Source: Verrucomicrobiota bacterium
GTDB taxonomy: Bacteria > Verrucomicrobiota > Verrucomicrobiia > Limisphaerales > UBA8199
Assembly: GCA_026397855.1 (NCBI GenBank)
Contig: JAPLUA010000264.1
Location: forward strand, 1 to 63,701
Direction of reading: 5' to 3'
Length of the DNA stretch: 63,701 nucleotides
Positions 1 through 63,701 of this stretch are shown here, piece after piece (within the stretch, counting starts at the first letter, position 1; the number at the start of each line of letters is the position of its first letter). The notes under the pieces are model-generated. The model had not been told where the DNA came from and ran no database searches. It was given only the letters and a program-made list of their open reading frames with translations. A program made the translations under genes and the position numbers.

Positions 1-19
1 CCCCCCCGAAAGGAATGTC

Positions 20-63
20 GAAACGACCTTGAAACGACCTTGAAACGACCTTGAAACGACCTT
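20..63. repeat. perfect 11-bp tandem repeat (GAAACGACCTT) x4
   Basis: Read directly: copies at 20-30, 31-41, 42-52 and 53-63. Lies 3' of the minus-strand oxidoreductase gene at the window edge. Confidence 0.9.
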
Positions 64-281
64 GCTACCACGGAGAGTCTATGGCGGGCTTACGGTGGCT
101 GGATAACGGGGAGCGGACACGAATGTCCACGCTCCGATGACCCGGCGTGGTGGTTTTGAAATAGGCCAGGATGCGCACCGGTGCCCTGGGGAGGGGGAGG
201 GCGCCGTGGTCGGCCTGACGGCTGAGGCGGTGAGGGCGATACCAGGTTTCGGATGCCGGGATTTGATCGCCACCTCTATGC

Positions 282-1472
282 TCAGCCGAGGCTGTAATCT
301 TTGCTCGCGCCGGCGCCGAGCTGGGCAACCACCAATTGGTGCAGATCCACCGGTTTCCCGTGGGTGACGCCGGCGGGCGACTTTGCGCCCTCGGCGAGGC
401 TCTTCTCCGCGCCTTCGAGCACCAGCGTGGTGTAGAAGCCGAGGGTCATCGGATTGAAAGCTGCCTCGCGCGCGGCTGCGGAGAGGGTGCCATTGCGCAG
501 CGCCAGGATCTGCTGGTAGAGCCGGCCCGGGCTGCTGATGCCGTAACCGGTCACCGTCTTGTCTTTCTCAAAGTTCCGGAAGAGGGGGTTGATCTCGACA
601 AGGCCATCCGCGTGAACTTCGCGCAGGCCCGGCGTGTCGAGGCCCAGGTCAATCAGCCCGTCGGAGCAGATCATGCGGCTGGATTGGACGGTGATGGATT
701 GCGCGGTGTTCGGTATGGCCCAGCCGGTGATGATGTGCGCCAGCGCGCCGGTCTCAAACTGAATCTCCGTGTCCACCAGGTCGTAGCCGTTCACGGGGAT
801 CGGCCGCAGTGACGGCAGCTTTTGTGAGTAGCCCGTGGCCCGGACCTGCACCGGGATGAGATTGACGATCTTCATCAGCGCGTCGGCCATGTGCACCGTG
901 AGGAACGATACGGGCGTATTCTTCTCCGCAAAATCCGGCGTGGCGAAGAATCGCGGCGAGTGGTTCGGGTCCACGACGAACAGCTTGTCCAGCATGTAGA
1001 AGACGGCCGTTTGGAGCGTGCCGTAGCGGCCGCTCTGGAAGCGCGCCTCGGCTTCCTTGATGCGCGGATCCTCGCGCTTATGAAAATCAATGCCCAGAAA
1101 GCGGCCGGTCTTCCGTGCGGCCTGGATCATTGCGTGCGCGTCCTTGACCGTCGCCGCCGTTGGCTTGGGCACCACCACGTCCAGGCCGGCATTCAACGCA
1201 TCCACCGTTGGCTGGCAATGCAGGTGGTCGGGAGTATTGATCTGGACGGCATCGAGCTTCACCTTCGTCAGGAGATCCTGGTAGTTGGCAAAGCGATTCT
1301 CGGCGGGAACGCCCGCGAGGTCGCAGAACCAGTTGCGGTATTGCTCGTTCGGATCTGCCACGGCGCAGATTTCGAGCAGGTCGGAGTAATGACTATGGAA
1401 GTAGAGATGCTGGTAAATCTCGCGAACGACGGCACCGACGCCGATGATGCCAAGGCGGAGTTTTTGCTTCAT
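282..1472 (-). CDS. Gfo/Idh/MocA-family NAD(P)-dependent oxidoreductase
   Basis: 396-aa ORF. N-terminal Rossmann segment 'LRLGIIGVGAVVREIY'; family-typical length and architecture. Confidence 0.8.
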   Translation of the reverse strand: MKQKLRLGIIGVGAVVREIYQHLYFHSHYSDLLEICAVADPNEQYRNWFCDLAGVPAENRFANYQDLLTKVKLDAVQINTPDHLHCQPTVDALNAGLDVVVPKPTAATVKDAHAMIQAARKTGRFLGIDFHKREDPRIKEAEARFQSGRYGTLQTAVFYMLDKLFVVDPNHSPRFFATPDFAEKNTPVSFLTVHMADALMKIVNLIPVQVRATGYSQKLPSLRPIPVNGYDLVDTEIQFETGALAHIITGWAIPNTAQSITVQSSRMICSDGLIDLGLDTPGLREVHADGLVEINPLFRNFEKDKTVTGYGISSPGRLYQQILALRNGTLSAAAREAAFNPMTLGFYTTLVLEGAEKSLAEGAKSPAGVTHGKPVDLHQLVVAQLGAGASKDYSLG

Positions 1473-1504
1473 GTCAGGATAATAGTTTCAGGGATCGGTA
1501 AAGT

Positions 1505-3325
1505 TCAGGTGAGAGTTCCGGTTTGCCGGAGGAGGAACAGGGCGAGGAATTCGGCTGCGGAGCGGATTTCGTCCAGCGTGATCTGCTCCTGGTCGGAGTG
1601 CGCGTAGGCCAGTTGGCCGGGGCCGAAGGTCAGCACCTGCATGGCCGGATACTCGGTGGCAAACAGGCGGGCGTCGCAGGAGACGGTCCATCCCAGCACC
1701 GGCTTGTCTTTCCACAGCCCGCAGGACTTGGCCGCGGCGACCGCGTTCCGGACCGTGGGCGAATCCGGGTCGCCATCGAAGGCCACGTTGTGCAGCTTCT
1801 CGTAGGTCACCGTAAGCACATCCTCGCCCCGCTCCGGCCGCCCGGCCTGGCGCAGGTAGTTCTCGGTGCCACGCTGCGCGGCCCGGCGCAGGCGGTCCAT
1901 GACTTCGGTGATCTTATGCGTGGGAAGGAATCCCTGCCCGCCTTCGAGGATCAGGGTGTCGCCCACCGGCTTGCCGCCGAGTTCGAGGTGAACAGGGCGG
2001 CCGGTGAGGGATTGCAGCCGGGCTTTGGAGCGGACCAGGCTGCGGACCAGGTGGGCCATCTTGGTGATGGCCCCGTCTCGTTCCCGGATGGCGCCCATGT
2101 GGCCGGTTGCGCCATGCACCTCGACCTTGAAGCCTTTGCTTTCGCGCCGGAGATCGTAGTGCCGCGCGACCAGGGGTTTGCCGGTCGAAGGGTCCGCCAC
2201 CTGGGTCTTGTCGCCGTAAAGGCCCACGTAGCCAGCCAGGCCGGTTTCCAGGCAATCCTGGACCAGCGCCTCGGCTGCGGCATCCGGCTTGCCGCCGAGT
2301 CCGATGTTGAAGCTGACTTCCCCGCAGATGCGGCTGGGGTGTTCGCCGAAGGGGCCGATGATGCCGTGGCAGGTCTGAACCGGCCGTTGGGGAAAGAGCT
2401 TGTGCCGGCTCTCGGTGCGAATGGCCGCGCCTTCCTTCTCCATCTCCTCGTTGGCAAAGGCGAAGATTTCGAGGGGCGAAACGTCCTGCAACCCTTTCAG
2501 GCTGGCGCGATACCAGACGGCGCCGCGGTTGGCGGGATAATACTTCAGCCCGGTGCATTCGCAGACCAGGATGCTGTCGTAAAGCTTCTTCAGGTCGCGA
2601 TCTATGGCGAGCGAGAGTGAGCCGTTGCCGCCGGTCTCTTCCTCAACCACCAGCATGGTCACGACGTTCCGGTTCCACTTCAGGCCGGCCCCGGCCATGA
2701 CCTCGGAAAGGACCCTGAGCGCGGCGACGATGCTGACGACCGGCCCCTTGTCATCGCAGGCGCCCCGGCCATGGACAGTTCCGCCCTTGGCGCGTGGCGG
2801 GAAATACGGCGCGACAACGTCAATGTGAGCGTTCAGCGCCACGGATTGCCCGGCATCGCCGGCGTCGGCGCCGGGAGCGATGTAGAGAAGGTTGCTCCGG
2901 TTGGCGTAGGTTTCCTCGGGCGAGAGCCCCTGGGGCTGCCGGGCGGTCTTGGTAAAATGCAGCAGGGAATAATTCGGATGGGCCTGGATGGCGGGGTTGA
3001 CTGGCCGGCGTTCGAGTCGTGCGCCCGGGAAGGGCAGGGTGCCGAGTTCTCTTTCAAGAATGCGAAAACATTCGCCCTCAGCCGCCTGCATCTGCCGCAC
3101 ATTCGGTCCCGGGGTTGTGTCAATCCGGCAAAGTTCGACCAGCAGATCCCGTATATAGCGCGCAAAGCTCGCGCTCCGGGTCCGGGCGAGGATTTCGCGG
3201 GCGATGCGGGACTGGGCCTGGCTGGCGGGAGCCGTGCGGGGATTGGATGCCTTGGGCTGGCGCGGACTGCGCCGGGGTTCGGTTCGTTTGGCGGGCATGG
3301 GTTTTGCGGGTGGTTGCAACTGCAA
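1505..3325 (-). CDS. M20-family metallopeptidase (ArgE/DapE-like deacylase) with a basic N-terminal extension
   Basis: 606-aa ORF with M20 metal-ligand motifs 'NAHIDVV', 'GRGACDDKGP' and 'VVEEETGGNGS'. Start uncertain: the first ~50 aa are Pro/Arg-rich. Confidence 0.75.
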   Translation of the reverse strand: MQLQPPAKPMPAKRTEPRRSPRQPKASNPRTAPASQAQSRIAREILARTRSASFARYIRDLLVELCRIDTTPGPNVRQMQAAEGECFRILERELGTLPFPGARLERRPVNPAIQAHPNYSLLHFTKTARQPQGLSPEETYANRSNLLYIAPGADAGDAGQSVALNAHIDVVAPYFPPRAKGGTVHGRGACDDKGPVVSIVAALRVLSEVMAGAGLKWNRNVVTMLVVEEETGGNGSLSLAIDRDLKKLYDSILVCECTGLKYYPANRGAVWYRASLKGLQDVSPLEIFAFANEEMEKEGAAIRTESRHKLFPQRPVQTCHGIIGPFGEHPSRICGEVSFNIGLGGKPDAAAEALVQDCLETGLAGYVGLYGDKTQVADPSTGKPLVARHYDLRRESKGFKVEVHGATGHMGAIRERDGAITKMAHLVRSLVRSKARLQSLTGRPVHLELGGKPVGDTLILEGGQGFLPTHKITEVMDRLRRAAQRGTENYLRQAGRPERGEDVLTVTYEKLHNVAFDGDPDSPTVRNAVAAAKSCGLWKDKPVLGWTVSCDARLFATEYPAMQVLTFGPGQLAYAHSDQEQITLDEIRSAAEFLALFLLRQTGTLT

Positions 3326-3525
3326 TTACTCATCGAGACAAGCCACGAATTGGCTGCCCCGGCTGAACTGCGAGGCGTGGGCAGGCTAGCAAACGACAAT
3401 CGGGTGTCAAGGGTCACCCGATGACAATCAGGTGCATGGACTCGGGCAGATTTGCGGCGACGCGGGCGACGATGTTGCCTTTCAGCAGGTCAACGAGAGC
3501 CTTTTCAAAATGACTGAAATAGTTG

Positions 3526-3553
3526 TTGCATCCCGGTTGCGGCTTGTTATATT
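3526..3553 (+). promoter_or_regulatory. candidate sigma70-type promoter of rpsL-rpsG (TTGCAT-N16-TATATT)
   Basis: TTGCAT at 3526-3531, 16-nt spacer, TATATT at 3548-3553, about 45 nt upstream of the rpsL ATG. Confidence 0.5.
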
Positions 3554-3597
3554 CCGCTTCCCGTTTGCCCAAAAGGGGCAGGGGAATCAAACGCGAA

Positions 3598-4014
3598 ATG
3601 CCGACAATTAATCAATTGGTCCGTAAGGGCCGCTGTAAACTGAAGCACAAGTCCAAGTCACCTGCCTTGGAGAACTCCCCGTTTCGTCGGGGCGTTTGTA
3701 TCCAGGTCATGACCCGCACCCCCAAGAAGCCGAATTCGGCCATGCGGAAGGTGGCCAAGGTGCGCCTGACGAACGGGCATGAAATCATTGCCTATATCCC
3801 GGACGAGGGTCACAACTTGCAGGAACACTCTATCGTTCTGGTGCGCGGGGGCCGCGTGAAGGATTTGCCGGGCGTTCGCTACCACATCGTGCGGGGGACC
3901 CTTGATGCTGCCGGGGTCGAGAAGCGCCGCGTGAGCCGGTCGAAGTATGGCGTGAAACGGCCCAAGCCCGGCACCAAGCCGGCCGCAGCCGCAGCCGCAG
4001 CGCCGGCAGCCTGA
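3598..4014 (+). CDS. rpsL: 30S ribosomal protein S12
   Basis: '[12 protein letters not shown]...[19 protein letters not shown]...[19 protein letters not shown]' is unmistakable. The true ATG at 3598 lies inside the TTG-started ORF 3523-4014. Ala-rich C-terminal tail. Confidence 0.97.
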
Positions 4015-4069
4015 GGCACCAACCCTATTCGTTTAATCCCATTTAACATCTTAAAGATTTAGCAAACAC

Positions 4070-4543
4070 ATGTCGCGACGTCGTCGAGCAGTCAGTCGGC
4101 CGGTTCCCAAGGATGCAAAATTCAACAGCGCGTTGGTGACGCGCCTGGTGAACACGGTCATGAAAGGCGGTAACAAGAGTGTGGCGCAGCGGATTGTCTA
4201 TGGCGCCTTTGACGAACTGGTGGCCAAGAATCCGGCAACCAGTCCGCTCGAAGTCCTTCAACGGGCCGTGGACAACGCCAAGCCGCGCCTGGAAGTCAAA
4301 GCCCGCCGGGTTGGCGGCGCGACCTACCAGGTTCCGTTGGAAGTGCCGACGGACCGGCAGTTCTCGCTGGCGCTGCGCTGGCTGGTGGATTATGCCGATG
4401 CGCGCAAGGGTGTCCCGATGAAGGAAGCCCTCGCCGCGGAGATTGTGGAGGCCTACCAGGGGCAGGGGAACGCGATCCGCAAGCGTGACGAAGTGCACAA
4501 GATGGCTCAGGCCAACAAGGCATTTGCACATTTCCGCTGGTAA
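4070..4543 (+). CDS. rpsG: 30S ribosomal protein S7
   Basis: 157 aa; 'MSRRRRA...GNKSVAQRIVYGAFD...VEVKARRVGGATYQVP...AFAHFRW'. Confidence 0.97.
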   Translation: MSRRRRAVSRPVPKDAKFNSALVTRLVNTVMKGGNKSVAQRIVYGAFDELVAKNPATSPLEVLQRAVDNAKPRLEVKARRVGGATYQVPLEVPTDRQFSLALRWLVDYADARKGVPMKEALAAEIVEAYQGQGNAIRKRDEVHKMAQANKAFAHFRW

Positions 4544-4557
4544 GACACTTTAGATCA

Positions 4558-4598
4558 ACGCCCCGAAGGCCGACCTTGACCCGGGGCGTTTTTATTTT
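4558..4598 (+). terminator. rho-independent terminator/attenuator-like hairpin between rpsG and fusA
   Basis: Stem ACGCCCCG (4558-4565) pairs with CGGGGCGT (4582-4589). It is followed by TTTTTATTTT (4589-4598). Confidence 0.55.
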
Positions 4599-4612
4599 AA
4601 CCCGAACCTCAG

Positions 4613-6802
4613 ATGGACATAGCACAGGAAACAAAGAAACCGGCAAAAGCCAAAGCGACGGGACCCCAGCGGCAGTACCCGATGGACCGGACGCGCAACA
4701 TTGGCATCGCCGCGCATATTGACGCCGGCAAGACGACTACGACCGAGCGCATCCTCTTTTACACCGGCCTCATCCATAAAATGGGCGACGTGGACGACGG
4801 CAACACCGTCACGGACTGGATGGAGCAGGAGCGGGAGCGCGGCATCACCATCACTTCGGCTGCAACCACCTGCTACTGGACCCAAAAGGAAGATGGCACC
4901 TACAAGACCTTCCAGAGCGTGCCGCACCGGATCAACATCATTGATACGCCCGGGCACGTGGACTTCACCGCCGAAGTCGAACGTTCCATGCGCGTCCTCG
5001 ACGGTGCGGTCGCGGTGTTCTGTGGCGTGGCGGGCGTGCAGCCCCAATCTGAAACCGTCTGGCGCCAGGCGACCAAGTACAAGGTGCCCCGCATCGCATT
5101 CGTCAATAAAATGGACCGCACGGGCGCGAACTTCGAGAATGCGCTCAGCGACATGCGCAAGAAGTTGGGCGCGTATGCTTACCCGATTTTCCTGCCCATT
5201 GGCAAAGAGGACCACTTCGATGGCGTTATTGACGTCGTGAACCAAAAGGCCATTGCCTACGACCCTGCCGACGAGGTTGGCCTCAAATACAGCATTACGG
5301 ACATCCCGGAGGAGCTGAAAGAATCCGCGAAGGCCGCCTTGGCGGAATTGGTGGACGCGGTCTCGAACAAGGACGACACGGTCGCCGAGCTGGTCATTGA
5401 CAACAAGCCGATCACGCCGCAGATCCTGAAGGCGGCGATCCGGCGATTGACGTGCAAGATCGAGCTGGTGCCCGTGCTGTGCGGTTCCGCGTTCAAGAAG
5501 CGTGGCGTCCAGCCGCTGGTGGACGCGGTGATTGATTACCTGCCCTCCCCACTCGATGTGCCCCCGCCGGTCGGCATGGTGCCCGGCACTGAAGACACGG
5601 TTGTAGTTCCCTCCGACGACGACGCTAAGTTCTGTTCGCTTGCATTCAAGCTCTGGACCGATCCCTACGTCGGCAAACTGGTCTTCTTTCGCGTGTATAG
5701 CGGCAGGCTCAGCAAGGGCGATATCATTTACAATCCGCGCACCCGCAAGCGTGATCGCGTCAGCCGGGTTCTGATGATTCAAGCCGACAAGCGCATTGAT
5801 GTGGAGACGACCTTCTCTGGCGACATTGCCGCACTGGTGGGCTTGAGGAACATCACCACCGGCGACACGCTCTGCGACGAGGATTTCGAGGTTCTGCTCG
5901 AACCGCCCACCTTCCCCGAGCCCGTTATCTCCATGGCGGTCGAGCCCAAGACCAAGGCGGATCGCGAGAAGATGGGCGAGGGCTTGCAGCGTCTGGCCGA
6001 GGAAGATCCGACCTTCCGTTGTTTCACCAACGAAGAGACGGGCCAGCTCATCATTGCCGGCATGGGTGAGTTGCACCTGGAAATCATCCGGGACCGCCTG
6101 TTCCGTGAGTTCAAGGTCAGCGCCAACGCGGGCGCCCCGCAAATCGCCTACCGCGAGACGGTGACCAAGGCTGCCGAGGGCGAGGGCAAGTTTATTCGCC
6201 AATCCGGCGGTCGCGGCCAATATGGCCATGCCTGCATTACTTTGGCCCCGAACGAACGCGGCAAAGGCGTTGAAATCGAGAACAAGATCGTGGGCGGCAC
6301 GATTCCCAAGGAGTACATCCCGGCGGTCATTGACGGCGTCGAAGAAGCCATTAAGGGCGGCGTGCTTGCGGGCTACCCGGTGGTGGATGTGAAGGTGGCC
6401 GTTGTGGACGGTTCCTTCCATGAGGTGGACTCCAGCGAGTTGGCGTTCAAGATGGCGGGCATCTTTGCCCTGAAAGACGCGGCCAAGAAGGCCAACGCCA
6501 TTCTGCTCGAACCCATCATGAAGGTGGAAGTCACCACGCCTGATGAGTATCAGGGCGACTTGCTGGGTGACCTGAACCGGCGCCGGGGCAAGATCGTGCA
6601 AATCGAGGCCAAGGATGCCACGACCATTCTATGCGCCGAGGTGCCTCTGGCTGAGATGTTTGGCTACGCCACCGCGATTCGCTCCCTGTCGAAAGGCCGG
6701 GCTGCGTATTCGATGGAGCCGTTCCGGTTCGAGCCGGTGCCCAACAGCATCGTGGCCGGCATCCTGGACCTGAATAAAGGCAAGCCCGCGGCCCGCGCCT
6801 AA
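4613..6802 (+). CDS. fusA: translation elongation factor G
   Basis: 729 aa; '[25 protein letters not shown]', 'DTPGHVDFT', 'NKMDR'. An alternative, more canonical start is at 4682 (MDRTRNIG). Confidence 0.95.
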
Positions 6803-6812
6803 GCGCTTCTTT

Positions 6813-6838
6813 CCGTCAATACGCTATCGTATTGACGG
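6813..6838 (+). terminator. hairpin just 3' of fusA (possible terminator, no U-tract)
   Basis: 11-bp perfect stem CCGTCAATACG / CGTATTGACGG with a 4-nt loop, 11 nt after the fusA stop. Confidence 0.4.
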
Positions 6839-6867
6839 GATCAGCATGCTGGCGGTTCGGGCTCGTA

Positions 6868-7040
6868 GCGCAGATTTGAAATCGGCAGAGCTTCCTGCGC
6901 ATTCAAGCTCGTCCGAACTGGGGGAGGTCAGCAGGTTGAAAACCTGCGATACGGCAGACTTCAAGTCTGCGTTACGGCGCCGGGGTTGGAGTAACACAGA
7001 TTTACAATCTGCTGTATCGCCGATTTCGAATCGGCAGGAT
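6868..7040. repeat. cluster of REP-like short hairpins (consensus GCAGNYT-N3-ARNCTGC followed by G(A/T)TAC)
   Basis: Perfect 6-7-bp stems at 6931-6947, 6954-6970, 6997-7011 and 7019-7035, plus an imperfect one near 6871-6887. Confidence 0.8.
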
Positions 7041-7089
7041 GTTCGATATTGCTACCGTCTTGAGACTGTCCGAGAGTTTGCTCCCGGTC

Positions 7090-7869
7090 CTACCGGTCCC
7101 CTGGAAGGGCTGAGGTCCCATTTATCGGCAGTTCGCTCCGGAAGTGAACTCTGACGGGATACTTCTTCCCGTCGGCGAAGGAACTCGCCAGCCAGTTGTG
7201 CACAAAGGCTTCGGTTTGCTTTCTACCGGTTTCCCGCACCAGACCGGTGTTCTGCTGCGCCTTCCGGGTCGCCATCCAGGTGATGGACTGTTTGAGGGCA
7301 TCCATGGCCTGGCGCGTGTCGCGAATCAGGCTGTCCTGCTTGACTTCGTAAGTGATGCGGGAGGCGTCCACTGCGGGCTTGTTGAACTTGATGTCGGGGG
7401 CAATCACGGTAATCGTGCCATCCTTAAGCTCGAATTCCCACTTGTCTTTCAGGTCCAGGTAGTAGGTATAGGTCACCGGCGCATTGGCTTCGACGATCAC
7501 ATCCGGGAGCGGAATGTAGCCAAAGCCGGTGCTCGCCTGGTCGGTGCGGCGGAAACGCTCTTCCTGGGAGAGGGTTGCAAACTGAAGGAACTGGTTGCCG
7601 CTCACGGAGGTTGCGTAGCTGGTGAATGTGGTGGTGATCGTGCATTGGGTGAAGGCGGCGGCGACGTCCGCAAGGCGTTTGCCAATTTTGTCTGCGGCCT
7701 GGCCGGCCTTGTCAATCGTCTCCCCCGGCAGGTCGCGGCAGGACTTGAAGACATAAACCCCGGCGGCAACGAGCAGAAAGACGCTGACCATCCAGGCGAC
7801 CGGCCAGGCCCATGTGCTTCCTGGCTGGGCGGGCTGGCCATCCTGATTGGAATCGCCTGGTGTGCTCAT
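7090..7869 (-). CDS. membrane-anchored hypothetical protein (DUF4230-like by my recollection)
   Basis: 259 aa with one N-terminal TM helix 'WPVAWMVSVFLLVAAGVYVF'. Last gene of the minus-strand unit with the two genes upstream. Confidence 0.55.
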   Translation of the reverse strand: MSTPGDSNQDGQPAQPGSTWAWPVAWMVSVFLLVAAGVYVFKSCRDLPGETIDKAGQAADKIGKRLADVAAAFTQCTITTTFTSYATSVSGNQFLQFATLSQEERFRRTDQASTGFGYIPLPDVIVEANAPVTYTYYLDLKDKWEFELKDGTITVIAPDIKFNKPAVDASRITYEVKQDSLIRDTRQAMDALKQSITWMATRKAQQNTGLVRETGRKQTEAFVHNWLASSFADGKKYPVRVHFRSELPINGTSALPGDR

Positions 7870-7933
7870 GAAAGCCGTGATGGCGCGAACTCACCGCATA
7901 AAGGCGCAATGCCCTTGATGCGCGCGGGCGGCG

Positions 7934-8995
7934 CTACCCGTAACTCGCGCCAGCTTCAACCGGCAGCACGCGGCCGGTGCGCGCGGATTCGTAGCACGCA
8001 GCGAGTAATTTTTGGCTGTGCAGGCCGATGTCCGAGCTGAGCGGATTGGGTTCGCCTTCAATCAGCGCGGCGCTGAAGGCTTCGATTTCGGCGCGGTACA
8101 TGTTCCCGGGCTCGGGGGTGATGCTAAGGCCGCCGCCGGCGGACCGTGCCTGCTGGGCGGCGTAGCCCGCGTCGTCGGCCTGCAAGTAAGCGGTCATGGC
8201 GCCCTGGCTGCCCTGGCCGATAGTGCCGCTGGCCAGGATGCTGCCCTTGGAACCATAAAGCTCGAGGACGTTCTTGCTGCTGGCGTCCTGGATGCAGAAG
8301 AACGTGTCCACGGTGCCGAGCGCGCCGTTGGCAAAGTCGAGGAGCACCGCGGCGCTGTCCTCGCTGGTATAGCCTTGAACCGCGTTGCGGGTGAAGCAAC
8401 TGACTCGTGTGACGGGGCCGAAGAACATTTCCAGCAGGTCAATGCAGTGGCTGCCCATGTCAATGAGCGAGCCGCCGCCGCCCAGGGCCGGATCCTGCCG
8501 CCAGGCATTGGGGATGGGCGGATACCAGCAGGACAGCTGGGCGCGCGCATAGACGGGCTTCCCGAGCTGGCCGTCCCGGATCATCCTGGCTGCCGCCTGG
8601 TGCTGGGTCTGGAACCGCATCATGAATGCGGTGCCAAACTGGACGCGCGCCTGCCGGCAGGCGGCGACCATGGCCTCGGCCTCCGCTACTGTGCGCCCGA
8701 GCGATTTTTCGCAGAGCACGTGTTTGCCCGCCCGCGCGCAGGCCAGGACTTGCTCCTGGTGAGTATGCACGGGGCTGGCGATATAGACAGCGTCAATGTC
8801 CGCCGCCAGCAATGCCTCGATGCTATCGGCTGCCACAGCGCCAAACTCTTTGGCCACCTCCTTGTTGACAGCCGCGCTGGCGTCCTGCACTGCGACCAGG
8901 TGGGCATTGCGTGCGGGAACGAAGCCTTCGGGAATGGTGCGGCGCCGGGCGATGCCGCCGGAGCCGATCACCCCCCATTTGATGCGGGTCTTCAT
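7934..8995 (-). CDS. Gfo/Idh/MocA-family oxidoreductase (sugar dehydrogenase-like)
   Basis: True start 'MKTRIKWGVIGSGGIARRR' at 8995; the ORF track's 7934-9343 extension is spurious. ATGA start/stop overlap with the upstream aminotransferase gene. Confidence 0.85.
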   Translation of the reverse strand: MKTRIKWGVIGSGGIARRRTIPEGFVPARNAHLVAVQDASAAVNKEVAKEFGAVAADSIEALLAADIDAVYIASPVHTHQEQVLACARAGKHVLCEKSLGRTVAEAEAMVAACRQARVQFGTAFMMRFQTQHQAAARMIRDGQLGKPVYARAQLSCWYPPIPNAWRQDPALGGGGSLIDMGSHCIDLLEMFFGPVTRVSCFTRNAVQGYTSEDSAAVLLDFANGALGTVDTFFCIQDASSKNVLELYGSKGSILASGTIGQGSQGAMTAYLQADDAGYAAQQARSAGGGLSITPEPGNMYRAEIEAFSAALIEGEPNPLSSDIGLHSQKLLAACYESARTGRVLPVEAGASYG

Positions 8996-10266
8996 TTCGA
9001 GTAGGTCTGCATAACCTTGAGGATGGCGTTGGCGATTTGCTCCATGTCCGATTCGGTGTAGGTCGGGAAAGCGAAACAGGTGAAGGTGTGAGCTTCGTGC
9101 CAGCGGGCGTTGGGAACGTCCACATGGCTGTAGTCCACGCTGGCCGGGTCGGCATACTCCTTTGACTTGAAGGGAAACCCGGTATGGCCAAAGGCGTTCT
9201 GCTCCTGGAACGCGCGTTCGGTGTGGCACTGCGGCCAGAACACCTTCCAGACCGGGGCGCCTTCGGCGCTCACGGCGGAGACGAACTCCTTGATGTTGCA
9301 CCGCATGTTTTCGACATCCAACGAGAAGGCCAGGACAAACCATCCATTCTGCCGTTCAGGCGTGTCAATGGGAGCGCACTTGATCAGCTTCGACGACTTG
9401 AGGGCGTTGATCAGGATATGGGCATTGCGCTTGCGCCGCGGCATGTTCCAGGTCTCCATCCGTTCCAGCTCCGCCAGGCCGATCGCCGACTGCATTTCCG
9501 TCATGCGATAGTTCCAGCCGACCATGTTGTGGATGTAGGGGAGCTTCTGCTCAAGCTCCAGCAGGCTGAGCCGCTGCTTGACGTCGTAGCCGTGGTCCCG
9601 GAAGCTGCGCGCCTTCCAGGCCAGGTCCTCGTCGTCGGTCGTTACCATGCCGCCTTCGCCGCCGGTGGTGAAAGTCTTGTTCTGGCAGAAGCTGCAGCCG
9701 GCCATGTCGCTGAGGGTGCCGGTCTTTTTGCCCTTGTAGGAGCCGCCAAAGGCCTCGGCGTTGTCCTCGATGACGAACAGGTTGTGCCGTTTGGCGAACG
9801 CCCGGATCTTGTCCATGTCGCAGACGTTCCCGTAGAGGTGGACAGGCATGACGGCCTTGGTGCGCGGGGTGACCAGCTTCTCGGCCGACTCGACGCTCAG
9901 GCAATGGTCGTCGAGGTTCACATCGGCAAAGCGCGGGATGGCGCCGGCCTGGACGACGGAGAAGCTCGATGCAATGAATGTGTAGCTCGGCACAATGACT
10001 TCATCCCCGGGCCCGATGCCGAGGGAGTTGAGGGCGACGTGCAGGGCGGCCGTGCCGGTGGCAACGCTGATGGCGTATTTGCTGCCCTGCCACTCGGCGA
10101 ATTGCTTCTCGAATTCCATGCCCCGCTTGCCGGTCCAGTAGTTTACCTTGCCGGAGCGCAGGACCGACTCGACCGCCTTGATGGCGTTTTCGTCGAATTG
10201 GGGCCAGCCCTGCAGCTTGTTGGTGACGGCCTTTGGGCCGCCGTTAATCGCCAGTTCTATGCTCAT
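8992..10266 (-). CDS. DegT/DnrJ/EryC1/StrS-family PLP-dependent (sugar) aminotransferase
   Basis: 424 aa; 'AISVATGTAALHVALNSLGIGPGDEVIVPSYTFIAS', 'SFCQNKTFTTGEGGMV' (PLP Lys region). Confidence 0.85.
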   Translation of the reverse strand: MSIELAINGGPKAVTNKLQGWPQFDENAIKAVESVLRSGKVNYWTGKRGMEFEKQFAEWQGSKYAISVATGTAALHVALNSLGIGPGDEVIVPSYTFIASSFSVVQAGAIPRFADVNLDDHCLSVESAEKLVTPRTKAVMPVHLYGNVCDMDKIRAFAKRHNLFVIEDNAEAFGGSYKGKKTGTLSDMAGCSFCQNKTFTTGGEGGMVTTDDEDLAWKARSFRDHGYDVKQRLSLLELEQKLPYIHNMVGWNYRMTEMQSAIGLAELERMETWNMPRRKRNAHILINALKSSKLIKCAPIDTPERQNGWFVLAFSLDVENMRCNIKEFVSAVSAEGAPVWKVFWPQCHTERAFQEQNAFGHTGFPFKSKEYADPASVDYSHVDVPNARWHEAHTFTCFAFPTYTESDMEQIANAILKVMQTYSK

Positions 10267-10424
10267 GATGCTTATTCTTCAGTTTCTGTAAGTGAATCAA
10301 ACAATCCAAAACGGGATTGGGGCGTTGGGAAACTCAGCGCGTGCGGGATATCGGACCGTGCGGTGGTCAAATCGTCAAGCGCGAAATACTGGGCATGGCG
10401 GAACAGGGCGCAACTCGTGTTATC

Positions 10425-10447
10425 GGAGCGCGGACATTCTTGTCCGC
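10425..10447. repeat. dispersed 23-nt hairpin repeat GGAGCGCGGACATTCTTGTCCGC (copy 1)
   Basis: Same 23-mer, one C/T difference in the loop, recurs at 63677-63699. Stem GCGGACA/TGTCCGC. Confidence 0.8.
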
Positions 10448-10597
10448 GCGGGGCTTCGCCAAACGTTCGGCGCACGAACAGTATCCAAATCCGCTGTAAC
10501 CCGATCGAAGGCCCATGCGTCTAAAGTCCTGAGTCTGGCACGGGAAGTATTGGTTTGTGCGCGCGGCAGTTGTTGCTGCCGTCTGGCGCCGCCTCAT

Positions 10598-11065
10598 TCA
10601 GGGCGTGCGCCCCATGGGCTCGAATTCGCGTTCAGCCTTGATCTGCCCGGCCTCGATGAAAAGCCGGTATTTGACGCCGGGTTCCAGTGGATCGGGGATG
10701 GCGCCTTTAACGCTGGGTCGCATGCCCCGGACGGGCACGCCATAGATCAGCTCCTTGGTCGGCACAGAATTGGAGTCGGAAGTCAGGTGCCAGATCGGCT
10801 GCGGGTATTTGTTGGTTTCAATCTCGTGGACGGCGATCACTTTGATCGAGGTGAGCTTGAGATTTCGGTTCCACCAGAAGAAAACCGGATTAACCGCCTG
10901 CTGGGGGTCCGGGCGTTTGTTGCGGCGCGACAAGAACTGGCGGGCCGGGCGTGAGCGGTGATGTATTTGAATATTCTCCGTGGCGAACCAGTCTTGGTTT
11001 AAGTATAGCGAGATGCAGCCGAGCAACACGGCAAGCGCGACTAGCATCCATTGTTTGCGCGTCAT
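10598..11065 (-). CDS. small membrane-anchored hypothetical protein
   Basis: 155 aa from the ATG at 11065, 'MTRKQWMLVALAVLLGCISLYL...'. The rest of ORF 10598-12019 is antisense to the pilin-like gene and is rejected. Confidence 0.55.
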   Translation of the reverse strand: MTRKQWMLVALAVLLGCISLYLNQDWFATENIQIHHRSRPARQFLSRRNKRPDPQQAVNPVFFWWNRNLKLTSIKVIAVHEIETNKYPQPIWHLTSDSNSVPTKELIYGVPVRGMRPSVKGAIPDPLEPGVKYRLFIEAGQIKAEREFEPMGRTP

Positions 11066-11125
11066 AGGGTGAAGAGCTTGACGCCGCGTAGGCGAGAATA
11101 TTCGAGAGAATAGATAAGAACTGTT

Positions 11126-11890
11126 ATGAATCGTATAGGTTATCGTGGCTTTGGCTGGGTTTGCAGGCGCGCGCCAGCGCGTGTGCCGACAAGCGCCGGG
11201 CCTGTTTGTGCGTTCACGCTGATCGAACTGCTCGTGGTTATTGCCATCATCGCGATCCTGGCCAGCCTGCTCCTGCCGGCCCTGGCGCGTGCCAAAGAGG
11301 CGGCAAACCGCATCAAGTGCGTGAACAACCTCAAGCAATTGGAACTGGCGGTTAAGACCTACGCCGACGATTTTGATGGCCGGTATCCACCTCGCACCAA
11401 TGCCTGGCGCTGGCCCACACAGTTGCTGGAATACTATATCAGCACGAACCTGCTCATTTGCCCCACCGATGCGATGCGCGGCGCTCCCCAGTCCGACACC
11501 AGTTCGCCCACCCCGGCCGACCGCGCCAACCGCAGCTACATGATCAATGGATGGAATGACTACTTCAGCGACGCGCTCACCGAGTCGCGCTCGATGAAAG
11601 AGACTGCGGTTATCTATCCCACGGATACCATCATGTTCGGCGAGAAGAAAGGCCAGCCAAACGCCTCGCCGCAGTATTTCATGGACTTGAACGAGGGGTT
11701 TGGCAATGACGCCGACCAGATTGAGCATGGCTGCCACTCGGTGGTCCGCAAGACACCGAATTCCGGCGGATCCAATTTCGCGTTTGTGGATGGCAGCGCC
11801 CGCTTCATGCGCTACGGCAGCACCGTCAATCCCTTGAACCTTTGGGCGGTGAACGATACCAACCGGGCTTACTTTGCCTGGAAGCCCTAA
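11126..11890 (+). CDS. prepilin-type N-terminal cleavage/methylation domain protein (type II secretion pseudopilin-like)
   Basis: '[25 protein letters not shown]' methylation motif and a C-terminal '[14 protein letters not shown]' box typical of the large PVC pseudopilin-like family. Confidence 0.85.
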
Positions 11891-12196
11891 GTCCAGCAGC
11901 ACCGGACCGGAACGTTCCAGTGGTCCTGGATTGGCCTGCCTGGCGACCGCCGTTTGGCGTTCGCCAGCGCAAAGCCCGGATCCATGGCCCGAGCCCGATT
12001 TCCCCTCCCGATTCCCCAAAATTACCCATTGAAGTTTTCAAGGCAGGGATGCTAAAGTGATGCTGTCGGCGTCGACAAAAGCGAACAGAGGCAGCACTCG
12101 GCCGCGAATGCGAGGCTCCATTGAATCGTGCCGCTGAAGGGATCGGGTATAAAGCCCATGATGCCCTGATGAATATTGAATCAGGACCGAATTGCT

Positions 12197-12775
12197 ATGA
12201 GTAAGGCCTTTACAAGTTACCTGCACTTCGTATGTGCGGGGCTGGTAAAACTGCGGCAAACAGGCGCAATCGTCCCCTCGCAGCGTTTCCTGGTTTCAAG
12301 GATGATCGCCCCTGTTCCGGAGGACTACTCGGGAGAGATCATAGAATTGGGAGCGGGCAATGGGGCGCTCACCCTGCGGTTGGCGCAGAGGTGCCGGAAA
12401 GCGCGTGTCCTGGCCTGCGAGATTAACCCGGTCCTGGCCCAGAGCACCCGTCATAACCTGAGCGCAGCCGGCCTCAGTTCCAGGGCCGAGGTGGTTTCAG
12501 ATTCGGCGGAACACATCCTCTCTGAAAGGGCCAGGAGAGGATTGGACAAGGCGGATTACATCGTGTCCGGCATTCCTCTCGGAAACCTTGGTCGGGAGCG
12601 GACCCTTGCGCTAATAGACCAGGTCGTCCGATCGCTCCGGGTGGGCGGCATGTATATCCAGTTCCAGTATTCGCTGGTGGACCGCAAGAAGATCCGGCAG
12701 CGGTTTTCCAGCTTGCACACGGTGCCCGTGTTTCTCAACTTCCCCCCGGCCGTGGTCTATTACGCAAGAAGGTAA
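12197..12775 (+). CDS. class I SAM-dependent methyltransferase
   Basis: Motif I 'IIELGAGNGALTLRLA'. ATG at 12197; the ORF track starts at TTG 12176. Confidence 0.7.
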   Translation: MSKAFTSYLHFVCAGLVKLRQTGAIVPSQRFLVSRMIAPVPEDYSGEIIELGAGNGALTLRLAQRCRKARVLACEINPVLAQSTRHNLSAAGLSSRAEVVSDSAEHILSERARRGLDKADYIVSGIPLGNLGRERTLALIDQVVRSLRVGGMYIQFQYSLVDRKKIRQRFSSLHTVPVFLNFPPAVVYYARR

Positions 12776-13045
12776 CCTGCGGTTTGAATCGGCGCATCTC
12801 TCTTTTCCGGCCAAACCCCGCAAGCCGGCGTTTGCTCCGATCATTGAGGGGGTTCGCTTCCGGGATGCTTGTCAGCAGTTGACAAAAAGGCGCACCAAAC
12901 AGGGTGCGCCCGGATACACACGGTCAGCCGGAATTTAGCAGCCTTCCGGAATTTGGCAAACGTTTTGGGCGAGATCTTTTTGGGCTGAATGGATTCTGCT
13001 ATTTTCTCTTTGTCCTGCGCGCCTCTTTATGGCTATAACATCACC

Positions 13046-14155
13046 ATGCTAAAGGCAGGTATCATTGGGCTTCCAAATGTCGGGAAGTCCACGCTCTTCA
13101 ACGCAGTCACCCGCTCGCACAAGGCTGCGGCGGAGAATTATCCGTTCTGCACCATCGAGCCCAATCTCGGGGTCGTCAGCGTGCCGGACCTGCGATTGGC
13201 GGAGCTTGCCAGGGTCGTTAAGGTTGGCGCCCAGATTCCGACCGCTTTCGAGTTTGTGGATATCGCCGGGCTGGTGAAGGGGGCCTCGAAAGGGGAGGGG
13301 TTGGGCAATAAGTTCCTGAGCCACATCCGCGAGGTGGACGCCCTCATCCAGGTGGTGCGCTGTTTCGAGGATCCGGACATCGTTCATGTGGCCGGGGAGA
13401 CGGACCCGGTGCGGGACATCGGGATCGTGGCCACCGAGCTGGTGCTGGCCGACCTTGAGACTGTGAAGAAGCGGCTGGAGAAGATTTCGCGGGATGTCAA
13501 ACGGGGTGACAAGCATGCCCTGCTGGAGGCGCATCTGCTCGAGAAGATCGGGGCGCACCTGAACGAGGGCAAGCCTGCCAACACGCTTGTTCTCCCTCTT
13601 TCCCCGGAAGAAAGGTTGATGATCCGGGGTTTTTTCCTGCTCACCGACAAGCCCATCATTTTCGTCGCCAACGTGAAGGAGGGCGATCTGGCAGCCGCGG
13701 ACACCCATCCGCAGGTCGTCAAAGTGCGGGAATACGCCCTCGCGCATCATGGCTGCGGGACGGTGGTTGTTAGCGCGCAACTGGAGAGTGACGTGGGGGA
13801 CCTCTCGCCGGAGGAGTCGCAGGGATACCTGAAAGAGCTGGGTGTCGGCGAATCCGGGACCGTTGCGTTGATTCGCAGCACCTACGACCTGCTCGGCCTG
13901 AGGACATTCTTCACCTTTAACGATAAGGAAGTCCGCGCCTGGACCATTCGTGCGGGTGAAACGGCGGTGAAGGCGGCTGGTGTGATTCATACCGACTTTG
14001 AGCGCGGGTTTATTAAGGCCGAGACGGTGAATTGGGAAGTGCTGGTCAAAGAGGGGTCGGTGGGGCACGCGAGAGAGAGCGGACACTACCGGATCGAAGG
14101 GCGGGATTACGTGGTTCGGGATGGGGATGTGCTGCTGTTCAGGTTCAACGTGTGA
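13046..14155 (+). CDS. ychF: redox-regulated ribosome-binding ATPase YchF
   Basis: 'MLKAGIIGLPNVGKSTLFNAVT', 'NYPFCTIEPN', C-terminal TGS-like 'VRDGDVLLFRFNV'. Confidence 0.95.
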   Translation: MLKAGIIGLPNVGKSTLFNAVTRSHKAAAENYPFCTIEPNLGVVSVPDLRLAELARVVKVGAQIPTAFEFVDIAGLVKGASKGEGLGNKFLSHIREVDALIQVVRCFEDPDIVHVAGETDPVRDIGIVATELVLADLETVKKRLEKISRDVKRGDKHALLEAHLLEKIGAHLNEGKPANTLVLPLSPEERLMIRGFFLLTDKPIIFVANVKEGDLAAADTHPQVVKVREYALAHHGCGTVVVSAQLESDVGDLSPEESQGYLKELGVGESGTVALIRSTYDLLGLRTFFTFNDKEVRAWTIRAGETAVKAAGVIHTDFERGFIKAETVNWEVLVKEGSVGHARESGHYRIEGRDYVVRDGDVLLFRFNV

Positions 14156-14221
14156 CGTTGGCGGAAGGAATTCGCTGATTTGGGGCTTCATTTCCAGCGG
14201 AGGTCTGCTAAGGTATGCCTC

Positions 14222-14710
14222 ATGCGTATTGCCGTCTATCCGGGAAGCTTTGATCCCATCACCAACGGGCATCTGGACGTTCTTCAACGGGCGGCGAAGC
14301 TCTTTGATCGGGTGATTGTTGCTGTGGCGGTGAGCGAGAGCAAGCATCCGCTGTTCAACCTGGAGGAGCGCGTGCAGATGGTTGCGCGGGCTGTCCAGCA
14401 CCTGCCGAATGTCGAGGCGGATTCCTTCCAGGGGTTGCTGGTCGAATATGTGGAGCGGCGCTCGGCGCAGGCCGTCGTCCGCGGTTTGCGGGCGGTGTCG
14501 GACTTTGAGTTTGAATTTCAGCTCGCCCTGATGAACCGTAAGATGAATGAGCGGGTAGAGACGATTTTTATGATGCCGAAGGACACCTACACTTTCCTGA
14601 GTTCGCGCATCGTGAAGGAGATGGCGCAACTGGGAGGTGACGTCAGCGCGTTTGTGCCGGCGCACGTGCGGGCGGCCCTGTCGGGCAAATTCAGCCACCC
14701 GCCGGCTTAG
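14222..14710 (+). CDS. coaD: phosphopantetheine adenylyltransferase
   Basis: 'MRIAVYPGSFDPITNGHLDVLQRA'; ATG at 14222. Confidence 0.93.
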   Translation: MRIAVYPGSFDPITNGHLDVLQRAAKLFDRVIVAVAVSESKHPLFNLEERVQMVARAVQHLPNVEADSFQGLLVEYVERRSAQAVVRGLRAVSDFEFEFQLALMNRKMNERVETIFMMPKDTYTFLSSRIVKEMAQLGGDVSAFVPAHVRAALSGKFSHPPA

Positions 14711-14722
14711 CCGGGAGTCTTT

Positions 14723-15211
14723 ATGCCTTTGTTTGTGAACATGCGCCATTTGGAGGCGGGCAACGTCCGCCTGCAAGGCGAATTACCGGCGGATGAGCTG
14801 GACATTGACGCGCGCGATGATGTCGTTCGGGCTAACCAGCCCCTGCACTACGACCTCGATGTGCAGGAGCTTGAGGATGCGCTGTTGCTGCAGGGACACC
14901 TGCGCCTGGTCCTTGATTGCCTGTGTGTGCGCTGTCTTAAGCCATTGAAGTATTCCCTCGACCTGAAGCCGTGGGCATGCCATATTCCGCTGGAGGGCGA
15001 GGATCAGGCCCCGGTGGTCAACGATTGCGTGGACTTGACGCCTTTTGTGCGGGAAGATATTCTGCTCGAGTTTCCGCGGCATCCGTTGTGTAATCCGGAG
15101 TGCCGCGGTTTGCCCGGAGTGTCCGCGGGCAAAGCAAAGCAAACCGGCCGCATTGACAGAACCGAAGCCGGCTCGCCGGCGTGGTCTGAGTTAAACAAAC
15201 TAAAATTATAA
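14723..15211 (+). CDS. yceD: YceD/DUF177-family protein
   Basis: 162 aa, acidic, Cys pairs 'CLCVRC' and 'CNPEC'. Canonical position immediately upstream of rpmF-plsX-fabH. Confidence 0.75.
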   Translation: MPLFVNMRHLEAGNVRLQGELPADELDIDARDDVVRANQPLHYDLDVQELEDALLLQGHLRLVLDCLCVRCLKPLKYSLDLKPWACHIPLEGEDQAPVVNDCVDLTPFVREDILLEFPRHPLCNPECRGLPGVSAGKAKQTGRIDRTEAGSPAWSELNKLKL

Positions 15212-15223
15212 CGCAGTTGATTT

Positions 15224-15412
15224 ATGGGTGTACCGAAGCGAAAGCCATCGAGAAGTCGTCAACGCATGCGCCGCGCGTATAACAGCACGCTGACCCTGCC
15301 ACAACTCAGCACCTGCCCGCAGTGCGCGGCACCCTACGTGCCGCACCGTGTCTGTCCGGCCTGCGGCTTTTATAAAGGGCGCCAGGTCCTCACGGTTACG
15401 GCCGGCGCCTGA
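15224..15412 (+). CDS. rpmF: 50S ribosomal protein L32
   Basis: 'MGVPKRKPSRSRQRMRRA...CPQCAAPYVPHRVCPACG'. Confidence 0.93.
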   Translation: MGVPKRKPSRSRQRMRRAYNSTLTLPQLSTCPQCAAPYVPHRVCPACGFYKGRQVLTVTAGA

Positions 15413-15456
15413 CCGTTGGTGGCGCGTCCCCGAGGATCGTCGGGGTCGGTTCCATT

Positions 15457-16503
15457 ATGCGAATCGCAGTGGATGTCATGGGTGGCGACCACGGCTGTGG
15501 GGTCGTCATCGAAGGCGCCAAGCGGGCTCTTGAGGCTGACCGTAGAATCACCGCGCTCTATCTGGTCGGCAACCGAGCTGAAATCCATGCCGCTCTCCCC
15601 GAGAGAGGGTTCCGGGACCACCGGGTGCGGGTCGTCCACGCCAGCGAGGTCCTCACCATGGAGGACAAGCCAACGGCGGCCCTGCGCAAGAAGAAGGATT
15701 GTTCGATTGCGCGCGCGGTTGAGCTGGTTGATAACGGCAAAGCCGATGCGGTGATTTCCCTCGGCAACACGGGCGGGATTTTTGCCGCAGCCACCTTCAA
15801 GCTGGGCCGCATTCCCGGCGTGGACCGCGGCGGGATCGCATCCGTTATTCCCACCCCGGACCAGGGATTCGTCCTGCTGGATTCGGGGGCGAACATTGAA
15901 TGCAAGCCTCTGCACCTGGCGCACTATGCGATCATGGGCAGCGTTTACGCGCGCGAGGTTCTGGGCTACCCCAACCCGCGGGTCGGCATTCTAAGCATCG
16001 GCACCGAGGAGGGGAAAGGCAACGAGCTGACCATCGAGGCATTCAAGCTCTGCAAGCATCTGGACCTCAATTTCATCGGCAATGTCGAGGGCCATGATCT
16101 GTTCCAGAACCACGTGGATGTGGTCGTTTGCGACGGGTTTGTTGGAAACGTGGTGCTCAAGACGTGCGAGAGCCTGGCGACGGCGCTCTTTTCGATGCTC
16201 CGGCGGGAGCTGACCGCCAACCCGCGTCGCAAGCTTGGAGCCTTGCTGGCCCAGAACGCCTTCCGCGCCATGAAGCGCCGCGTGGATCCCGAAGGCTCGG
16301 GAGGGGCGACATTCCTTGGCTTTAACGGCACCGTGATGAAGGCGCACGGTTCCGCCCGCGAGCGCACCATTGCCAACGCCATCCGTTTTACCACAGAAAG
16401 CATCCAACACCACGTCAACCAGGTCATCGCCGATGAAATCGCGCGGGCCAACGAGCGTTTGCTCGCTGCCGAAAAACTGGTTTCGACGCCTGCCCCCTCA
16501 TGA
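15457..16503 (+). CDS. plsX: phosphate acyltransferase PlsX
   Basis: 'MRIAVDVMGGDHG...', 'SLGNTG', 'DVVVCDGFVGNVVLK'. Confidence 0.93.
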   Translation: MRIAVDVMGGDHGCGVVIEGAKRALEADRRITALYLVGNRAEIHAALPERGFRDHRVRVVHASEVLTMEDKPTAALRKKKDCSIARAVELVDNGKADAVISLGNTGGIFAAATFKLGRIPGVDRGGIASVIPTPDQGFVLLDSGANIECKPLHLAHYAIMGSVYAREVLGYPNPRVGILSIGTEEGKGNELTIEAFKLCKHLDLNFIGNVEGHDLFQNHVDVVVCDGFVGNVVLKTCESLATALFSMLRRELTANPRRKLGALLAQNAFRAMKRRVDPEGSGGATFLGFNGTVMKAHGSARERTIANAIRFTTESIQHHVNQVIADEIARANERLLAAEKLVSTPAPS

Positions 16504-17537
16504 GCCCCACCTCCAGCAAGAAATTCAAGAACCCCAGAGCGAAGTACAACTTCCAGGGCAGGAGCTGCTCCATCAGCGGGGTGGGATCCTATGTCCCGGA
16601 AAGGATCCTCACCAACGCGGACCTCGAGAAGCTGGTTGACACCACCGATGAGTGGATCACCAGCCGCACAGGCATCAAGGAGCGCCGCCAGGCGGCGAAG
16701 GACGAATTCACCTCCGACATGGGGGCGCGCGCAGCGTTGAGCGCGATGCAGAAAGCCGGCGTGACCGCCGAGCAGATTGACCTGATTATCCTGGCGACCA
16801 TCACGCCGGACATGCCGTTTCCATCCACCGCATGCCTTATTCAGCGTAAGATCGGCGCGCACCGCGCCGCCGGGTTTGACCTGGAAGCCGCCTGCTCGGG
16901 CTTCATTTATGGCTTGGAAATCGGCCAGCAGTTCATTATGTCGCGCACTTATGACACCGTGCTGGTCATTGGTGCCGAGAAGCTTTCCTCGATCGTGGAT
17001 TGGAAGGACCGCAACACCTGCGTTCTTTTCGGTGATGGGGCCGGGGCGGCCGTGCTCCAGAACCGGCCGAATTCGCACGGCCTGCTCACCGCTGTCATGG
17101 GGGCTGACGGCCGCAAGGCTGACCTGCTGTTCATGGCTGGGGGCGGCAGCCGCTGCCCGGCGACCGCTGAATCCGTCGCCGCGCGCCAACATTACCTGCG
17201 GATGGAAGGCAAGGAGACCTTTAAGAACGCGGTCCAGGCCATGCAAACCGCGGCGAAGGAGGCATTGCGCCGGTGCGAGCTAGACATCAGCCGCATCAAG
17301 TGCATCATCCCGCACCAGGCTAACCAGCGGATCGTGGATGCGGTCGGCGAGCGTCTGGGCGCGAAGCCTGAGCAACTGTTCGTCAATCTCCACAAGTACG
17401 GCAACACTTCCGCGGCTTCCGTTGCCATAGCTTTGGACGAAGCTGTTACGTCCGGGCGTGTGCAGCGGGGGGACTTGATTCTGATGGTGGTCTTCGGGGC
17501 CGGTCTGACCTGGGGTGCCGCCGTGATCGAATGGTGA
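16500..17537 (+). CDS. fabH: 3-oxoacyl-ACP synthase III
   Basis: 'DTTDEWITSRTGIKERR', 'EAACSGFIYGL', 'HQANQRI', 'GNTSAAS'. ATGA overlap with plsX. Confidence 0.93.
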   Translation: MSPTSSKKFKNPRAKYNFQGRSCSISGVGSYVPERILTNADLEKLVDTTDEWITSRTGIKERRQAAKDEFTSDMGARAALSAMQKAGVTAEQIDLIILATITPDMPFPSTACLIQRKIGAHRAAGFDLEAACSGFIYGLEIGQQFIMSRTYDTVLVIGAEKLSSIVDWKDRNTCVLFGDGAGAAVLQNRPNSHGLLTAVMGADGRKADLLFMAGGGSRCPATAESVAARQHYLRMEGKETFKNAVQAMQTAAKEALRRCELDISRIKCIIPHQANQRIVDAVGERLGAKPEQLFVNLHKYGNTSAASVAIALDEAVTSGRVQRGDLILMVVFGAGLTWGAAVIEW

Positions 17538-17625
17538 GACTCCGCAATCCTCCGCTGAAGATTCTTCGTCATTCGGCATTGATCATTTGACGGCTTTCGG
17601 ACGTGTGTTATTTTAGCCATGTTAT

Positions 17626-17952
17626 ATGAGCGCGAGAAGCATTGAAAATACCGGCCCACTGCAGCATGTCACCGTCGAGGCGCGCCAAACCAGGCTAACC
17701 CTCTCCCCTGGCTCGGTCATCATTCACAAGAATGGCATCGAATTCCGGAGCTCCACGCCCTTTGCCGCGTGGACCGAGATGACGATGACCCTCCAATCCC
17801 CGGTGGATGACGGCCGGATCAATTGCAGCGGTGTGGTTATTTCCTGCACGGGCAACAAGCACGCCGGCTACCAGGTCTCGATGGTTTTCACCAGCGTGTC
17901 CAAATACGCGCAAGCGCGCCTCAACACCATTGCGGAAGCGCGCCTTGGTTAG
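17626..17952 (+). CDS. small PilZ-like domain protein (degenerate c-di-GMP motifs)
   Basis: 108 aa with a beta-barrel-like pattern ending 'GYQVSMVFTSVSKYAQARL'. No clear RxxxR or D/NxSxxG motif. Confidence 0.4.
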   Translation: MSARSIENTGPLQHVTVEARQTRLTLSPGSVIIHKNGIEFRSSTPFAAWTEMTMTLQSPVDDGRINCSGVVISCTGNKHAGYQVSMVFTSVSKYAQARLNTIAEARLG

Positions 17953-18049
17953 CTCTTGCTGCGGAGAGCTACACACTTTTCCGGCGCTGGCAGCCTGCTG
18001 GCCCGGGCGGCGGATATTCCTGTCTGCCTTCGTAAGACCCCCACGTATC

Positions 18050-20752
18050 ATGATTGAACGTTTTTCCGCAAGAGTTCTGCTGCTCATCCTGGGCACCTGT
18101 CTGGTTCTGCCCTTGCGGTCAGCCGAGCTGGCTGTTCCCGCCATTGCCGCTCCTGCAGCGTTTCCGGACCTTTCCACCAACTCGTTCCGTCACCTGGCCC
18201 CCGGGCCTGTTGACGGCCGGATCGCTTTCTTGACCGCGGCGATGCTCGAAAAACAGCACTACTTGAAGCGGACATTTGACGCGAAGGTGTCCAGCAAGTT
18301 CCTCGACACCTACATGGACACGCTCGATTCGCAGCACATCCATTTCACCCAGGGCGATCTGGCGGAGTTTGAGCATTACCGCACCAACCTCGACCACCTG
18401 ACCATTACAGAGCGGCGCATGGGTGACGCCACGCCCGCCTGCGAGATCTTCAACAGGTTCTTTGAGCGTCTTTCCCAGCGTACGGCCTACGCGGAGCAGT
18501 TGCTCAAGAACGAGAAGTTTGTCTTTGACGGCGATGAGCGGATCCAGATCAACCGGAAGGAAAGCCCCTACCCGGAGAATCTGGACGAGGCGAGGAAGCT
18601 CTGGAGGGAACGGTTGCGCTTTGAGTACCTGCAGGAGCGGCTCGGCAAACTGGCCGCCCGGAAGAAGAAGGATGCCGCAGCGACAAAGAAGAAAGCCGCG
18701 CCGCACCAATCGAGCGTTGCGCCGCGCGCTGCTGACCCGCACGTGGTCACCGCCGACACAGTTGAGTTGGCCGACTGCAGTTCCACCTGCGTTTCCGGGG
18801 CGGACTGTCCAATGGCCGGCATGGGGGATTGCGGTGGCGGGCAGTCCCAGGTTTTGCTGCGATCCCCCAAAGGCGCCGAGCAGGGGCCCTTCCCGGGAGC
18901 TGGATCTGGCCGCACCCGCCAGCAGGCTGAAAAGACCGCGCCTGCCGCCCCGCTGGGATCGTCGGTCAGCCGGTCAACCCAGCCCAAGGCCTCCCAATCC
19001 CCCACGAACAGCGTCGCCGTCCCGCCAAAGAAAACGGACGACGAGGAGATCGTCGCCACGCTGAGCCACCGCTACCATCGCAACCTGCGCTTCTTCGCGG
19101 ATTGGAATAACGAAGACGTCCTGCAGGCATACCTGACTTCATTGGCTCGCGTTTACGACCCGCATTCCGACTACCTGGGGCGCGCGCAGTTGGAGAGCTT
19201 TGCGATGCAGATGAACCTCAGCCTGTTTGGCATCGGTGCGGAACTGAGTGCTGCCGACGACGGTTATTGCACCATCCGGCGGCTGCTGCCGGGCGGCCCG
19301 GCCATCAAGAGCAAGCTGATCAAGGAGAACGATCGCATCGCTGCCGTGGCGCAGGGCGATCAGGCGCCGGTGGACATCGTGGACCTCAGCCTCAACAAGG
19401 CGGTTCAGCTTATCCGCGGCCCGAAGGGCACCGAAGTGCGCCTGACCATGATTCCCGCCGGTGCGGGAGCCGGGGAGCGGAAAGTTGTAAGCCTGATCCG
19501 GGATGAAATCCCGCTTGCGGATTCGGCGGCCAAAGCCAAGGTGATCGAACTTCCTGATGGCCACGGGGGCAACCTCAGGCTTGGGGTCATTGACCTGCCC
19601 TCTTTCTACGCCACTTTCGAGGCGGTAAACACCAAGGATAAGCCAGAGCCCAAGAGCACTACGGCTGATGTGGCGAAGCTTCTCACCAAACTCAAACAGG
19701 AGAAGATTGACGGGGTCATCCTGGACTTGCGCCGCAACGGGGGAGGCTCCCTCGAGGAGGCCATCAAGCTCACCGGCCTGTTCATCAAGACTGGACCTGT
19801 CGTGCAGGTCAAGGAAGTGGATAACACAGTGCAGGAAGCAGACGATACCGATCCGTCGGTTCTTTACGAAGGGCCGCTGGTCGTCCTGACGAGCCGCGGC
19901 AGCGCGTCCGCCTCGGAAATCCTGGCCGGTGCCCTGCAGGATTATGGCCGCGCCTTGATCGTCGGCGACAGCGCCACCCACGGCAAGGGCACGGTGCAAA
20001 GCGTGAACCAGTTGCGGCCCTACCTGCACATGCTGGACCCGTCGCTGACGAATGATCCCGGCGTACTAAAGCTCACGATCAAGAAGTTCTACCGCCCCAG
20101 CGGCGGCTCCACCCAGTTGAAAGGGGTCGTGCCCGACATCGTTCTCCCTTCTGTTGCCAACGAGTCGAAAGACATCGGCGAAGGATCCTTGGACAACGCG
20201 CTGAAATGGGATGAGATCCGGAGCGCGAAGTATGATTCCCTGAACCTCGTTCAGCCCTACCTGGCAGAGCTGCGGAACCGGTCCACCCGGCGGGTGGCCG
20301 CCGACAAGGAATTCGCCTACGTGCGCGAGGACATAGAGCGTTTCAAGAAACAGCAGGCGGACAAGACTCTGTCCCTGAACGAGCACGCGCGGCTCAAGGA
20401 GAATGAAGACATCGAGGCGCGGAACAAGGTGCGCGACCAGGAGCGCCGGTCGCGTCCCGAGCTGCCGGAAAAGGTTTATGAGCTAACCCTGAAACAGGTG
20501 GATTTGCCAGGACTGCCGCCCCCGGTCGCCCGGACTAACGCCGTCCTCTCGGGCGTCCCTGCCGGCGCGCCAGCCGGACACCCCGCTGCCAGCGCAAGTT
20601 CCGCCCCCGTTGTTGCCGCAGAAGACGATTCCGAGGATCCGGCCGAGCCGCCGTCTCCGGCAACCGATGCGCCGCTGTCAGAGGCGGAACATATTCTGCT
20701 GGATTACCTTTCTCTCCTGCCCAAGGGCAACCTGGTGACCACCGGACACTGA
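18050..20752 (+). CDS. prc: tail-specific (C-terminal processing) protease, peptidase S41
   Basis: Signal peptide from the ATG at 18050 ('MIERFSARVLLLILGTCLVL'), catalytic 'GSASASEILAGAL' and 'THGKGTVQ', and a Prc-type C-terminal helical domain. Confidence 0.88.
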   Translation: MIERFSARVLLLILGTCLVLPLRSAELAVPAIAAPAAFPDLSTNSFRHLAPGPVDGRIAFLTAAMLEKQHYLKRTFDAKVSSKFLDTYMDTLDSQHIHFTQGDLAEFEHYRTNLDHLTITERRMGDATPACEIFNRFFERLSQRTAYAEQLLKNEKFVFDGDERIQINRKESPYPENLDEARKLWRERLRFEYLQERLGKLAARKKKDAAATKKKAAPHQSSVAPRAADPHVVTADTVELADCSSTCVSGADCPMAGMGDCGGGQSQVLLRSPKGAEQGPFPGAGSGRTRQQAEKTAPAAPLGSSVSRSTQPKASQSPTNSVAVPPKKTDDEEIVATLSHRYHRNLRFFADWNNEDVLQAYLTSLARVYDPHSDYLGRAQLESFAMQMNLSLFGIGAELSAADDGYCTIRRLLPGGPAIKSKLIKENDRIAAVAQGDQAPVDIVDLSLNKAVQLIRGPKGTEVRLTMIPAGAGAGERKVVSLIRDEIPLADSAAKAKVIELPDGHGGNLRLGVIDLPSFYATFEAVNTKDKPEPKSTTADVAKLLTKLKQEKIDGVILDLRRNGGGSLEEAIKLTGLFIKTGPVVQVKEVDNTVQEADDTDPSVLYEGPLVVLTSRGSASASEILAGALQDYGRALIVGDSATHGKGTVQSVNQLRPYLHMLDPSLTNDPGVLKLTIKKFYRPSGGSTQLKGVVPDIVLPSVANESKDIGEGSLDNALKWDEIRSAKYDSLNLVQPYLAELRNRSTRRVAADKEFAYVREDIERFKKQQADKTLSLNEHARLKENEDIEARNKVRDQERRSRPELPEKVYELTLKQVDLPGLPPPVARTNAVLSGVPAGAPAGHPAASASSAPVVAAEDDSEDPAEPPSPATDAPLSEAEHILLDYLSLLPKGNLVTTGH

Positions 20753-20767
20753 CCGCCTCTTTCGCTT

Positions 20768-21352
20768 ATGAAAATCACCCTTGCCTTGCTTTGCCTGGGC
20801 TTTCTCCTGGCCGCAAACGCGTTTGCCGGCCCGGATGTGATCATCAAGCAGCACGCTAAGGATATTCGGGACCAGAATAATGTCCGGCAAGGGGTTGCCC
20901 CTCCTGTCGTGCCGGTTCAGCCGGCAAACCCTTCCGTCGTAACTGCCACCCCCACAGCTTCGACTCCGGTGCAGAAAAGCCTCGCCAAACTGCGGGCCGA
21001 CCTCGTGGCCATCAAACCGGGTGCCCCGGTCACGCCCGAGCAAAAACAGCAGATTGCCAGGGATGTGCAGGCCACGGCCCAGGGCTCGAAGAAACCTTCC
21101 TACGGGACGGCCGCCGGCCTGGCCAATGAATTGTCAGCCGCCCTGGCACAAAAGTCCTTGTCCGATTCAGCCCTGAGCCGCCTGCTCACGGACCTTGCGG
21201 CTGTTCTCAACCCTGCAAACATACAGACGGCGCAGATGCAGGCCATTTGCTCCGACATCCGGGCCATCTTCGAGACCAACAGCCTGGCGCACAAAGACGC
21301 CGTCAAAATCGCCGATGCGGCCAAGGCCATTGCCGCTGAAACCCATCCCTGA
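20768..21352 (+). CDS. secreted hypothetical protein
   Basis: 194 aa with signal peptide 'MKITLALLCLGFLLAANAFAG'. No recognisable domain. Confidence 0.5.
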   Translation: MKITLALLCLGFLLAANAFAGPDVIIKQHAKDIRDQNNVRQGVAPPVVPVQPANPSVVTATPTASTPVQKSLAKLRADLVAIKPGAPVTPEQKQQIARDVQATAQGSKKPSYGTAAGLANELSAALAQKSLSDSALSRLLTDLAAVLNPANIQTAQMQAICSDIRAIFETNSLAHKDAVKIADAAKAIAAETHP

Positions 21353-21437
21353 GAACTGCTCGCGGAGCAATCTCCACCGACTTGGGCCCGGTCGGTTTGC
21401 AGGTTGCCCCCTTTTGTGCGAGGTTTGCACCCAATCC

Positions 21438-22127
21438 ATGCGACAAGAAAACTTTCGGCCAAAGCTAGACCTTCCCACCCGCCCGCCTGCGTATTCGGGG
21501 CCTCGGAAATCCCTCGGCCTTTTATCATTACTGTCCTTGCTCTTGCTCCTCACCCTCGTGACGGGGCTTTCCCAAACTGGCAATATGAACAACTCGACCA
21601 ACAACCTTGAGACCGCCACCCTTGGTGGCGGCTGTTTCTGGTGCACCGAAGCGATTTTTCAAATGCTGCCCGGCGTCAAGTCCGTGGTGAGCGGCTACGC
21701 GGGCGGAACCAGGGAGAATCCGACCTACAAGGAAGTCTGCTCCGGGGACACCGGTCACGCCGAGGTGATCCAGATCGCATACGATCCCGGGCTGGTCTCC
21801 TACGAGAAACTGCTGGAGACCTTTTGGGAAGCGCACGATCCGACCACCCTGAACCGGCAGGGGGGCGACACCGGGACCCAATACCGATCCATCATTCTCT
21901 ACGGCAACGAGGCCCAGAAGGCCGCCGCCGAAAAGTCAAAGGCCCGCGCGCAGAAGCATTTCGCCCAACCCATCGTGACGGAGATTGTGCCGCTGAAGAA
22001 GTTCTACCGGGGCGAGGACTACCACCAGGACTACTATCGCGGCAATCCCGGGCAGCCTTACTGCCGGGCGGTGATTCGTCCCAAGGTGGAGAAGTTCGAG
22101 CAGAAGCTCAAAGCCGCAGGGCATTGA
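21438..22127 (+). CDS. msrA: peptide-methionine (S)-S-oxide reductase MsrA with an export signal
   Basis: 'ATLGGGCFWCTEAIF', 'GHAEVIQIAYDP', 'YHQDYY'. ATG at 21438 gives a hydrophobic leader 'LGLLSLLSLLLLLTLV'. The ORF-track extension to 21195 overlaps the upstream gene. Confidence 0.9.
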   Translation: MRQENFRPKLDLPTRPPAYSGPRKSLGLLSLLSLLLLLTLVTGLSQTGNMNNSTNNLETATLGGGCFWCTEAIFQMLPGVKSVVSGYAGGTRENPTYKEVCSGDTGHAEVIQIAYDPGLVSYEKLLETFWEAHDPTTLNRQGGDTGTQYRSIILYGNEAQKAAAEKSKARAQKHFAQPIVTEIVPLKKFYRGEDYHQDYYRGNPGQPYCRAVIRPKVEKFEQKLKAAGH

Positions 22128-22169
22128 CTCGGCACAGCAGCCCGGCGCAATAAACTCCAGCGTGCCCGG

Positions 22170-22901
22170 TCAGCTTCGCGAGTGCCGCAGCCGGTGCGAG
22201 AGGACTGCCAGGCCTTCCGCCAGGTCCTCTTTTTGCACCACCACCCCATCGGGGATCTGCAGTTTCACGGGCGTGAAGTTCCAGATTCCCAGGATTCCGG
22301 CGCGGACCATCAGGTCGGCGGCCTCCTGCGCTGCTGCGACGGGCACGGTGAGCACGCCCAACGTGATGCCGAGCCGGCGAGCGAAGGGAGGAAGTTTGGG
22401 CATGGACTGCACGTGGCGGCCCTGGACCCAGGTCCCGATGAGTTTCGGGTCAGAATCAAAGGCCCCGGCAATCCTTAACCCCAGGTTCTCGAATCCGCGA
22501 TAGCCCAGCAGTGCTGTGCCAAGGTTGCCCACCCCAACCAACACAGCCTTGGTTTGATTGTTCCAGCCCAGGAAAGCCTCGATGGCGGCGATGAGTTCGG
22601 TGACGCGGAATCCGAGGCGCGGCGTGCCCGAGATGCCGGTCACCGCCAGGTCCTTGCGGACGATCACCGGCTCGAGATTGTGCGTGCTGGCCAGGACGGT
22701 GCCCGAGACGTGCTCGTGCCCCTCTCCCTGGAGCACGCGCAGGAGCTGCAGGTAGGCGGGCAGGCGCCGCACACACGCGGCCCCGGCCTTTTGGACCGCC
22801 TCGGGTGAGGGTGTGCCGGCTGGAGTGATCGCCCCCTGCAGGAGGGGATCTATGGCCTGGCTGCGCGGGCCCGCCTTGACGATTTGCGGTTTTGCTTTCA
22901 T
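22170..22901 (-). CDS. rex: redox-sensing transcriptional repressor Rex (paralog 1)
   Basis: wHTH 'RRLPAYLQLL...VIVRKDLA', Rossmann 'AVLVGVGNLGTALLGY', 'GILGIWNFTP'. Confidence 0.9.
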   Translation of the reverse strand: MKAKPQIVKAGPRSQAIDPLLQGAITPAGTPSPEAVQKAGAACVRRLPAYLQLLRVLQGEGHEHVSGTVLASTHNLEPVIVRKDLAVTGISGTPRLGFRVTELIAAIEAFLGWNNQTKAVLVGVGNLGTALLGYRGFENLGLRIAGAFDSDPKLIGTWVQGRHVQSMPKLPPFARRLGITLGVLTVPVAAAQEAADLMVRAGILGIWNFTPVKLQIPDGVVVQKEDLAEGLAVLSHRLRHSRS

Positions 22902-22967
22902 CAGATCATGGCGCCGCCGGCGTTGACAGCGCTTCTTGCTGTCGCTGGCGGCGGCGCGCTGGAAAGG

Positions 22968-22997
22968 ATATTACCCTGCTCAAACGGTGCATGACAA
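22968..22997 (-). promoter_or_regulatory. candidate promoter for rex paralog 1 (TTGTCA-N18-TAATAT on the minus strand)
   Basis: Minus-strand TTGTCA (plus 22992-22997) and TAATAT (plus 22968-22973), about 67 nt upstream of the ATG at 22901. Confidence 0.35.
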
Positions 22998-23104
22998 CCG
23001 GCGAATGAGGAATCAGCGGAGCAAAAGCATAAATTCTTTGGCGGCCTAACCTGTTTGGGTCAAGGCGCTTAGGCCCGCGGCCTTGCGAGGCGGCAAAATC
23101 CCCG

Positions 23105-23175
23105 TTGACAGGGTGACCCATTCGCGCTTTATATATCGATATATAGTTCTCGATAGATGTATAGCGATATGAGTG
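23105..23175 (+). promoter_or_regulatory. candidate rex2/hyd operon control region: TTGACA -35, AT-rich -10 zone, 14-bp perfect palindrome ATATATCGATATAT, three 14-bp-phased CGATA boxes
   Basis: TTGACA at 23105-23110. Palindrome at 23131-23144. (T)CGATA(T) recurs at about 23137, 23151 and 23165. A conspicuous AT island in a GC-rich genome. Confidence 0.45.
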
Positions 23176-23882
23176 TAACGAAGCAAATGGCGCCGGACAC
23201 GGCGAAGGCGGTGCCGGAGCCGACCCTGAAGCGCCTGCCGCTGTATCACCGCTTCCTCAAGGAGTGGCGGCAGGCCGGCAAAGAGTCGGTTTCCTGCACC
23301 GACATCGGCGAGGAGCTGAAGCTGGATCCGACGCAGGTGCGCAAGGACCTGGAGGCGGCGGGGATCAGCGGCCGGCCGCGCATCGGCTATGCCACCGCGG
23401 CGGTGGTGGATGGGATCGAGCTATTCCTGGGGTGGAAGAAGGTCAGCGAGGCGTTCCTGGTGGGGGCCGGGAGCATGGGCTCGGCGCTGCTGGGCTACCG
23501 CAAGTTCGAGGAGTGTGGCCTGAAGATCGTGGCGGCCTTTGACCGTGACCCGGGCAAGATCGGGCGGAAGATCCACGGCAAGCATGTGCTGGCGCTGGAT
23601 AAACTGGCCGACCTGACGCGGCGGATGCACATCCTGATCGGCATCATCACCGTTCCGGCGGCGGAGGCGCAGGCGGTGGCGGACGTGCTTGTGGCGGGCG
23701 GCGTGCGCGCCATCTGGAACTTTGCCCCGATACGGCTGCGGGTGCCCGAGCACCTCATCCTCCATAACGAAGACCTCTACTGTTCCCTGGCGTCCCTTTC
23801 GCAGAAGCTGGCCCAGGCGCTGGAGGCAAACCCGGCCGAGGCCGCGCCGGTTCGGAAAACACGAACGGCCACTTTCAATTAA
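23157..23882 (+). CDS. rex: redox-sensing transcriptional repressor Rex (paralog 2), first gene of the hyd operon
   Basis: 'LKRLPLYHRFL...TQVRKDLE', 'AFLVGAGSMGSALLGY', 'VRAIWNFAP'. Possible starts at 23157, 23169 and 23187. Only 27 nt separate it from hydC. Confidence 0.9.
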   Translation: MYSDMSVTKQMAPDTAKAVPEPTLKRLPLYHRFLKEWRQAGKESVSCTDIGEELKLDPTQVRKDLEAAGISGRPRIGYATAAVVDGIELFLGWKKVSEAFLVGAGSMGSALLGYRKFEECGLKIVAAFDRDPGKIGRKIHGKHVLALDKLADLTRRMHILIGIITVPAAEAQAVADVLVAGGVRAIWNFAPIRLRVPEHLILHNEDLYCSLASLSQKLAQALEANPAEAAPVRKTRTATFN

Positions 23883-23909
23883 CCACCCTTTAGAAACAGA
23901 GAATTACCT

Positions 23910-24437
23910 ATGACAGCCAAACGAAAGCCCGAAGGCACCGGCCGCAGATTTGTCAAAGTGTGCCATATACTGGACCAGCACAACCGCAACCCGGCGCGGC
24001 TGGTCCCCATCCTGCAGGCCGTGCAGGAGGAATACCGTTACCTGCCGCAGGAGGTGCTGACGTATGTCGCGACTGCGCTGGGCGTCTCGCCCGCGCGGGT
24101 CTATGGCGTGGCCACCTTCTACGCGCACTTCACCATCCTGCCGAAGGGCAAACATCTGGTCCGGCTGTGCGACGGCACGGCCTGCCACGTGAAGGAATCG
24201 GTGCCGATCCTGCGTGCGCTGCAAAAGCGGCTCGGAGTGGATGAGCAAAAGCGGCTCGGAGTGGATGACCGGCGCAAGACAACCGAGGACATGCTGTTCA
24301 CGGTGGAGACGGTCGCATGCCTGGGTGCCTGCGGCCTGGCGCCAGTCGTGGTGATAGACGACCAGGTTTACGGGCAACAGTCACCCGAAAGCGCGGTGAA
24401 GCTGGTGGAAGCCCTCATCACGCAGGAGGCCCAATGA
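23910..24437 (+). CDS. hydC: [FeFe]-hydrogenase HydC subunit (NuoE-like thioredoxin-fold [2Fe-2S] protein)
   Basis: 'ILQAVQEEYRYLP', 'GKHLVRLCDGTACH', 'ETVACLGACGLAPV'. Carries an in-frame 24-bp tandem duplication. Confidence 0.88.
   Translation: MTAKRKPEGTGRRFVKVCHILDQHNRNPARLVPILQAVQEEYRYLPQEVLTYVATALGVSPARVYGVATFYAHFTILPKGKHLVRLCDGTACHVKESVPILRALQKRLGVDEQKRLGVDDRRKTTEDMLFTVETVACLGACGLAPVVVIDDQVYGQQSPESAVKLVEALITQEAQ
24221..24268 (+). repeat. perfect 2 x 24-bp tandem duplication inside hydC (in frame; QKRLGVDE/QKRLGVDD)
   Basis: GCAAAAGCGGCTCGGAGTGGATGA at 24221-24244 is repeated exactly at 24245-24268. Confidence 0.95.
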
Positions 24438-26317
24438 GCGCACAAAGTCTGCCCCACCCGAACGGAAACAACGGCCACACGGCGCAACGGCGGGTCATCG
24501 TATGCGCGGGGACCGGCTGCGTGGCCAGCGGGGCCTACAAGGTTTTCCAGGCCTTGGTGGATCAAGTGCGGGCCGCCGGCCTCCCGGTCATAACCGAGTT
24601 CCGGCCGGAGCATGAAGCCGACGCGGTGCGCCTGAACAAGAGCGGCTGCCAGGGTTTCTGCCAGATGGGGCCGCTGGTGACGGTGCTGCCCGAGAACCTG
24701 CTGTATAACAAGGTCCGCGTTGAGGACGTGGCGGCGATTGTGGCTGAGACGCTGGTCGCCGGTCGGCTGGTCGAGCGGCTTCTCTATGTGGATTCGACCA
24801 CCAAGAAGCGTTGCCGGGGCGTGGAAGAGATTCCGTTTTACCAGCGCCAGCAGAGGTTTGTGCTCCGTTCCTGCGGCACCATTGATCCGGAGAGCATTGA
24901 CGAGTATGTGCACCAGGGCGGCTACGCGGCGGCGAAGAAGGCTTACGTGCAGATGACGCCGGAACAGATTTGCCAGGAGATCACCCGATCGGGCCTGCGC
25001 GGCCGGGGCGGCGGCGGTTTCCCCACGGGGCGCAAGTGGGAGGCGGCCCGGAGTCAGCCCGAGGGAAAGAAATATGTGATCTGCAACGCGGATGAGGGGG
25101 ATCCGGGCGCGTTCATGAACCGCAGTGTGATGGAAGGAAACCCTCACAGCGTGCTGGAAGGGCTGATGATTGCCGCGCGCGCGATTGGCGCGGACGAGAC
25201 GCTGATCTACGTCCGGACCGAGTACCCGCTGGCGGTGCAACGCATGCGCAGCGCGGTCAAGGACGCAGAGGCGCGCGGTTTCCTGGGCGACAACGCTTTC
25301 GGGACCGGCCGACCGCTGCGGTGCGAGGTGATGGAAGGCGCGGGGGCGTTTGTGTGCGGCGAGGAGACCGCGATGATCGCCTCCATCGAGGGGCAGCGCG
25401 GCATGCCGCGGCCTAAACCGCCTTTCCCGGCCCAGAGCGGCCTTTGGGGCAAGCCGACCATCATCAACAACGTCGAAACCCTGGCGCACGCGGTCCGCAT
25501 TGTCAACGAAGGCGCCGAGCAATTCCGGACACTGGGCACGGCGGCCTCTCCGGGCACAAAGACGTTCGCACTGACCGGCCACGTCGCCAACACCGGGCTG
25601 GTGGAAGTGCCTTTCGGGGCCACGCTGCGAGAGGTGGTATTCGATATTGGGGGCGGCATTACGGATCGCCGCGGCAAGGTGACCCGGGATGGCTTCAAGG
25701 CGGTGCAGATCGGCGGGCCGTCGGGCGGCTGCCTCACGCGCGACCACCTGGATCTGCCGCTCGATTACGATTCCCTGCGCGGGGCAGGGGCCATGGTTGG
25801 CTCCGGCGGGTTGGTGGCGATGAACAGCAAGACCTGCATGGTGTCCAGCGCCCGGTTCTTCATGGACTTCACCCAGCGGGAGAGCTGCGGCAAGTGCGTG
25901 CTGTGCCGCGAGGGCACGCGCCAGATGCTGGCGTTGCTCGACGACATCATCGAAGGGCGCGCCACCGCCGGGACGCTGGAGCTGCTGCAGAAGCTGGCGT
26001 CGGCCGTGCAGAAAGGCTCGCTCTGCGGGCTGGGCAAGACGGCCCCCAATCCGGTCCTTTCCACCCTGCGCCACTTCCGCGAGGAATACGATGCGCACGT
26101 GTTTCACAAGCACTGTCCCACCGGACAATGCAAGGCGCTGGCAAAGCCGAGCATTGACCCGGCCAAATGCAAGGGCTGCACCGCCTGCGCGAAGAAGTGC
26201 CCCGTCAATGCCATCACCGGCGAAAGGAAGCAGGCGCACACGATCAACCAGGCGCTCTGCATCAAGTGCGGTGTCTGTGTGGACACCTGCAAACTGGACG
26301 CGGTCATTGGCGTATAG
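24434..26317 (+). CDS. hydB: [FeFe]-hydrogenase HydB subunit (NuoF-like NADH/FMN/Fe-S flavoprotein)
   Basis: N-terminal 2Fe-2S 'VCAGTGC...CQGFCQMGP', 'GLRGRGGGGFPTGRKW', 'ESCGKCVLCREG', C-terminal 2x 'CxxCxxCxxxCP'. ATGA overlap with hydC. Confidence 0.92.
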   Translation: MSAQSLPHPNGNNGHTAQRRVIVCAGTGCVASGAYKVFQALVDQVRAAGLPVITEFRPEHEADAVRLNKSGCQGFCQMGPLVTVLPENLLYNKVRVEDVAAIVAETLVAGRLVERLLYVDSTTKKRCRGVEEIPFYQRQQRFVLRSCGTIDPESIDEYVHQGGYAAAKKAYVQMTPEQICQEITRSGLRGRGGGGFPTGRKWEAARSQPEGKKYVICNADEGDPGAFMNRSVMEGNPHSVLEGLMIAARAIGADETLIYVRTEYPLAVQRMRSAVKDAEARGFLGDNAFGTGRPLRCEVMEGAGAFVCGEETAMIASIEGQRGMPRPKPPFPAQSGLWGKPTIINNVETLAHAVRIVNEGAEQFRTLGTAASPGTKTFALTGHVANTGLVEVPFGATLREVVFDIGGGITDRRGKVTRDGFKAVQIGGPSGGCLTRDHLDLPLDYDSLRGAGAMVGSGGLVAMNSKTCMVSSARFFMDFTQRESCGKCVLCREGTRQMLALLDDIIEGRATAGTLELLQKLASAVQKGSLCGLGKTAPNPVLSTLRHFREEYDAHVFHKHCPTGQCKALAKPSIDPAKCKGCTACAKKCPVNAITGERKQAHTINQALCIKCGVCVDTCKLDAVIGV

Positions 26318-26335
26318 GCCGCCTGCCAACAGAGC

Positions 26336-28322
26336 ATGAAACCGACAGACATCAAACCATTTGAAGGCAATATGACTACCACTGTAGCTGCAAAGACATT
26401 GACCATTGACGGGCGCGAGGTGCCATTCAACGGCGAGCGCAACCTGCTGGAGCTGATTCGAAAAGCGGGCATTGACCTGCCGACCTTCTGCTATCATTCG
26501 GAGCTCAGCGTCTATGGGGCTTGCCGCCTCTGCCTGGTGGATATCCAGGGCCGCGGCATCCAGGGCGCCTGCTCGACGCCTCCTGAAGCCGGCCTGAAGG
26601 TGCGCACGCAGACGGAAGAGATTCGCGACATCCGGAAGATCACGATTGAGCTGCTCCTGGCCAACCATGACCAGCAGTGCCCGACCTGCCCGAAGAGCTC
26701 GGCCTGCCAGCTCCAGGATATTGCCCGCAAGCTGGGCATCCGCAAGGTCCGCTTCAAGCCCGTGCACCAGCCCGCGGAGCTGGACCTCTCGTCGGTTTCG
26801 CTGGTGCGCGGTCCGAACAAGTGTGTGCTATGTGGGGATTGCGTGCGCTTCTGCGAGGAGATCCAGGGCGTTGGCGCCATTGATTTCGCCCATCGGGGTC
26901 ACGAGGCGGCCGTGCTGCCCGCCTTTGGTAAAGGTTTGGGCGAGGGCGAGTGCATCAACTGCGGCCAATGCGCCGCGGTCTGTCCCACCGGTGCGCTGAC
27001 GCCGCGGCCCGAAGTGGACGAGGTCTGGCGCGCGCTCAACGACCCGGTCAAGACCGTGGTAGCCCAGCTCGCCCCGGCGGTGCGGGTGGCGATCGGCGAA
27101 GCCTTCGGCCTGGCCCCCGGCATGTCGGCCAGCGGCCAAATCGTGGCGGCGCTGAAGCGCCTCGGGTTTGACAAGGTTTACGACACCGCCTTCAGCGCCG
27201 ACCTGACGGTGGTTGAAGAGGCCAACGAGTTCCTGAAGCGGAAGGCCAAGGGCGAGAAGCTGCCGCAGTTCACCAGTTGCTGCCCGGGCTGGGTCAAGTT
27301 CGCCGAGCAGTATTTCCCCGAGCTGCTGCCAAACCTGTCGACATGCAAGTCGCCGCAGCAGATGCTCGGGGCGCTGTGCAAGGCCACCCTGCCGGGCGAG
27401 ATGGGCATTCCGAGGGAGAACCTCGTCATGGTTTCCATCATGCCCTGCACCGCCAAGAAGTTCGAGGCCAAGCGGCCCGAAGTTCCGCTTCAAGGAACTC
27501 GAACCCGAGTCCTTCGATATGCCGCTCGGCTTCAAGACCGGCGCCGGGGTCATCTTCGGCAACTCGGGAGGCGTAAGCGAAGCGGTCCTGCGATATGCCG
27601 CCGAATCGGTCACCAAGCGGAAGCTGGAGAACCCGGATTTCCACGCGGTGCGCGGCGAGGACGGGATCCGCCTGGCCACGGTCGCCCTGGACGGGGTGCA
27701 ACTCAAGCTGGCCGTGGTGCATGGATTGAAGAATGCCCGCACGCTGGCGGAGAAAGTGCGCCGGGGCGAATGCGAGCTGGACCTCATCGAGGTAATGGCT
27801 TGCCCGGGCGGTTGCATTGGCGGCGCCGGCCAGCCGGTGTCGCGCGAACGCGATATCAAGCGCTTGCGCACCCGGGGCCTGTATGAAGCCGACAAGCATC
27901 TGGACCTGCATAAGTCCCAGGAAAACCATCACGTGACAGAGATGTACCAGACCTATCTGGGCGAAATCGGCGGGCGCAAGGCCCATCACCTCCTGCACAC
28001 CCACTATCAGAACCGGCGGCGCATCGCAGATGAGCGGCTCGTGTTCGGCGACGGGCCTGACGGGGAGAAGCTCAAGGTCAGCGTGTGCGCGGGCACCAAC
28101 TGCTTCCTGAAAGGCTCGCAGGAGGTAATCCGCGACGTGCTCCAATGCGTCGAAGCCCAGGAACTGCAAGACCAGGTCGAAGTGAGCGCTTCGTTCTGCT
28201 TCGAGAAATGCGACCAGGGCCCGACCGTCCGGGTGGACGGCCAGCAAATCCAGCACTGCACTGGCCAGAAGGCGTGCGCCGCAATGCGCGAGCGCCTGAA
28301 GGCCAAACTCGCGCCCGAGTGA
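26336..28322 (+). pseudogene. hydA: [FeFe]-hydrogenase catalytic subunit HydA, interrupted by an out-of-frame internal deletion near 27480
   Basis: N-terminal Fe-S domains plus P1 'FTSCCPGW' and P2 'IMPCTAKKFEA' read in frame A until 'AKRPE'. 'FKELEPESFDMPLGFKTGAGVIFG...' and P3 'IEVMACPGGCIGGAGQP', plus a C-terminal 2Fe-2S domain, continue in another frame (ORF 27519-28322). Confidence 0.85.
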
Positions 28323-28347
28323 GCGCGCCACGGAGAGACATCCTTTT

Positions 28348-29757
28348 ATGAAAACGACACGTTCCAACCAACAGGCCACCTTCATTGACGAAGCCAAGAT
28401 CGCCGCGACGCTCGCCTCGGCGCGGGCCTGCGATGCCAGCCAGGTCCGTGAGATCCTGGCCAAGGCGCGCGAAATGAAGGGCCTGGCCGCCTCCGACATG
28501 GCGACGCTGATGGAGAACAACGACCCCGGGTTGTTGGAGGAGATGTATGCCACGGCCCGGCATGTGAAGGACGAGATTTACGGCAACCGCCTGGTGCTGT
28601 TCGCCCCGCTCTATATCTCGAACCTGTGCCACAACGAGTGCCTTTACTGTGCGTTCCGCGCGCGCAACAAAGAGCTGCTCAGGCGCACGCTAACCCCGGA
28701 GGAGATCGCGAATGAGACGAGCATTCTCATCGAGCAGGGGCATAAGCGCGTGCTGCTGGTCTCGGGTGAAAGCTATCCGGAGGAAGGCTTTGATTATGTC
28801 CTCAAGGCGATCGAGACGGTTTACAGTACCCGCAGCGGGCGCGGGGAAATCCGCCGCATCAACGCGAACGTGGCGCCGCTGAGCGTCGAGGACTATAAGC
28901 GGCTCAAGGCGGCGAAGATCGGGACATACCAGTGCTTCCAGGAGACCTATCACCGTGGGACTTACGCCGCCGTGCATGTCGCCGGGACGAAGCGGGACTT
29001 CGACTGGCGGGTGACCTGCTTTGACCGCGCGATGCAGGCGGGCATTGATGACGTGGGGATCGGGGTGCTGTTTGGGCTTTACGACTGGAAGTACGAAGTG
29101 CTCGCGATGAAGCAGGAGATTGAGCACCTCGAAGGCGCTTTCGGCGTGGGGCCGCACACCATCAGCGTGCCCAGGATCGAGCCGGCGGTCGGTTCGACCC
29201 TGGCTTACGCGCCGGCTCATCCGGTCTCGGACGGCGACTTCAAGAAGATCGTGGCACTGCTGCGCCTGGCGGTGCCCTACACCGGCATCATTATGTCCAC
29301 GCGGGAAAACGCTGCCACGCGCCGGGCGACATTCGAGCTGGGTGTTTCCCAGATCTCGGCTGGCAGCCGTTGCGACCCGGGCGGCTACGCCGCATCGGCC
29401 GACGGGCACAACTCGGAGCAGTTCCAGTTGGGGGATCACCGCTCGCTGGACGAGGTGGTGCGCGACGTGGCGGCGCTCGGCTATACGCCTTCGTTTTGCA
29501 CGGCGTGCTATCGGCTGGGGCGCACTGGGGCCGATTTCATGGACCTGGCCAAACCCGGCCTGATCAAACATCACTGCGCGCCCAATGCGCTGTCGAGCTG
29601 CATGGAATACCTGCTGGACTACGCGAAGCCGGAGACGCGCAAGGTGGGCGAAAGCCTGGTCGCGCGTGAGCTGGAGACGATGGAGCCCTCGGTGCAGGAG
29701 ATTGGCCGGCGCCTGGTGACGGAGGTGCAGGAGGACAAACGGGATGTTTATGTATAA
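28348..29757 (+). CDS. hydG: [FeFe]-hydrogenase maturase HydG (radical SAM tyrosine lyase)
   Basis: 'LYISNLCHNECLYCAFRA' radical SAM motif and the C-terminal auxiliary-cluster motif 'CTACYRLGRTG...HHCAPNA'. GGAGAG SD upstream. Confidence 0.9.
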   Translation: MKTTRSNQQATFIDEAKIAATLASARACDASQVREILAKAREMKGLAASDMATLMENNDPGLLEEMYATARHVKDEIYGNRLVLFAPLYISNLCHNECLYCAFRARNKELLRRTLTPEEIANETSILIEQGHKRVLLVSGESYPEEGFDYVLKAIETVYSTRSGRGEIRRINANVAPLSVEDYKRLKAAKIGTYQCFQETYHRGTYAAVHVAGTKRDFDWRVTCFDRAMQAGIDDVGIGVLFGLYDWKYEVLAMKQEIEHLEGAFGVGPHTISVPRIEPAVGSTLAYAPAHPVSDGDFKKIVALLRLAVPYTGIIMSTRENAATRRATFELGVSQISAGSRCDPGGYAASADGHNSEQFQLGDHRSLDEVVRDVAALGYTPSFCTACYRLGRTGADFMDLAKPGLIKHHCAPNALSSCMEYLLDYAKPETRKVGESLVARELETMEPSVQEIGRRLVTEVQEDKRDVYV

Positions 29758-29776
29758 AGGCTGTGTTTAGGGACCC

Positions 29777-31285
29777 ATGAGCGCTTTTCGCACTGAATCC
29801 GATCTGTTGGGCGAGTTGCCGATCCCGGCGGCCGCCCTGCACGGCATTCATACGGCCCGCGCGCTGGACAACTTTCCGCTGGCGTTGCAGCCGGTGGCCC
29901 CGGGCCTGGTCCGGGCGTACGGGACGGTGAAGCTGGCCTGCGCCATGACCAACCGCGCGCTTGGGGCCTGGGCGGATGATGCTCCCAAGGCAGACGCGAT
30001 CGAGCGCGCCTGCCGCGAGCTGGGCGAAGGTTTGCTGGACCGGCAGCTGGGCGAAGGTTTGCTGGACCGGCACATCGTGGTGGACCGGTTGCAGGGCGGG
30101 GCAGGGACCAGCACGAACATGAACGTTAACGAGGTGCTGGCCAATCGTGCGCTGGAGCTGCTCGGCGAACCGCCGGGCACTTATGGCCGCGTATCTCCGC
30201 TGGAGGATATCAACCTGCATCAGTCCACCAACGACACCTACCCGACGGCTTTGCGGCTGGCCGCAATCGTTGCCTTGCGCGAGTTGGAGCGGCGCGTGGT
30301 GGCGCTGCAGGAAGCCTTCCAGGCCGCTGAAAAACGCTTCGCGCATGTCGTCAAGGTCGGCCGGACCCAATTGCAGGACGCCGTGCTGACGACCCTGGGA
30401 CGTGAGATGGGGGCGTATGCCGAGGCGATGAACCGTGACCGCTGGCGGATCTACAAATGCGAGGAGCGTCTGCGGGTCGTCAATCTTGGGGGCACCGCCA
30501 TCGGCACCGGGCTGGCGGCGCCGCGCCAGTTCATCTTCCGGGTGACCGATACGCTGCGTGAGCTTGCCGGGATTGGTTTTGCCCGCGCGGAGAACCTCGT
30601 GGACGCCACGCAGAATGCGGACGTGTTCGTGGAGGTGTCCGGCATCCTGAAAGCGCACGCCGTTTCCCTGCTGAAGATCTGCGGCGACCTGCGGCTGATG
30701 GCTTCGGGGCCGGAAGCCGGGCTGCGCGAGATCCGCCTGCCCGCCCGCCAGGCCGGCTCGTCCATCATGCCGGGCAAGGTGAACCCGGTCATCCCCGAGG
30801 CAGTCAGCCAGGTGGCCATGCTGGTGATGGGCCACGACGCGACCATCGCCTCCGCCTGCGCCGCCGGCAGCCTGGAGCTGAATCCGTTTCTGCCCCTGGT
30901 GGCCGCTTGCCTGCTGGAAAGCCTGGAACTGTTGGGCCGGGCCGACGACATTCTCTGCCGCCATTGCGTTTCGGGTCTGGAAGCCGACGAGGCACGCTGC
31001 CGCCAGCATGTGCTCAACTCGACCGCCGCGGCGACGGCGTTGCTGCCGGCGCTTGGCTATGACCGGGTTTGCGAATTGGCGCGGTCGAGCGCTGAGACCG
31101 GCCGCACCGTCCGCGAGCTTGCGATCACGAATGGCTGGCTCTCGGCCGCGGCGTTCGATGAGCTGATCAGCCCTGAAGCCGTTTGCCGGCTTGGCACGCC
31201 GGACCTGCCGCACCCCGATCCCGACACGGGGCGCGCGGACGCACGCGCCAAGGCCGACGACTGCAAACAGGAGGCGAAGCCATGA
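29777..31285 (+). CDS. aspartate ammonia-lyase-like class II fumarate-lyase-family enzyme embedded in the hyd maturase operon
   Basis: 'FRTESDLLGELPIP', 'QGGAGTSTNMNVNEV', 'TQLQDAV', signature 'GSSIMPGKVNP'. ATGA overlap with hydF. Contains an in-frame 27-bp duplication. Confidence 0.85.
   Translation: MSAFRTESDLLGELPIPAAALHGIHTARALDNFPLALQPVAPGLVRAYGTVKLACAMTNRALGAWADDAPKADAIERACRELGEGLLDRQLGEGLLDRHIVVDRLQGGAGTSTNMNVNEVLANRALELLGEPPGTYGRVSPLEDINLHQSTNDTYPTALRLAAIVALRELERRVVALQEAFQAAEKRFAHVVKVGRTQLQDAVLTTLGREMGAYAEAMNRDRWRIYKCEERLRVVNLGGTAIGTGLAAPRQFIFRVTDTLRELAGIGFARAENLVDATQNADVFVEVSGILKAHAVSLLKICGDLRLMASGPEAGLREIRLPARQAGSSIMPGKVNPVIPEAVSQVAMLVMGHDATIASACAAGSLELNPFLPLVAACLLESLELLGRADDILCRHCVSGLEADEARCRQHVLNSTAAATALLPALGYDRVCELARSSAETGRTVRELAITNGWLSAAAFDELISPEAVCRLGTPDLPHPDPDTGRADARAKADDCKQEAKP
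30019..30072 (+). repeat. perfect 2 x 27-bp tandem duplication inside the aspA-like gene (in frame; LGEGLLDRQ/LGEGLLDRH)
   Basis: GCTGGGCGAAGGTTTGCTGGACCGGCA at 30019-30045 is repeated exactly at 30046-30072. Confidence 0.95.
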
Positions 31286-32577
31286 CAGCTCCCGCGCCCA
31301 AGGGCCTGCGGCTGCATATTGCGCTTTTTGGAAGGCGCAACGTGGGTAAGTCCAGCATGCTCAATGCGGTAACGCATCAGCAGCTCTCGATTGTCTCGCC
31401 CATTGCCGGCACGACCACCGACCCGGTAGAAAAGCCGATGGAACTGCTGCCTCTGGGGCCCGTCCTCTTTGTGGATACCGCTGGGGTAGACGATGCGGGG
31501 ACGTTGGGTGAGCTGCGGGTGCAGAAGACGCGCCAGGTGCTGGACCGGGCCGACTTGGGGGTGGTCGTGGCGGAAGCAGGCCAATGGGGCGAGTTCGAAG
31601 AGCAGCTTCTGGTCGAGCTCGCGGGCCGGAAGATTCCTGCGATCGTCGTGTTCAATAAGGCGGATGCTGCCGAGCCGGATCCTCTGCTGTGGGAGCAGTT
31701 GGGGCAACGGCAACTGCGCCGCGTGCGCGTCAGCGCGCTCCAGCACACCGGCATCGCGGAGTTCCGGCAAGCGCTGCTCGAAGCCGCGCCCGCGGATTTC
31801 ATTGATCATCCTGCCATCCTCGGCGATCTGGTCGGCCCGGGCGAAATGGCGGTGCTGGTGGTGCCGATTGACAAGGAGGCGCCGCGCGGTCGGTTGATAC
31901 TGCCCCAGGTGCAGGCTATTCGAGACCTGCTGGACAACGATGCCTTTTGCCTGGTCGTGAAGGAGCGCGAGCTGCGCAGCGCGCTGGATCGGCTTAAGAG
32001 CCCTCCCCGGCTCGTCGTGACCGATTCACAGGCCTTCTTGAAGGTCGCCGCCGACACTCCGCGCGAGGTGCCGTTGACCAGCTTTTCGATCCTGATGTCG
32101 CGCTTCAAAGGGGATTTGACGGTACAGGTGCAGGGTGCGCTGGCCATTGAGAATCTGCGTGGCGGGGACCGCGTCCTGATCGCGGAAGCCTGCTCGCACC
32201 ATCCGATTGGCGAGGACATTGGCAGGGTGAAGATCCCCCGCTGGCTGACCCAGTTTGTGGGGGGACAGCTCCATTTCGAGCATGTGCAGGGGCATGATTT
32301 TCCAGCGGACCTCTCGCCGTATCGCCTGGTGGTGCATTGCGGGGCCTGCATGTGGAATCGCCGCGAAATGCTCGGCCGGATCCTGCGCTGCCAGCAAGCT
32401 GGCGTGCCTGTGACCAACTACGGTCTGGCCATCGCCTACAGCCTGGGCATCTTCGAGCGGGCGCTGGAGCCGTTTCCGGCGGCGCTGGAGCTCTGGCGCA
32501 ACGCCGCGCGAAACCCCGCAGCCCGGATGCCGGCACCCGCTTCAGCACCCCGGGAAAGGAGCGCGTGTTCTGCATGA
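31282..32577 (+). CDS. hydF: [FeFe]-hydrogenase maturase HydF (GTPase scaffold)
   Basis: 'IALFGRRNVGKSSMLNA', 'DTAG', 'NKAD', C-terminal 'CSHHP...HCGACM' cluster motif. Confidence 0.9.
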   Translation: MTAPAPKGLRLHIALFGRRNVGKSSMLNAVTHQQLSIVSPIAGTTTDPVEKPMELLPLGPVLFVDTAGVDDAGTLGELRVQKTRQVLDRADLGVVVAEAGQWGEFEEQLLVELAGRKIPAIVVFNKADAAEPDPLLWEQLGQRQLRRVRVSALQHTGIAEFRQALLEAAPADFIDHPAILGDLVGPGEMAVLVVPIDKEAPRGRLILPQVQAIRDLLDNDAFCLVVKERELRSALDRLKSPPRLVVTDSQAFLKVAADTPREVPLTSFSILMSRFKGDLTVQVQGALAIENLRGGDRVLIAEACSHHPIGEDIGRVKIPRWLTQFVGGQLHFEHVQGHDFPADLSPYRLVVHCGACMWNRREMLGRILRCQQAGVPVTNYGLAIAYSLGIFERALEPFPAALELWRNAARNPAARMPAPASAPRERSACSA

Positions 32578-33647
32578 ACGCGCCGCTCACGCTCACAGAC
32601 ATCCTGGCCTGGCTCCGGGAGGACGATCCGGCGCGGCTCAAGACGCTTTGGGCCCGAGCTGATGAGACCCGCCGCCTGAACGTGGGCGACACCATCCATT
32701 TGCGAGGGCTGGTTGAGATTTCGAGCTGGTGCGTCCGCCAGTGCGCCTACTGTGGGCTGAGGGTGGACAACCAATCGCTGACCCGCTACCGGATGGAGCC
32801 GGGAGAGATCCTGGAGTCGGCGCGCCAGGCAGTGGCGTTTGGCTATGGCACGGTCGTGCTTCAGGCCGGCGAAGATTTCGGCCTGACCTGCGAATGGGTT
32901 GCCGACGTGGTCAGGCAAATCAAGAACGAGACGCCGCTGGCTGTCACTCTAAGCCTGGGTGAGCGGACCGAAGCCGAACTGGACGCCTGGCGCAAGGCCG
33001 GGGCGGATCGCTACCTCCTGCGCTTCGAAACCTCGGACCAGGCCCTGTTCGAGCTGATTCACCCGCGCCGGAACCCGGATGCCGCGGGCCGCATCCCCTT
33101 GCTCCGCCAGCTTAAGCAACTCGGTTACGAGGTCGGCAGCGGGATAATGGTCGGCCTGCCGGGCCAGACTTACGAGAGCGTGGCCCGTGACATTGATCTA
33201 TTTCGCGAGCTGGACCTGGACATGATCGGCATCGGGCCGTTCATTCCGCATCCACAGACCCCGCTGGGCACCGGCGAACTGAAGCCCGTTATTGAGCCCG
33301 ACGAGCAGGTGCCCAACACCGAACTGATCGTGTATAAGGCAGTGGCCCTCACCCGCCTCGTGCGTCCGGACGCCAACATCCCCAGTACGACAGCCCTTGC
33401 CACCATCAACAAGCGCAATGGGCGGGAACTGGGGTTGCAGCGGGGCGCCAACGTGCTCATGCCCAATCTGACGCCGGCTAAATACCGGAAGCTTTACGAG
33501 ATCTACCCCGCCAAAGCCTGCATCGAGGAAACCGGAAGTGCCTGCAACGGCTGTCTCCGGATGCGGATAACCGCAATCGGACGCCAGATTGCCCAAGGCC
33601 CCGGCGGTAGGAAACGGCATGCGCAGGAAAGGGATGTGTTGTGTTAG
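32574..33647 (+). CDS. hydE: [FeFe]-hydrogenase maturase HydE (radical SAM)
   Basis: 'VEISSWCVRQCAYCGLR'; BioB-like fold and length (357 aa). ATGA overlap with hydF. Confidence 0.88.
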   Translation: MNAPLTLTDILAWLREDDPARLKTLWARADETRRLNVGDTIHLRGLVEISSWCVRQCAYCGLRVDNQSLTRYRMEPGEILESARQAVAFGYGTVVLQAGEDFGLTCEWVADVVRQIKNETPLAVTLSLGERTEAELDAWRKAGADRYLLRFETSDQALFELIHPRRNPDAAGRIPLLRQLKQLGYEVGSGIMVGLPGQTYESVARDIDLFRELDLDMIGIGPFIPHPQTPLGTGELKPVIEPDEQVPNTELIVYKAVALTRLVRPDANIPSTTALATINKRNGRELGLQRGANVLMPNLTPAKYRKLYEIYPAKACIEETGSACNGCLRMRITAIGRQIAQGPGGRKRHAQERDVLC

Positions 33648-33658
33648 ACCGCGCGTTA

Positions 33659-33860
33659 CGAAATCCGAAGGCCGAAGCCCGAAATCCGAAGGAAGGCCGA
33701 AGCCCGAAATCCGAAAAGCGGCGTGTCAACGGGTCACCAAAGGGGCTGGCTGTCCAGGCGCTGATGGGAACTTTCGCAGCCTGCTACGAGTGTGGCGTGA
33801 GGGCTTCAGCCTTCGGATTTCGGCCTTCCTTCGGATTTCGGCATTCGGCATTCGGATTTA
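33659..33860. repeat. ~200-bp MITE-like element with ~45-bp terminal inverted repeats built from CCGAA/CGAAGCCC units
   Basis: 33661-33705 is the near-perfect reverse complement of 33815-33859 (about 3 mismatches). The arms are internally iterated (GAAATCCGAAGG...). Confidence 0.8.
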
Positions 33861-33869
33861 CCCCTCCCC

Positions 33870-34133
33870 ATGTCCCCTGAACCTCTCAACTCCATCATGA
33901 TCTGCATGGGCAGCTCGTGCTTTTCGCGCGGCAACAACCGGAACATTGAAGTGATCCAGGAGCACCTCGCGGCCCAGCCGCTCCCGGCGGGGGTTGAACT
34001 CACCGGCCACCTGTGCGAAGGCCACTGCAAGGCGGGTCCGAACGTCACGATCAACGGCAAGATGTATCACGAGGTGGACCCCATCGTCATCATCGGCCTG
34101 CTCAACCACTACAGCCAGCAACGAGAGGGATAA
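33870..34133 (+). CDS. small thioredoxin-like [2Fe-2S] ferredoxin
   Basis: 87 aa; 'ICMGSSCF' (Cx4C) and 'LCEGHCKAGPNV' (Cx3C), the same pattern as the NuoE-type domains in HydB/HydA. Confidence 0.8.
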   Translation: MSPEPLNSIMICMGSSCFSRGNNRNIEVIQEHLAAQPLPAGVELTGHLCEGHCKAGPNVTINGKMYHEVDPIVIIGLLNHYSQQREG

Positions 34134-34140
34134 ACTTCCT

Positions 34141-35930
34141 GTGAACTTCCTGAATCCCATCTACACGGAAAAGCGCGAATGCCAGGATTGCTACAAGTGC
34201 GTTCGGCATTGTCCCGTCAAAGCCATCAAGGTGGAGGGCGGTTACGCCTCGGTGGTTCCGGAGCTGTGCATCCTGTGCGGGCACTGTGTGGAGGTCTGTC
34301 CGAACTCGGCCAAGCGGGTGCGGGATGATCTGTCCCAGGCGCGGCAACTGCTCGCGCTCAAGCCGCGCGTGCTGGTATCGCTGGCCCCCTCTTATGTGAG
34401 CGAGTTTCCGGAACTGCAACCCGGCCAGCTCATTCGCGCCTTCAAACGGCTCGGCTTTTCCGGAGTTTCCGAGACCGCCCTGGGCGCCCAGCAGGTCTCC
34501 GCTCAGGCTGCCGCCGCCCTGGCGGAAGGCAGCGGGCGAGTGCTCTATTCCTCGGCCTGCCCGACGGTGGTGAGCTACCTGCAGAAGCATCGGCCCGCCG
34601 ACTCGCAATACCTCACCGGGCTGCTTTCGCCGTTGCTGACGCACTGCAAGATGCTGCGGCAGGGCTTCGGGCAGGACATCGGCATCGTGTTTGTCGGTCC
34701 GTGCATCGCCAAGAAGCTCGAAGCCGCCCAGCATCCGGCATTGCTGGATGTCGCGCTCACCTTCGACGACTTGCGCCGGTGGCTGACGCAGGAGCAGATC
34801 ATGCCGGAGACACTGGCGGCTGAGGCCGGGGATAGCTTCATCCCGGAGCACTCCGCTGAAGGCGCGTGGTATCCGGTGGACGGGGGCATGATCGCGGGAA
34901 TGAAATCCATCTGTGCGGTGAACGATTGCTCGTTCATGGCCTTCTCCGGCATCAACGCTATCCAGAAGGCGATCGAGGGGTTGGGCACCCAGCCGATGGA
35001 CGGAAGCCTGTTCCTGGAGTTGCTCGCGTGCGAGGGCGGCTGCGTGAACGGTCCGCGCGCCGCCAAACGGTATGGCACGGCCGCCAAGCGCCGCCGGGTG
35101 CTTCGGGCGGTGGTGGCGCCCCCGCCGATGCTCCCGCGCCAGTCCAGCCTGGACATCCAGTCCATATTCGCCGTAGCGCCCCAGCCGCTGCTCAAGTTTT
35201 CCGAGTCGCAGATCCGGGAAGCCCTGCGTGCGGTCGGCAAGATTTCACGGGATGACGAGCTGGACTGTGGCGGCTGCGGTTACAATTCGTGCCGCGAGTT
35301 TGCCGGGGCGCTCATCCAGCAAAAGGCGGAACGCGCCATGTGCGTCACCTACATGCGCAAGCTGGCGCTGAAGAAGGCGAACGCCCTCATTCAGAAGATG
35401 CCCTCGGCCGTCGTGATCATCAACGACGCGATGCGCATCATCGAATACAACACCGCCTTCGCCACCCTGTTCGCCTGCAACGTGGCGCCGGCGGGCTCAC
35501 CCCCGACGGGCGCGTCTCTGGAAGGGGTGATGCTGAGCGAGATCATGCCCTTCGCCAACCTCTTCCACGCCGTGCTGAAGAGCGGCGAGGACATCCTGGA
35601 TCGGGACCTCCGCTACCAGAAGACCATTCTGCACTCCGCTACCAGAAGACCATTCTGCATGCCGGTATTTTCACCATTGAAAAGCACTGCGTGGTGGGCG
35701 GCATCCTGCAGGACATCACGGAGCCGGCCGTCCGGAAGGCGGAGGTGATCCGCAAGGCGCAGGAGGTCATCCAGCGCAGCCTGCAGACCACGCAGACCAT
35801 CGCCTGCCTGCTGGGCGAGAGCGCCGCCGAAACCGAGATCACCCTCAACTCGATCATCGAATCCTTTTCGCCCGCCAAACTGGAGGAGCCCAAGCATGAG
35901 AACGATTGGCGAAAGCTTTATAGACGTTGA
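34141..35930 (+). pseudogene. hydS: HydS-type putative sensory [FeFe]-hydrogenase (Fd domain, H-domain, Cx2Cx4Cx16C, PAS), frameshifted by a 26-bp tandem duplication
   Basis: GTG at 34141 after a GAGAGGG SD. 'CQDCYKCVRHCP', 'CILCGHCVEVCP', 'SSACPTV', 'GPCIAKKLE', 'ELLACEGGCVNG', 'CGGCGYNSC-x16-C'. The frame switches at the duplication; ORF 35289-35930 carries the C-terminus '...LRYQKTILHAGIFTIEKH...DITEP'. Confidence 0.88.
35608..35659 (+). repeat. perfect 2 x 26-bp tandem duplication inside hydS (frameshifting)
   Basis: CTCCGCTACCAGAAGACCATTCTGCA at 35608-35633 is repeated exactly at 35634-35659. Deleting one copy fuses ORFs 33994-35748 and 35289-35930 in frame. Confidence 0.95.
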
Positions 35931-37077
35931 TTCCTCCCAGCGCGCCAAGGCCGGCCAGGTGGTCTCCGGTGACGTCTTCCTCTCGCGGCGCATCAAGCCC
36001 GAGGGGCGCATCATCTCCATCCTCTCGGACGGTCTGGGCAGCGGCGTCAAGGCCAGCGTGCTGGCGAACCTGACGGCCACGATGGCGCTGCGGTACACGT
36101 CGGCCTTTGTGGATGTCCGCAAGAGCGCGGGCACCATCATGGACACCCTGCCGATCTGCGAGGTCCGCAAAATCAGCTACTCCACGTTCACCATCGTTGA
36201 CCTGGATGAGCGGGGCCATGCCCGGGCGATTGAGCACGGCAACCCCGCCCTGGTGCTGATGCGCGGCCAGAGGGCGCTGCCGCTGGAGCGGGTGGACATC
36301 ACCCTGGATAATTGGAAGGATCGCACCATCAGCTACAGCGAGTTTGATGTCCAACTGGGCGACCGGATTGTCTGCGCCTCAGACGGCATCAGCCAATCGG
36401 GGTTGGGCCGCAAGGGCCTGCCGCTCGGCTGGGGCAGCGAGAACTTCGTCCGCTTCCTGTCGCAGCAGGTAGGGCAGGAGCCGGAAATCTCTTCGCAGGA
36501 ACTCTCCCGGAAGGTCGTCGCCGAGGCCCTGGTGAACGACGGCGCCGCCGCCAAGGACGACATGACCTGCGGCGTGGTTTACTACCGTCACCCGCGCCGG
36601 CTCCTGGTCATCACCGGGCCGCCCTTCTGCAAGGAGCGCGATGGCGAATTGGCGGAGATGGCGGAGTCGTTTCCCGGGAGCAAAGCCATCTGCGGCGGCA
36701 CCACCGCCAATATCATCTCGCGCCTGCTCAACCGGCCGGTTCGCGCCTGTCTGGCCAAACTCGATCCGGAGATACCCCCGCCGGCCTTAATGCAGGGCAT
36801 TGACCTGATCACCGAAGGGACCATGACCCTCGCGCGCGTCGCGGAAATGCTGGAGCGCGGCGCGCAGCAACCGTGGCCCGACAACGCGGCCCGCGACCTG
36901 CTGGCCCTGATGCTCCGGAGCGATGTCGTCGAGTTTGTGGTCGGCACGCGCATCAATGAGGCTCACCAGGACCCGAATGTGCCGGTTGAGCTCGACCTGC
37001 GCCGCAATATCATCCGCCGCATCGTCGGGCTGCTGGAGAGCAAACACCTCAAGGAGTGTTCCGTCCGGTTCCTCTGA
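35896..37077 (+). CDS. SpoIIE/PP2C-family Ser/Thr phosphatase with a ~160-aa C-terminal domain of unknown function
   Basis: 'SGDVF', 'ILSDGLGSGVKASV', 'GDRIVCASDGIS', 'KDDMTCGVV' PPM motifs. GGAGG SD 8 nt upstream. Overlaps the hydS 3' end by 35 nt. Confidence 0.85.
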   Translation: MRTIGESFIDVDSSQRAKAGQVVSGDVFLSRRIKPEGRIISILSDGLGSGVKASVLANLTATMALRYTSAFVDVRKSAGTIMDTLPICEVRKISYSTFTIVDLDERGHARAIEHGNPALVLMRGQRALPLERVDITLDNWKDRTISYSEFDVQLGDRIVCASDGISQSGLGRKGLPLGWGSENFVRFLSQQVGQEPEISSQELSRKVVAEALVNDGAAAKDDMTCGVVYYRHPRRLLVITGPPFCKERDGELAEMAESFPGSKAICGGTTANIISRLLNRPVRACLAKLDPEIPPPALMQGIDLITEGTMTLARVAEMLERGAQQPWPDNAARDLLALMLRSDVVEFVVGTRINEAHQDPNVPVELDLRRNIIRRIVGLLESKHLKECSVRFL

Positions 37078-37110
37078 GCTCGCGAGCCAATCCCACCGCC
37101 CATAAAACGA

Positions 37111-37278
37111 GCCTCCTCTCCCCGGCCCTCTCCTCCATTCTGAATGGAAGAGAGGGAGAAGAAGCGTGCCGTGCTTGTGTGGTTGACCTCCGGACCGCCA
37201 CCCGCCACGCGGACGAGGACGCGCCCATCTTTCTCCCTCTCCCCTTCAGAAGGGGAGAGGGCCGGGGAGAGGGGTCCC
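37111..37278. repeat. two inverted copies of a ~45-bp 'CTCTCCCCGGCCCTCTCC...GGGGAGAGGG' hairpin repeat
   Basis: Copy 1 at about 37113-37157 with hairpin 37126-37156. Copy 2 at about 37235-37278, inverted, with a 12-bp perfect stem CCCTCTCCCCTT/AAGGGGAGAGGG. The 18-nt core is shared. Confidence 0.8.
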
Positions 37279-37292
37279 CCGGTCTCGTCAGC

Positions 37293-37327
37293 AAAATAAA
37301 ACGGCGGCCCGCTGCCGGACCGCCGTT
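37293..37327 (-). terminator. rho-independent terminator of gap
   Basis: Minus strand reads AACGGCGG-tccggcagcggg-CCGCCGTT followed by TTATTTTG, about 27 nt after the gap stop. Confidence 0.8.
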
Positions 37328-37353
37328 CCCAACCAACCAACTCAACCAACAGA

Positions 37354-38406
<1,053 letters not shown>

Positions 38407-38441
38407 TTAGATTTCAGATTATATGTAAAATCGGTGAGCGC

Positions 38442-38469
38442 ATATTAGCGGCACCGACACCAAGGTCAA
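38442..38469 (-). promoter_or_regulatory. candidate gap promoter (TTGACC-N16-TAATAT, minus strand)
   Basis: Plus-strand GGTCAA at 38464-38469 and ATATTA at 38442-38447. AT-rich ~38-nt leader to the ATG at 38403. Confidence 0.6.
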
Positions 38470-38502
38470 CAAAGAAACATGCGACACAAAGAAACATGCC
38501 AG
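38469..38502. repeat. 17-bp-phased direct repeat (ACAAAGAAACATGC x2) abutting the gap -35
   Basis: The 14-mer occurs at 38469-38482 and again at 38486-38499. Confidence 0.85.
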
Positions 38503-38510
38503 GTTAAACG

Positions 38511-38720
38511 CAGATCAGGCGGGGCATTGGAGCCCTTGTAAGATCCCCATGGCAACTCCCGGGTGAGCCTGTAAGAAGTGCCTACCCTCGCCTTCCGACC
38601 GGGGACGCACGCTCCGGGTCGGCTGGCAAGGGCAGGGGAGCCATTCTCTAAAAGGTCACTCGGCAGCAAGGTCTAGCCCCGGGCCATCTTACAGCGGGCT
38701 CCAATGCCCCGCCTGGTCTG
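38511..38720. other. 210-bp element closed by a 25-bp inverted repeat (structured ncRNA or MITE candidate)
   Basis: CAGATCAGGCGGGGCATTGGAGCCC (38511-38535) versus GGGCTCCAATGCCCCGCCTGGTCTG (38696-38720), 1 mismatch. The helix extends via TGTAAGAT (38537-38544) / ATCTTACA (38686-38693). Internal imperfect hairpin at about 38581-38634. Confidence 0.6.
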
Positions 38721-38794
38721 CGGTTGGCGTTGCCTCCGGAGAAAAGCCCGGTTTACCGGTGAGGGGAGTATAAGGGATTCAGACGGAGGCAGCT

Positions 38795-40888
38795 TCAAAC
38801 AGTATCGGTCTCCACAATCAGGATGGCCTGGGGCAGGCCGCCGGCACTTTTCAGCAGCCTCCAACTGCTGTGGACGGCCACCTTCAGGCCCGCCCTGGTT
38901 CGTTTCTCGAGGGAGATATTCCAGGTGCCGGCTTGCAGGGTTTGCTCAAGGCAGGTTCGCAGGCCCGGGATCTCCTCCTCTGGCTGCATCTGCTGGAATT
39001 CCCGGCCAATGGCCTCGTCCGCCGTCCAGCCGAAGATTCGTTGGGCGCCCTTGTTCCAGTAGAGGATGCGCCCGGCCAAATCCAGCACCGCGATGGCATC
39101 ATGCGTCAGGTCGAGCAGTTCGGCCTGCTCCCGGATTCGGTCCGCTGCCTGCTTCTGTTCCGTGATGTCCCGCAGGTAGGTCAGAAAGCGTTCTGGCCCA
39201 CCCTGGTCATTGGTGACCAGCGAGACGTTGGCATCGAGCCAGAGGAACTTGCCATCGCGGCGTCGGAACCGTTTCTCAGTGCTGAACGATTTGAGGTCGC
39301 TGGCAAGGAGCCGCTGGTATTGCCACCAGTCAGACTCCACATCGTCGGGGTGGGTTACATCCTGGAGTCGGCGTGCGAGCAGCCCGGCTTTGGTATAGTC
39401 GAGCAGTTGGCAAAGCTGGGGCGGGACTTCCAGCCAGCGGCCGTCCAGGCCGATCTCGGCCACCATGATGTGGGAGAAGGATTTCGCCCGGGTCAGGCGG
39501 GCCTGGCTTTCACAAAGCGCCGCCTCCGCCAGCTTGCGCCCTGTGATGTCAGTCACGACCCCCACGACGCGCGTCGGGTGGCCCTCCTTGTCTCGCACCA
39601 AGGTTCTGCCCGTGTCCAAAACCCACTTCCATTTGCCGGACTTTGTGCGCAGCCGGTGCTCCGACTCGTAGGCCGCCGTGCGCCCCTCCAGGTGTCCGGT
39701 CAATCGCTCAATAACGGCAGGAAGATCTTCGAGATGGACGTGCTGTTTGAAGAAATCTACGGTTGGCTTAACCTCTGCCGGCGCATACTCCAGCATCGAA
39801 GCCCACAGGTCGTTATAGACAACCGCGCCCGTTTGAGGGAACCAATCCCAGCTGCCCAGCGCGCCCCCGTGCAGCGCAAAGTCGAGCCGCTGCCGGCTCT
39901 CGCGCAACATGCCCTCCGCCTGCTTGCGGCCGAGCGCGATCCCGATGCTGGCGCCCAAACCCTCAAAGAAGCGGATCATCCCGGGCGTAAACCGGTTGGG
40001 CCGATGGTCGTTGAGCTGCAGCAGCCCGATGATCTCCGCGCCTGTTCTGAGCGGGATCAGCGCCACGGACTCATAGCCCTCGCCGTGGCAGCGGTTGCGG
40101 GTGCGCGCCAGGCGATCGGCATCGGTTGTGGTGGCCAGCAGCGTTGTGGTGCTGTTGGTCCAAAAGCTGCCTCCCGCCGTGAAGATCGGCAAGGCGGGGT
40201 TGGTCCGTCCACGGAGAATATTGCCGCACATGCACTCGAGTACCGGGTTTCCAAGGGCGTCACGCACCACCCCGCCCGCCTGGTCATGCGCGCACAAAAA
40301 ACGTTCCGCGCGCACGAAGTCCCCGGAAAACCCCAGGGTTTCGTAGTAGGGAAAATCATCCCCCTCCACCAGGCGGATGCCAACCGCGTCAAAGCCGGTG
40401 GCGATCTTGACCGCCCCCAGGAAGTCGTGAATTGTTTTTTCCAGGTCTTGAGAACGGTTGAGCACTTCCAGGATCTCCCGGGCGAGGTGTTCCCGGGTCT
40501 CCGTCTTTTGTCGCTCCATTGCATACAGCGCAACCCGCAGGAGCAGGCTCCCGCTCATCTCCCCTTTCAGGAGCCATTGCTGGGCTCCCTCTCGCATGGC
40601 CGCAATCCCCCGCTCGAGGTCGTCTGTTCCAGTCAGGACAATCACTGGCACGCCTGGTGCCGCTTGGCGCAACTCCCGCAAGGTTGCCATGCCCTGACTG
40701 CCGGGTTCGCCCAGATCCAAGAGGACCAGGTCAACCGTTCCGGCCTTCAACCGGGCGGCCGCCTCCGCAGGTCGGGCCGTCGGGAGAATCGAAAAACCAG
40801 TTAATCCGCCCTCCATCAGCACATCCCTGATGGAGCCCGCCCCCAAGGCGTCATCCTCCACTGGCAAGATGGAAAGAGTTCGGATCAT
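38795..40888 (-). CDS. response-regulator receiver - GAF - 3x PAS signalling protein with no output domain (possibly truncated hybrid kinase)
   Basis: REC 'DLVLLDLGEPGSQG...PVIVLTG'. PAS ends marked by 'VVTDITGRK' and 'LRDITEQK'. The protein stops at 'LIVETDTV*', exactly where the third DIT linker would start. Confidence 0.8.
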   Translation of the reverse strand: MIRTLSILPVEDDALGAGSIRDVLMEGGLTGFSILPTARPAEAAARLKAGTVDLVLLDLGEPGSQGMATLRELRQAAPGVPVIVLTGTDDLERGIAAMREGAQQWLLKGEMSGSLLLRVALYAMERQKTETREHLAREILEVLNRSQDLEKTIHDFLGAVKIATGFDAVGIRLVEGDDFPYYETLGFSGDFVRAERFLCAHDQAGGVVRDALGNPVLECMCGNILRGRTNPALPIFTAGGSFWTNSTTTLLATTTDADRLARTRNRCHGEGYESVALIPLRTGAEIIGLLQLNDHRPNRFTPGMIRFFEGLGASIGIALGRKQAEGMLRESRQRLDFALHGGALGSWDWFPQTGAVVYNDLWASMLEYAPAEVKPTVDFFKQHVHLEDLPAVIERLTGHLEGRTAAYESEHRLRTKSGKWKWVLDTGRTLVRDKEGHPTRVVGVVTDITGRKLAEAALCESQARLTRAKSFSHIMVAEIGLDGRWLEVPPQLCQLLDYTKAGLLARRLQDVTHPDDVESDWWQYQRLLASDLKSFSTEKRFRRRDGKFLWLDANVSLVTNDQGGPERFLTYLRDITEQKQAADRIREQAELLDLTHDAIAVLDLAGRILYWNKGAQRIFGWTADEAIGREFQQMQPEEEIPGLRTCLEQTLQAGTWNISLEKRTRAGLKVAVHSSWRLLKSAGGLPQAILIVETDTV

Positions 40889-41260
40889 CCTTCAACATGC
40901 CACGTCCAACGCGGGCTGGCAATGGCTCCCGGGCTGGCTGGCACCTCCCGCTGATCTGGCGGCAGCATCACAGCACACCCATTAGCCCGTTTGCGGACAG
41001 AATCTGCTGGCACTTGGAAAGTTAAGGGCTAATGTAAAACAAGTCTGGGACAGACGCTCCTGCACCGCTGAGGGGTTGCCTGTCCTTCCGGCAGCACCAG
41101 CATCATGGGACAAGAGCCTGACAACGAATCGCCGCTGTGTCGAAGCAGGGCTAATGGATTCCGGCTTCGCTCGCGGGAGGGTATTGTCCTCACGCACCGC
41201 ACCGCACCGCAAGCCGCGCTCAATTCCGGGAACCCGCGTGAATCAGGGCGCATTTTGCCC

Positions 41261-42295
41261 ATGGCGGTGGCGCTGCTGGCAGGGATCTGCTTGCTGTCCT
41301 GGTTTGGACTCAGGCATGTGCATCCGGCTCGAACCTCCCCCTTTGCTGAAATGGTCCGGCAGCCGGTTGTGCCGGTCGTGGCTTCGCGCGTGACCAGCGC
41401 AGGACCGGGTGGCGCTCTGGCCGCCGGCCGCCCGGCGGCTTACCGCCTGGGCGCGCAGCGGGTTCTGAGTTATGGCAACGCCGAGGGGGAAGTCGGCATG
41501 GTTCGCGGCGGCGGCCAGCCGCCGGTCGGTCCGGAGTCGTTTGCCCTGGGCAAAGACGGAGGCGTCCTGGTGGCCGACGTGGTGAACAAGCGGGTGATGT
41601 TTTATGACCGCAACGGGGCCTATCTCCGCAGCCTCAGCCTTCCAGGCATAGCGCTCGGGGACATTGCCACCGACGGGCAGGGCAGGGTGTATGTCTATGA
41701 CCAGGCGCGGCGGGCCCTGCACCAGTATGAGTCTGACGGCACGCCGGGCAGCACGCTCGACCTGAACCCCAGGGACATTGACACCCGGGGCTACTTCCAC
41801 GTCGCCGGCGACGCGCTCTATTTTGCCGATGCCGCGGCCCGTGATGTGCTGGTCGCCATGCTAAAGGACGGAGTGCTGGTGGTGCCCGACGCCGCGGCGG
41901 AGCGCGTGGCGGATGGCGTTCATGGTGCGAGCGGGCGCATCTATTCGTTGTCCCTGGACAAGGGGCAGGGGCTGCGGTTGGACATCCGTGACCCGGCGGC
42001 GCCCTCGGCCGTTCAGTCCGTGCAGGCGCCTTTGCCGGGCATTGTGTCGGCGCGGTTTGCGGGCGAGGACCAGGCACGGCGGTCTTATGTCCAGACCGAG
42101 CGGTTGGAGGGGGATCGCATCATCCTCGAAGTCCTTGCCTTCGGCGCCGACGGGGGGGAATTGGCCGCGACGCGGATGCCGGAGAACGATTACGCCATCT
42201 GGACGGCCAAGTTGGTGGAGGTGCGGGGGGACGGGGCGATTGTGCAGTTCCTGCCGCAGCGGGAGCAGGCCAGGCTGAACCTGTTTGTGAATTAA
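41261..42295 (+). CDS. membrane-anchored hypothetical protein, NHL/beta-propeller-like repeats
   Basis: ATG at 41261, TM 'MAVALLAGICLLSWFGL'. Repeated 'G..YV.D...R....Y...G' blades. Confidence 0.5.
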   Translation: MAVALLAGICLLSWFGLRHVHPARTSPFAEMVRQPVVPVVASRVTSAGPGGALAAGRPAAYRLGAQRVLSYGNAEGEVGMVRGGGQPPVGPESFALGKDGGVLVADVVNKRVMFYDRNGAYLRSLSLPGIALGDIATDGQGRVYVYDQARRALHQYESDGTPGSTLDLNPRDIDTRGYFHVAGDALYFADAAARDVLVAMLKDGVLVVPDAAAERVADGVHGASGRIYSLSLDKGQGLRLDIRDPAAPSAVQSVQAPLPGIVSARFAGEDQARRSYVQTERLEGDRIILEVLAFGADGGELAATRMPENDYAIWTAKLVEVRGDGAIVQFLPQREQARLNLFVN

Positions 42296-42307
42296 CGACG
42301 CGTGCGA

Positions 42308-44500
42308 ATGAATACCTTGCGAACCAGGCTTGCGCTTCTCGGGCTTGCGCTCCTTGTCATCCCGTATGTCGCGCCGGCGTGGTCGGGCGATGCCTGGGGC
42401 CCCATCACCCGTGCGGCCATCAAGGCAAACGCCGACCTGATGATAGACTCGACCTGGACGCCGAAGAACACGTTCACGAACTGGCAGTACGGCACGTCTT
42501 ACCAGGTTTATTCCAAGGGGGTGACCTACACCGGCGTGCCCTACAGCCAAAGCAATCCACAGGATACGTGGTCGGAGTTCTACAACTATGCCACCAACAC
42601 CAGCGGCGGCAGTGTGCAATACGGCAACGATTGCTCGGGCTTCGCGAGCATCTGCTGGAAGCTGCCCTCCCGCGAGGTGACATCCTGGTTCGAGAGCCAG
42701 ATCGGGACGTATTGGACCAGCCTGGGCGCGACCGGCACTGCAGTCAGCGCTTCCCTGCTGGTGGGCGACGCGCTCAACTCGGCGACGGTCGGCCACATCG
42801 TCCTGTTCCTGAACTATGAAACCACCGGGGTGCGCACGATGGAGCAGACCCCCGACAACGCCCAGCGCAAGGTGCGGACTTACAGCAACCTGGCCGAATA
42901 CCGGCCCATCCGCCGGCTGCAACTCAGCGATGCCCCTTCGCTTTCCGTGGACGGCTTGAGCCGGGTGGCGGATGCGGGCAGCGCCGTGAGCTACAGCGTC
43001 ACAGCCGCCGGCACCACCCCCTTCACCTATCGCTGGCGGTTTAACGGGAACACCATCGCGGGGGCGACCACGAGCAAGCTGACGTTCATCGCGGCGCAAT
43101 TGACCAACGCCGGCAGCTACGTGTGCGTGGTCACAAATGCCTACGGCAGCGTGACCAGCCGGGTGATGTCGCTGACGGTTTACCCGGTCCAGACGACGGT
43201 GTTCCTGGACACCTTCGACACGAACACAGCAACGCAGTGGCTGCTCAGCAAGAGTTCCACTGACACGCGGGCGACCTTCAGCTACGACTATTCGGGGCTC
43301 GGGATTCCTTCCGCGCCGCGCTCGACGGGCGGGACGACGCGAGGCTTGCGCCTGGAGGCGAACATGACCGCGGGCGCGGTGGCGGCGATATCGCTTTCGC
43401 CCGTCAACCGAAGCTTCGCGGGTGATTATCGGTTGCGCTTTGACTTGTGGATGAACGCGAACGGGCCCTTCCCCGCCGGCGGCACCGGCTCCTCGCAGCA
43501 CTCAACTGCCGGGCTCGGCACCGCCGGCAACCGGGTGGAGTGGACCGGTGCCGGGACCACCGCGGATGGCTATTGGTTCGCCGTTGATGGCGAAGGCCAG
43601 GCCGACGACACCTCAGCGACTATCGGTGATTTCTGCGCCTTTGCGGGGACATCGCTCAAAAGCTCGACTTCCGGAGTCTATGCGGCCGGAACGAATACGA
43701 CCGCCAAGGGCAACATTGATCCTTACTACGTGGACGCGTTCCCGGGCGCGATCCAGGCACCCGCGTTGCAGCGAACCAATTACACCCAGCAGACCGGCGC
43801 GCTGGCGGCGGGAACGATTGGGTTCGCTTGGCATGAGGTCATCGTGGCGCGGCGCGGCAATACGGTGGACTGGGCGATTGACGGGATCAGGCTGGCGACC
43901 ATCACGAACGCGTCCTTCACGGCGAGCAATGTCTTTGTCGGCTACTGGGATTCGTATGCGTCGCTCTCGGACAACACCAACTTGAGCTTCGGCCTCGTGG
44001 ACAATGTGCGCGTCGAGGTGCCGGTCATCGCGCCGGCGGTTGTGTCGCAGCCGCGGGGTCAGACCAACCTGGCCGGCGCCAGTGTCACGCTATCGGTTGC
44101 CGCGACTGGGACCGAACCGCTGTGCTACCGCTGGCAGTGCGGCGGGACCAATTGCCCGCCGGGCACCAACGCGATGGTGGTGGCCGCCGCCGGCAATTAC
44201 GCGGTGACGGTGAGCAACGTGGCGGGCATGGTGACCAGCGCTGTGGCCATGGTGGCTTTCACCAACGCGCCGCCGGCTGAGCCCGGCCATTTCGACGCCA
44301 TCTGCCGTCTGCCCGATGGCTCGATGCGAATGGGCATGGCGGGCACCCCGGGCACCAACTATGTGGTCCAGTGGACCAGCGACTGGCTGGCGTGGTCCAA
44401 CCTGTGCACCTTGTCCGGCACCAACGGCACCTTCTGGCTGGTGGAGCCCTGCGCCACCAACAGCGGCCGTCGCTTCTACCGCTTGCGCCTTGGCCCGTGA
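42308..44500 (+). CDS. secreted multidomain protein: papain-like (NlpC/P60/CHAP-type) Cys-His domain, Ig-like domain, jelly-roll/LamG-like region, Ig-like domain, C-terminal 'RFYRLRL' domain
   Basis: Signal peptide 'MNTLRTRLALLGLALLVIPYVAPAWS'. 'GNDCSGFASICW' plus 'VGHIVLF'. Two 'Y.C.V.N..G' Ig-type modules. Confidence 0.6.
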   Translation: MNTLRTRLALLGLALLVIPYVAPAWSGDAWGPITRAAIKANADLMIDSTWTPKNTFTNWQYGTSYQVYSKGVTYTGVPYSQSNPQDTWSEFYNYATNTSGGSVQYGNDCSGFASICWKLPSREVTSWFESQIGTYWTSLGATGTAVSASLLVGDALNSATVGHIVLFLNYETTGVRTMEQTPDNAQRKVRTYSNLAEYRPIRRLQLSDAPSLSVDGLSRVADAGSAVSYSVTAAGTTPFTYRWRFNGNTIAGATTSKLTFIAAQLTNAGSYVCVVTNAYGSVTSRVMSLTVYPVQTTVFLDTFDTNTATQWLLSKSSTDTRATFSYDYSGLGIPSAPRSTGGTTRGLRLEANMTAGAVAAISLSPVNRSFAGDYRLRFDLWMNANGPFPAGGTGSSQHSTAGLGTAGNRVEWTGAGTTADGYWFAVDGEGQADDTSATIGDFCAFAGTSLKSSTSGVYAAGTNTTAKGNIDPYYVDAFPGAIQAPALQRTNYTQQTGALAAGTIGFAWHEVIVARRGNTVDWAIDGIRLATITNASFTASNVFVGYWDSYASLSDNTNLSFGLVDNVRVEVPVIAPAVVSQPRGQTNLAGASVTLSVAATGTEPLCYRWQCGGTNCPPGTNAMVVAAAGNYAVTVSNVAGMVTSAVAMVAFTNAPPAEPGHFDAICRLPDGSMRMGMAGTPGTNYVVQWTSDWLAWSNLCTLSGTNGTFWLVEPCATNSGRRFYRLRLGP

Positions 44501-44700
44501 TTGCCTGGCAACCCATTGAGCATGGATCCATTGATGACGCACCGGGCTAAAGGTCATTGCAGGAACGAATAAGTTCTACCGTGCTGTCACCCCTTGAACA
44601 CAATTAGTCCAACCAGGGCGGGCAACCCGCTGTAGGCCGAGTCCTTATGATGGAACGGCCTTCAGGATGAGACGGCATCAGCGAAATCCGGTGTTTATGG

Positions 44701-44764
44701 GGAGGGCACCCGGTGTGTCTCCGATGGGGGTCGACCCCCATGGGAGACACACCGGGTGCCCTCC
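44701..44764. repeat. 64-bp near-perfect palindrome between convergent genes
   Basis: GGAGGGCACCCGGTGTGTCTCC-g-ATGGGGGTCGACCCCCAT-g-GGAGACACACCGGGTGCCCTCC. 31 paired positions with one G:G mismatch. Confidence 0.9.
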
Positions 44765-44847
44765 GGGGACTCGCCGGGGTGACCCTGTGCGCAGGGCTGG
44801 GGCCTTTCGGGATTGGGCGAGTGGTTGTGGTTGGAGTTCTTGGGTGC

Positions 44848-46209
44848 TCAGAACTCCGCGTTCCCCGGTGTGCGCGCGAAGGGAATCACATCCCGGATAT
44901 TGGACACGCCCGTGAGGAACATCAGCAGCCGCTCGAAGCCCAGCCCGAACCCGGCATGCGGCACGGTGCCGTAGCGGCGCAGGTCCGCATACCACGCGTA
45001 GTCGTCGGGATTGAGCTTCTGGTATTTCATGTTATCCAGCAGTTGATCGAGCCGCTCCTCGCGCTGCGCGCCGCCGATAACCTCGCCGATTCCGGGCACG
45101 AGAATGTCCATGGCGGTGACGGTTTTCCCGTCCTCGTTCAGGCGCATGTAGAACGGCTTGATCTCGCGCGGGTAGTTGAACACGGTGGCCGGGGACTTTG
45201 CATATTCCTCGGTGAGGAATCGCTCGTGCTCCGACTGCAGGTTCAGGCCGTATTCGACCGGGAATTCGAACTGACGGCCGGACTGCTTCAGGATCCCGAT
45301 GGCCTCCGTGTAGGGCACGCGCACGAAGGGCCGCTCGACGACGAACTTCAGCCGCTCATGCACCCCCTTGTCCACGAACTTGGCAAACAGCGCGAGGTCC
45401 TCCCCGCAGTGCTCCAACGCGTGCTGCGCCATGGCCTTGATGAAGGCCTCGCCCAGGTCCATGTCCCCCTGGAGGTCGCAGAAGGCCATCTCCGGCTCGA
45501 TCATCCAGAACTCGGCCGCATGGCGCGCGGTGTTTGAGTTCTCGGCGCGGAAGGTCGGGCCGAAGGTGTAGATGTTGGACAGCGCGCAAGCGAAGGCTTC
45601 GCCCTCGAGCTGGCCGCTCACGGTCAGGTAGGTCTTCTTGCCGAAGAAATCCGCCTCGGGCTTCTCGTCTATGTTCCCCTTGAGGGATGTGACTCGGAAC
45701 ATTTCGCCCGCCCCTTCGCAGTCGCTGCCGGTGATGATGGGGGTATGGACATAGACGAAGTCGCGCTCCTGGAAGAACTGGTGGACCGCAAACGCCAGCC
45801 GGCTGCGCAGGCGGAAGATGGCGCCAAAGAGATTGGAGCGGGGGCGAAGGTGCGCGATAGTGCGCAGGAATTCCGGCGTGTGGCCTTTCTTCTGCAAGGG
45901 GTAGGCGGCATCGGCCGTGCCGATCAGCTCGACCCGGCTGGCGCGCAGCTCCCACTTCTGCCCTTGTGCGGGCGAAGGCACCAGTTTCCCCTCGACCACC
46001 GCCGAGGCTCCCGTCACGAGCCGGGTGATGTGTTCGGAGCCGGGCGTGCCGGCATCCACCACAACCTGGAGGTTGGCGAGGCAGGAGCCGTCGTTGAGTT
46101 CGAGAAACGAGAAGCCCTTGGAATCGCGCCGGGTGCGAACCCAGCCCTTGACGGTTATCGAATCCCCGGGCTCAGTGGATGCCAGGATATGTTTGATTAA
46201 CGTGCGCAT
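44848..46209 (-). CDS. asnS: asparagine--tRNA ligase
   Basis: From the ATG at 46209: 'MRTLIKHIL...[23 protein letters not shown]', '[21 protein letters not shown]', 'GFGLGFERL'. The ORF-track extension to 46872 is spurious. Confidence 0.93.
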
Positions 46210-46217
46210 ACAAATCA

Positions 46218-47381
46218 CTACTTCAAAATCCTCGCGCCGGCCGCAGGGCGGGAGGAGAAAATGGCGGCCTGTCGGCCGGTCCGCTTCTCGTAAGTCCCAT
46301 CCACGGCGCGGATGAGGCCCGCGACCGCGTCCGCCTTGACCAGGCAGACGGCGCAGCCGCCAAAGCCACCGCCGGTCATCCGGCAGCCGATCACCCCCCC
46401 ATTCTTGCCAATAGACTGGACAATGTCCACCACTGCATCCAACTCCGGGCAGCTTACCTCGTAGTCGTCGCGCAGGGAAGTGTGGCTGTCGCGCATCAGT
46501 TGGCCCACGACAGGCCAGTCGGACGCCTGCAATGCCTGAGCCGCTTGCAAGGTACGCTCGTTCTCGCTGATGACGTGGCGGGCTCGCCGGAATGTGATCG
46601 AGTCCATCTCCCCTCGCGCCGCTTCCAGCGTTGCAAGTGTCGCATCGCGCAGCGCCGGCACTTTGAGGGCGCGCGCGGCCGTCTCGCACTGTGAGCGTCG
46701 CTTGGCATACTCGCCCTCCGCCAGACTGTGGCGCACGTTGGTGTTGATGATCACGACGCTGACCGAGAGATCGGTCATCGGCACCGGCGTGGTGGTGCGG
46801 GAGCGGCAGTCCAGCAGCAGCGCCTGGTTTTCCCGGGCCAGGATGGAGGTGAATTGGTCCATGATCCCGCACGGCACACCGGCGAACTCATGTTCCGCGC
46901 GCTGGCACAGCAGCGCCTTTTCCAGCGGGTCGAACGTCCTTTGGTTCATCGCTTCGAGGAGCGTGGCCGCGGCCACCTCCAGGGCGGCGCTGCTGGCGAG
47001 CCCGCCGCCGTAGGGCAAGGTCGAGTCAATCACCGCGTCAAAGCCGGTGGGCTTTCCTCCTTTGTGGGGGAAGCAGGCGATGACGCCGCGGACGTAGTTG
47101 GACCAGGCCGGCTGGCCGCGCTCGATGCCGGCGCGCACGCTGAAGTTGGCGGTTTCCCCCGTGGTCACGCTGTGCAGGGTGACTTCGCGCCGCGCATTGG
47201 GCCCCCCGGCGATCAACGTGTAGCGCTCGATCGCCATCGGCAGCGCGAAGCCGTCGTTGTAGTCCGTGTGCTCGCCGATCAGGTTCACGCGACCCGGCGC
47301 GGCGACAATCCACTGTGGTGCATGGCCAAAGCACCTGGAAAACAGCTTGGCCGCCCGATCCGCCATTAGGTTCAGAGACAT
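46218..47381 (-). CDS. galK: galactokinase
   Basis: '[18 protein letters not shown]', '[16 protein letters not shown]', '[12 protein letters not shown]'. Confidence 0.93.
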
Positions 47382-47468
47382 AACTTACTGGCCGGAAGCA
47401 TAAGCCTTGAGAACCCGCTAAGCCAGATCATTGCTGCAAGATCCTGCAGGCCCCGTTATAGTGATGCC

Positions 47469-48020
47469 GTGCGCAAGCTGCCACGTTCATTCTATGACCG
47501 GGACACAATCGTGGTCGCCCGGGAACTCCTCGGGAAGCACCTTGTGCTGCGGTCGGCCGGAGGCAACCGGATTGGCCGCATCGTGGAAGTGGAGGCCTAC
47601 CTGGGGCCGCACGACCTGGCCGCGCACTCGGCGAGGGGGTTGACTGAGCGCACCAAGGTGATGTTCGGCCCGCCGGGTCACGCCTACGTTTACCTGATTT
47701 ACGGCATGTACCATTGCATGAATGTCGTGACGGAGAGGGAAGGTCATGCCTCGGCCGTGTTGCTGAGGGCGATCGAGCCTGTCGAAAACGTCGAAGGGCG
47801 AACCCAGGGCCAGGGCCTGCTCTGCCGGGCCATGCGCATTGACCGGCGCCTCAATGGACACGATCTCCTGAGCGAGGACTTCTACATCGCCGCCGCGCCT
47901 GAAGCGCCGCCGACGGTCATTGTCAAGCGACCCAGGATCGGGGTGGATTATGCGGGACACTGGGCCCGCCGCCACCTGCGATTCTACATCAAGGGCAACC
48001 CGTTCATCTCGCGGCCTTGA
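47469..48020 (+). CDS. DNA-3-methyladenine glycosylase (MPG/AAG family)
   Basis: GTG start; 'FYDRDTIVVARELLGK', 'IVEVEAYLGPHDLAAHS', 'GHAYVYLIYGMYHCMNVV'. Confidence 0.88.
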   Translation: MRKLPRSFYDRDTIVVARELLGKHLVLRSAGGNRIGRIVEVEAYLGPHDLAAHSARGLTERTKVMFGPPGHAYVYLIYGMYHCMNVVTEREGHASAVLLRAIEPVENVEGRTQGQGLLCRAMRIDRRLNGHDLLSEDFYIAAAPEAPPTVIVKRPRIGVDYAGHWARRHLRFYIKGNPFISRP

Positions 48021-48115
48021 TTCCTCCACTTAATGCGTTCACCCTTCGTGAGACCACTCGGGCAGGATCATAGGGGAGCTTGAACCTCGGACCTGTCAGC
48101 GGCATATTGTCTGAC

Positions 48116-48355
48116 ATGAAAGTGACCAAGACCGTGACGGTGAGAGAATTGAAGCGCGGAACACCCGAGGAAGCTCTGGGCCCTGGTGAGGCGTTACGTG
48201 TGACGAAGCCGTCCGGCAAGGGATTCCTGCTGGTCCGTGAAACGGAAACGCCAGACTTGGCCGCGTTGCACGAAGAAATCATGCGGGACATTCCCCTGAC
48301 CGGCCCGAGCCAAAAAACGGACCTGGCAGCGTGGCATCAAGAGGATGAGGAATGA
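48116..48355 (+). CDS. small antitoxin-like protein (Phd/VapB-like position)
   Basis: 79 aa, 'MKVTKTVTVRELKRG...' with an acidic tail. ATGA-coupled to a PIN-toxin remnant. Confidence 0.45.
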   Translation: MKVTKTVTVRELKRGTPEEALGPGEALRVTKPSGKGFLLVRETETPDLAALHEEIMRDIPLTGPSQKTDLAAWHQEDEE

Positions 48356-48402
48356 TCGTTTACCCGGACACCAGTTTCATTCTGGTTCGAGGGAGGGGAT
48401 AG
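48352..48402 (+). pseudogene. 16-codon remnant of a PIN-domain (VapC-like) toxin
   Basis: 'MIVYPDTSFILVRGRG*'. The N-terminal 'DTS.I' matches the first acidic PIN motif. Truncated 10 nt before the next gene. Confidence 0.4.
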
Positions 48403-48412
48403 CTTCCAGGAA

Positions 48413-49450
48413 ATGACCCGCGGCGCGTCGAGCAATCCCGCGAACCGCTTCGAGCGGATCCATGTCGAGCCTGATGCCGACTGGGATCCGGAGCAGGATC
48501 CCCTGCCGCGCACGCAATTCCTGCGCGACCGCAGCAGCCGGATCGTCGCCACCAACGACAGTCCGGACGTCCCTTTCGATGCCAGCATCAATCCTTACCG
48601 GGGGTGTGAGCACGGCTGCATCTACTGCTACGCGCGGCCGACGCATGAGTATCTCGGTTTCTCGGCCGGCCTTGATTTTGAGACGCGGATCATGGTGAAG
48701 GAGGACGCACCCGCTCTCCTGCGCGAGGAGTTGGCCTCGCCCCGTTGGATTCCGCGAGTCATCGGGCTGAGCGGTGTCACCGATCCCTACCAGCCCATTG
48801 AGCGCCGGCTCAAGCTGGCGCGAGGTTGCCTGGAAGTGCTTGCCGAGTTCCGCAACCCGGTGAGCGTTGTGACGAAGAACGGCCTTGTCGCGCGCGACCT
48901 GGATCTGCTTTCCGAGCTGGCCCGATATCAGGCGGCCATGGTGATGATCTCGCTCACGACGCTGAGCACGGAGTTGAGGGCAATCCTCGAGCCGCGGACC
49001 TCGCCGCCGGCGGCGAGGCTGGGAGCCATTCGGGCCTTGGCCGCCGCCCGCATCCCGGTTGGCGTGCTGGTCGCGCCGGTGATCCCCGGATTGACGGACC
49101 ACGAAATCCCGGCGCTGCTTGCCGCCGCCGCGGAAGCCGGGGCGAAGTTCGCCGATCATGCCCTGCTGAGGCTGCCCCAGGCTGTTGCGCCACTCTTCGA
49201 GCAATGGCTGGCGCAGCATTTGCCGGCGAAGAAGGACAAGATTCTGGGCCGGCTGCGTGCGATGCGCCGGGGTAAGCTCAATAACTCCCAATTCAGCCTG
49301 CGGATGAGCGGCGAGGGGGTTTATGCGGGCCAGATCGAGGCGATGTTTGCAGTGGCCTGTCGCAAAGCGGGGCTCGACGGCAACGCGCCACAGCTATCGG
49401 CCGCATCCTTTCGCCCCTGCTCAGCCCGACAGCTCTCGCTGTTTCAATAA
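48413..49450 (+). CDS. PA0069-family radical SAM protein (SplB-like)
   Basis: 'ASSNPANRFE', 'SINPYRGCEHGCIYCYARPTHEYLG'. Confidence 0.82.
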   Translation: MTRGASSNPANRFERIHVEPDADWDPEQDPLPRTQFLRDRSSRIVATNDSPDVPFDASINPYRGCEHGCIYCYARPTHEYLGFSAGLDFETRIMVKEDAPALLREELASPRWIPRVIGLSGVTDPYQPIERRLKLARGCLEVLAEFRNPVSVVTKNGLVARDLDLLSELARYQAAMVMISLTTLSTELRAILEPRTSPPAARLGAIRALAAARIPVGVLVAPVIPGLTDHEIPALLAAAAEAGAKFADHALLRLPQAVAPLFEQWLAQHLPAKKDKILGRLRAMRRGKLNNSQFSLRMSGEGVYAGQIEAMFAVACRKAGLDGNAPQLSAASFRPCSARQLSLFQ

Positions 49451-49539
49451 GCCCGGACCAAGGCCCGGGATGGGCGGCATTGCGACGGCGGCTTGGGGGA
49501 CAGGCAGCAGGGCGGCAAAGCGGCTTAAGCGGATGCGGG

Positions 49540-51012
49540 CTAATGTGCCGCATGCGCGGCGGTTGACGCGATGTTCTTGGAGGCGGCCAGGTCCTCCTTG
49601 CGCTGCTGCAGGCTCTTAAAGAACTCATAGCCTTCCCGGCAGCGGCGCACCAGGACGTCCTTGTCCTCGAGCATGGTCTTGATAATGCGGAGGATCGGCT
49701 TGGGCCGGAGGTAGTAGGCGCGATAGAAGCGGTCCACGGCCTCGAAGATCTCGTCCTTGCTCAGGCCCGGGTATTCGAGGGCGCTCTGCTGGAAGCCGTC
49801 GCCTTCCACCAGGTCGGTCTTGTCCTTCTTCACGAACCAGCCGTTCTGGCGGGCCATTTCGTAAAGCTCGGTGCCGGGGTAGGGCGCGGCGAGGCTGACC
49901 TGCATGGAGAACACATCCAGCTCCTGCGCAAAGCGGATGGTCTCCTCGATGGTCTCCCTGGTCTCGATCGGCAGCCCGAGCACGAAGGTGCCGTGAATGA
50001 CGACGCCGGCCTGGTGGCAGGCCTTGGTGAAGCGCCGCATCTCCTCGAGGGTGACGCCTTTCTTGATGTTCTTGAGAATCTGCTCGTTGCCGCTCTCGTA
50101 GCCCACCAGGAACAGCCGCAGGCCGGAGTCCTTGAAGGACTTGATCGTGTCGTAGTCCAGGTTGGCGCGGCTGTTGCAGCTCCACGGCAGGCCCAGCGGC
50201 GCGAGCTTCTTCGCGATCTCGCGGGCGCGCGGCAGGTTGGCGGTGAAGGTGTCGTCATCGAAGAAGAACTCTTTCACCTGCGGGAAGATCTTCTTCATGT
50301 AGGCCATCTCGTCGGCGACGTTCTGGGCCGAGCGGACGCGGTACTTGTGCCCGCCGATGGTCTGCGGCCAGAGGCAAAAAGTGCACTGCGCCGGGCAGCC
50401 GCGGCCAGTGTAAAGGCTCACGTAGGGGTGGAGCAGGTAGCCGATGAAATACTTCTCGATCTGCAGGTCGCGCTTGTAAACGTCCGCCACCCACGGCAGC
50501 GCATCCATGTCCGGGATCATCTCGCGCTCGGGGTTGTGCCGGACCTTGCCTTCCTTGTCGCGGTAGCTCAGGCCGGCGATGGTCTCGATCGGGCGGCCCT
50601 CGGCCACTTCCTTGCAGGTGTAATCGAATTCCTTGCGCCCGACCCAGTCAATCGCCGGGGAGGCCTTGAGCGTCTCGCCCGGCAAGACTGCCGCGTGCGC
50701 GCCGACGAAGCCGATCTTTGTCCCGGGCCGGTTCTGCTTGATGGCTTCGGCCACCTTGCAATCGTTCTTCAGGGACGGTGTCGAGGTGTGGATGATGACA
50801 TGATCGTAGCCTTTGGCCTCCTCGAGGCACTGCTTGATCTGGATGTCATGCGGCGGGCAATCCAGCAGCTTTGAGCCGGGCACAAGCGCCGCCGGCTGGG
50901 CCAGCCATGTGGGATACCAGAAGCTGGTCACCTCGCGCCGCGCCTGGTAGCGCGAGCCGGCACCGCCGTCGAATCCGTCAAAACTCGGGGGGGATAGAAA
51001 CAGGGTCTTCAT
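49540..51012 (-). CDS. hpnJ: hopanoid biosynthesis-associated B12-binding radical SAM protein HpnJ
   Basis: From the ATG at 51012: 'MKTLFLSPPSFDGFDGGAGSRYQARREVTSFWYPTWLAQPAA', 'SLYTGRGCPAQCTFCLWPQT'. Near-colinear with HpnJ as I remember it. Confidence 0.85.
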   Translation of the reverse strand: MKTLFLSPPSFDGFDGGAGSRYQARREVTSFWYPTWLAQPAALVPGSKLLDCPPHDIQIKQCLEEAKGYDHVIIHTSTPSLKNDCKVAEAIKQNRPGTKIGFVGAHAAVLPGETLKASPAIDWVGRKEFDYTCKEVAEGRPIETIAGLSYRDKEGKVRHNPEREMIPDMDALPWVADVYKRDLQIEKYFIGYLLHPYVSLYTGRGCPAQCTFCLWPQTIGGHKYRVRSAQNVADEMAYMKKIFPQVKEFFFDDDTFTANLPRAREIAKKLAPLGLPWSCNSRANLDYDTIKSFKDSGLRLFLVGYESGNEQILKNIKKGVTLEEMRRFTKACHQAGVVIHGTFVLGLPIETRETIEETIRFAQELDVFSMQVSLAAPYPGTELYEMARQNGWFVKKDKTDLVEGDGFQQSALEYPGLSKDEIFEAVDRFYRAYYLRPKPILRIIKTMLEDKDVLVRRCREGYEFFKSLQQRKEDLAASKNIASTAAHAAH

Positions 51013-51058
51013 GAAAATCGAACTGTGCGATCCATCGGGGGACGGTGAGCTGCCTAAT

Positions 51059-52453
51059 CTAAACCTTCTTCGCTTCGCGCACCCTGGCCAGCAGCTCATC
51101 CCGCTGCGAGGTGTCGCCCTGGCCGCAGGATCCCCCGTTGCCGTTGTTGCTATGGTGATCGAACATGTTTTTCGGCTCGGCCTGGCCGCAGTTAATGGCG
51201 GCTTTGGCTTCCGCAAGGTGGCCTTTGCCGACCGAAAAACCGTTGAAGGCGTTCACCTTGCGGCCCTCGTAATAGGGTGCCGGTCGGGGCCAGAAGTTGT
51301 ATTTGAACATCTTCCAGTTGTCGCCGCCCTGGTAGTTGGTGCCGAGCGCGCCGCTTGGGTCATACCCGCAGTGGACCATGCAATTCTCGCAGCGCGGATC
51401 CCGCACGACGCCGTCCACGACGCCGTATTTGGTCCAGTCCACCTGGTCGAGCATCTCCTGGTAGCGCCGGTAGTGGCCGTCGGTGATGAGGTAGCAGGGG
51501 GCCTTCCAGCCCTTGACGTTGCGCGTGGGAATGGCCCAGGCGGTGCAGGTCAGCTCGCGTTTGCCTGCCAGAAACTCCTGGTAAACGGTCGTGCCGAAGA
51601 TGGTGAAGCGCTCGCCCCATTCCTGGATCTTGGCAAACTTCTCGCGCGTCATGGCCCGGGTGAGGAAGAAGTCCTCGGGCTTCTTGCCAAGGCGTGTGAC
51701 AATGTCCTTCTTGGCGGCGTCGTAATCGTATCCGGGGGAGATGGTGTGGCCATCCACCTCCAGCGACGAGAAGAACTGAAACATCTGTTCCAGCTCCTGC
51801 ACGTCGGTTTCCTTATAGACCGTGGCGTTGGTTGCGACCTGGTAGCCGAGCAGCTTCGCCATCCGGATGGCCGCAACGCACTCCTGGAAAACGCCCTCGC
51901 GCTCTACAATCAGGTCGTGCGTGTATTCCAGGCCGTCAATGTGAACGTTCCAGTAGATCCATTTCGAAGGCTTGATAACGGGCCGGCCATCCTGTTTGCC
52001 CTTGCGGATGCTCTCGGCGTCTTTCTCCAGGATCAGCTTCTCGGCCAGCAGTTTGGCGAGGGTAGGTTCCAACGCCGGCGAATAGATGCCGGCCAGGTAG
52101 TCCTTCATCTTCTTCCGCATGAATACGCCATTCGTGCAGATATAAACGATCCGGCCCTGGTCGCGGAGCCCCGTCACCAGCTCCTCGATCTTTGGGTAGA
52201 TGAGCGGCTCGCCCCCGCAAATGGACACCATGGGCGCGTCGCATTCCTGGGCTGAGCCCAGGCAATCCTCCAGCGTCATCATGTCCTTGAGGCTGGTGGA
52301 ATACTCGCGGATCCGGCCGCAGCCGGTGCAGGTCAGGTTGCAGGTGTGCAGCGGTTCGAGCTGCAGGACCAGCGCAAACCTTGGGGTGCGCAGGATTTTG
52401 TGCTTAATGATGTGACGGGCAATCTTGACCGTCAGCGCGAGCGGAAATCGCAT
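51059..52453 (-). CDS. hpnH: adenosyl-hopene transferase HpnH-family radical SAM protein (with an internal insertion and a C-terminal tail)
   Basis: 'LVLQLEPLHTCNLTCTGCGRI', 'SICGGEPL', 'FLAGKRELTCTAWAIPTRNVKGWKAPCYL', 'CENCMVHCGYD'. Confidence 0.8.
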   Translation of the reverse strand: MRFPLALTVKIARHIIKHKILRTPRFALVLQLEPLHTCNLTCTGCGRIREYSTSLKDMMTLEDCLGSAQECDAPMVSICGGEPLIYPKIEELVTGLRDQGRIVYICTNGVFMRKKMKDYLAGIYSPALEPTLAKLLAEKLILEKDAESIRKGKQDGRPVIKPSKWIYWNVHIDGLEYTHDLIVEREGVFQECVAAIRMAKLLGYQVATNATVYKETDVQELEQMFQFFSSLEVDGHTISPGYDYDAAKKDIVTRLGKKPEDFFLTRAMTREKFAKIQEWGERFTIFGTTVYQEFLAGKRELTCTAWAIPTRNVKGWKAPCYLITDGHYRRYQEMLDQVDWTKYGVVDGVVRDPRCENCMVHCGYDPSGALGTNYQGGDNWKMFKYNFWPRPAPYYEGRKVNAFNGFSVGKGHLAEAKAAINCGQAEPKNMFDHHSNNGNGGSCGQGDTSQRDELLARVREAKKV

Positions 52454-52462
52454 AGAGGGACG

Positions 52463-52672
52463 TCAGGACCGAACCGTCTCTTCAACGGGAACGGTTGCGG
52501 GCGCAACCGGCCCGGGGTGTGCGGGCGACGGATCGGCCTTCATCAATCCCGGCAGGAGAAAAGTGGCGGGCGAGACGCTCTGTGAGGTGTTGATGCCGCT
52601 GCATCCGGCGGCAGCCAGCAAAGCCGCCCCGCAAATAGCCAAGTGCAGAATCTTCCAGTTTATTTTCACCAA
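52463..52672 (-). CDS. small lipoprotein
   Basis: Lipobox 'LLAAAGC'. TTG or GTG start (52672 or 52669). 9 nt upstream of hpnH. Confidence 0.5.
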   Translation of the reverse strand: MVKINWKILHLAICGAALLAAAGCSGINTSQSVSPATFLLPGLMKADPSPAHPGPVAPATVPVEETVRS

Positions 52673-52863
52673 GTATCAGTATAAACCGGTTTATAGTCTT
52701 GGCAACTGCGAATTCCCGGCGAAATCTTGGCTGATGTGAGCGGGCGCGCGACGGGGGCCGATCACGTGTATCTCGCCGACGTGGTGGCTGATGCGGGCGA
52801 GAAACAGGTCGCTCGTGAACTCCGACTCTGCGGAACCTCCCTCGCCGGTTTCCCCGCCCGGCG

Positions 52864-53286
52864 TTACTGGGCAAAGGGTGCCAGCAACGTCAGCGGTTTG
52901 TCTTCGTGCTGCCGGTAAATCAGAAAGTCCCGATCGAGCGTGAAGATGCGCGCGTCGGGGGTGGATTCCGCCAAGGCCACCAGGCAGGTGTCGGCGAAGG
53001 ACATCGGCACGCTGGCATAACGCTCCATCAGCCACCAAGCTCGCAGCCACAGCCTCTGACTTTCTTCCGCCGAAATGAGGTCGCCCCTTTCAATCAAGTT
53101 GCGGGTGCGAGCCAGCGCTGTCGGATGATGGCGCACCACAAAACCCGCTTCCGCCAGGACCGCACCGCAAGTCACCATCGGCTCATGCATCCGGTGCAAT
53201 TGCGCGGAAGCCCATTGATGGCACCCCTCGCGGCGATCTGCAAGTGCCACCAGGGGACCGGTGTCCAGCAGCACTACTTCCGCCAT
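52864..53286 (-). CDS. vapC: PIN-domain toxin VapC
   Basis: 'VVLLDTGPLVAL', 'SFADTCLVALAE', 'IFTLDRDF' acidic quartet pattern. Confidence 0.85.
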   Translation of the reverse strand: MAEVVLLDTGPLVALADRREGCHQWASAQLHRMHEPMVTCGAVLAEAGFVVRHHPTALARTRNLIERGDLISAEESQRLWLRAWWLMERYASVPMSFADTCLVALAESTPDARIFTLDRDFLIYRQHEDKPLTLLAPFAQ

Positions 53287-53534
53287 TGCCCGAAGCCTTC
53301 CAGGTACTTAGGGTTCGTCGCTAGATCGCTCACGCCGCTGTCAATGCAACCGATGAAGTCCCCCATCCGCTGATACAGGCTCGGCCCATCTGCGGACCGG
53401 CCAACCTCGGGCGAGGGCAGCGCCTTTTCCAGCGCCGCGCACACAAGCTGGTCGGGCGGAACGTGCGTTTGCGCGCTCGTCGCCTCCAGCCTGGCCGCGA
53501 GGTCGTCCGACAATTCAATCGTCAGGGTGCTCAC
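53274..53534 (-). CDS. RHH/CopG-like antitoxin (VapB-like)
   Basis: GTG at 53534, 'VSTLTIELSDDLAARLEA'. 13-nt overlap with vapC. Confidence 0.65.
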   Translation of the reverse strand: MSTLTIELSDDLAARLEATSAQTHVPPDQLVCAALEKALPSPEVGRSADGPSLYQRMGDFIGCIDSGVSDLATNPKYLEGFGQWRK

Positions 53535-53665
53535 GTCCCAAATGTGCCACAGCGCCGGGGGCGTGCAAAGGGCGAACTGAAATAGGGGTCGGTTCCTGAG
53601 TATGTCATATTTCACCCGCGCGATGCTCGAAAGGGCAGATACAACGGAAGCCGGCAGCCCGCGTT

Positions 53666-54538
53666 TCAAACCGGCGCCAGGGCCATCCAGTTGCTTTGCC
53701 CGAAACGGGTCTTGAACTTCTCGGCCAGCGCTTCGGCGGCGGCCTGTCCCTCCACGATGGCAAACGTGGTGGAGCCGCTGCCGGACATGAGCGCAGCGGC
53801 CGCGCCGTTGGCACGCAGAAACTCCTGGAACATCCCCAGCAGCGGGTATTTCTCCAGCGCCGGCGCTTCGAGCGAATTGTAGAGCTCGCTGCCAGCGGTC
53901 TTGAGGTCGCCTGCCTGGAGATGGGAGACGAGCTGGCGCGCGCGGCCCGGCTGGCCGTTGAGGGCGGCAGGGAAGCGCGCGAGATTCTGGTAGGCCCATG
54001 GGGTGGCGATGCCGAAGCCGGGATGGATCAGCAGGAACACCGTGCCCTTGAGCGCCGGGAAGAAGTCGAGCGACTGAACCTGCTCGCCGCGGCCGGTCGC
54101 CAGGGCCGGGTTGCTCTGCAGGAAGAAAGGCACGTCGGAGCCGAGGAATGCGGCAATGAGCTGCAGTTTGTCCATGCCCAGCGGCCTGCCAAACAGCTCG
54201 TTCAGTCCCAGCAGCGTGGTGGCCGCGTTGCTGCTGCCGCCACCCAGGCCCGCCGCCAGAGGGATCCTTTTCTCGAGGCGCACCCGCACGCCCTCCTTGA
54301 TCTTCGTGCCTCGGAGGAACAACTCCGCTGCGCGGTAGGCCAGGTTCCGGTGGTCGGTAGGCAGGCTGGGGTCGCTGCACGTGAGTTGAATGCCCTGACC
54401 CGCCCGGGCGAAGCTCATCTCGTCGTGGACTGCCACCGGGTGGAACAGGGTTTCAAGCTCGTGAAAACCGTCCGGCCGCTTGCCCAGGATGTTGAGCAGC
54501 AGGTTCACCTTACACGGCGATTGCTTTTCCAGCGTCAT
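53666..54538 (-). CDS. ispE: 4-diphosphocytidyl-2-C-methyl-D-erythritol kinase
   Basis: 'PCKVNLLLNILGKRPDGFHELETLF', 'KRIPLAAGLGGGSSNAA'. Confidence 0.9.
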   Translation of the reverse strand: MTLEKQSPCKVNLLLNILGKRPDGFHELETLFHPVAVHDEMSFARAGQGIQLTCSDPSLPTDHRNLAYRAAELFLRGTKIKEGVRVRLEKRIPLAAGLGGGSSNAATTLLGLNELFGRPLGMDKLQLIAAFLGSDVPFFLQSNPALATGRGEQVQSLDFFPALKGTVFLLIHPGFGIATPWAYQNLARFPAALNGQPGRARQLVSHLQAGDLKTAGSELYNSLEAPALEKYPLLGMFQEFLRANGAAAALMSGSGSTTFAIVEGQAAAEALAEKFKTRFGQSNWMALAPV

Positions 54539-54628
54539 GCGGATTGCTTCATTTGCGACAAGCAGGCTAAAAAAAGAAGCGCCAACACACAAGTGTTGGC
54601 GCAGTTACCGAGAGCAACTGGGATGAAC

Positions 54629-55078
54629 TTAATGCAGATCGAAAATCTTGAAGCGGCTGCCCGGGATGAACGGCGCCACATCGCCGCCGCTGAACCCGAG
54701 GTTCACGTCGGTCGAGAACATGGAATCCGCAATCAGGCCGGGCTTGTAGCTGTCCGGATACAGGTACCAACTGTCGGGATTGACATAATCGGTGAAGACC
54801 GGCTTGTAAGGCGGCAACGGAGCCGTCACCACCTCATAAACCCCGACGCCGGTCCGCGCCACCGACTTGCAGAATCCGCGGATGAAGCCGAGGGAGTAAT
54901 TGTGTCCGGGGGTGTCAAACAGGGCGGTTTGCTCCATGGACCGCTGCATTTCCCCGAGGCGGGCGAACTCCACCGTGTTGCTGACGCCACGGCCGAGCTT
55001 CTTCTGCGCCCCGGCGCAGCCGCTGGCCAGAATTCCAACAACAGCCAGCGCGGCAAGTGAGGAAAATATGTTACGCAT
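54629..55078 (-). CDS. small lipoprotein, exosortase-system-associated TIGR04073-like family (from memory)
   Basis: Lipobox 'ILASGC', 'KKLGRGVSNTVEF', 'RTGVGVYEVVTAPLP'. Confidence 0.5.
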   Translation of the reverse strand: MRNIFSSLAALAVVGILASGCAGAQKKLGRGVSNTVEFARLGEMQRSMEQTALFDTPGHNYSLGFIRGFCKSVARTGVGVYEVVTAPLPPYKPVFTDYVNPDSWYLYPDSYKPGLIADSMFSTDVNLGFSGGDVAPFIPGSRFKIFDLH

Positions 55079-55338
55079 AAATTATCGTTTCTTGAATGCA
55101 GATTAGCCCGATTCGGAACCTTGTAAAGAGGGATTTTATTCTTTTTGGGCCCGGCGCGTTGCTGCGGATTAAACAAGCTGGCGGGTGATTCTTCAGCCGC
55201 CAGTCCTTCGTTCACCTCATTAGGCGGCATCGAACCAGCCGCTGATGTCATTAACCCCGGCCCGCCCGATTGGTTTCCTGAAAAAGTGCCCCGACGGCCG
55301 GGCTTGACGCGCCTCTGCTCCGGGATCAGACTCGCGCC

Positions 55339-56664
55339 ATGAAACGTCGCGCATTCCTCAAGTCCGTTGCCTTCACCGGCGCCGCCGGCCTGATTCTCCC
55401 TCGCACCACGCTGTTTGGCGCCAATGCTCCCGGGAACAAACTCAACATCGCCCTCCTCGGCACCTGGGGCCGCGGCGAAGCCCACTTCGCGGGCATCGCC
55501 AAGGAAAACGTCGTCGCTCTCTGCGACGTCAACGAGAAGCACCTGGCCTTTGCCGCCCAGAAATTCCCCGGGGCGACGACCTACGTGGACTGGCGGAAGT
55601 GCCTCGACCAGAAGGATCTCGACGCGGTCGTCTGCTGCACCGCCGATCACACCCATGCGTTCGTTGCGAACTGGGCCATGAACCGCGGCAAGCATATCTA
55701 TTGCGAGAAGCCCCTGGCCAACAGCGTCGAGGAGGCCCGCGTCGTCCGCGCCACCTACCTGAAGAACAAGAACAAGCTCGCCACGCAGGTCGGCACCCAG
55801 CGCCACGCCATCGAGAACTTCAACCGCGTCCGCGAAATGGTTCGCGATGGCGCCATCGGCGAACTCGTCGAAGCCTGTGCCTGGGGCAACCGGCAGCTTC
55901 GCAAGCCCGGTTATCTCCCCGCCGCCGGCGAACCGCCCGCCGACTTCCACTGGGACCTGTGGCTCGGGCCCTCGCCCGCGCACCCGTGGAATCCCGAATA
56001 CTTCTCCGGCTCCTCCGGCATGAACTGCCTGCAGTGGAACATGTATTGGGACTTCGGCAGCGGCCAGGTCGGCGATATGGGCAGCCACACCATGGACCTC
56101 GCTTGGAATGCCCTCGACGCCGGCCTCCCGGTTTCGGCTGAAGGCAAAGGCGAACCTGTCAATCCGGACGTCAGCCCCGTCAAGCTCGAAACCCACTTCG
56201 ACATCCCGGCCAACGATTGGCGCCCGGCCATCCGGCTCGCCTGGTATCAAGGCGGTGCCATGCCCGAATCCCCCTCGCCCTACGTGGATTTGAACCGCAT
56301 TGACCACGGCGCCATGTTCGAGGGCAGCAAAGGGGTCATCATCGCCGACTTCAACTCCCGCATCCTCCTGCCGCGCGGCAATCAGCCCGACATGACCTAC
56401 TATCATCCGCGCACCAAGGCCAAACTCATCCCGCCGATCGGGGATTTCCAGCAGCAATGGGTGAATGCCTGCAAAGGCAACGGCAAGACCTCCTGCGACT
56501 TTGACTACGGCAGCAAGCTCATCGAAATGATGCTGCTCGGCCTTGTCTCCTATCGCGTCGGCAAGAAGATCAAATACGACGGCACCGCTGGCCAGACAGA
56601 CGACCCCCAGGCCAACGAGCTGCTCCGCCGCACTTATCGGCCCGGCTGGACGCTCAACGGATGA
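55339..56664 (+). CDS. Tat-exported Gfo/Idh/MocA-family oxidoreductase
   Basis: Twin-arginine leader 'MKRRAFLKSVAFTGAAG'. 'LNIALLGTWGRGEAHF'. Confidence 0.85.
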   Translation: MKRRAFLKSVAFTGAAGLILPRTTLFGANAPGNKLNIALLGTWGRGEAHFAGIAKENVVALCDVNEKHLAFAAQKFPGATTYVDWRKCLDQKDLDAVVCCTADHTHAFVANWAMNRGKHIYCEKPLANSVEEARVVRATYLKNKNKLATQVGTQRHAIENFNRVREMVRDGAIGELVEACAWGNRQLRKPGYLPAAGEPPADFHWDLWLGPSPAHPWNPEYFSGSSGMNCLQWNMYWDFGSGQVGDMGSHTMDLAWNALDAGLPVSAEGKGEPVNPDVSPVKLETHFDIPANDWRPAIRLAWYQGGAMPESPSPYVDLNRIDHGAMFEGSKGVIIADFNSRILLPRGNQPDMTYYHPRTKAKLIPPIGDFQQQWVNACKGNGKTSCDFDYGSKLIEMMLLGLVSYRVGKKIKYDGTAGQTDDPQANELLRRTYRPGWTLNG

Positions 56665-56727
56665 TGGGCCTGCTCCGCCGCCTGGTCCCAGCGAAAGGCT
56701 GAGCCGGGGCCCGTGCCGCGGTCCGGG

Positions 56728-57982
56728 CTATTGCCCCTGCTTGCCGATGCAATAGAGGTTCGTGAAGCCGCGCAGGAAGACCTGGTTTCCGCTCAAGGCC
56801 GGCGAGGCGTAGGCCCCTTCGCCAAGGTCATTCCGGGCGACCAGCTCAAACTTCGGCCCCGCCTTTACCACGTGCATCACCCCCTCGTCGTTCAGGAAAT
56901 ACAGCAGTCCATTCGCGCTCACCGGCGAGGCGTGGTGCAGGCCCATCGGTTCCTTCCAGAGAATCCTGCCGGTGGCGGCTTCGTAGCAGTGCGCCGACTT
57001 GCCGACGAAGCCTGAGGTGAAGAACCAATCGCCGACCGCGATGGGTGATGGAACGTAGGGCGTCCCTTGAGCGGTCTTCCAGGCAACCTTGTTGGAGGTG
57101 ACGTTGCCCTGGCCGTCTGGCCTGATGGCCACCAGCATTTTCCCGGGCCAACTGCTGCAAGCGAGAACCAGATCCGCCTTTGGATGGTAAACCGGTGCGA
57201 CGACAAAATCGTCCGATGGGCCATCAATCATCCACAGCATCTTTCCCGTCTGCGGATCGTAGCTGGTCACCGCCTTGTCGCCCGCGGCGATCATCTGGAT
57301 GCGTCCGGCCATCTTTGCGATGAGCGGCGGACTGTAGCTTAGCGTGGGGTTCTCGCAGGCTGTCTTCCACACCGTATGGCCGTCAGCCCGGCTGACGGCG
57401 ACGATGAAGTTCTCCCCCTTGCTGTAACAGACCACGATCACCTTGTCCTCGAACAGGACGGGCGTATGGCTGAAGCCCCACTGGCTCTTGAAGTCCCCCG
57501 GACGCACCATCCAGAGCTGCTTCCCGGTGAAATCGAAGGCCGCAATGACAACCTTCTCGCCGTCGAGGAACGTGACGAAGACCTTCTCGCCATCGGTGGC
57601 GGGCGTTGCGGATGCGTAGCTGTTCTCCTTGTTCTTGGCTTCGAGGGGAGCCCGGACCACGGCCTGCTGCCAGAGCACGGCGCCTGTTTTCCGGTCCAGG
57701 GACAGGAGGATCCGGTCCTGGGTTTCCTTCAAGGCCGAGGTTACAAAGACGCGGTCGTCCCAGATAATCGGCGAGGAATGGCCTTCTCCCGGGATGGGAG
57801 TTTTCCATGCAATGTTCTCGGTCGCGCTCCAGCGGGTGGGAGGCTTCTGCTCCAGGCTTGTCCCGTCGCCCCGCGGCCCGCGCCAGCAGGGCCAGTTCTC
57901 TCCCCGGACAGAATGCGCGGCCAGGGTTAGCAGGAAAAGAAAGCCTGCACGCTTCAGGGCACAATGAATGGTTGTCAGTATC
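56728..57982 (-). CDS. PQQ-like beta-propeller repeat protein (secreted)
   Basis: 'ENWPCWRGPRGDGTS' and repeated 'W...G......P....' blades. Start uncertain: GTG at 57982 gives the signal peptide 'ILTTIHCALKRAGFLFLLTLAAHS'; ATG alternatives at 58044 and 58122. Confidence 0.75.
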
Positions 57983-58245
57983 ACGGGGAGAGTATTGCAC
58001 CCCGGCTTTCCGCGGTTCAAGCCTGGAGAGATGCAGGGCTGCATCAAGCTCTTGAGATCCATACGGCATGGATGGATGCTCCCCCAGGGAGAGATGCCGT
58101 TGAAATGCTTTAGGCGCAGCAATTCTCATTATGGCCCTGTCACCCAACGCCGGGTGTGGGCACCCGGCCAGCCCGTCTCGTCCATAATGAGAATTGCTGC
58201 TTTAAGCTTTAGCACGGCGCCTTTGGGATGTTAACTGTGCACGGC

Positions 58246-59035
58246 ATGAACCTGGCGATTGAGACGGTCGGGCTGACGCGGCGCTTCGGGAACCTGAGCG
58301 CGGTGGATGCGATTGACCTGCGCGTGGAGCGCGGAACGTTCTATGGCTTTCTCGGCCCGAACGGCGCGGTTTCTCGGCCCGAACGGCGCGGGCAAATCCA
58401 CCACCATCAAGATGCTGACTGGGTTGCTGGCGCCGACCTCGGGCGCGATGCGCTTGCTGGGAGAGGGCCTGGGCGATCCCGAACGCGCGCGCGCCGTGAA
58501 AGGGCGCATGGGGGTGGTGCCGGAGAACCTGGCGCTGTTCGAGAATCTCACCGCGCGCGAATACCTTACTTTCATTGGGCGGATGTATCTATTGCCCGAG
58601 GCCACTGTCCGGGAGCGAACGGATGAGCTGCTCTCCATGATGGAGCTGGCCCGGGAGGAGAAGAAGCTGGCGCTTGAATACTCGCACGGCATGAGGAAGA
58701 AGCTCGCGCTGGCGGCAGCCCTGCTGCCGAACCCGGAGCTGCTTTTCCTGGATGAGCCGTTTGAAGGGGTGGATGCCGTTGCGTCGCGGGTATTGCGCGA
58801 CACGCTCAAGCGCGCGGTGGAGCGCGGGGCGACGGTATTCCTGACCTCGCACGTGCTGGAGATCGTCGAGAAGCTCTGCACCCATGTCGGAATCATTGCC
58901 CGGGGCAAGCTGGTGCACCAGGAGTCAATGGCTGCCGTGCGGGAGAAAGGCTCGCTGGAGGAGCGGTTCCTGGCGGTGGTCGGCGCGGACCAGTTCGAGC
59001 CGCAGAAGCTGAGCTGGCTGGAGGGTGGACGGTGA
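58246..59035 (+). pseudogene. ABC transporter ATP-binding protein, frameshifted by a 22-bp tandem duplication in the Walker A codons
   Basis: 'MNLAIETVGLTRRFGNLSAVDAIDLRVERGTFYGFLGPNGA' (ORF 58228-) continues as 'GPNGAGKSTTIKMLTG...LSGG-like...LLFLDEPFEGVD' in ORF 58307-59035. Confidence 0.85.
58348..58391 (+). repeat. perfect 2 x 22-bp tandem duplication (frameshifting) in the ABC ATPase P-loop
   Basis: TTTCTCGGCCCGAACGGCGCGG at 58348-58369 is repeated exactly at 58370-58391. Confidence 0.95.
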
Positions 59036-60759
59036 AGTGGCAACAGCTCCGGGCCATTCTGTGGCTGCGCTGGAGGTTGACGAGGAACCAGTTCACGCGC
59101 GCCGGCAAGGTCAACGCGGTGCTGTCCGCTATCGGGGTTGCGGCAATGCTGCTCGGCGCCGTTGCCGCGGGCTTGGGGGGCGCGGTCGGGGGCGCATTTG
59201 CCGGAGCGAAAGCCCCGCCCGAAGCCCTGCTGGCTATCTGGGATGGAGTGGTGTTTGCCTTCCTGGCCTTCTGGCTGAGCGGGCTGATGGTTGAGATACA
59301 GCGTTCCGAGAGCATTGACCTGTCCAGGTTGCTGCACTTGCCGGTGACGTTCCCCCAGGTGTTCGGCTTCAACTATGCGGCCTCGCACCTCACGCCCGGC
59401 ATTGTGGTGATGCTGCCGGGGATGCTGGGGCTCTGCGCCGGGCTGGTGTTTGGGGCGGGGCCTGCGATGGCGCTGCTGGTTCCGCTGGTCCTGGGCTTTG
59501 TGTTCATGGTGACGGCGTGGACCTACTGCGTGCGCGGCTGGCTGGCGGCGCTGATGGTGAACAAGCGCCGGCGGCGCGCAATTGTTGTCTGGGTAACCAT
59601 CGCATTTGTAGGCATCTGCCAGCTCCCCAATTTCCTCCTGAACTCGCCCTACGTTCGCAAGCAGATGCGATCGGGCCATCTCGATCGGCGAACACCCGGG
59701 CAGGCTTTGCCGGAGCCGGTACTGCAGGCGCACCTGGTCCTGCCGCCCGGCTGGATCGGCTACGGAGCGATGGCTCTCAAGCAGGGGAATGCGTGGCCGG
59801 CTTTGTGGGCAACGGCGGCAAGCTGCCTCATTGGCGCCCTGGGGCTGATGCGGGCATATCGCCTGACAATTCGCTTTTACCAGGGTGCGGACGGGCGGGC
59901 GGAGCAAAAGCCGGTGGCGCCGGGGGAGCCCGGGGCGCCGGCGCGGCGCGGGCTGCTGCTCGTCGAGCGCCGCCTGCCCTGGCTGCCGGACGACACGACA
60001 GCGCTGGCGCTTGCCACCTTCCGATCGCTGTCGCGCGCCCCGGAGCTGAAGATGGCTTTCATCATGCCGATCGTGCTGGGGCTCATGGGCGTCTTTACGC
60101 ACTTTACCCGCTCGCGGCATTCGTGGACGGGGGTGCCGGAGCTGTGGACAGGTTTCGTGGTCGCCGGGGTCGCGGTGGTCGCCATGTTCTCGTTTGCCCA
60201 CATGATGGCGAACATGTTCGGACTGGACCGGAGCGGGTTTCGGGCGCTGGTGCTCCTGCCGACCCGGCGGCATCACATCCTGCTGGCCAAGAACCTGGCC
60301 TTTTTGCCGTTCGCCCTCGCGGTGGCCCTGGCCATGCTGGCTGGGATCCGGTTCCTCGTTGCGGCCTCCTGGACGACACTGCTGGCCGGTGTGTTGCAGG
60401 CCGGGGTCGCGTTCCTGCTGCTCAGCCTCGGGGGTAATTTGCTTTCCATCCTGGTGCCTTATCGCATGGCGACGGGCACGCTCCAGGCGAGTAAGCCCAA
60501 GGCCATGGCGATCCTTGCCGGGCTTGGCACGCTGTTGTTTCTTCCGCTCGTCATGCTGCCCATGCTGCTGCCGCCCGCGTTGCAGCTCCTGTGCTCCTTC
60601 TTCAATTGGGTGCCCTGGCTCCCGGTAAACCTGGTGGCGACGCTTGGCTTTCTTGCGATCTCCGGCTCGCTTTACTGGCTGCTGCTGCCGATGGAAGGAC
60701 GCCTGCTCGAACGGCGAGAGCAGATCATCCTGCGTGAGGTGACGGAGGAGGTCGAGTAA
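59032..60759 (+). CDS. polytopic ABC-2-type transporter permease-like membrane protein
   Basis: 575 aa with more than 10 hydrophobic segments. GTGA overlap with the ATPase gene. Confidence 0.65.
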   Translation: MKWQQLRAILWLRWRLTRNQFTRAGKVNAVLSAIGVAAMLLGAVAAGLGGAVGGAFAGAKAPPEALLAIWDGVVFAFLAFWLSGLMVEIQRSESIDLSRLLHLPVTFPQVFGFNYAASHLTPGIVVMLPGMLGLCAGLVFGAGPAMALLVPLVLGFVFMVTAWTYCVRGWLAALMVNKRRRRAIVVWVTIAFVGICQLPNFLLNSPYVRKQMRSGHLDRRTPGQALPEPVLQAHLVLPPGWIGYGAMALKQGNAWPALWATAASCLIGALGLMRAYRLTIRFYQGADGRAEQKPVAPGEPGAPARRGLLLVERRLPWLPDDTTALALATFRSLSRAPELKMAFIMPIVLGLMGVFTHFTRSRHSWTGVPELWTGFVVAGVAVVAMFSFAHMMANMFGLDRSGFRALVLLPTRRHHILLAKNLAFLPFALAVALAMLAGIRFLVAASWTTLLAGVLQAGVAFLLLSLGGNLLSILVPYRMATGTLQASKPKAMAILAGLGTLLFLPLVMLPMLLPPALQLLCSFFNWVPWLPVNLVATLGFLAISGSLYWLLLPMEGRLLERREQIILREVTEEVE

Positions 60760-60935
60760 GCCGGCGCAGGTCGCGCGCACCCGCTGTCCTGTGCCTCCGA
60801 ACCGGGGTGGCCCAGGGACATCTCTTGCAGGCGCAACGCTCCCTTTCCCATGTCAGGAAAGGGTCCTGCGAGCCGCTCCGGGCGATTCCTGCCTCTCCCG
60901 GAATCGGGGGAAAAGCGCAAAAACCCCTTATTCCC

Positions 60936-60990
60936 TTCGAAGCCCCTTCGAGACCCCATCGAAGCCCCATCGAAGCCCCGTCGAACCATC
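60936..60990. repeat. 11-bp tandem repeat (consensus ATCGAAGCCCC) x5, degenerate at the ends
   Basis: TTCGAAGCCCC, TTCGAGACCCC, ATCGAAGCCCC, ATCGAAGCCCC, GTCGAACCATC. About 130 nt upstream of the DPD-like gene. Confidence 0.85.
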
Positions 60991-61122
60991 ACGCCAGCAG
61001 CACCCGTGCAACAAGCTCCAACCCGGCGAGACTCCGGCCCGGCCCTGGCTCGCCTGCCGCCAATACAGGGTCAGCAATGGCCAATAAGAGTGTGGTTGCA
61101 ACCCCCGTTTCCGGCTGTCATC

Positions 61123-63636
61123 ATGAATGCCCAATTCACCACTGACACGGCGATGAAAGCAAATAACGGATCCCTCAGCGATGCCCGGTTGCGGGCCGAG
61201 CTCAACCGGTGCGAATACTGCGAGGAGAAGCCCTGCAAAACGGCCTGCCCGGCCGATTGCTCGCCCGTGGATTTTATCATGGCGGCGCGCGTGGGGGACA
61301 AGTCGGACTTCCGCCGGGCCGGGGCGATGATCATGGGCTCGAACCCGCTGGGCTGGGTCTGCGGCGTGGTGTGCCCGGATTACTTCTGCATGAAGGCGTG
61401 CTCGCGCCGCACGTTTGATTACCCGATCAATATTCCCGCCGTGCAGGCCAGCGTGATGGAGCGGGCTTACGAGGCCGGCCTGCGGAGCTTCCCGGCGGCA
61501 CCCGCGAATGGGAAGCGCGTGGCCGTGATCGGCTCGGGGCCGGCGGGACTGGGCGCGGCCACCGTGCTGGCGCAGCGGGGTTACAAAGTCACCGTGTATG
61601 AGCGGCGCGAGCGGCTGGGCGGGATGATGCACCTGATCCCGGACTTCCGGCTCGACAAGAAGGTAGTGCGTCGCGACCTCGAATTCCTCAAGCAACTGGG
61701 CGCGCTGGAGTTCGTGTCGGGCAAAGCAGTAAGCCGGCCGGAAGAATTGCTGGCCGATTACCGGGCGGTGATTGTGTGCGCCGGGCTGGAGGAGCCGCTT
61801 AAGTTGGACATCCCCGGCGAGGAATACGCGCTGTCGTGGCAGGACTACCTCGAGAACCAGCGCAAGATCAGCGTCAAGAACAAGAAGGTGGCCGTCCTGG
61901 GCGGCGGAGCCGTGGCGGTGGATTGCGCCACGACTGCCAAACAGCGCGGCGCGCTCTCGGTCGAGCTGGTCTATCGCCGCAAGCAGCAGAACATGCCGCT
62001 GACAGCCTATGAGCGGGAGATGCTGATCGAGCACGGGATAGACATCTCCAGTTGTTCCAAGCCGCTCGAAATCGTCCACCAGGGACGGCGGGTCACCGGC
62101 CTGCGCCTCGCCCACATGATCCTGCCCAAAGGGAAGGCGCCCCGGCCCGAGAACTTCGTAGTGAGTAAGAAGGAGTCGCCCCTGTTCCGTGAGTTCGACG
62201 TGGTCATCTCCGCCATTGGCAGCCGGCCTAGGCTGCCGATGAAGAAAACCCCGGGGATCTTCTACGCGGGCGACATGGTGCTCGGCTCGGCGACTGTCGT
62301 CGAAGCCGTGGCCACCGGCAAGAACGCGGCGCTGGAAGTCGAAGCCTATATCTCCGGTCACAAACGACCCCACTTCGCGAATCGCGCCAAGAGCCACGTG
62401 GAGCTGGCGGGCCTGAACCTTTGCCCGGTGCCGCTGGACACGGACTTCTTCGGTCGCAAGATCCGCTCGCCCTTCCTCCTCTCCGCCGCGCCGCACACCG
62501 ACGGCTACGACCAGATGCGCAAAGCCTACGAGGCCGGCTGGTCGGGCGGGGTGATGAAGACCGCCTTTGACAACATTCCCATCCATATCCCGGCCGAATA
62601 CATGACCGTGTTCGGCCCTTCGACCTACGGCAACTGCGACAACGTCTCGGGGCACTCCCTCGACCGGGTGCGCAAAGAGCTGGAGCAGTTGGTGAAGGAG
62701 TTCCCCGACCGGCTCACGCTCGCGTCCACCGGCGGCCCGGTGACCGGCCGTGACGAGCATGACAAGCCGGTTTGGCAAGCGAACACGCGCAAGCTGGAAA
62801 GCGCCGGCGCGATGGGCGTGGAATACAGCCTCTCCTGCCCGCAAGGCGGCGACGGCACCGAGGGTGACATCGTCTCGCAAAACGCAGAGCTGGCTGCGAA
62901 GATCATTGATTGGGTGATGGAGGCCAGCGCCGATGACAACCCCAAGCTCTTCAAGCTGACCGCAGCCGTCACGTCCATCAATCCGATCATCAAGCGCATC
63001 CAGCAGGTGTTCGCCCGCTATCCGAACAAGCGGGCCGGCGTCACCCTTGCCAACAGCTTTCCGTCGCTGGCGTTGCGCAAGGTCGAGGGCCGTCGCTGGG
63101 AAGAAGGGGTGATCGTCGGCATGTCGGGCGAAGGCGTCCTGCCGATCAGCAACCTGACCCTGGCCAAAGTCTCCAGCACCGGCATCGCAGTCTCCGGCAA
63201 TGGCGGGCCGATGAACTACAAAGCCGCCGCCAACTTCCTGGCGTTGGGCGCGCAGACCGTGCAGTTCTGCACCATCGCCATGAAATACGGCCTGGGCATC
63301 GTCGGCGACCTGCACTCCGGCCTGAGCTTCCTGATGGAAGAGCGCGGATTCAAATCTGTGAAGGAGTTGATCGGCTCGGCGCTGCCCAACCCGATCACCG
63401 ACTTCATGGCCCTCTCTGCCATAAAGAAACTGCCGACAGTGGTTGCCGACCTATGCGAGCATTGCGGCAATTGCACCCGCTGCCCGTACCAGGCCATCGC
63501 GTTGAACGGCAGGAAGGTTCCGACCTTTGATCCGGCCCTCTGCATCGGCTGCTCCCTGTGCGCGCAGAAATGCTTCGCCGGGGCCATCTCCATGCGCCCC
63601 CGCACGCCGAAGGAACTGGCCGCCCTCCAACATTAA
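61123..63636 (+). CDS. fused dihydropyrimidine-dehydrogenase-like protein (PreT/GltD-like Fe-S/FAD/NADPH half plus PreA/DHODH-like FMN half plus 2x[4Fe-4S])
   Basis: ATG at 61123. 'CEYCEEKPCKTACP', 'VAVIGSGPAGLGAA', 'VAVLGGGAVAVDCA', DHODH-like 'SPFLLSAAPHT...GGVMKT', C-terminal 'CEHCGNCTRCP' and 'CIGCSLCAQKC'. Confidence 0.8.
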   Translation: MNAQFTTDTAMKANNGSLSDARLRAELNRCEYCEEKPCKTACPADCSPVDFIMAARVGDKSDFRRAGAMIMGSNPLGWVCGVVCPDYFCMKACSRRTFDYPINIPAVQASVMERAYEAGLRSFPAAPANGKRVAVIGSGPAGLGAATVLAQRGYKVTVYERRERLGGMMHLIPDFRLDKKVVRRDLEFLKQLGALEFVSGKAVSRPEELLADYRAVIVCAGLEEPLKLDIPGEEYALSWQDYLENQRKISVKNKKVAVLGGGAVAVDCATTAKQRGALSVELVYRRKQQNMPLTAYEREMLIEHGIDISSCSKPLEIVHQGRRVTGLRLAHMILPKGKAPRPENFVVSKKESPLFREFDVVISAIGSRPRLPMKKTPGIFYAGDMVLGSATVVEAVATGKNAALEVEAYISGHKRPHFANRAKSHVELAGLNLCPVPLDTDFFGRKIRSPFLLSAAPHTDGYDQMRKAYEAGWSGGVMKTAFDNIPIHIPAEYMTVFGPSTYGNCDNVSGHSLDRVRKELEQLVKEFPDRLTLASTGGPVTGRDEHDKPVWQANTRKLESAGAMGVEYSLSCPQGGDGTEGDIVSQNAELAAKIIDWVMEASADDNPKLFKLTAAVTSINPIIKRIQQVFARYPNKRAGVTLANSFPSLALRKVEGRRWEEGVIVGMSGEGVLPISNLTLAKVSSTGIAVSGNGGPMNYKAAANFLALGAQTVQFCTIAMKYGLGIVGDLHSGLSFLMEERGFKSVKELIGSALPNPITDFMALSAIKKLPTVVADLCEHCGNCTRCPYQAIALNGRKVPTFDPALCIGCSLCAQKCFAGAISMRPRTPKELAALQH

Positions 63637-63676
63637 CCCCCGATATTTCATGCCTCCCCCAAAGTGGCAACCAATA

Positions 63677-63699
63677 GGAGCGCGGACATTCCTGTCCGC
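63677..63699. repeat. dispersed 23-nt hairpin repeat GGAGCGCGGACATTCCTGTCCGC (copy 2)
   Basis: Matches 10425-10447 at 22 of 23 positions. Sits at the window edge, so it may extend further. Confidence 0.8.
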
Positions 63700-63701
63700 T
63701 T

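Follow-up and report, generated by a model that had tools for sequence, protein, structure and literature searches.

At contingency loci, the sites of slipped-strand phase variation, units of 1-7 nt are repeated many times, and populations are polymorphic at them. Reductive evolution can turn a dispensable pathway into pseudogenes, with disruption of several genes in one functional cluster. Tandem duplications can also arise during assembly. The local assembly errors that Chen et al. (2020, Genome Res 30:315, PMC7111523) described for IDBA-UD and CLC carry a perfect duplication on both sides of a join, and such joins lie at strain variants or repeats that bring contigs to an end. Gaps in SPAdes scaffolds likewise have duplicated flanks.

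The locus examined here has traits of all three. It lies in a window of 63,701 bp that is one complete contig of a public Verrucomicrobiota metagenome-assembled genome (MAG), and it contains a cluster for [FeFe] hydrogenase in which four genes carry lesions. The original prediction, made from the sequence alone, offered three readings: relaxed selection, a reversible phase switch and an assembly artefact. It held that the sequence alone could not separate them, which we consider fair. Comparison with independent assemblies favours the third, and we estimate a probability of roughly 0.8 that the five lesions are scaffold-join artefacts and not biological decay or a genetic switch.

Lesions in the deposited sequence

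An exhaustive search for exact duplications identified four tandem duplications in the window, and a clean deletion was found in hydA (Table 1). Gene identities are backed by Pfam. The lesions are present as first described, including the perfect duplications of 22-27 bp and the out-of-frame loss of some 26 codons from hydA. The deposited proteins MCX6891646.1 (HydC, 175 aa) and MCX6891650.1 (AspA-like, 502 aa) contain the duplications, so the lesions exist in the public record, and a planted or synthetic origin is ruled out.

Table 1. Lesions and other features of the window, with the loci in which each lesion site is intact.
Feature	Position	Strand	Gene	Description	Intact in
hydC-hydB-hydA-hydG-aspA-like-hydF-hydE-fdx (87 aa)-hydS-SpoIIE phosphatase	23910..37077	+		Pfam; NCBI names MCX6891646-656; holds four lesions	
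Ten window-private substitutions	24131..24215	+		immediately left of hydC junction; 9/10 at third codon position, 8/10 synonymous	
hydC duplication, 24 bp x2	24221..24268	+	23910-24437	in frame, +8 aa (QKRLGVDE); junction between 24244 and 24245	L001-L007, L170, L177-L180
hydA deletion, 77 nt missing	27481..27482	+	26372-28322	frameshift directly after MPCTAKKFE H-cluster motif	L001, L003-L007, L081, L163, L164, L170, L177
Four window-private substitutions	27503..27590	+		within 108 nt right of hydA junction; 3/4 synonymous	
aspA-like (aspartate ammonia-lyase-like) duplication, 27 bp x2	30018..30072	+	29777-31285	in frame, +9 aa	L163, L164, L161, L162, L081
Native near-tandem 25-nt repeat	33667..33715	.		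intergenic; inverted partner 33810-33856	
hydS (sensory hydrogenase-like) duplication, 26 bp x2	35608..35659	+	34141-35930	frameshift	L163-L169
ABC ATPase duplication, 22 bp x2	58348..58391	+	58228-59035	Walker A motif, frameshift	L183

The two copies are identical at each duplication, and the exact-match run exceeds the unit length by 0, 0, 0 and 1 nt, i.e., the junctions lack microhomology, as does the deletion point in hydA. The lesion lengths (24, 27, 22, 26 and 77 nt) do not favour the reading frame, and essential motifs are struck in the ABC ATPase (Walker A) and, just after MPCxxKKxE, in hydA. Removing one copy, or restoring the 77 nt, yields uninterrupted genes without stops, with products of 167 (hydC), 675 (hydA), 493 (aspA-like), 587 (hydS) and 261 aa (ABC ATPase). 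The first four equal the lengths of their orthologues; the sole orthologue call for the ABC ATPase has 255 aa, and an alternative start codon fits the difference.

A census of the rest of the window is consistent with the claim that only one comparable lesion lies outside the hydrogenase region: Pfam searches revealed no further split genes, alignment to relatives at least 99% identical showed no other genic indels over 6.5-38.6 kb, and between 38.8 and 52.7 kb gene coordinates are collinear with those of an independent contig. Two candidates were rejected. The near-tandem repeat at 33667-33715, called 'x2.0' by TRF, is in fact incomplete (24/25) and intergenic, and loci L163-L166 reproduce this stretch with no indel and a single private SNP at 33738; since independent assemblies reproduce it, the repeat served as a control and is not a fifth lesion of the hyd region. 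The class II aminoacyl-tRNA synthetase at 44848-46209 is not N-terminally truncated; it is an asparagine-tRNA ligase of 453 aa whose short N-terminus is normal.

Comparison with independent assemblies

One-copy alleles were looked for in other assemblies, a comparison that had been proposed along with the three readings. Each site in the hyd cluster is single-copy or otherwise intact in 4-11 independent assemblies that represent the same population at 97-99.96% identity. At the lesion sites the best of these reach 99.0-99.6% identity, and none is of the same strain there. The comparators comprise five loci and six gene-length records for hydC, at least five loci for hydA, five for the aspA-like gene and at least seven for hydS. 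The ABC ATPase site has one comparator only, which is about 85% identical and single-copy. Protein lengths agree with this: HydC has 167 aa in the six further contigs represented by gene-length records, HydS has 587 aa in eight independent contigs, and the AspA-like orthologue P0001 has 493 aa, as against 502 aa in the window. None of the relatives, which range from 72% to 99.96% identity, has any of the lesions, and by alignment all five appear derived relative to six to eleven relatives. Exact-protein look-ups found no match beyond the source for HydG, HydB, the permease or the GFO/IDH gene. Two Logan contigs from Lac Pavin reads, L171 and L182, end before the lesions, at 22894 and 23008 respectively.

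Frequency and spacing

Chance is essentially excluded as a source of exact duplications of 20 nt or longer. The window has four in 63.7 kb, whereas 2.43 Mb of comparable public loci, mostly other hyd clusters, yielded just two distinct events; the density of perfect duplications is thus about 50-fold higher. The concentration of lesions in the hydrogenase region, which had been put forward as a pattern, is less telling. Four lesions do sit within about 11.4 kb, but in a simulation with a scan statistic four of five uniformly placed events fell within 11.4 kb of 63.7 kb with p = 0.078, and the clustering on its own is weak.

Two simple technical causes could be discarded. Regular spacing, as at the boundaries of polishing chunks, is ruled out by intervals of 3.2, 2.6, 5.6 and 22.7 kb, and a fixed k-mer overlap is ruled out by duplication lengths that are not constant (22, 24, 26 and 27). 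The first two default k values of MEGAHIT are 21 and 29, and all duplication lengths fall between them. The first hydC copy ends exactly 29 nt past the last private SNP (24215), and the right-hand block at hydA begins 20 nt before its first private SNP; these relations may be coincidences and were given no weight.

Origin of the lesions

Each lesion would be explained if two contigs had been joined without their true relation being resolved. Contig ends that truly overlap by 22-27 nt, when butt-joined, would produce a perfect tandem duplication, and a join made directly across some 77 nt of unassembled sequence would produce the hydA deletion. The joins would then be located exactly at the lesions, and presumably no reads span the copy-to-copy junctions. 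The hyd cluster is more than 99% identical across several co-occurring, otherwise divergent genomes, and shows signs of recent exchange between them. Such a shared cluster, combined with haplotype changes over short range, would fragment a de Bruijn graph and leave many joins to the scaffolder in just this region. The fifth join would lie in the Walker A motif of the ABC ATPase, a motif that is repeated across many paralogues.

Several observations point in this direction. The private substitutions left of the hydC junction form a block that is 12% divergent and mostly synonymous, whereas the 10.5 kb before it (13609-24131) contain no private differences and the 1.2 kb beyond the junction, to 25477, contain a single one (24422). 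The block represents another natural haplotype, which stops at the hydC junction, and a smaller block adjoins the hydA junction. Contig ends of other assemblies lie at or close to three of the five sites: the independent Logan contig L181, from another project, begins at 58387, inside the second ABC copy; contig L165 begins 58 nt upstream of the aspA-like duplication; and the HydC fragments P0138-P0140 start 0-13 codons past the hydC junction. Join artefacts of a similar kind are found in other public scaffolds. In L166 there are two N10 joins, in hydE and hydS; 35 nt are missing at one of them, and 38 spurious nt are present at the other. L072 has three 100-N gaps, every one between 55-nt duplicated ends.

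The probable provenance of the record is consistent with scaffold joins as well. The closest sequence is a Logan contig from SRR20698641 (LacPavin_0818_WC55, PRJNA852163), 99.96% identical over 7.4 kb. The Lac Pavin study used MEGAHIT assembly followed by IDBA-UD scaffolding (PMC9875498), and the same laboratory has reported IDBA-UD joins with overlapping flanks duplicated (PMC7111523). From identity to this read-set assembly, rather than from the metadata of the record, it is probable that the record derives from the Lac Pavin pipeline. The artefact reading in the original prediction, with its suggestion of a strain-heterogeneous region, is accordingly favoured by the private lesions, the haplotype switches, the contig breaks and the probable pipeline, while several findings weigh against it. 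The window has no Ns, whereas documented IDBA-UD and SPAdes joins, and L072 and L166, keep an N run. The narrow range of 22-27 nt matches no single k-mer size and could not be derived from the software. Finally, a haplotype switch is found at just two of the five junctions (hydC and hydA), and at the hydS junction neither a haplotype switch nor a contig end was found.

The rival that survives best holds that the lesions are real, very recent and private to the strain, produced by a burst of microhomology-independent 22-27-bp duplications and one deletion that inactivated HydABC and the sensor, perhaps when repair was error-prone or when the hyd cluster was imported by recombination. We regard this as unlikely. 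The lesions do stand in the deposited record with junctions free of Ns, and the flanking haplotype blocks consist of genuine, mostly synonymous variation; as natural variation, these blocks imply that recombination acts in the hyd cluster, in line with its signs of recent exchange between divergent genomes. A more specific version, which we consider somewhat less probable still, invokes error-prone fill-in at staggered breaks while the cluster was imported from a divergent strain, and would explain why foreign haplotype blocks stop exactly at two of the junctions. However, one inactivating hit would have been enough, yet there are four independent young events of the same unusual type in 11 kb and a fifth in an unrelated ABC gene. 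No point or 1-bp lesions accompany them, they occur in no other assembly of the population, their density is far above background, and their junctions coincide with contig ends produced by other assemblers.

Longer-term relaxed selection, with pseudogenisation of H2 metabolism in the lineage, was the first of the original readings. It would account for damage to several genes of one pathway, but it is largely refuted and we regard it as very improbable. Relatives at 97-99.96% identity lack the lesions, and the duplicate copies have not diverged. Alignment to relatives and the tally of private substitutions revealed no nonsense mutations and no 1-bp or small indels beside the lesions. Past the frameshifts the reading frames remain open and match the intact orthologues at 99% identity, and the window-private substitutions in the cluster (36 synonymous, 17 non-synonymous) bear the signature of purifying selection.

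A reversible slippage switch of the hydrogenase, its sensor and the ABC transporter is the least credible reading, since the perfect tandem copies and the frame shift at two of four sites are outweighed by the two in-frame units (24 and 27 nt, so that only the 22- and 26-nt units shift the frame), the restriction of each array to two copies of a long unit that has no flanking microhomology to favour slippage, the lack of any two-copy allele or other copy-number polymorphism in the 4-11 assemblies per hyd-cluster site, the irreversibility of the hydA deletion, and the position of the units within conserved catalytic motifs, where even an in-frame state would be damaging.

Implications

If the lesions are join artefacts, the biology is ordinary. 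The organism would then almost certainly have an intact HydABC hydrogenase, HydEFG maturases and a HydS-type sensor, and a loss of hydrogenase or phase switching inferred from the record would be wrong. MCX6891646.1 and MCX6891650.1 would hold spurious insertions of 8 and 9 aa, and hydA, hydS and the ABC ATPase would be falsely broken in the record. Errors of this kind probably occur at other places in the MAG too, and in other MAGs from the same pipeline. Such joins could be flagged by a simple screen for perfect tandem duplications of 20-30 bp that lack microhomology and are missing in sister assemblies. If instead the burst were real, an electron-bifurcating [FeFe] hydrogenase and its sensor would have been knocked out in one step, by an unusual, clustered mutational process tied to recombination.

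Relation to known systems

With contingency loci, the window shares a tandem change of copy number in coding regions that is able to shift the frame. Those loci have many short units, whereas here there are two copies of 22-27-nt units, half of them in frame, with no polymorphism across assemblies. The disruption of several genes of one functional cluster recalls the pseudogenes of reductive evolution; the difference is that here point-mutational decay is lacking, the signature of purifying selection is kept, the lesions are of one young type, and sister strains have none.

The documented join errors of IDBA-UD, CLC and SPAdes differ in keeping an N run between the copies, of which this contig has none. 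SPAdes flanks are of k length, while the 22-27-nt units follow no fixed k, and one join here would have lost 77 nt instead of duplicating sequence. What the window has in common with them is the perfect duplication at the putative join, its occurrence where strain variants or repeats end contigs, and the resulting corruption of protein-coding genes in public records.

Tandem duplications and a deletion in the window

TRF and an exhaustive exact search of all 63,701 bases (units of at least 12 nt) found exactly four perfect two-copy tandem duplications. The exact-match runs exceed the unit length by 0, 0, 0 and 1 nt, so the duplication junctions are without microhomology. A fifth lesion lies in hydA, which lacks 77 nt relative to all relatives examined and whose Fe_hyd_lg_C domain Pfam finds spread across two frames. 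Together with the comparison to relatives, these searches confirm the four perfect 22-27-bp duplications and the out-of-frame hydA deletion of the original prediction.

Genes, duplications and deletion, with the 40-mers spanning each copy1/copy2 or deletion junction
Feature	Position (nt)	Strand	Unit (nt)	Remark	Junction 40-mer
Rex-family regulator	22170-22901	-		upstream of hydC	
Rex-family regulator	23157-23882	+		upstream of hydC	
hydC	23910-24437	+		Pfam, NCBI names	
hydB	24434-26317	+		Pfam, NCBI names	
hydA	26372-28322	+		Pfam, NCBI names	
hydG	28348-29757	+		Pfam, NCBI names	
Aspartate ammonia-lyase-like gene (aspA-like)	29777-31285	+		Pfam, NCBI names	
hydF	31282-32577	+		Pfam, NCBI names	
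hydE	32574-33647	+		Pfam, NCBI names	
87-aa [2Fe-2S] thioredoxin-like protein (ferredoxin gene)	33870-34133	+		Pfam, NCBI names	
hydS, HydS-type sensory hydrogenase	34141-35930	+		Pfam, NCBI names	
SpoIIE-family phosphatase	35896-37077	+		Pfam, NCBI names	
hydC duplication	24221-24268		24	in frame	AAGCGGCTCGGAGTGGATGAGCAAAAGCGGCTCGGAGTGG
hydA deletion	between 27481 and 27482			77 nt missing	CGAGGCCAAGCGGCCCGAAGTTCCGCTTCAAGGAACTCGA
aspA-like duplication	30018-30072		27	in frame	CGAAGGTTTGCTGGACCGGCAGCTGGGCGAAGGTTTGCTG
hydS duplication	35608-35659		26	frameshift	TACCAGAAGACCATTCTGCACTCCGCTACCAGAAGACCAT
ABC ATPase duplication, Walker A	58348-58391		22	frameshift	TCTCGGCCCGAACGGCGCGGTTTCTCGGCCCGAACGGCGC

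Repair in silico, by deleting one copy or putting back the 77 nt, gave uninterrupted genes. The repaired hydC, hydA, aspA-like and hydS products (167, 675, 493 and 587 aa) match their orthologues in length, while the ABC ATPase is 261 aa long versus 255 aa in the sole orthologue call, a difference that would fit an alternative start codon. By exact sequence match, the window is one complete contig of an NCBI MAG. Among the deposited proteins of the contig (MCX6891627 to at least MCX6891667; locus tags NTX51_xxxxx), HydC MCX6891646.1 (175 aa) and AspA-like MCX6891650.1 (502 aa) include the duplications, which excludes lesions introduced after deposition.

The affected cluster is a standard supercluster of the electron-bifurcating [FeFe] hydrogenase type, as identified from Pfam and NCBI protein names. 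The two Rex-family redox-sensing repressor genes lie in divergent orientation immediately upstream of hydC, an arrangement compatible with NADH-responsive control of the hydrogenase operon. The spacer between hydG and the aspA-like gene (29758-29776) is 19 nt long in the window and in the public loci L081, L161 and L162, 241 nt in L163 (3694-3934) and L164, and 88-225 nt in remoter relatives. In contrast to the lesions, this length difference is common to several assemblies and represents natural indel polymorphism.

Native repeats were set apart. A 25-nt "x2.0" TRF row at 33667-33715 was rejected as a lesion, being intergenic, incomplete and also found in independent assemblies; the repeat is native and acts as a control. 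It belongs to the region between hydE and the ferredoxin gene (33650-33860), where two near-tandem direct copies of a 25-nt repeat (GAAGGCCGAAGCCCGAAATCCGAAG) are accompanied by an inverted one at 33810-33856. This structure, perhaps a REP-like or terminator element that forms a hairpin, is kept in the 99% relatives L163-L166, and the 97% strain L161 has about 20 nt instead. A perfect 11-nt x4.1 tandem array GAAACGACCTT occupies 20-64, at the extreme contig start, and may be the reason that the contig ends there. An imperfect 11-nt x4.8 array CCCATCGAAGC is present at 60933-60985, at the 5' end of a 928-aa oxidoreductase ORF (60850-63636).

Lesion census and background

Pfam showed no further split genes in the window, and alignment with relatives at least 99% identical showed no further genic indels in 6.5-38.6 kb. 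Between 38.8 and 52.7 kb, the genes are offset by a constant distance from those of an independent 14.6-kb contig. The census is thus fairly complete, and the ABC ATPase holds the only comparable lesion that it shows outside the hydrogenase region, as had been proposed. Perfect tandem duplications of at least 20 nt number four in the 63.7-kb window versus two distinct events across other public loci totalling 2.43 Mb, for the most part hyd clusters, which is a strong anomaly. The proposed concentration inside the window is weak, however, since four of five uniformly placed events fall inside 11.4 kb with p = 0.078 (simulation).

Lesion sites in other assemblies of the population

The population is one of the freshwater hypolimnion and has been assembled many times over. 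In these assemblies, which at the lesion sites represent strains other than the window's, one-copy alleles are present at the three duplication sites of the hydrogenase cluster. The hydC unit is single in L170 and L177-L180 (HydC is 167 aa in six more contigs), the aspA-like unit in L163, L164, L161, L162 and L081, and the hydS unit in L163-L169 (HydS is 587 aa in eight contigs). For the ABC ATPase the only comparator is an orthologue in L183, about 85% identical, again with one copy. The 77 nt of hydA are present in L163, L164, L081, L170 and L177. No lesion is shared at any distance among relatives of 72-99.96% identity.

Discontinuities at the junctions

The 85 nt before the hydC junction (24131-24215) carry ten substitutions seen in no relative, whereas the preceding 10.5 kb (13609-24131) has none private to the window and only one (at 24422) follows in the 1.2 kb from the junction to 25477. 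Of the ten, nine affect third codon positions, and eight leave the amino acid unchanged. The block is a true alternative allele with a divergence of about 12%, not noise, and it ends at the hydC junction. A smaller block follows the hydA junction (27503-27590; four private substitutions, three synonymous).

Breaks in other assemblies fall at or near the same places. L181, a Logan contig from an unrelated run (98.2% identical), starts at 58387, within the second ABC copy and in Walker A sequence that recurs among ABC paralogues, and L165 starts 58 nt upstream of the aspA-like duplication. HydC C-terminal fragments from other assemblies (P0138-P0140) start 0-13 codons past the hydC junction, at the upstream edge of the highly conserved TEDMLFTVETVACLGACGLAP block. 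P0138, on a 63,878-nt ENA contig nearly as long as the window, comprises just the C-terminal 57 aa of a HydC with 93% identity, from the junction position; the contig may be a related scaffold that is broken, or joined differently, at this point. L166, from the same population but another project, has join errors at two N10 gaps (1027-1036 and 3674-3683) within hydE and hydS, one concealing 35 missing nt and the other preceded by 38 spurious nt. In ERZ1426816 and ERZ1426838, also of this population, the aspA-like gene is split into 161 + 326 aa, and ERZ1426838 additionally has hydB split into 518 + 103 aa; total gene spans are unchanged, and the splits probably stem from N runs or point errors where sequences were joined within the cluster.

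Why joins would gather in the hydrogenase cluster

Relative to the window, L177 is 7-12% divergent in the flank at 19-22.5 kb and more than 99.5% identical from about 23 kb into hydA, with the switch at about 22.5-23.0 kb; L178 has the same pattern. Homology of L081 ends upstream of 27104 (mid-hydA), and an 18.9-kb contig has another upstream neighbourhood (a YdjC gene). Across the cluster (about 22500-37100), these genomes share more than 99% identity, against about 88-93% in their flanks. These patterns indicate a short-range mosaic cluster that is near-identical across otherwise distinct co-occurring genomes. Co-existing close strains are named as the main cause of fragmentation in assemblies by Chen et al. 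(2020; PMC7111523). Such a cluster would fragment de Bruijn-graph assembly, which would concentrate joins there. The contrast with the flanks also suggests that the cluster has recently been exchanged horizontally, or has spread in a gene-specific sweep, among co-occurring lake Verrucomicrobiota; alternatively, it may reflect chimeric public contigs.

Provenance of the record

The closest sequence found, Logan contig L171, derives from run SRR20698641 and mismatches the window at 3 of 7,440 nt. In their supplement, Jaffe et al. (2023; PMC9875498) list this run as LacPavin_0818_WC55 of PRJNA852163, and a second Lac Pavin run contains L182, 99.67% identical. Identity, habitat and date point to this project as the source of the MAG. 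Its reads were assembled by MEGAHIT and scaffolded by IDBA-UD (PMC9875498); if the attribution is correct, the window would be a scaffold of MEGAHIT contigs.

Interpretation of the lesions

Of the three explanations originally offered, a scaffolding or gap-closing artefact in a strain-heterogeneous region is best supported, by the private lesions, the haplotype switch and the shared breakpoints; we put its probability at about 0.8. Weighing against it are the hydS junction, where no independent discontinuity was found, and a provenance that we infer. A real burst of private mutation in the sequenced strain would agree with lesion-site comparators that all come from other strains, but is unlikely: a single genome would have had to acquire five young lesions of the same unusual type independently, including one in an unrelated gene, and these coincide with breakpoints of other assemblers. 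Relaxed selection with long-term decay of H2 metabolism is very improbable and, if real, would have begun extremely recently. Of the private substitutions in the cluster, 36 are synonymous and 17 non-synonymous, nonsense codons and 1-bp indels are absent, the frames past both frameshifts are still open and match intact orthologues at about 99% identity, and the duplicate copies have not diverged. A reversible slippage phase switch is hardly credible, given that two of the units (24 nt and 27 nt) preserve the frame, each array is just a pair of long units lacking microhomology, no other assembly has a two-copy allele, and the hydA deletion is irreversible.

The lesions are thus most likely not a biological feature, and they serve as a warning that gene models in a public MAG can be corrupted. 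Unlike documented join artefacts, such as the IDBA-UD joins with overlapping, duplicated flanks described by Chen et al. (2020; PMC7111523), in which an N run lies between the flanks, the window has no Ns, and its 22-27-nt duplications follow no fixed k and have lengths that we could not derive from the assembly software, which also counts against the artefact reading. The public contig L072 shows this class of join artefact directly, with three 100-N gaps (4129-4228, 15267-15366 and 17084-17183) that each have identical 55-nt ends on either side.

Follow-up and report, generated by a model that had tools for sequence, protein, structure and literature searches.

The window analysed here is a stretch of 63,701 nt from a Verrucomicrobiota bacterium (contig JAPLUA010000264.1), in which a gene resembling those of the aspartate ammonia-lyases (29777..31285, 502 aa), here named AspL, lies among the genes for the maturases of [FeFe] hydrogenase. 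All features are on the plus strand unless stated otherwise. AspL is preceded by hydG, which encodes a radical SAM maturase (28348..29757), and followed by hydF, encoding the GTPase scaffold maturase (31282..32577), and by hydE, encoding another radical SAM maturase (32574..33647). The identities of HydG, HydF and HydE were based on the NCBIfam equivalog cut-offs, all three of which were exceeded (TIGR03955, 517 bits with a cut-off of 312; TIGR03918, 556 bits with a cut-off of 326; and TIGR03956, 308 bits with a cut-off of 255, respectively); HydF contains the Pfam domains HydF_dimer, HydF_tetramer and MMR_HSR1. The stop codon of hydG ends at 29757 and the ATG of AspL is found at 29777, leaving a gap of 19 nt. 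At the other end of the lyase gene, its stop codon and the start codon of hydF share an ATGA, as read from the sequence (31282..31285), with a GGAGG located 8 nt upstream, and the stop of hydF and the start of hydE share an ATGA in the same way (32574-32577). These junctions are as described in the earlier note, which had taken them to imply stoichiometric co-expression of the lyase with the maturases. That was an over-reading, because the 4-nt overlap between the lyase gene and hydF is confined to this lineage: in 36 related loci the two genes are separated by -6 to +458 nt (median about 30). Long ORFs on the minus strand over the AspL region (29564-31213, 31057-31809 and 28690-29574) gave no Pfam match and were taken to be high-GC artefacts.

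The first gene of the operon is hydC-like and encodes a thioredoxin-like [2Fe-2S] subunit (23910..24437; Pfam 2Fe-2S_thioredx, E 9e-47). It is followed by hydB (24434..26317), encoding a NuoF-like flavoprotein, a subunit of an [FeFe] hydrogenase of the bifurcating type (Pfam Complex1_51K and NADH_4Fe-4S; tblastn against relatives), and by hydA (26336..28322), encoding the [FeFe] hydrogenase catalytic subunit, which is frame-broken and consists of two ORFs with half of the Fe_hyd_lg_C domain each. Directly upstream of the operon lies a gene for a Rex-type redox-sensing regulator (23157..23882; Pfam Put_DNA-bind_N and CoA_binding), which has the same position in relatives, and a second Rex-type copy is present on the minus strand (22170-22901). 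No site was found anywhere in the window for the Rex operator TTGTGAA-N4-TTCACAA (at most 3 mismatches) or its N6 variant. A scan for promoters and terminators between 22000 and 37500 yielded matches no more numerous than in shuffled sequences, and none of those on the operon strand lay inside the operon except for one weak terminator-like match within hydA. This result is consistent with one transcript, without counting as evidence for one.

Immediately 3' of hydE, a repeat search identified a 55-nt inverted repeat (arms 33661-33715 and 33805-33859; span 33661..33859, no strand assigned). About 135 nt after hydE, including the left arm of the repeat, are lacking in the 97%-identical sibling L001, and the repeat may be a marker of the operon end or an inserted element. 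Further downstream, a frame-broken gene for a HydS-like sensory [FeFe] hydrogenase homolog (34141..35930, start approximate; Pfam Fe_hyd_lg_C and FeS) is followed by the gene for a SpoIIE/PP2C phosphatase (35896..37077; Pfam SpoIIE), in the same order as in the sibling. A phosphatase of this kind commonly accompanies the sensory hydrogenase. No gcvH, gcvT, glyA, sdaA or ilvA, and no second aspA or fumC, was present among those large ORFs of the window that were scanned.

Family assignment and the hyd-linked clade

The proposal that AspL is an AspA-like member of the class II lyases is confirmed by the matches of its ORF to Pfam Lyase_1 (PF00206, E 1.8e-72, aa 13-352) and FumaraseC_C (PF10415, E 4.7e-14, aa 419-469), and by the SS-loop signature GSSIMPGKVNP of the catalytic serine loop (30755..30787, aa 327-337), which satisfies the superfamily pattern GSSxMPxKxNP. 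The protein passes the cut-off of the NCBIfam subfamily model NF008909 'aspartate ammonia-lyase' (597 bits, cut-off 510), and remains below those of the aspA equivalog TIGR00839 (457 bits, cut-off 681), of NF011092 (423, cut-off 876) and of the fumC models (384 bits, cut-off 665). According to the alignment, residues T111, S150, T151, N152 and T197 of AspL correspond to T101, S140, T141, N142 and T187 of the aspartase AspB, and S328, S329, M331, K334 and N336 to S318, S319, M321, K324 and N326, all of which we take to be substrate-binding or catalytic residues of AspB; the roles of the residues in contact with L-aspartate were reportedly described by Fibriansah et al. in 2011. Q198 of AspL is found at the position of AspB H188, where E. 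coli AspA has a Gln too. The alignment further showed that AspL has kept 73 of the 81 superfamily-invariant columns, and that six residues near-invariant in housekeeping AspA have been replaced (E372L, P204L, Q209R, F211M, N303G and E362A).

The AF2 model of AspL (pLDDT 74.7) has the three-domain, mostly helical fold of the class II fumarase/aspartase superfamily. Its best matches among solved structures are the aspartases 3oce and AspB (1j3u/3r6q), with TM scores of 0.81/0.88 for aspartase 3r6q, compared to about 0.77-0.82 for fumarases. The named nearest homologs, among the best 120, belong to MAGs of the Verrucomicrobiia and Limisphaerales. AspL is under purifying selection, the dN/dS relative to the sibling being 0.064.

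The earlier note had raised the question whether hyd-linked copies separate from the housekeeping enzymes, and indeed they do. In a neighbor-joining (NJ) tree AspL is located on the AspA side, in a clade of its own, with the FumC-like loci as a separate outgroup; the hyd-linked copies form one clade that excludes housekeeping AspA and FumC (NJ bootstrap 0.64-0.66), which is backed by shared derived residues, and they do not group with the housekeeping aspartases found in the same phyla. The subfamily signature RDRWRIYKCEERLR (30434..30475, aa 220-233) includes the motif RDRWRxxKCEER (aa 220-231) and is invariant across the hyd-linked copies, whereas it is variable in housekeeping AspA and FumC; the clade markers H148 and L372 are present in AspL as well. 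The signature is situated on a single long helix of the AF2 model (aa 207-231), one side of which carries a patch of residues (R222, W223, K227, C228 and R231) that is clade-invariant and absent elsewhere. The near-invariant E372 has been lost in the hyd-linked clade, and P204, Q209 and F211 in the near clade. A new metal or Fe-S site in AspL was considered and rejected: C228 is the sole clade-wide cysteine, C55 occurs in 15 of 20 sequences, and the remaining cysteines shared by close relatives are missing from deeper members. Locus L013, an unlinked sister, which has a partial signature, the canonical AVP motif and unrelated neighbours, was rejected as a member of the linked clade and is placed just outside it.

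Pairwise divergence of AspL correlated with that of HydF at r = 0.94, of HydE at 0.75 and of HydG at 0.65. The hyd-linked copies are a distinct subfamily that co-diverges with HydF, and their recognition as such is what is new here.

Linkage to the maturase genes

Among the matches listed, all 12 relatives with at least 50% identity to AspL adjoin hyd maturase genes, plus one with 40% identity, compared to none of the 71 other AspA/FumC loci. Counted over genome loci, and again among the matches listed, 8/8 of those with at least 50% identity are hyd-linked versus 1/72 of the AspA/FumC loci of lower identity; three homologs that were looked up individually are all hyd-linked. A metagenome scan, with the back-translated signature pattern as query, retrieved 80 genes, every one of which is an AspL homolog (AspA-like), and in this independent set hyd genes were found next to 27 of the 29 signature-bearing loci with adequate flanks (Fisher p = 4e-21). 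The linkage of AspL to hyd genes is far beyond chance, and the co-occurrence check proposed in the earlier note comes out in its favour.

In the metagenome loci, AspL is directly followed by hydF in 36 of 48 cases and directly preceded by hydG in 26 of 48. At least six phyla have retained the linkage, despite many rearrangements of the gene order. Pairs consisting of only AspL and HydF are found in L006, L056 and 10 metagenome loci (some of these being short contigs), and in L006, L056 and L009 there is no structural hydrogenase gene near the pair. Since such pairs stand alone in several loci, AspL tracks the maturases and not the structural hydrogenase. Fusion proteins of AspL and HydF were absent among the best 120 homologs. 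Three loci carry the signature and are not hyd-linked (L116, L129 and L151); their neighbours comprise sugar oxidoreductases, a cyanophycin-synthetase-like gene and a sulfatase, and have no alternative theme in common.

A putative source of ammonium for the H-cluster bridge

It appears probable that AspL is a working aspartate ammonia-lyase, from a subfamily that travels with the maturase genes and above all with hydF, and that it most likely serves to release ammonium for the dithiomethylamine bridge of the H-cluster. We infer both the aspartase activity of the hyd-linked subfamily and its role in the supply of bridge nitrogen in vivo. In the proposed mechanism AspL would share a transcript with hydC-hydB-hydA-hydG and hydF-hydE, and its translation would be coupled to that of hydF in this lineage. 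It would convert L-aspartate into fumarate and NH4+, such that ammonium would become available from aspartate during the synthesis of the maturases. With methylene-THF (derived from serine via SHMT), the glycine-cleavage T-protein would then load the ammonium as an aminomethyl group onto the lipoyl-H-protein, from which HydF would take it to build the bridge. Several points count against this reading. AspL does not reach the curated cut-off of the aspA equivalog and several near-invariant AspA residues are gone, and a few signature-bearing genes are unlinked. Cells normally contain ample free ammonium, so that a dedicated source may not be needed, and in E. coli HydEFG alone suffice for the maturation of HydA.

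The suggestion in the earlier note that aspartate plus the lyase could take the place of ammonium is borne out by published work in vitro on the E. coli enzyme: Pagnier et al. (JBC 2024) showed that aspartate plus E. coli AspA substitutes for ammonium in a defined HydE/F/G maturation, and that the 15N of aspartate enters the bridgehead of dithiomethylamine (PMC11736057). The same paper reported a strong association of aspA with hydF, as well as the lack of a hyd-linked aspartase in many hydrogenase-bearing organisms (PMC11736057), and the current maturation scheme already depicts AspA (PMC12501116). In the literature we found no paper in which an enzyme of the hyd-linked subfamily was assayed, the published test having used E. 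coli AspA. Together with this result, the linkage and the separate clade support the idea of a local nitrogen donor for the bridge that the earlier note had put forward.

The presence of a bifurcating-type hydABC at the start of the operon, beside the Rex regulator gene, could also suggest a metabolic coupling, in which the aspartase feeds aspartate carbon to fermentation, or fumarate as an electron sink, and is co-regulated with H2 production for redox balance. This was proposed for Pelobacter carbinolicus in 2012 (PMC3543383), and fumarate as an electron acceptor has been discussed since (PMC11736057). However, AspL follows hydF and hydG rather than hydA and hydB, the AspL-HydF pairs of L006, L056 and L009 have no structural hydrogenase nearby, the divergence of AspL correlates best with that of HydF, and the scanned large ORFs of the window yielded neither a fumarate reductase nor a dicarboxylate transporter; we consider such a coupling quite unlikely. 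The tight adjacency and co-divergence with HydF would agree with a specialised partnership beyond the provision of bulk ammonium, either by docking on HydF or the T/H-proteins via the basic helix face, with local hand-over of ammonia, or with ammonium activating the HydF GTPase as its monovalent cation. The clade-invariant patch on the signature helix and the reported stimulation of HydF GTP hydrolysis by ammonium (PMC11736057) fit this as well, but shared inheritance alone can yield co-divergence, no fusion with HydF was seen among the best 120 homologs, and the unrelated E. coli AspA is enough in vitro (PMC11736057), which makes the partnership unlikely. In a related form, which is possible but doubtful, the hyd-linked aspartases would constitute an orthologous group of their own, both inherited and exchanged between phyla along with hydF, the signature helix face would dock on HydF or the T/H-protein, and the ammonia would be handed over locally or be redox-gated via Cys55/Cys228. 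If so, AspL would be a true fourth maturation factor. The docking reading lies outside the scope of the published E. coli AspA experiment. That an ordinary aspartase merely hitch-hikes in the operon by chance, without a functional tie to maturation, would account for the hyd clusters without AspL and the unlinked signature-bearing copies; it is extremely improbable in view of a linkage that persists in at least six phyla despite many rearrangements, the clade separate from the housekeeping aspartases of the same phyla, and the dN/dS of 0.064.

The state of the locus itself has to be weighed too. AspL contains a perfect 27-nt tandem duplication (30018..30072; TRF) that adds the 9 aa LGEGLLDRQ; it is private to this window, being absent from sibling L001 and from the 493-aa P0001. 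The AF2 pLDDT is low at aa 86-94, and the insertion adjoins the loop of T111. An in-frame 24-nt duplication in the hydC-like gene (24221-24268; TRF) is likewise private, the sibling protein having 167 aa versus 175 aa here. In hydA a deletion of about 77 nt at around 27482 breaks the frame: in a manual comparison of the DNA, 84 nt in L003 correspond to 7 nt here, and in a tblastn search with the intact HydA of L003, residues 381-400 remained unaligned and the frame changed. An intact HydA of 675 aa is encoded on the sibling contig. The frame of the sensory hydrogenase gene is broken by a 26-nt tandem duplication (35608-35659; TRF and sequence), the sibling protein being intact (587 aa). These indels are either recent lesions or assembly errors. 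Their absence from close relatives where comparable could indicate that the locus is decaying or mis-assembled in this genome and that AspL, irrespective of its role in other genomes, is a relic in this one. Yet hydG, hydF, hydE and AspL are otherwise full-length and under strong purifying selection relative to the sibling, and faulty gap closing, too, would leave perfect two-copy duplications of 22-27 nt and a clean deletion. We regard the relic as very unlikely. As for the release of ammonium by AspL, the broken hydA and the 9-aa insertion imply that the system as encoded here may fail.

Comparison with known systems

The origin of the bridgehead nitrogen was for a long time an open point in the biosynthesis of [FeFe] hydrogenase, and an aspartase in a maturase operon is a genomic clue to its source in vivo. 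Both the arrangement and its explanation by an ammonium donor are already known from publications between 2012 and 2024. The clue was noticed in 2012 and 2016 and exploited in 2024, so that the window is a further example and not a discovery. For specialists, the operon-linked enzymes form a recognisable subfamily that can be detected by a short motif.

FumC, the class II fumarase, shares the superfamily, the GSSIMPGKVNP loop and the tetrameric fold with AspL, but has GSGTQS in the first conserved region, where AspL has GGAGTS like the aspartases. The best structural match of AspL, with 43% identity, is AspB of Bacillus sp. YM55-1 (PDB 1J3U; 3R6V with L-aspartate), a housekeeping catabolic enzyme without a hyd context, in which H188 and E362 take the place of a Gln and a Leu in AspL. 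E. coli AspA (PDB 1JSW) has the same fold and SS loop and aligns over the whole length (E 3.9e-103), with about 42% identity (Foldseek, 1jsw). It belongs to the housekeeping clade, however, lacks RDRWRxxKCEER and H148, and keeps E365, P197, Q202, F204 and N296, which are replaced in the hyd-linked clade; the neighbours of its gene are dcuA and the sRNA aspX instead of hyd genes.

The closest parallels are the aspartases described for hyd clusters, in Pelobacter carbinolicus, where the gene lies between hydG and hydF (Aklujkar 2012, PMC3543383), and also in Sulfurospirillum cavolei and Desulfovibrio vulgaris. The published papers assign these genes by Pfam membership, calling them plain 'aspA', and do not split them from the housekeeping aspartases. 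AspL of this window differs from the published enzymes by its private 9-aa duplication, and its locus by the broken hydA, whereas the gene family, the position by hydF and hydG and the proposed role in supplying ammonium for the bridge are the same, and the order hydG-aspA-hydF, described in 2012 and 2016, is in P. carbinolicus identical to that of this window.

The lyase gene and its operon

In the window, a tightly packed series of plus-strand genes leads from a gene for a Rex regulator (23157-23882) via hydC (23910-24437), hydB (to 26317), hydA (26336-28322) and hydG (ending at 29757) to the lyase gene (29777-31285; 502 aa), and from there to hydF and hydE, the last of the series (to 33647). 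A gap of 19 nt separates hydG from the ATG of the lyase gene, whose stop codon shares an ATGA (31282-31285; GGAGG 8 nt upstream) with the start of hydF. The genes hydF and hydE are coupled in the same way (ATGA at 32574-32577), and HydG, HydF and HydE each exceed their own NCBIfam equivalog cut-off. The lyase combines Lyase_1 (E 1.8e-72) with the FumaraseC C-terminal domain (Pfam) and carries the class II GSSIMPGKVNP loop at residues 327-337. An earlier note had described an aspartase-like gene translationally coupled to the maturase genes; because ORF, loop, gap, both overlaps and maturase scores agree, this description is correct in every element and the feature is real.

The operon start is flanked by a second Rex-type regulator gene on the minus strand (22170-22901). 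Despite the two Rex-type genes, the canonical Rex operator TTGTGAA-N4-TTCACAA (at most 3 mismatches) was found nowhere in the window. A 55-nt inverted repeat follows hydE. Next come a small ORF for a thioredoxin-like ferredoxin and the genes of a HydS-like sensory hydrogenase and of a phosphatase of the SpoIIE/PP2C type; some 15 kb downstream of the locus lie two more radical SAM genes (48413-49450, plus strand; 49540-51216, minus strand), one with a B12-binding domain. Long opposite-strand ORFs lack a family match and were rejected as high-GC artefacts. A scan of large ORFs elsewhere in the window revealed neither another aspartase or fumarase nor any glycine-cleavage gene or further ammonia-lyase.

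Among solved structures, aspartases come closest (Brucella 3OCE, Bacillus AspB 1J3U/3R6Q, E. coli AspA 1JSW), followed by class II fumarases, and the AlphaFold model of the lyase (pLDDT 74.7) superimposes on AspB with TM-scores of 0.81/0.88. Ten out of ten AspB positions (T101, S140, T141, N142, T187, S318, S319, M321, K324 and N326) are kept; the roles assigned to these residues are those of the AspB-aspartate structure paper. Where AspB has H188 the lyase has Gln, as does E. coli AspA, and its first conserved region has the GGAGTS of aspartases and not the GSGTQS of FumC. In all, 73 of the 81 superfamily-invariant columns are retained. Since the score lies above the cut-off of the NCBIfam subfamily model 'aspartate ammonia-lyase' (597 versus 510) but below that of the aspA equivalog (457 versus 681), the sequence identifies an aspartase-type enzyme that is, by these models, no textbook AspA.

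Several indels are private to the window. A deletion of ~77 nt near 27482 leaves hydA as two separate ORFs; at this point a relative with intact HydA (L003) has 84 nt (28 codons, FIKDGVADVDYVLTTQELARMIEEAGLK) and the window 7 nt; in the 97%-identical sibling contig HydA is likewise intact (675 aa). The 64-kb window contains five perfect two-copy tandem duplications (22-27 nt each), four of them within the 12-kb hyd locus: 24 nt in hydC (24221-24268) and 27 nt in the lyase gene (30018-30072), both in-frame, 25 nt at 33667-33715, and 26 nt at 35608-35659, where the HydS-like gene is frameshifted. Relatives lack all four: for hydC, the lyase gene and hydS this follows from the length of the gene or protein, for the 25-nt duplication from the sequence. 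The fifth (58348-58391), outside the locus, fell outside this comparison. The 9-aa insert of the lyase lies just ahead of the T111 loop, in a low-confidence region of the model. The inverted repeat directly after hydE (33661-33859; 85% complementary, 89-nt spacer) is composed of CCGAAG/CGGATTT-type short repeats; the sibling has its right arm only, and the window is ~135 nt longer there. The repeat may be a terminator or else a small element, either mobile or hairpin-forming; the tandem duplications are slippage mutations or gap-closing artefacts. Because the genes concerned are under strong purifying selection (dN/dS of the lyase versus the sibling: 0.064), the indels either arose very recently as lesions or are errors of assembly or gap closing.

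A hyd-linked subfamily

The order hydG-lyase-hydF(-hydE) was present in all three homologs looked up, which come from the sibling, from a Planctomycetota MAG and from a second MAG that carries the label Bacillota. The Hyd proteins of the window then served as tblastn queries against AspA/FumC loci sampled semi-randomly from genomes. Among the best 80 of the matches listed, hyd maturase genes accompanied 8/8 loci with at least 50% identity to the lyase (Pirellulales, Armatimonadia, Chitinispirillaceae, Planctomycetaceae, Thermoguttaceae, Solidesulfovibrio, a deltaproteobacterium and Omnitrophota) versus 1/72 with at most 48%, the exception being L056 (Bacteroidales).

The linked copies form one NJ clade (bootstrap 0.64; 0.66 with L056 included) on the AspA side of the tree; neither the FumC-like outgroup nor the housekeeping aspartases of their own phyla group with them. 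The most striking of its shared derived residues are the signature RDRWRxxKCEER (aa 220-231), His148 just upstream of QSTND, and Leu372, a Glu in 64 of 66 housekeeping aspartases. As a second, independent test the signature was back-translated and metagenome contigs were scanned. All 80 loci returned encode homologs of the lyase (46-78% identity), and in 71 of them the retrieved sequence includes a hyd gene. Of the 29 loci flanked by 1.5 kb or more on each side, 27 are hyd-linked, versus 1/72 of the other AspA/FumC loci (Fisher p = 4e-21). Where enough downstream sequence was available (48 loci), hydF follows directly on the same strand in 36 (gaps of -6 to +458 nt, median ~30). The gene hydG directly precedes the lyase gene in 26 of 48; the commonest order, hydG-lyase-hydF-hydE, is that of the window. 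Pairs of lyase gene and hydF alone occur in L006, L056 and ten metagenome loci, some of these ten being short contigs. It is the maturases that the lyase gene accompanies, rather than the structural hydrogenase.

Around three signature-bearing genes on long contigs (L116, L129, L151), several kb of sequence are free of hyd genes; encoded nearby are GFO/IDH/MocA oxidoreductases, a cyanophycin-synthetase-like protein, a sulfatase and an ACT-domain protein. In L056 (UBA5537; 9995-12630) a very divergent lyase (GRT to AYT, GTG to GTS) adjoins a HydF-like ORF with dimerisation and tetramerisation domains only, without the GTPase domain, in a neighbourhood otherwise unrelated to hydrogenases. Two cysteines are clade-specific, C228 (30458-30460; 20/20 sequences) and C55 (29939-29941; 15/20), housekeeping enzymes having Ala at both. 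At aa 140-143 (30194-30205) most hyd-linked copies read S-P-L-E/D, in place of the H-P-N-D found ahead of the QSTND region in the AspA/FumC sequences inspected. In FumC, H-P-N-D belongs to the second dicarboxylate ('B') site, and its replacement could mean that allosteric behaviour has been lost.

Proposed role and published precedents

The earlier note had proposed the lyase as a local nitrogen donor for the dithiomethylamine bridge of the H-cluster, an interpretation that is well supported. The lyase would deaminate aspartate at the time of maturase synthesis, T-protein would capture the released ammonium on lipoyl-H-protein, and HydF would build the bridge from the loaded carrier; we regard this as the probable role. 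A redox or fermentation coupling via fumarate is weakened because the lyase gene tracks hydF rather than hydA, and appears quite unlikely. In pairwise comparisons, lyase divergence correlates most closely with HydF divergence (r = 0.94), ahead of HydE (0.75) and HydG (0.65). The co-divergence with HydF is suggestive, although not independent of shared ancestry; together with the signature helix it would allow the lyase and HydF to be specialised partners, physically or in regulation, a relationship we consider unlikely. That the locus is defunct in this genome seems improbable, and neutral hitch-hiking of the lyase gene in the operon highly improbable.

Both arrangement and interpretation have already been published. 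In Pelobacter carbinolicus, hydG and hydF enclose a gene for aspartate ammonia-lyase (PMC3543383); a hyd-linked copy is also on record for Sulfurospirillum cavolei, with D. vulgaris mentioned as well (PMC4794192). Pagnier et al. 2024 reached the same inference: for 79% of authentic hydF genes they reported an ammonia-lyase gene no more than 20 ORFs away, the closest typically being aspA, and in a defined maturation system E. coli AspA with 15N-aspartate placed 15N in the bridge (PMC11736057). AspA already figures in the maturation scheme of a 2025 PNAS paper (PMC12501116). Our increment is modest: enzymes encoded in hyd operons constitute a subfamily of their own, which a motif identifies and which co-diverges with HydF. 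We found no report in the literature of an assay of any of its members. Pagnier et al. 2024 assigned aspA via Pfam membership, and the words phylogeny, clade and paralog are absent from their text (PMC11736057). The enzyme they tested was the housekeeping AspA of E. coli, whereas the copy in the window belongs to the hyd-linked subfamily.

Follow-up and report, generated by a model that had tools for sequence, protein, structure and literature searches.

A group C3 'phosphatase-linked' putative H2-sensing cassette, frameshifted in the record, at the end of a bifurcating-type [FeFe]-hydrogenase cluster of a Verrucomicrobiota bacterium

Introduction

Group C [FeFe]-hydrogenases are putative sensors that are recognized by replacement of the residues equivalent to C299 and M353 (PMC8163306, PMC10055695) and have the domain architecture M2f (PMC8163306). 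When the gene is found together with that of a Ser/Thr phosphatase, the enzyme is placed in HydDB class C3, 'phosphatase-linked' (Sondergaard et al. 2016, PMC5037454), and in the sensor of R. albus the phosphatase has been described as a subunit (PMC6776011). C3 genes located beside group A3 bifurcating hydrogenases are known from other phyla (PMC11406978, PMC9324843). Enzymology has been published only for TmHydS and TamHydS (PMC11376134). A genetically studied counterpart is hfsABC of Thermoanaerobacterium (PMC5707799), and the genetics of the hfs genes indicate a regulatory role (PMC5707799, PMC11837493).

A similar principle operates in the HoxBC/HoxJ/HoxA system of Cupriavidus, in which a hydrogenase of impaired activity acts as the H2 sensor, and protein phosphorylation coupled to it controls the hydrogenase genes (cited in PMC5707799). 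That sensor, however, is a [NiFe] enzyme with an unrelated metal center and unrelated proteins, and it passes its signal to a histidine kinase and a response regulator rather than to a Ser/Thr phosphatase. Here we describe a ferredoxin-HydS-PP2C trio in a 63.7-kb stretch of verrucomicrobial DNA (63,701 nucleotides, hereafter the window) and compare it with these systems and with related loci.

Results

Organization of the locus

A Rex-associated hydCBA-hydG-lyase-hydF-hydE cluster ends with the trio. The first gene of the cluster encodes a Rex-family repressor (paralog A, 23157..23882, plus strand; Pfam), and a second Rex-family redox-sensing repressor (paralog B, 22170..22901; Pfam Put_DNA-bind_N and CoA_binding) is encoded on the minus strand. 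They are followed on the plus strand by hydC-hydB-hydA (23910..28322), encoding a group A3 NADH/ferredoxin bifurcating-type [FeFe]-hydrogenase, and by the H-cluster maturation genes hydG, hydF and hydE with an aspartase/fumarase-like lyase gene between hydG and hydF (28348..33647). An earlier note on this DNA had described this context correctly. Its statement that the trio has no DNA-binding partner in cis was inaccurate, because the two Rex genes belong to the hyd cluster; a canonical Rex operator was not found in the 63.7-kb window. The same note reported no kinase or STAS gene in cis, and indeed none is present among the called genes of the window, neither just outside the trio nor farther away. 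A partner-switching pair encoded with the PP2C, i.e., a STAS substrate and a GHKL kinase, was likewise absent from these genes, also as judged by the annotation of siblings.

The 222-nt spacer between hydE and the ferredoxin gene is occupied by a REP/MITE-like inverted-repeat element (33661..33859) with 55-nt arms that are 85% complementary. Between hydG and the lyase gene, another 222-nt copy of this inverted-repeat type is polymorphic among siblings.

The hydS frame and other lesions of the record

The hydS gene (34141..35930, plus strand) is broken in the record. The interval had been described as one gene, but its 1790 nt are not divisible by 3 and do not form an open reading frame. Inside the PAS region lies a perfect 26-bp tandem duplication (35608..35659, plus strand; two copies of CTCCGCTACCAGAAGACCATTCTGCA, 100% identity, TRF score 104). 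Frame 1 runs from 34141 to 35748 and encodes 535 amino acids, of which the last 36 are out of frame, with the stop codon at 35746-35748. Frame 3 encodes the true C-terminus, between 35660 and the stop codon at 35928-35930 (ORF 35289-35930). The earlier reader had missed the duplication and joined the two frames unnoticed, which illustrates that gene models made by eye need a check of frame continuity. Since frame 1 stops at 35748, the reported 35-nt overlap with the PP2C gene exists only for a conceptually repaired hydS and not for the gene as written.

Removing one copy of the 26 bp gives a HydS of 587 amino acids that is identical to public protein P0391, and the siblings displayed with a complete hydS also encode 587 amino acids each, except one with a scaffold gap. 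None of the sibling contigs compared at this site of hydS (97-99% nucleotide identity) has the duplication; it is missing in L001, and in L002, L003, L005, L006, L007 and L091, where the alignment has a 26-nt gap. The 30-mer spanning the duplication junction had 0 matches in JGI metagenome contigs. Absence of the source contig from the records searched by exact match is uninformative.

Similar lesions occur elsewhere. In the catalytic hydA gene, a 77-nt deletion at 27482 shifts the frame, hydC has an in-frame 24-bp duplication at 24221, the lyase gene has an in-frame 27-bp duplication at 30018, and an unrelated ABC ATPase gene is broken at its Walker A motif by the same kind of perfect duplication. 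Besides hydS, perfect duplications of 22-27 bp are found in hydC, the lyase gene and the ABC ATPase gene. In siblings displayed with complete genes, HydC (167 amino acids) and HydA (675 or 687 amino acids) are intact. Since private lesions are also present elsewhere in the window, the broken hydS is a property of the record, and these changes are most likely assembly artefacts or very recent mutations without functional meaning.

It is unlikely, on balance, that the lesions are real in the sense that the strain recently lost its bifurcating hydrogenase and H2 sensor, leaving the module as a fresh pseudogene remnant. Such a loss would agree with the fact that hydA and hydS, both hydrogenase genes, are struck within one cluster. 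Furthermore, the 1-nt indels that distinguish the record from a 94%-identical sibling all lie between genes, so that base-level quality seems good; some other sibling assemblies have split lyase or HydB genes; and the lesions are probably in the deposited record, because a public contig of 63,701 bp, as long as the window, carries the ferredoxin gene. On the other hand, the same type of duplication in the unrelated ABC ATPase gene, in hydC and in the lyase gene points to a process not specific to hyd genes, the duplicate copies are all 100% identical and of a narrow size range, and siblings of 97-99% identity lack each lesion wherever they cover its site. Three of about 46 genes are disrupted, a rate that would be implausible genome-wide in a viable cell, and hydE, hydF, hydG and the ferredoxin and PP2C genes are all still intact and conserved. 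Because both hydS and hydA are frameshifted in the record, the locus is a poor choice as the 'clean candidate' it had been called.

Sequence features of HydS

All HydS motifs quoted in the earlier note are present: two CxxCxxCxxxCP motifs, SSACPTV, GPCIAKKLE, ELLACEGGCVNG and CGGCGYNSC-x16-C. A Pfam search with the repaired protein found Fer4, Fe_hyd_lg_C (E=1e-41) and the FeS domain PF04060 (E=1e-8). The PAS region matched PAS_8 with E=0.002, below the Pfam gathering score, and several close HydS homologues carry precomputed PAS matches. The letters of the PAS end 'DITEP' do occur (as 'GGILQDITEP' in frame 3), although not in the frame of the H-domain with which they had been combined. The C-terminal tail of about 65 amino acids is highly conserved and probably helical.

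In an alignment with group A enzymes, SSACP corresponds to TSCCP, GPCIAKK to MPCxxKK and ELLACEGGC to EVMACPGGC. The cysteine ligands of the H-cluster in P1, P2 and P3 are all retained. Alignment to group A structures showed that the proton-relay cysteine (CpI C299 equivalent) is replaced by alanine and the M353 equivalent by glycine. These two replacements and a domain order that matches M2f, with a probable PAS domain, support the proposed sensory type. HydS scores far below the NCBIfam cut-offs for groups A and B1. The substitution is not peculiar to this copy: S(S/T)ACP takes the place of TSCCP in 77 of 80 family loci. (G/S)PCxxKK is present in 79/80, and Cx2Cx4Cx16C in all 80.

A group C (M2f) enzyme with the same order of N-terminal [4Fe-4S] motifs (two), H-domain and Cx2Cx4Cx16C cluster is TmHydS of Thermotoga maritima (Chongdar et al.; PMC10055695). 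There a PAS domain follows, which is probable in the present protein, and the equivalents of C299 and M353 are alanine and glycine in both proteins (PMC8163306). The M497 equivalent, a position known to vary, is serine in TmHydS and leucine here. The two sequences are only distantly related, and the present HydS is known from its sequence.

The small ferredoxin and the phosphatase

The first gene of the trio (33870..34133, plus strand) encodes a thioredoxin-like [2Fe-2S] ferredoxin of 87 amino acids, or 78 when translated from an internal ATG. The ORF is intact, the protein matches Pfam PF01257 (E=1.9e-8), and its cysteine spacing, Cx4C...Cx3C, is as reported. The exact protein is present in public assemblies, where it is named (2Fe-2S) ferredoxin or NuoE-like.

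The third gene is, as reported, an intact SpoIIE/PP2C ORF (35896-37077; 393 amino acids) with its own Shine-Dalgarno sequence, GGAGGAG, 9-15 nt upstream of the ATG. The SpoIIE-family Ser/Thr phosphatase domain (35896..36597, plus strand; PF07228, E=6e-11) keeps the SGD, SDGLGSG, SDGI and DDMT motifs, including the metal-binding aspartates, when aligned to SpoIIE (5mqh, 3t91). The best Foldseek matches were SpoIIE, RsbU and RsbX, with E=1.5e-9 against 5mqh; the N-terminal part of the model is of low confidence.

The remainder of the phosphatase (amino acids 235-393; 36598..37077, plus strand) is modeled as an unannotated alpha/beta domain with an AF2 pLDDT of 90.7. This domain of about 160 amino acids had no Pfam match at E<=10 and no significant fold match in the PDB. 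It is present in 76 of the 78 HydS-adjacent PP2Cs and was found in 843 representative clusters; among the matches listed, it is nearly always located at residues ~235-395 of proteins of about 390 amino acids. Its median identity is 58%, versus 51% for the catalytic domain. We consider this conserved domain modestly new and specific to the family; it could be a substrate- or partner-binding element.

Conservation across phyla

The comparison set comprised 80 related loci, which represent about 10 phyla and in part come from cultured strains. The order fdx-hydS-PP2C proved to be conserved. The PP2C gene lies directly downstream of hydS in all 76 loci with room to test this, and in 68 of 75 the ferredoxin gene immediately precedes hydS. 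Of the 49 loci that could be judged, 37 have Rex within the contiguous cluster, and HydB is encoded in 52/80, contig ends notwithstanding. Neither a kinase nor a STAS gene was recurrent in the +/-10 kb surveyed at the 80 loci. Across phyla, fdx-HydS-PP2C is thus very strongly linked to HydABC and Rex. At least 326 species encode a relative, so the module is not specific to PVC bacteria. Cultured carriers include Oligosphaera ethanolica DSM 24202, Desulfobulbus elongatus DSM 2908, Victivallis vadensis and Lentisphaerota strain zth2.

Discussion

A Ser/Thr phosphatase gene is co-located with hydS, and from its sequence the trio can very probably be assigned to group C3, as a typical 'phosphatase-linked' putative H2-sensing cassette of a Limisphaerales-type Verrucomicrobiota bacterium. 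It shares with the described C3 class (PMC5037454; R. albus HydS, PMC6776011) the H-cluster domain, probably the C-terminal PAS domain, the adjacent PP2C gene, a position beside the presumed target hydrogenase with Rex nearby, and a function that is putative. Nothing essential differs; the copy described here is Limisphaerales-type, lies downstream of maturase genes and is frameshifted in the record. The view of a 'reduced', 'minimal' and 'undescribed' module must be rejected, as the trio is the standard form of class C3 (PMC5037454). Trios of this kind are widespread and have been classified before; the present copy is ordinary and adds nothing unique.

By its description, hfsABCD of T. saccharolyticum and T. 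thermosaccharolyticum (PMC5707799, PMC11837493) has the same gene order, with a small protein, the PAS-hydrogenase HfsB and the Ser phosphatase HfsC. There the hydrogenase HfsD is encoded downstream, whereas the trimeric HydABC is encoded upstream here; related loci L051, L065, L067 and L073 have a monomeric hydrogenase after the PP2C, as in hfsD. HfsA has been described as unlike known proteins, whereas the first gene here clearly encodes a thioredoxin-like [2Fe-2S] ferredoxin.

A possible mode of action can be formulated. [quoted passage not shown] The small ferredoxin may exchange electrons with HydS, either to reset it or to tie it to the cellular redox pool. Redox-driven changes in the PAS region and the helical tail of HydS could switch PP2C activity; because the PP2C gene overlaps the repaired hydS, both gene products are likely to be synthesized side by side and to assemble into a complex. 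The PP2C would dephosphorylate a phospho-Ser/Thr protein encoded elsewhere, and its output and that of the NADH-sensing Rex may tune expression or activity of the adjacent hydrogenase.

SpoIIE, RsbU and RsbX, the closest solved relatives of the PP2C, all dephosphorylate STAS proteins. With its catalytic motifs intact, the PP2C could accordingly be the input phosphatase of a partner-switching system, acting on a phospho-STAS protein with a GHKL kinase/anti-sigma factor encoded elsewhere, by which H2 would control a sigma factor or other switch. We regard this as possible but doubtful. Unlinked partners are common in such systems, yet partner-switching modules are normally operonic, and the lack of STAS and GHKL genes in the window and of their recurrence around the 80 loci from about 10 phyla would be unusual; the conserved neighbors are Rex and the hydrogenase itself. 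The PP2C shares fold and catalytic motifs with RsbU, RsbP and SpoIIE, and in all these cases a sensory module would control the phosphatase. It differs from them in lacking an N-terminal regulatory domain, the putative sensor (PAS and helices) being on a separate protein, in its unique C-terminal alpha/beta domain, and in having no STAS or GHKL partners in cis. The conserved neighbors point to another possible target: Rex or a subunit of HydABC might be the direct substrate of the PP2C, with the C-terminal domain docking or sensing, so that H2 and NADH signals converge without a dedicated kinase/STAS pair. Rex is often encoded immediately upstream of fdx, a hydrogenase operon (A3, or monomeric and hfsD-like) always accompanies HydS-PP2C, and the C-terminal domain, which has no known homologue in Pfam or the PDB, is conserved at least as well as the catalytic domain. 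This is guilt by association only, however; 12 of the 49 judgeable loci have no Rex in the cluster and a kinase would still be required somewhere, which makes direct action rather improbable.

That HydS is no H2 sensor at all, and instead a low-activity catalytic or electron-transfer subunit associated with HydABC, or a sensor of the ferredoxin or cellular redox state with [2Fe-2S] input, appears very unlikely. All H-cluster cysteine ligands and the accessory clusters are retained and a dedicated ferredoxin is co-encoded; the C3 gene has been treated as part of bfu gene clusters (PMC11406978), and a HydS-type subunit was named 'BfuT' in one study of a HydABC-associated role. Nevertheless, loss of the proton-relay cysteine is nearly universal in the family, characterized relatives show very low, irreversible activity (PMC11376134, PMC8163306), and the obligatory PAS domain and PP2C neighbor favor signaling.

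The C3 assignment places the locus among the group C putative sensory [FeFe]-hydrogenases. The earlier note regarded the PP2C substrate and signal path as unsettled, in agreement with the published account of signal transduction in this group (PMC11376134). The cultured carriers of the cassette are far better experimental systems than the locus analyzed here. By-products of the comparison are the adjacency of HydS and PP2C in every testable locus, the consistent absence of linked kinases and the strong linkage to Rex. It is conceivable, though we rate it as quite improbable, that HydS-linked PP2Cs form a distinct signaling family without a kinase/STAS pair, in which the phosphatase is held by the HydS helices and its C-terminal domain acts on Rex or HydABC. 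If true, H2 and NADH sensing would be merged into one switch.

A tandem duplication disrupts hydS in this record

The fdx-hydS-PP2C trio and the motifs that the earlier note described do exist, but hydS, in the center, is not intact. The stretch 34141-35930, which had been taken as a complete hydS, is 1790 nt long and not divisible by three, and the ORF table has no gene at those coordinates; it lists two ORFs instead, one in frame 1 with its stop at 35748 and one in frame 3 (35289-35930). The break is caused by a 26-bp perfect tandem duplication at 35608-35659 (CTCCGCTACCAGAAGACCATTCTGCA twice, TRF score 104). Without repair, translation runs from the GTG at 34141 to "...DLRYQKTILH", followed by 36 out-of-frame codons and a stop at 35746-35748, and the C-terminus of HydS, including "AGIFTIEKHCVVGGILQDITEP...", is found in frame 3 only. 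Removal of one copy gives a hydS gene of 1764 nt encoding 587 aa. Since HydS is intact only after this removal, the earlier reading had unknowingly merged two frames. Programmed frameshifting or recoding at 35608-35659 was rejected, as the sequence is present in single copy and in one frame in all closely related public contigs (siblings) compared and in relatives from other species.

Origin of the lesions in the window

The hyd cluster contains three further lesions. In hydC, a 24-bp perfect duplication at 24221 (24221-24268) is in frame, as is a 27-bp perfect duplication at 30018 (30018-30072) in the lyase gene; neither occurs in siblings. In hydA (26336-28322), a 77-nt deletion at 27482, which removes '...FAEDGVPEVDHVLTTQELARMIEEAG...', causes a frameshift; the 77 nt are present in all siblings compared there, and their HydA of 675/687 aa is intact. 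In nucleotide alignments with siblings L001, L002 and L090-L092 (97-99% identity), L089 (94%) and L008 (87%), all four lesions (24221, 27482, 30018 and 35608) were private to the window. An unrelated gene, encoding an ABC-transporter ATPase, carries a 22-bp perfect duplication at 58348-58391 that shifts the frame exactly at Walker A. The roughly 80 kb covered by sibling loci L001-L009 contain no perfect tandem duplications of at least 15 bp.

HydS after repair and the ABC ATPase after de-duplication match proteins in public assemblies (P0391 and P0405, respectively) residue for residue. The duplication junction had no match in JGI metagenome contigs, and the single-copy version matched once. 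Exact-match searches with the lesion-bearing HydC and lyase and with the truncated HydS returned nothing, a result of little weight. Many public contigs encode PP2C, Rex and ferredoxin proteins identical to those of the window. Where the genes are complete on these contigs, the products have 167 aa (HydC), 675/687 aa (HydA), 587 aa (HydS), 627 aa (HydB) and 493 aa (lyase); in some siblings, the lyase or HydB gene is split. Single-nucleotide indels against L089, the sibling at 94% identity, are all intergenic, so base-level quality is good and the lesions form a separate class.

The lesions are probably assembly artefacts of the record or very recent events, because they are perfect, fall in a narrow size range and are not limited to hyd genes, and because the genome-wide rate of gene disruption that they imply is implausible. 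Genuine pseudogenization of hydA and hydS, which the split lyase or HydB genes of some other siblings would favor, is an unlikely explanation; decay specific to hyd genes is weakened by the similar duplication that disrupts the ABC ATPase. The 603-aa HydS of sibling L004 was considered as a second duplication allele and dismissed, its length being due to a scaffold gap of Ns.

Organization of the hyd cluster

The gene context 5' of the trio agrees with the earlier description: two Rex genes and the genes for HydC, HydB, HydA, HydG, HydF and HydE were all found, together with a lyase gene. The claim that a DNA-binding partner in cis is lacking does not hold, as the cluster encodes the Rex regulator. 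The Rex paralogs are transcribed divergently and share a spacer (22902-23156) with a TTGACA-type promoter-like site, a perfect 16-nt palindrome (TATATATCGATATATA, 23130-23145) and a related half-site at 23160. A search of the whole window for the canonical Rex operator TTGTGAA-N6-TTCACAA yielded nothing beyond a match at chance level.

The lyase gene (29777-31285), of the aspartase/fumarase class, lies between hydG and hydF. This position is conserved in Verrucomicrobiota, Planctomycetota and Desulfobulbus loci, which may indicate that the lyase contributes to H-cluster maturation, e.g., by supplying nitrogen. The C-terminus of the repaired HydA (28100-28322) is a thioredoxin-like [2Fe-2S] module with a Cx4C...Cx3C motif and resembles the free-standing ferredoxin encoded before hydS. 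The 222-nt spacer between hydE and fdx is filled by a REP/MITE-like inverted repeat (33661-33859) with 55-nt arms and CGAAGGCCGAAAYCCGAAG units. A second 222-nt copy of this repeat type (L001 3699-3920) is located between hydG and the lyase gene in some siblings and is missing from the window, so the element is polymorphic.

Domains and active-site motifs of HydS

The repaired HydS contains two Fer4 domains, Fe_hyd_lg_C and the PF04060 "FeS" motif, with a sub-threshold PAS match. Alignment with solved group A enzymes mapped the active-site substitutions that identify HydS as sensory type, in agreement with the earlier note: SSACP replaces TSCCP, changing the proton-relay cysteine (CpI C299) to alanine; GPCIAKK replaces MPCxxKK (M353 to glycine); and ELLACEGGC replaces EVMACPGGC (M497 to leucine). 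The other quoted motifs were also correct, as were the trio neighbors, an 87-aa thioredoxin-like [2Fe-2S] ferredoxin (33870-34133) and a SpoIIE/PP2C domain in a 393-aa protein (35896-37077). Judged from its sequence, HydS has the architecture termed "M2f", that of the putative sensory hydrogenases of group C: two N-terminal [4Fe-4S] motifs, a Cx2Cx4Cx16C motif and, at the C-terminus, a probable PAS region. The same arrangement has been described for TmHydS (PMC8163306, PMC10055695).

Conservation in HydS is among the highest in its last 65 or so residues, past the PAS region, and the coding sequence of these residues overlaps the start of the PP2C gene. This suggests co-translation and a physical HydS-PP2C complex.

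The phosphatase

The catalytic domain of the phosphatase retains the PPM metal-binding motifs and resembles SpoIIE, RsbU and RsbX. Residues 235-393 (36598-37077) are confidently predicted to form an alpha/beta domain (pLDDT 90.7), for which Pfam gave no match at E<=10 and the PDB no significant one by fold (best E=0.013, TM <0.5). Weak, non-significant matches were to UbiX-like and FwdB-like Rossmann-type domains, and neither Pfam nor Foldseek supported a STAS, GHKL kinase or receiver domain. The domain is represented by about 843 clusters and, among the matches listed, almost always occupies one position in proteins of about 390 aa. Every complete PP2C encoded next to HydS has it, and its conservation equals or exceeds that of the catalytic domain.

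Distribution and conservation of the module

Homologues of the repaired HydS number in the thousands, with more than 100 clusters matching over the full length at 71-93% identity. In a scan that took a single genome for each species, at least 326 species carried a relative. Gene neighborhoods were counted in the best 80 loci of that scan (45-92% identity). The closest of these are from Limisphaerales/subdivision 3 Verrucomicrobiota (91-92%); others are from Planctomycetota, Lentisphaerota, Desulfobulbus, Ignavibacteriales, Acidobacteriota, Cloacimonadota, Spirochaetes, Omnitrophota, Aminicenantia and further groups. Cultured carriers among the 80 include Oligosphaera ethanolica, Desulfobulbus elongatus and Victivallis vadensis, and one locus comes from a complete Lentisphaerota genome.

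The survey and a motif check confirm that the synteny is conserved and that the relatives are not of the catalytic type, the sensory-type motifs being family-wide. PP2C immediately follows HydS in all 76 loci with room for it, and the small ferredoxin immediately precedes HydS in 68 of 75. Rex is part of the contiguous same-strand cluster in 37 of the 49 loci that could be judged, and HydB was detected in 52 of 80, contig ends being limiting. The two main layouts are Rex-HydCBA-(maturases)-fdx-HydS-PP2C and Rex-fdx-HydS-PP2C-HydCBA. In four loci (L051, L065, L067 and L073), HydCBA is replaced by a monomeric HydA-like gene of about 480 aa after the trio, which is the layout of hfsABCD, here outside the Firmicutes. 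The Lentisphaerae locus L053 encodes a second HydS-like protein (6550-8685, minus strand), group C1-like and fused to a histidine-kinase catalytic domain; its gene is divergently oriented and adjoins the Rex-fdx-HydS-PP2C cassette, placing two sensor types side by side.

Kinase and STAS partners

That no kinase or STAS gene lies in cis was borne out both in the window and in related loci. No HATPase_c, STAS or protein-kinase domain was present among the called genes of the window, and no Hanks-kinase motif was found in the flanks of related loci. Clustering of 483 unlabelled flanking ORFs gave no family recurring in more than four loci, and iterative searching of the flanks returned just five GHKL kinases, each at a distance of 1-8 kb. 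Because these searches were consistently negative, the lack of a linked kinase/STAS pair is a real property of the whole family, and not the sign of reduction in this genome that the earlier note took it for.

The minus-strand gene at 38795-40888, 1.7 kb past the trio, encodes a protein with a response-regulator receiver, a GAF and three PAS domains and no recognizable output domain. This protein was rejected as a partner, being kept in close siblings only and not across the family.

Proposed mechanism and published counterparts

The analysis established which genes make up the module and how well it is conserved, along with the sensory substitutions, the intact phosphatase motifs and the linkage to Rex and HydABC. 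In the mechanism that we propose, H2 would reduce a kinetically crippled H-cluster and thereby set the redox state of the chain of clusters, among them the one next to PAS, with the [2Fe-2S] ferredoxin acting as redox partner or reset. The PAS domain and helical tail would then modulate PP2C, which may dephosphorylate an unlinked phosphoprotein. A distant STAS/kinase pair is a tentative candidate for the substrate; a protein encoded in the cluster, e.g., Rex or HydABC, seems quite improbable. Together with Rex, the output of PP2C would adjust the adjacent hydrogenase.

The module cannot be called minimal or undescribed, as HydS-phosphatase pairing has been published in other organisms. The pairing has been described for Ruminococcus albus, and PMC6776011 terms the phosphatase a subunit of the sensor. 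In Thermoanaerobacterium, hfsB (PAS-hydrogenase) and hfsC (Ser phosphatase) have regulatory phenotypes (PMC5707799, PMC11837493), and for Hydrogenedentota and Lernaellota, C3 genes adjoining A3 bifurcating hydrogenases have been reported (PMC11406978, PMC9324843). The T. maritima hydrogenase operon also encodes a small [2Fe-2S] protein, characterized in 2003 according to a citation in PMC10055695. The question of what the linked phosphatase acts on is genuine but already recognized, and the cultured carriers are better suited to address it than the damaged metagenomic copy.

What the first reader, a model, noticed from the sequence alone, without database searches (positions are those of the whole stretch)
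35608..35659. Perfect 26-bp tandem duplication frameshifts the PAS domain of the sensory hydrogenase
CTCCGCTACCAGAAGACCATTCTGCA occurs twice head to tail. Both frames translate 'LRYQKTILH' across it. Removing one copy restores a single ORF '...DILDRDLRYQKTILHAGIFTIEKHCVVGGILQDITEP...'. Since 26 is not divisible by 3, the sensor loses the end of its PAS domain and its overlap with the phosphatase gene. A perfect duplication means a very recent event, a reversible slippage-type ON/OFF switch, or an assembly artefact.
Basis: seen in the sequence. Interest (0 to 1): 0.65.

Follow-up and report, generated by a model that had tools for sequence, protein, structure and literature searches.

The report
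Assembly-private 26-bp duplication breaking hydS
The exact 26-base doubling that breaks a hydrogen-sensor gene is really in this sequence, but it exists only in this one assembled contig, alongside three other look-alike doublings, so it is most likely an assembly error rather than a genetic switch.

Summary
Bases 35608-35659 are an exact 2 x 26-nt tandem duplication. It frameshifts a HydS-type (group C3, phosphatase-linked) sensory [FeFe]-hydrogenase gene at codon 498 of 587. Lost are the conserved end of the PAS domain, the C-terminal helix and the 35-nt overlap with the downstream PP2C phosphatase gene.

The lesion is private to this contig. Nine conspecific contigs whose DNA I could read, and 80 loci from other species, all carry one copy. 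The junction has no exact match in JGI metagenome contigs. The exact "repaired" 587-aa protein is encoded on two other contigs.

The same 63.7-kb contig holds three more perfect two-copy duplications of 22, 24 and 27 nt. All lie in coding sequence, have 0-1 nt of microhomology, and are absent from relatives. It also has a private 74-nt frameshifting deletion in the catalytic hydA. About 0.35 such duplications are expected per window from 1.46 Mb of other assemblies.

I read this as a signature of how this sequence was built: an assembly, polishing or joining artefact (about 0.75). A burst of real, very recent private mutations is the alternative (about 0.2). A reversible ON/OFF switch is not supported. 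Only the reads can settle it. Interest is low.

The parts
35608..35633 (+). Copy 1 of the 26-nt unit CTCCGCTACCAGAAGACCATTCTGCA
   Evidence: This copy is absent from all other assemblies.
35634..35659 (+). Copy 2 of the 26-nt unit, identical to copy 1
34141..35930 (+). hydS, a group C3-type putative sensory [FeFe]-hydrogenase. It is 587 aa with one copy of the unit. Here it is frameshifted after codon 498.
   Evidence: Intact 587-aa orthologues are on L001-L003 and L007, and the same region reads through intact on all 87 loci.
34141..35748 (+). The ORF as encoded: 498 native residues plus 37 out-of-frame residues (535 aa). It stops 147 nt before the phosphatase start.
   Evidence: This 535-aa product is on record only from this one 63,701-nt NCBI contig.
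35660..35930 (+). Orphaned 3' part of hydS, in the frame of ORF 35289..35930. It encodes the conserved IFTIEKHCVVGGILQDITEP block and the C-terminal helix.
35896..37077 (+). PP2C/SpoIIE-family Ser/Thr phosphatase gene. Its start normally overlaps the hydS end by 35 nt.
   Evidence: PF07228, E 6e-11. One search found the identical protein on 19 other contigs.
33870..34133 (+). Small thioredoxin-like [2Fe-2S] protein gene immediately upstream of hydS. Its position resembles that of hfsA in the hfsABCD operon; homology to HfsA was not tested.
24221..24268 (+). Second perfect tandem duplication (2 x 24 nt). It is in frame and adds 8 aa (QKRLGVDE) inside the NuoE-like hydrogenase subunit HydC.
   Evidence: All homologues are 167-aa types without the insert. 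The 175-aa form is seen only on this contig.
30018..30072 (+). Third perfect tandem duplication (2 x 27 nt, 1 nt of microhomology). It is in frame and adds 9 aa to the aspartate ammonia-lyase-like gene between hydG and hydF.
   Evidence: One copy in L001-L003. The 502-aa form is seen only on this contig.
58348..58391 (+). Fourth perfect tandem duplication (2 x 22 nt). It frameshifts an ABC-transporter ATPase within the Walker A motif (GPNGAGKST).
   Evidence: One copy in conspecific L089-L092, and the intact 258-aa protein P0121 is 99% identical.
27481..27482 (+). Site of a private 74-nt deletion that frameshifts the catalytic bifurcating-type hydA. HydA is 675 aa in relatives; here a stop follows 504 codons.
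   Evidence: HydA is 675 aa in L001/L002 and in ERZ1426838/ERZ1426816.

Best explanation
The 26-nt duplication is a lesion of this particular assembled contig, not a feature of the organism's hydS gene. The organism is a Verrucomicrobiota subdivision-3 / Limisphaerales bacterium known from lake and peat metagenomes. In every other assembly it carries an intact operon: a small [2Fe-2S] protein, HydS (587 aa) and a PP2C phosphatase, next to rex-hydCBA and hydG/F/E. The window equals one whole NCBI contig of 63,701 nt. This contig carries four perfect two-copy tandem duplications of 22-27 nt and a 74-nt deletion, all inside conserved coding sequence and all absent elsewhere. The most likely cause is a step after sequencing, such as contig joining or gap closing with untrimmed overlaps, consensus polishing or stitching, or manual editing. 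Such a step would have inserted or dropped short segments. Shown here: the duplication exists, it frameshifts the gene, it is private to this contig, it is one of a series, and the series is far above background. Inferred: that the cause is technical. The exact tool or step was not determined.
For: 1. Privacy at this site. Nine contigs at 95-99% DNA identity have one copy (L001-L007; L094 and L095). These come from ENA, NCBI and JGI assemblies. All 87 loci, including 80 other species, read straight through with one copy. The two-copy junction has 0 exact matches in JGI metagenome contigs, while the one-copy control has 2.

2. Closest relatives are intact. The truncated 535-aa product is recorded from one contig only. 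The exact repaired 587-aa protein (P0284) is encoded on two ENA contigs. Those contigs also have HydC of 167 aa, HydA of 675 aa, and the same 19-nt hydG-to-lyase spacer as the window. So even the closest strains lack the lesions.

3. It is one of a series. Perfect duplications of 22, 24, 26 and 27 nt all lie in coding sequence. The 27-nt and 22-nt duplications are absent from conspecific DNA. The 24-nt one is absent from every homologue. A private 74-nt frameshift deletion sits in hydA.

4. The rate is far above background. There are 4 such duplications in 63.7 kb. In 1.46 Mb of 95 loci from other assemblies there are 8 hits at 6 sites, none with a 20-30-nt unit. That gives an expectation of about 0.35 per window, and by my Poisson calculation from these counts P(4 or more) is about 5e-4.

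5. The form fits a technical cause. The size range is narrow, the copies have zero divergence, and microhomology is 0, 0, 0 and 1 nt. This is not what replication slippage between short direct repeats gives.

6. Biological implausibility. Three of the five lesions destroy conserved genes (the hydA catalytic subunit, the hydS PAS core, the ABC Walker A motif). At this density a whole genome would carry hundreds of them. False duplications from gap filling and assembly errors are a documented class (PMC9516828).
Against: No reads were available, so read support was not tested. De Bruijn-graph assemblers do not normally invent junction k-mers, so a purely graph-based short-read assembly would need a later joining or polishing step to create these. 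The rest of the contig looks clean: long intact ORFs and no scatter of 1-nt frameshifts. The SNP pattern against the closest strains shows no change-point at the duplication sites, so a join of two strains is not indicated. Four of the five lesions fall in the hydrogenase cluster (24-36 kb). That could also fit real decay of a dispensable module. The assembly method of the source record is unknown to me.
Confidence: 0.75

Rival explanations
1. The lesions are real, very recent mutations private to the sampled strain. On this reading, the lineage has just inactivated its H2 sensor (hydS), its bifurcating hydrogenase (hydA) and an ABC transporter through short tandem duplications and a deletion. 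The cause could be relaxed selection on H2 metabolism or an unusual repair process such as fill-in and ligation of staggered breaks.
For: The sequence as deposited contains them. Four of the five lesions lie in the hyd cluster. Other strains also show damage in this cluster: the lyase-like gene is split by an in-frame stop and hydB is split in ERZ1426838. The contig otherwise looks well assembled. The perfect identity of the copies fits a very recent origin.
Against: None of the lesions appears in any other assembly, including contigs that encode the identical HydS protein. The narrow 22-27-nt size class and the lack of microhomology are not the usual natural spectrum. The density is about 12 times the overall background, and no 20-30-nt duplication at all occurs in 1.46 Mb of other assemblies. 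It implies hundreds of gene-breaking events per genome. One lesion hits an unrelated ABC ATPase 22 kb away.
Confidence: 0.2
2. The duplication is a reversible slipped-strand ON/OFF (phase-variation) switch. Gain and loss of one 26-nt unit would toggle the H2 sensor and its translational coupling to the phosphatase.
For: The unit length is not a multiple of three, and loss of one copy restores the frame exactly. Recombination between two perfect 26-nt direct repeats could in principle revert it.
Against: There are only two copies of a long unit, not a multi-copy short-unit tract. The one-copy state is fixed in all nine conspecific contigs read here, in 80 other species and in the protein clusters. 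No second two-copy sequence was found anywhere. The site is at 83% of the gene, inside the most conserved PAS strands. The one-copy sequence has no flanking direct repeats that would favour slippage. Identical-type duplications in three unrelated genes on the same contig argue against a locus-specific device.
Confidence: 0.03

Closest known systems
False (artefactual) duplications in genome assemblies: untrimmed contig overlaps, wrong gap filling, consensus or stitching errors (for example PMC9516828)
   Same: The lesion is private to one assembly. The copies are perfectly identical and lie directly adjacent. Lesions of the same form recur along the contig, and they create false frameshifts and false insertions in conserved genes.
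   Different: The documented cases are mostly kilobase-scale duplications in eukaryote assemblies, flanked by gaps or read-depth anomalies. Here the units are 22-27 nt with no N gaps, in a bacterial metagenome-derived contig. Neither read depth nor the assembly method could be examined.
HydS / HfsB-type putative sensory [FeFe]-hydrogenases: HydDB group C3, phosphatase-linked (PMC5037454); Thermotoga maritima HydS (PMC10055695); hfsABCD of Thermoanaerobacterium (PMC5707799)
   Same: The repaired gene has an N-terminal 2x[4Fe-4S] domain, an H-cluster domain with SSACP in place of TSCCP, a C-terminal 4-Cys FeS motif and a PAS domain. A small [2Fe-2S] gene lies upstream and a PP2C phosphatase gene downstream. 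It sits next to rex and a HydABC-type hydrogenase.
   Different: In this contig the gene is truncated at residue 498. No member of this verrucomicrobial clade has been studied experimentally, and no kinase partner was looked for.
Phase-variable contingency loci (simple-sequence-repeat switches in Neisseria, Haemophilus and Campylobacter; my own knowledge)
   Same: The repeat unit is not divisible by three and sits inside an ORF, so a change in copy number toggles the frame.
   Different: Contingency loci have many copies of 1-8-nt units, usually near the 5' end. They vary in copy number between isolates and are conserved as repeats. None of this holds here.

Membership tests
Group C3 (phosphatase-linked) putative sensory [FeFe]-hydrogenase, HydS/HfsB type (applies to the repaired gene) | [FeFe]-hydrogenase H-cluster domain | tested here: met
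   PF02906 at E 1e-41, residues 76-305. The family profile matches solved HydA structures 8a6t and 7p5h at E 1e-27 and 4e-24.
Group C3 (phosphatase-linked) putative sensory [FeFe]-hydrogenase, HydS/HfsB type (applies to the repaired gene) | C-terminal PAS domain after an extra 4-Cys FeS motif | tested here: met
   PF04060 covers residues 374-402. For PAS_8, the window protein scores only 18.5 bits, below the 21.8 cut-off. At family level all 33 aligned members hit PF13188 (best E 6.8e-7) and 17 hit PF00989. The AlphaFold2 model was too poor in this region (pLDDT below 50) to confirm the fold.
Group C3 (phosphatase-linked) putative sensory [FeFe]-hydrogenase, HydS/HfsB type (applies to the repaired gene) | Proton-relay cysteine of the TSCCP motif replaced (Ala in TmHydS A131) | tested here: met
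   SSACP at residues 137-141 aligns with TSCCP of HydA1 8a6t. Ala at this position occurs in about 43% of sensory sequences (PMC10055695).
Group C3 (phosphatase-linked) putative sensory [FeFe]-hydrogenase, HydS/HfsB type (applies to the repaired gene) | Adjacent Ser/Thr phosphatase gene | tested here: met
   A PP2C/SpoIIE gene at 35896-37077 overlaps the intact hydS end by 35 nt. HydDB defines group C3 this way (PMC5037454).
Group C3 (phosphatase-linked) putative sensory [FeFe]-hydrogenase, HydS/HfsB type (applies to the repaired gene) | H2 sensing and signalling activity | not testable with these tools
   This needs biochemistry or genetics. It is only putative even in HydDB.
Slipped-strand phase-variation (contingency) locus | Tract of many tandem copies of a short unit | tested here: not met
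   Exactly two copies of a 26-nt unit.
Slipped-strand phase-variation (contingency) locus | Copy-number polymorphism among strains or samples | tested here: not met
   One copy in nine conspecific contigs. The junction has 0 matches in JGI contigs. The truncated product is recorded from a single contig.
Slipped-strand phase-variation (contingency) locus | Repeat conserved at the locus in related species | tested here: not met
   80 loci from other species have a single copy.
Assembly false duplication | Present in one assembly only and absent from independent assemblies of the same population | tested here: met
Assembly false duplication | Recurrent lesions of the same form across the assembly, above background | tested here: met
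   4 in 63.7 kb against about 0.35 expected from 1.46 Mb of other assemblies.
Assembly false duplication | Not supported by the underlying reads | not testable with these tools

The most novel reading that the evidence does not exclude
The lesions are real. On this reading, this Limisphaerales strain has undergone a burst of 22-27-nt non-homologous tandem duplications. These could be templated fill-in repairs of staggered double-strand breaks. Together with a deletion, they have just silenced both its H2 sensor (hydS) and its H2-evolving bifurcating hydrogenase (hydA). That would reveal an undescribed bacterial mutational process and capture loss of H2 metabolism in progress.
Probability: 0.05. 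Interest if true: 0.55.

Novelty: not a real feature. Interest (0 to 1): 0.1.

Why it matters
It matters mainly as a caution. Taken at face value, this contig says the organism has lost its H2 sensor, its main [FeFe]-hydrogenase and an ABC transporter. Every other assembly of the same species shows these genes intact. Annotation pipelines have already deposited the truncated 535-aa HydS and the HydC and lyase proteins with 8- and 9-aa inserts as ordinary proteins. Flagging a cluster of perfect 20-30-nt tandem duplications in coding sequence is a cheap quality check for metagenome-derived genomes. If the reads did support the lesions, they would point to an unusual mutational process and a strain caught losing hydrogen metabolism.

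Tried and rejected
1. Join of two strains. If untrimmed overlaps had joined contigs from different strains, SNP patterns should change at the duplications. They do not, judged against L007, L090 and the others.

2. Failed look-ups. Exact-protein look-ups for window HydB, HydG and the Gfo/Idh/MocA oxidoreductase found no other contig. I reached conspecific DNA for the 24221 and 58348 sites through homologue searches instead. For 24221 only protein-level evidence and an 85%-identical DNA locus (L088) were obtained.

3. A similar-sized contig. A 63,878-nt ENA contig (L093) carries a 57-aa HydC fragment that starts near the 24-nt duplication site. It proved to be a different organism in a different context, with many fragmented genes. 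It is a coincidence, not another version of this contig.

4. Odd gene lengths in L004. The 603-aa HydS and 297-aa HydE there are caused by scaffold N gaps, not by duplications.

5. The 25-nt x 1.96 repeat at 33667-33715. It first looked like a fifth duplication. It is conserved in all conspecifics and belongs to a palindromic intergenic element.

6. Structure prediction. The AlphaFold2 model of the repaired protein, built from a 33-sequence alignment, had a mean pLDDT of 57 and below 50 across the PAS region. I ran no fold search and took no structural conclusion from it.

7. Other frameshifts. Overlapping ORF pairs at 15.4-17.5 kb, 44.8-47.4 kb and 49.5-52.5 kb are separate intact genes.

8. 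Assembler identification. I could not identify the assembler or the step that made the duplications. The unit sizes (22, 24, 26, 27) do not match one k-mer size.

Full report
**Observation.** Bases 35608-35659 are two exact, adjacent copies of CTCCGCTACCAGAAGACCATTCTGCA. The period-26 identity spans exactly 52 nt, so the duplicated block has no flanking microhomology. The chance expectation for such a repeat in a window of this size and composition is about 7e-11.

The duplication splits one gene into two ORFs. ORF 33994..35748 reads '...DLRYQKTILHSATRRPF...' and ORF 35289..35930 reads '...LRYQKTILHAGIFTIEKH...'. Deleting one copy gives a 587-codon gene running from GTG 34141 to the stop at 35930.

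**What the gene is.** The repaired protein has these parts:
- an N-terminal 2x[4Fe-4S] ferredoxin domain;
- an [FeFe]-hydrogenase H-cluster domain (PF02906, E 1e-41);
- a 4-Cys FeS motif (PF04060, residues 374-402);
- a weak PAS_8 match (18.5 bits, below the 21.8 cut-off).

At family level the PAS assignment holds. All 33 aligned relatives hit PF13188 (best E 6.8e-7) and 17 hit PF00989. The family profile matches solved HydA structures. In that alignment the motif SSACP lies opposite TSCCP, so the proton-relay cysteine is replaced by alanine. This is the state of Thermotoga maritima HydS (A131) and of about 43% of sensory [FeFe]-hydrogenases (PMC10055695).

The gene is preceded by an 87-aa thioredoxin-like [2Fe-2S] gene. 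It is followed by a PP2C/SpoIIE phosphatase gene whose start it overlaps by 35 nt when intact. Upstream lie rex, hydC (NuoE-like), hydB (NuoF-like), hydA, hydG, an aspartate-ammonia-lyase-like gene, hydF and hydE. This is the HydDB group C3 'phosphatase-linked, putative sensory' arrangement (PMC5037454). It is related to hydS of Ruminococcus albus and to hfsABCD of Thermoanaerobacterium (PMC5707799).

The organism belongs to Verrucomicrobiota subdivision 3 / Limisphaerales. The best species-level relatives, at 91-92% amino-acid identity, are genomes recovered from boreal-lake and palsa metagenomes.

**Effect of the duplication as written.** The encoded product is 535 aa: 498 native residues plus 37 out-of-frame residues. 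It lacks residues 499-587. The lost part begins with IFTIEKHCVVGGILQDITEPAVRK, a block that is highly conserved across all 87 loci from many phyla, and continues into the C-terminal helix. The ORF now ends 147 nt before the phosphatase start, so the gene overlap is lost.

**Is it a feature of the organism?** It is not seen in any other sequence I could reach.
- The phosphatase protein is encoded identically on 19 other contigs. The seven whose DNA could be read (L001-L007) are 97.5-99.3% identical to the window. They come from ENA metagenome assemblies and one NCBI metagenome-derived genome, and all have one copy.
- The 80 loci from other species returned by the genome scan all read straight through with one copy.
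- The two-copy junction has no exact match in the JGI metagenome contigs, while the one-copy control pattern finds two contigs.
- An exact-sequence look-up shows that the window is one whole NCBI contig of 63,701 nt. The 535-aa truncated product is on record from that contig only.
- The exact repaired 587-aa protein (P0284) is encoded on two ENA contigs, from ERZ1426838 and ERZ1426816.
- Those two contigs share the window's short 19-nt hydG-to-lyase spacer, so they are its closest known strains. They have HydC of 167 aa, HydA of 675 aa and HydS of 587 aa.

**It is one of a series.** An exhaustive scan finds four perfect two-copy tandem duplications in the window.

| Position | Unit | Gene | Effect |
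|---|---|---|---|
| 24221 | 24 nt | hydC | in frame, +8 aa |
| 30018 | 27 nt | lyase-like gene | in frame, +9 aa |
| 35608 | 26 nt | hydS | frameshift |
| 58348 | 22 nt | ABC-transporter ATPase | frameshift inside the Walker A motif |

Microhomology at the four sites is 0, 1, 0 and 0 nt in the order above.

The other three are also private.
- The 27-nt copy is absent from L001-L003.
- None of the seven HydC sequences aligned has the 8-aa insert, and nearly all the listed homologues are 165-171 aa long.
- The 175-aa HydC and the 502-aa lyase-like protein are recorded from this contig alone.

Relative to L001/L002 the window also lacks 74 nt inside the catalytic hydA. This frameshifts it: the gene is 675 aa elsewhere, and here a stop follows 504 codons.

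A 25-nt x 1.96 repeat at 33667 is different in kind. It is conserved in all conspecifics and is part of a palindromic intergenic element.

**Background rate.** I applied the same scan to 1.46 Mb from 95 loci in about 90 other assemblies. It gave 8 hits at 6 sites, none with a unit of 20-30 nt. The expectation for a 63.7-kb window is therefore about 0.35, against 4 observed. By my Poisson calculation from these counts, P is about 5e-4.

**Interpretation.** The facts to explain are these:
- four perfect duplications in a narrow size class, without microhomology;
- a 74-nt deletion;
- all five inside conserved coding sequence, three of them destroying essential motifs;
- all five absent from every other assembly, including strains with an identical HydS protein.

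Together these point to the way this contig was produced, not to the biology of hydS. At this density a genome of several megabases would carry hundreds of such lesions. False duplications created by gap filling, unmerged overlaps and consensus errors are a documented class of assembly error (PMC9516828).

I could not identify the step responsible. There are no N gaps at the sites. The unit lengths do not match a single k-mer size. SNP patterns against the closest strains show no switch of strain at the duplications. The rest of the contig looks clean. I put about 0.75 on a post-sequencing artefact.

**Rivals.** A real burst of very recent private mutations gets about 0.2. In its favour, four of the five lesions fall in the hyd cluster. 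Other strains also show an in-frame stop in the lyase-like gene and a split hydB. A phase-variation switch gets about 0.03. There are only two copies of a long unit, no polymorphism, no conservation of the repeat and a position late in the gene, and the same kind of lesion occurs in three unrelated genes.

**What would settle it.** Reads from the source sample mapped across the five sites would decide. One-copy, undeleted reads would mean an artefact. Two-copy reads at normal depth would mean real lesions. Neither the reads nor the assembly metadata were available here.

**Verdict.** The gene and the consequence are right, and of the three options offered the artefact is the best supported. 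Novelty: most likely not a real feature. Interest: low.

Noticed in passing
window 24221-24268: Perfect 2 x 24-nt tandem duplication inside the NuoE-like hydrogenase subunit gene hydC (23910..24437). It adds 8 aa (QKRLGVDE). All homologues lack the insert.
   Followed up: yes
window 30018-30072: Perfect 2 x 27-nt tandem duplication in the aspartate-ammonia-lyase-like gene (29777..31285). It adds 9 aa. Conspecific contigs L001-L003 have one copy.
   Followed up: yes
window 58348-58391: Perfect 2 x 22-nt tandem duplication that frameshifts an ABC-transporter ATPase in its Walker A motif (ORFs 58228..58626 and 58307..59035). Conspecific contigs L089-L092 have one copy and an intact 258-aa gene.
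   Followed up: yes
window 27481/27482 (L001 1344-1417): A 74-nt deletion relative to conspecific contigs frameshifts the catalytic bifurcating-type [FeFe]-hydrogenase gene hydA (starts 26372). The gene is 675 aa elsewhere; here a stop follows 504 codons.
   Followed up: yes
window 33659-33859; L001 3700-3933 versus window 29763-29776: Palindromic intergenic element with 55-nt imperfect inverted arms built from CGAAATCCGAAGG-type units, 89 nt apart. It lies between hydE and the small 2Fe-2S gene and is conserved in all conspecifics. A similar element of about 220 nt fills the hydG/lyase spacer in L001/L002 but is absent from the window and from two ENA strains. This looks like a presence/absence polymorphism of a MITE- or REP-like element.
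   Followed up: partly
L095 (JGI Ga0118677_10068969) versus window 35301-35729: This contig differs from the window at many sites elsewhere but at only about five over the roughly 430 nt that encode the PAS part of hydS. It could be a recombination tract or strong constraint at the nucleotide level.
   Followed up: no
window 29777-31285; ENA contigs of ERZ1426838 and ERZ1426816: An aspartate-ammonia-lyase-like gene sits between hydG and hydF in the maturase cluster. In the two closest ENA strains it is split into 161 + 326 aa by an in-frame stop, and in one of them hydB is split into 518 + 103 aa.
   Followed up: no
window 20-64 and 60933-60985: Short 11-nt tandem arrays: GAAACGACCTT x 4.1 at the very start of the contig, and CCCATCGAAGC-type x 4.8 within the first ~135 nt of the listed ORF 60850..63636.
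   Followed up: no
L004 3641-3683 and about 1027-1036: This ENA scaffold has N-run gaps with junk sequence inside hydS and hydE. They produce spurious 603-aa and 297-aa gene calls. It is an unrelated example of assembly damage at this locus.
   Followed up: partly
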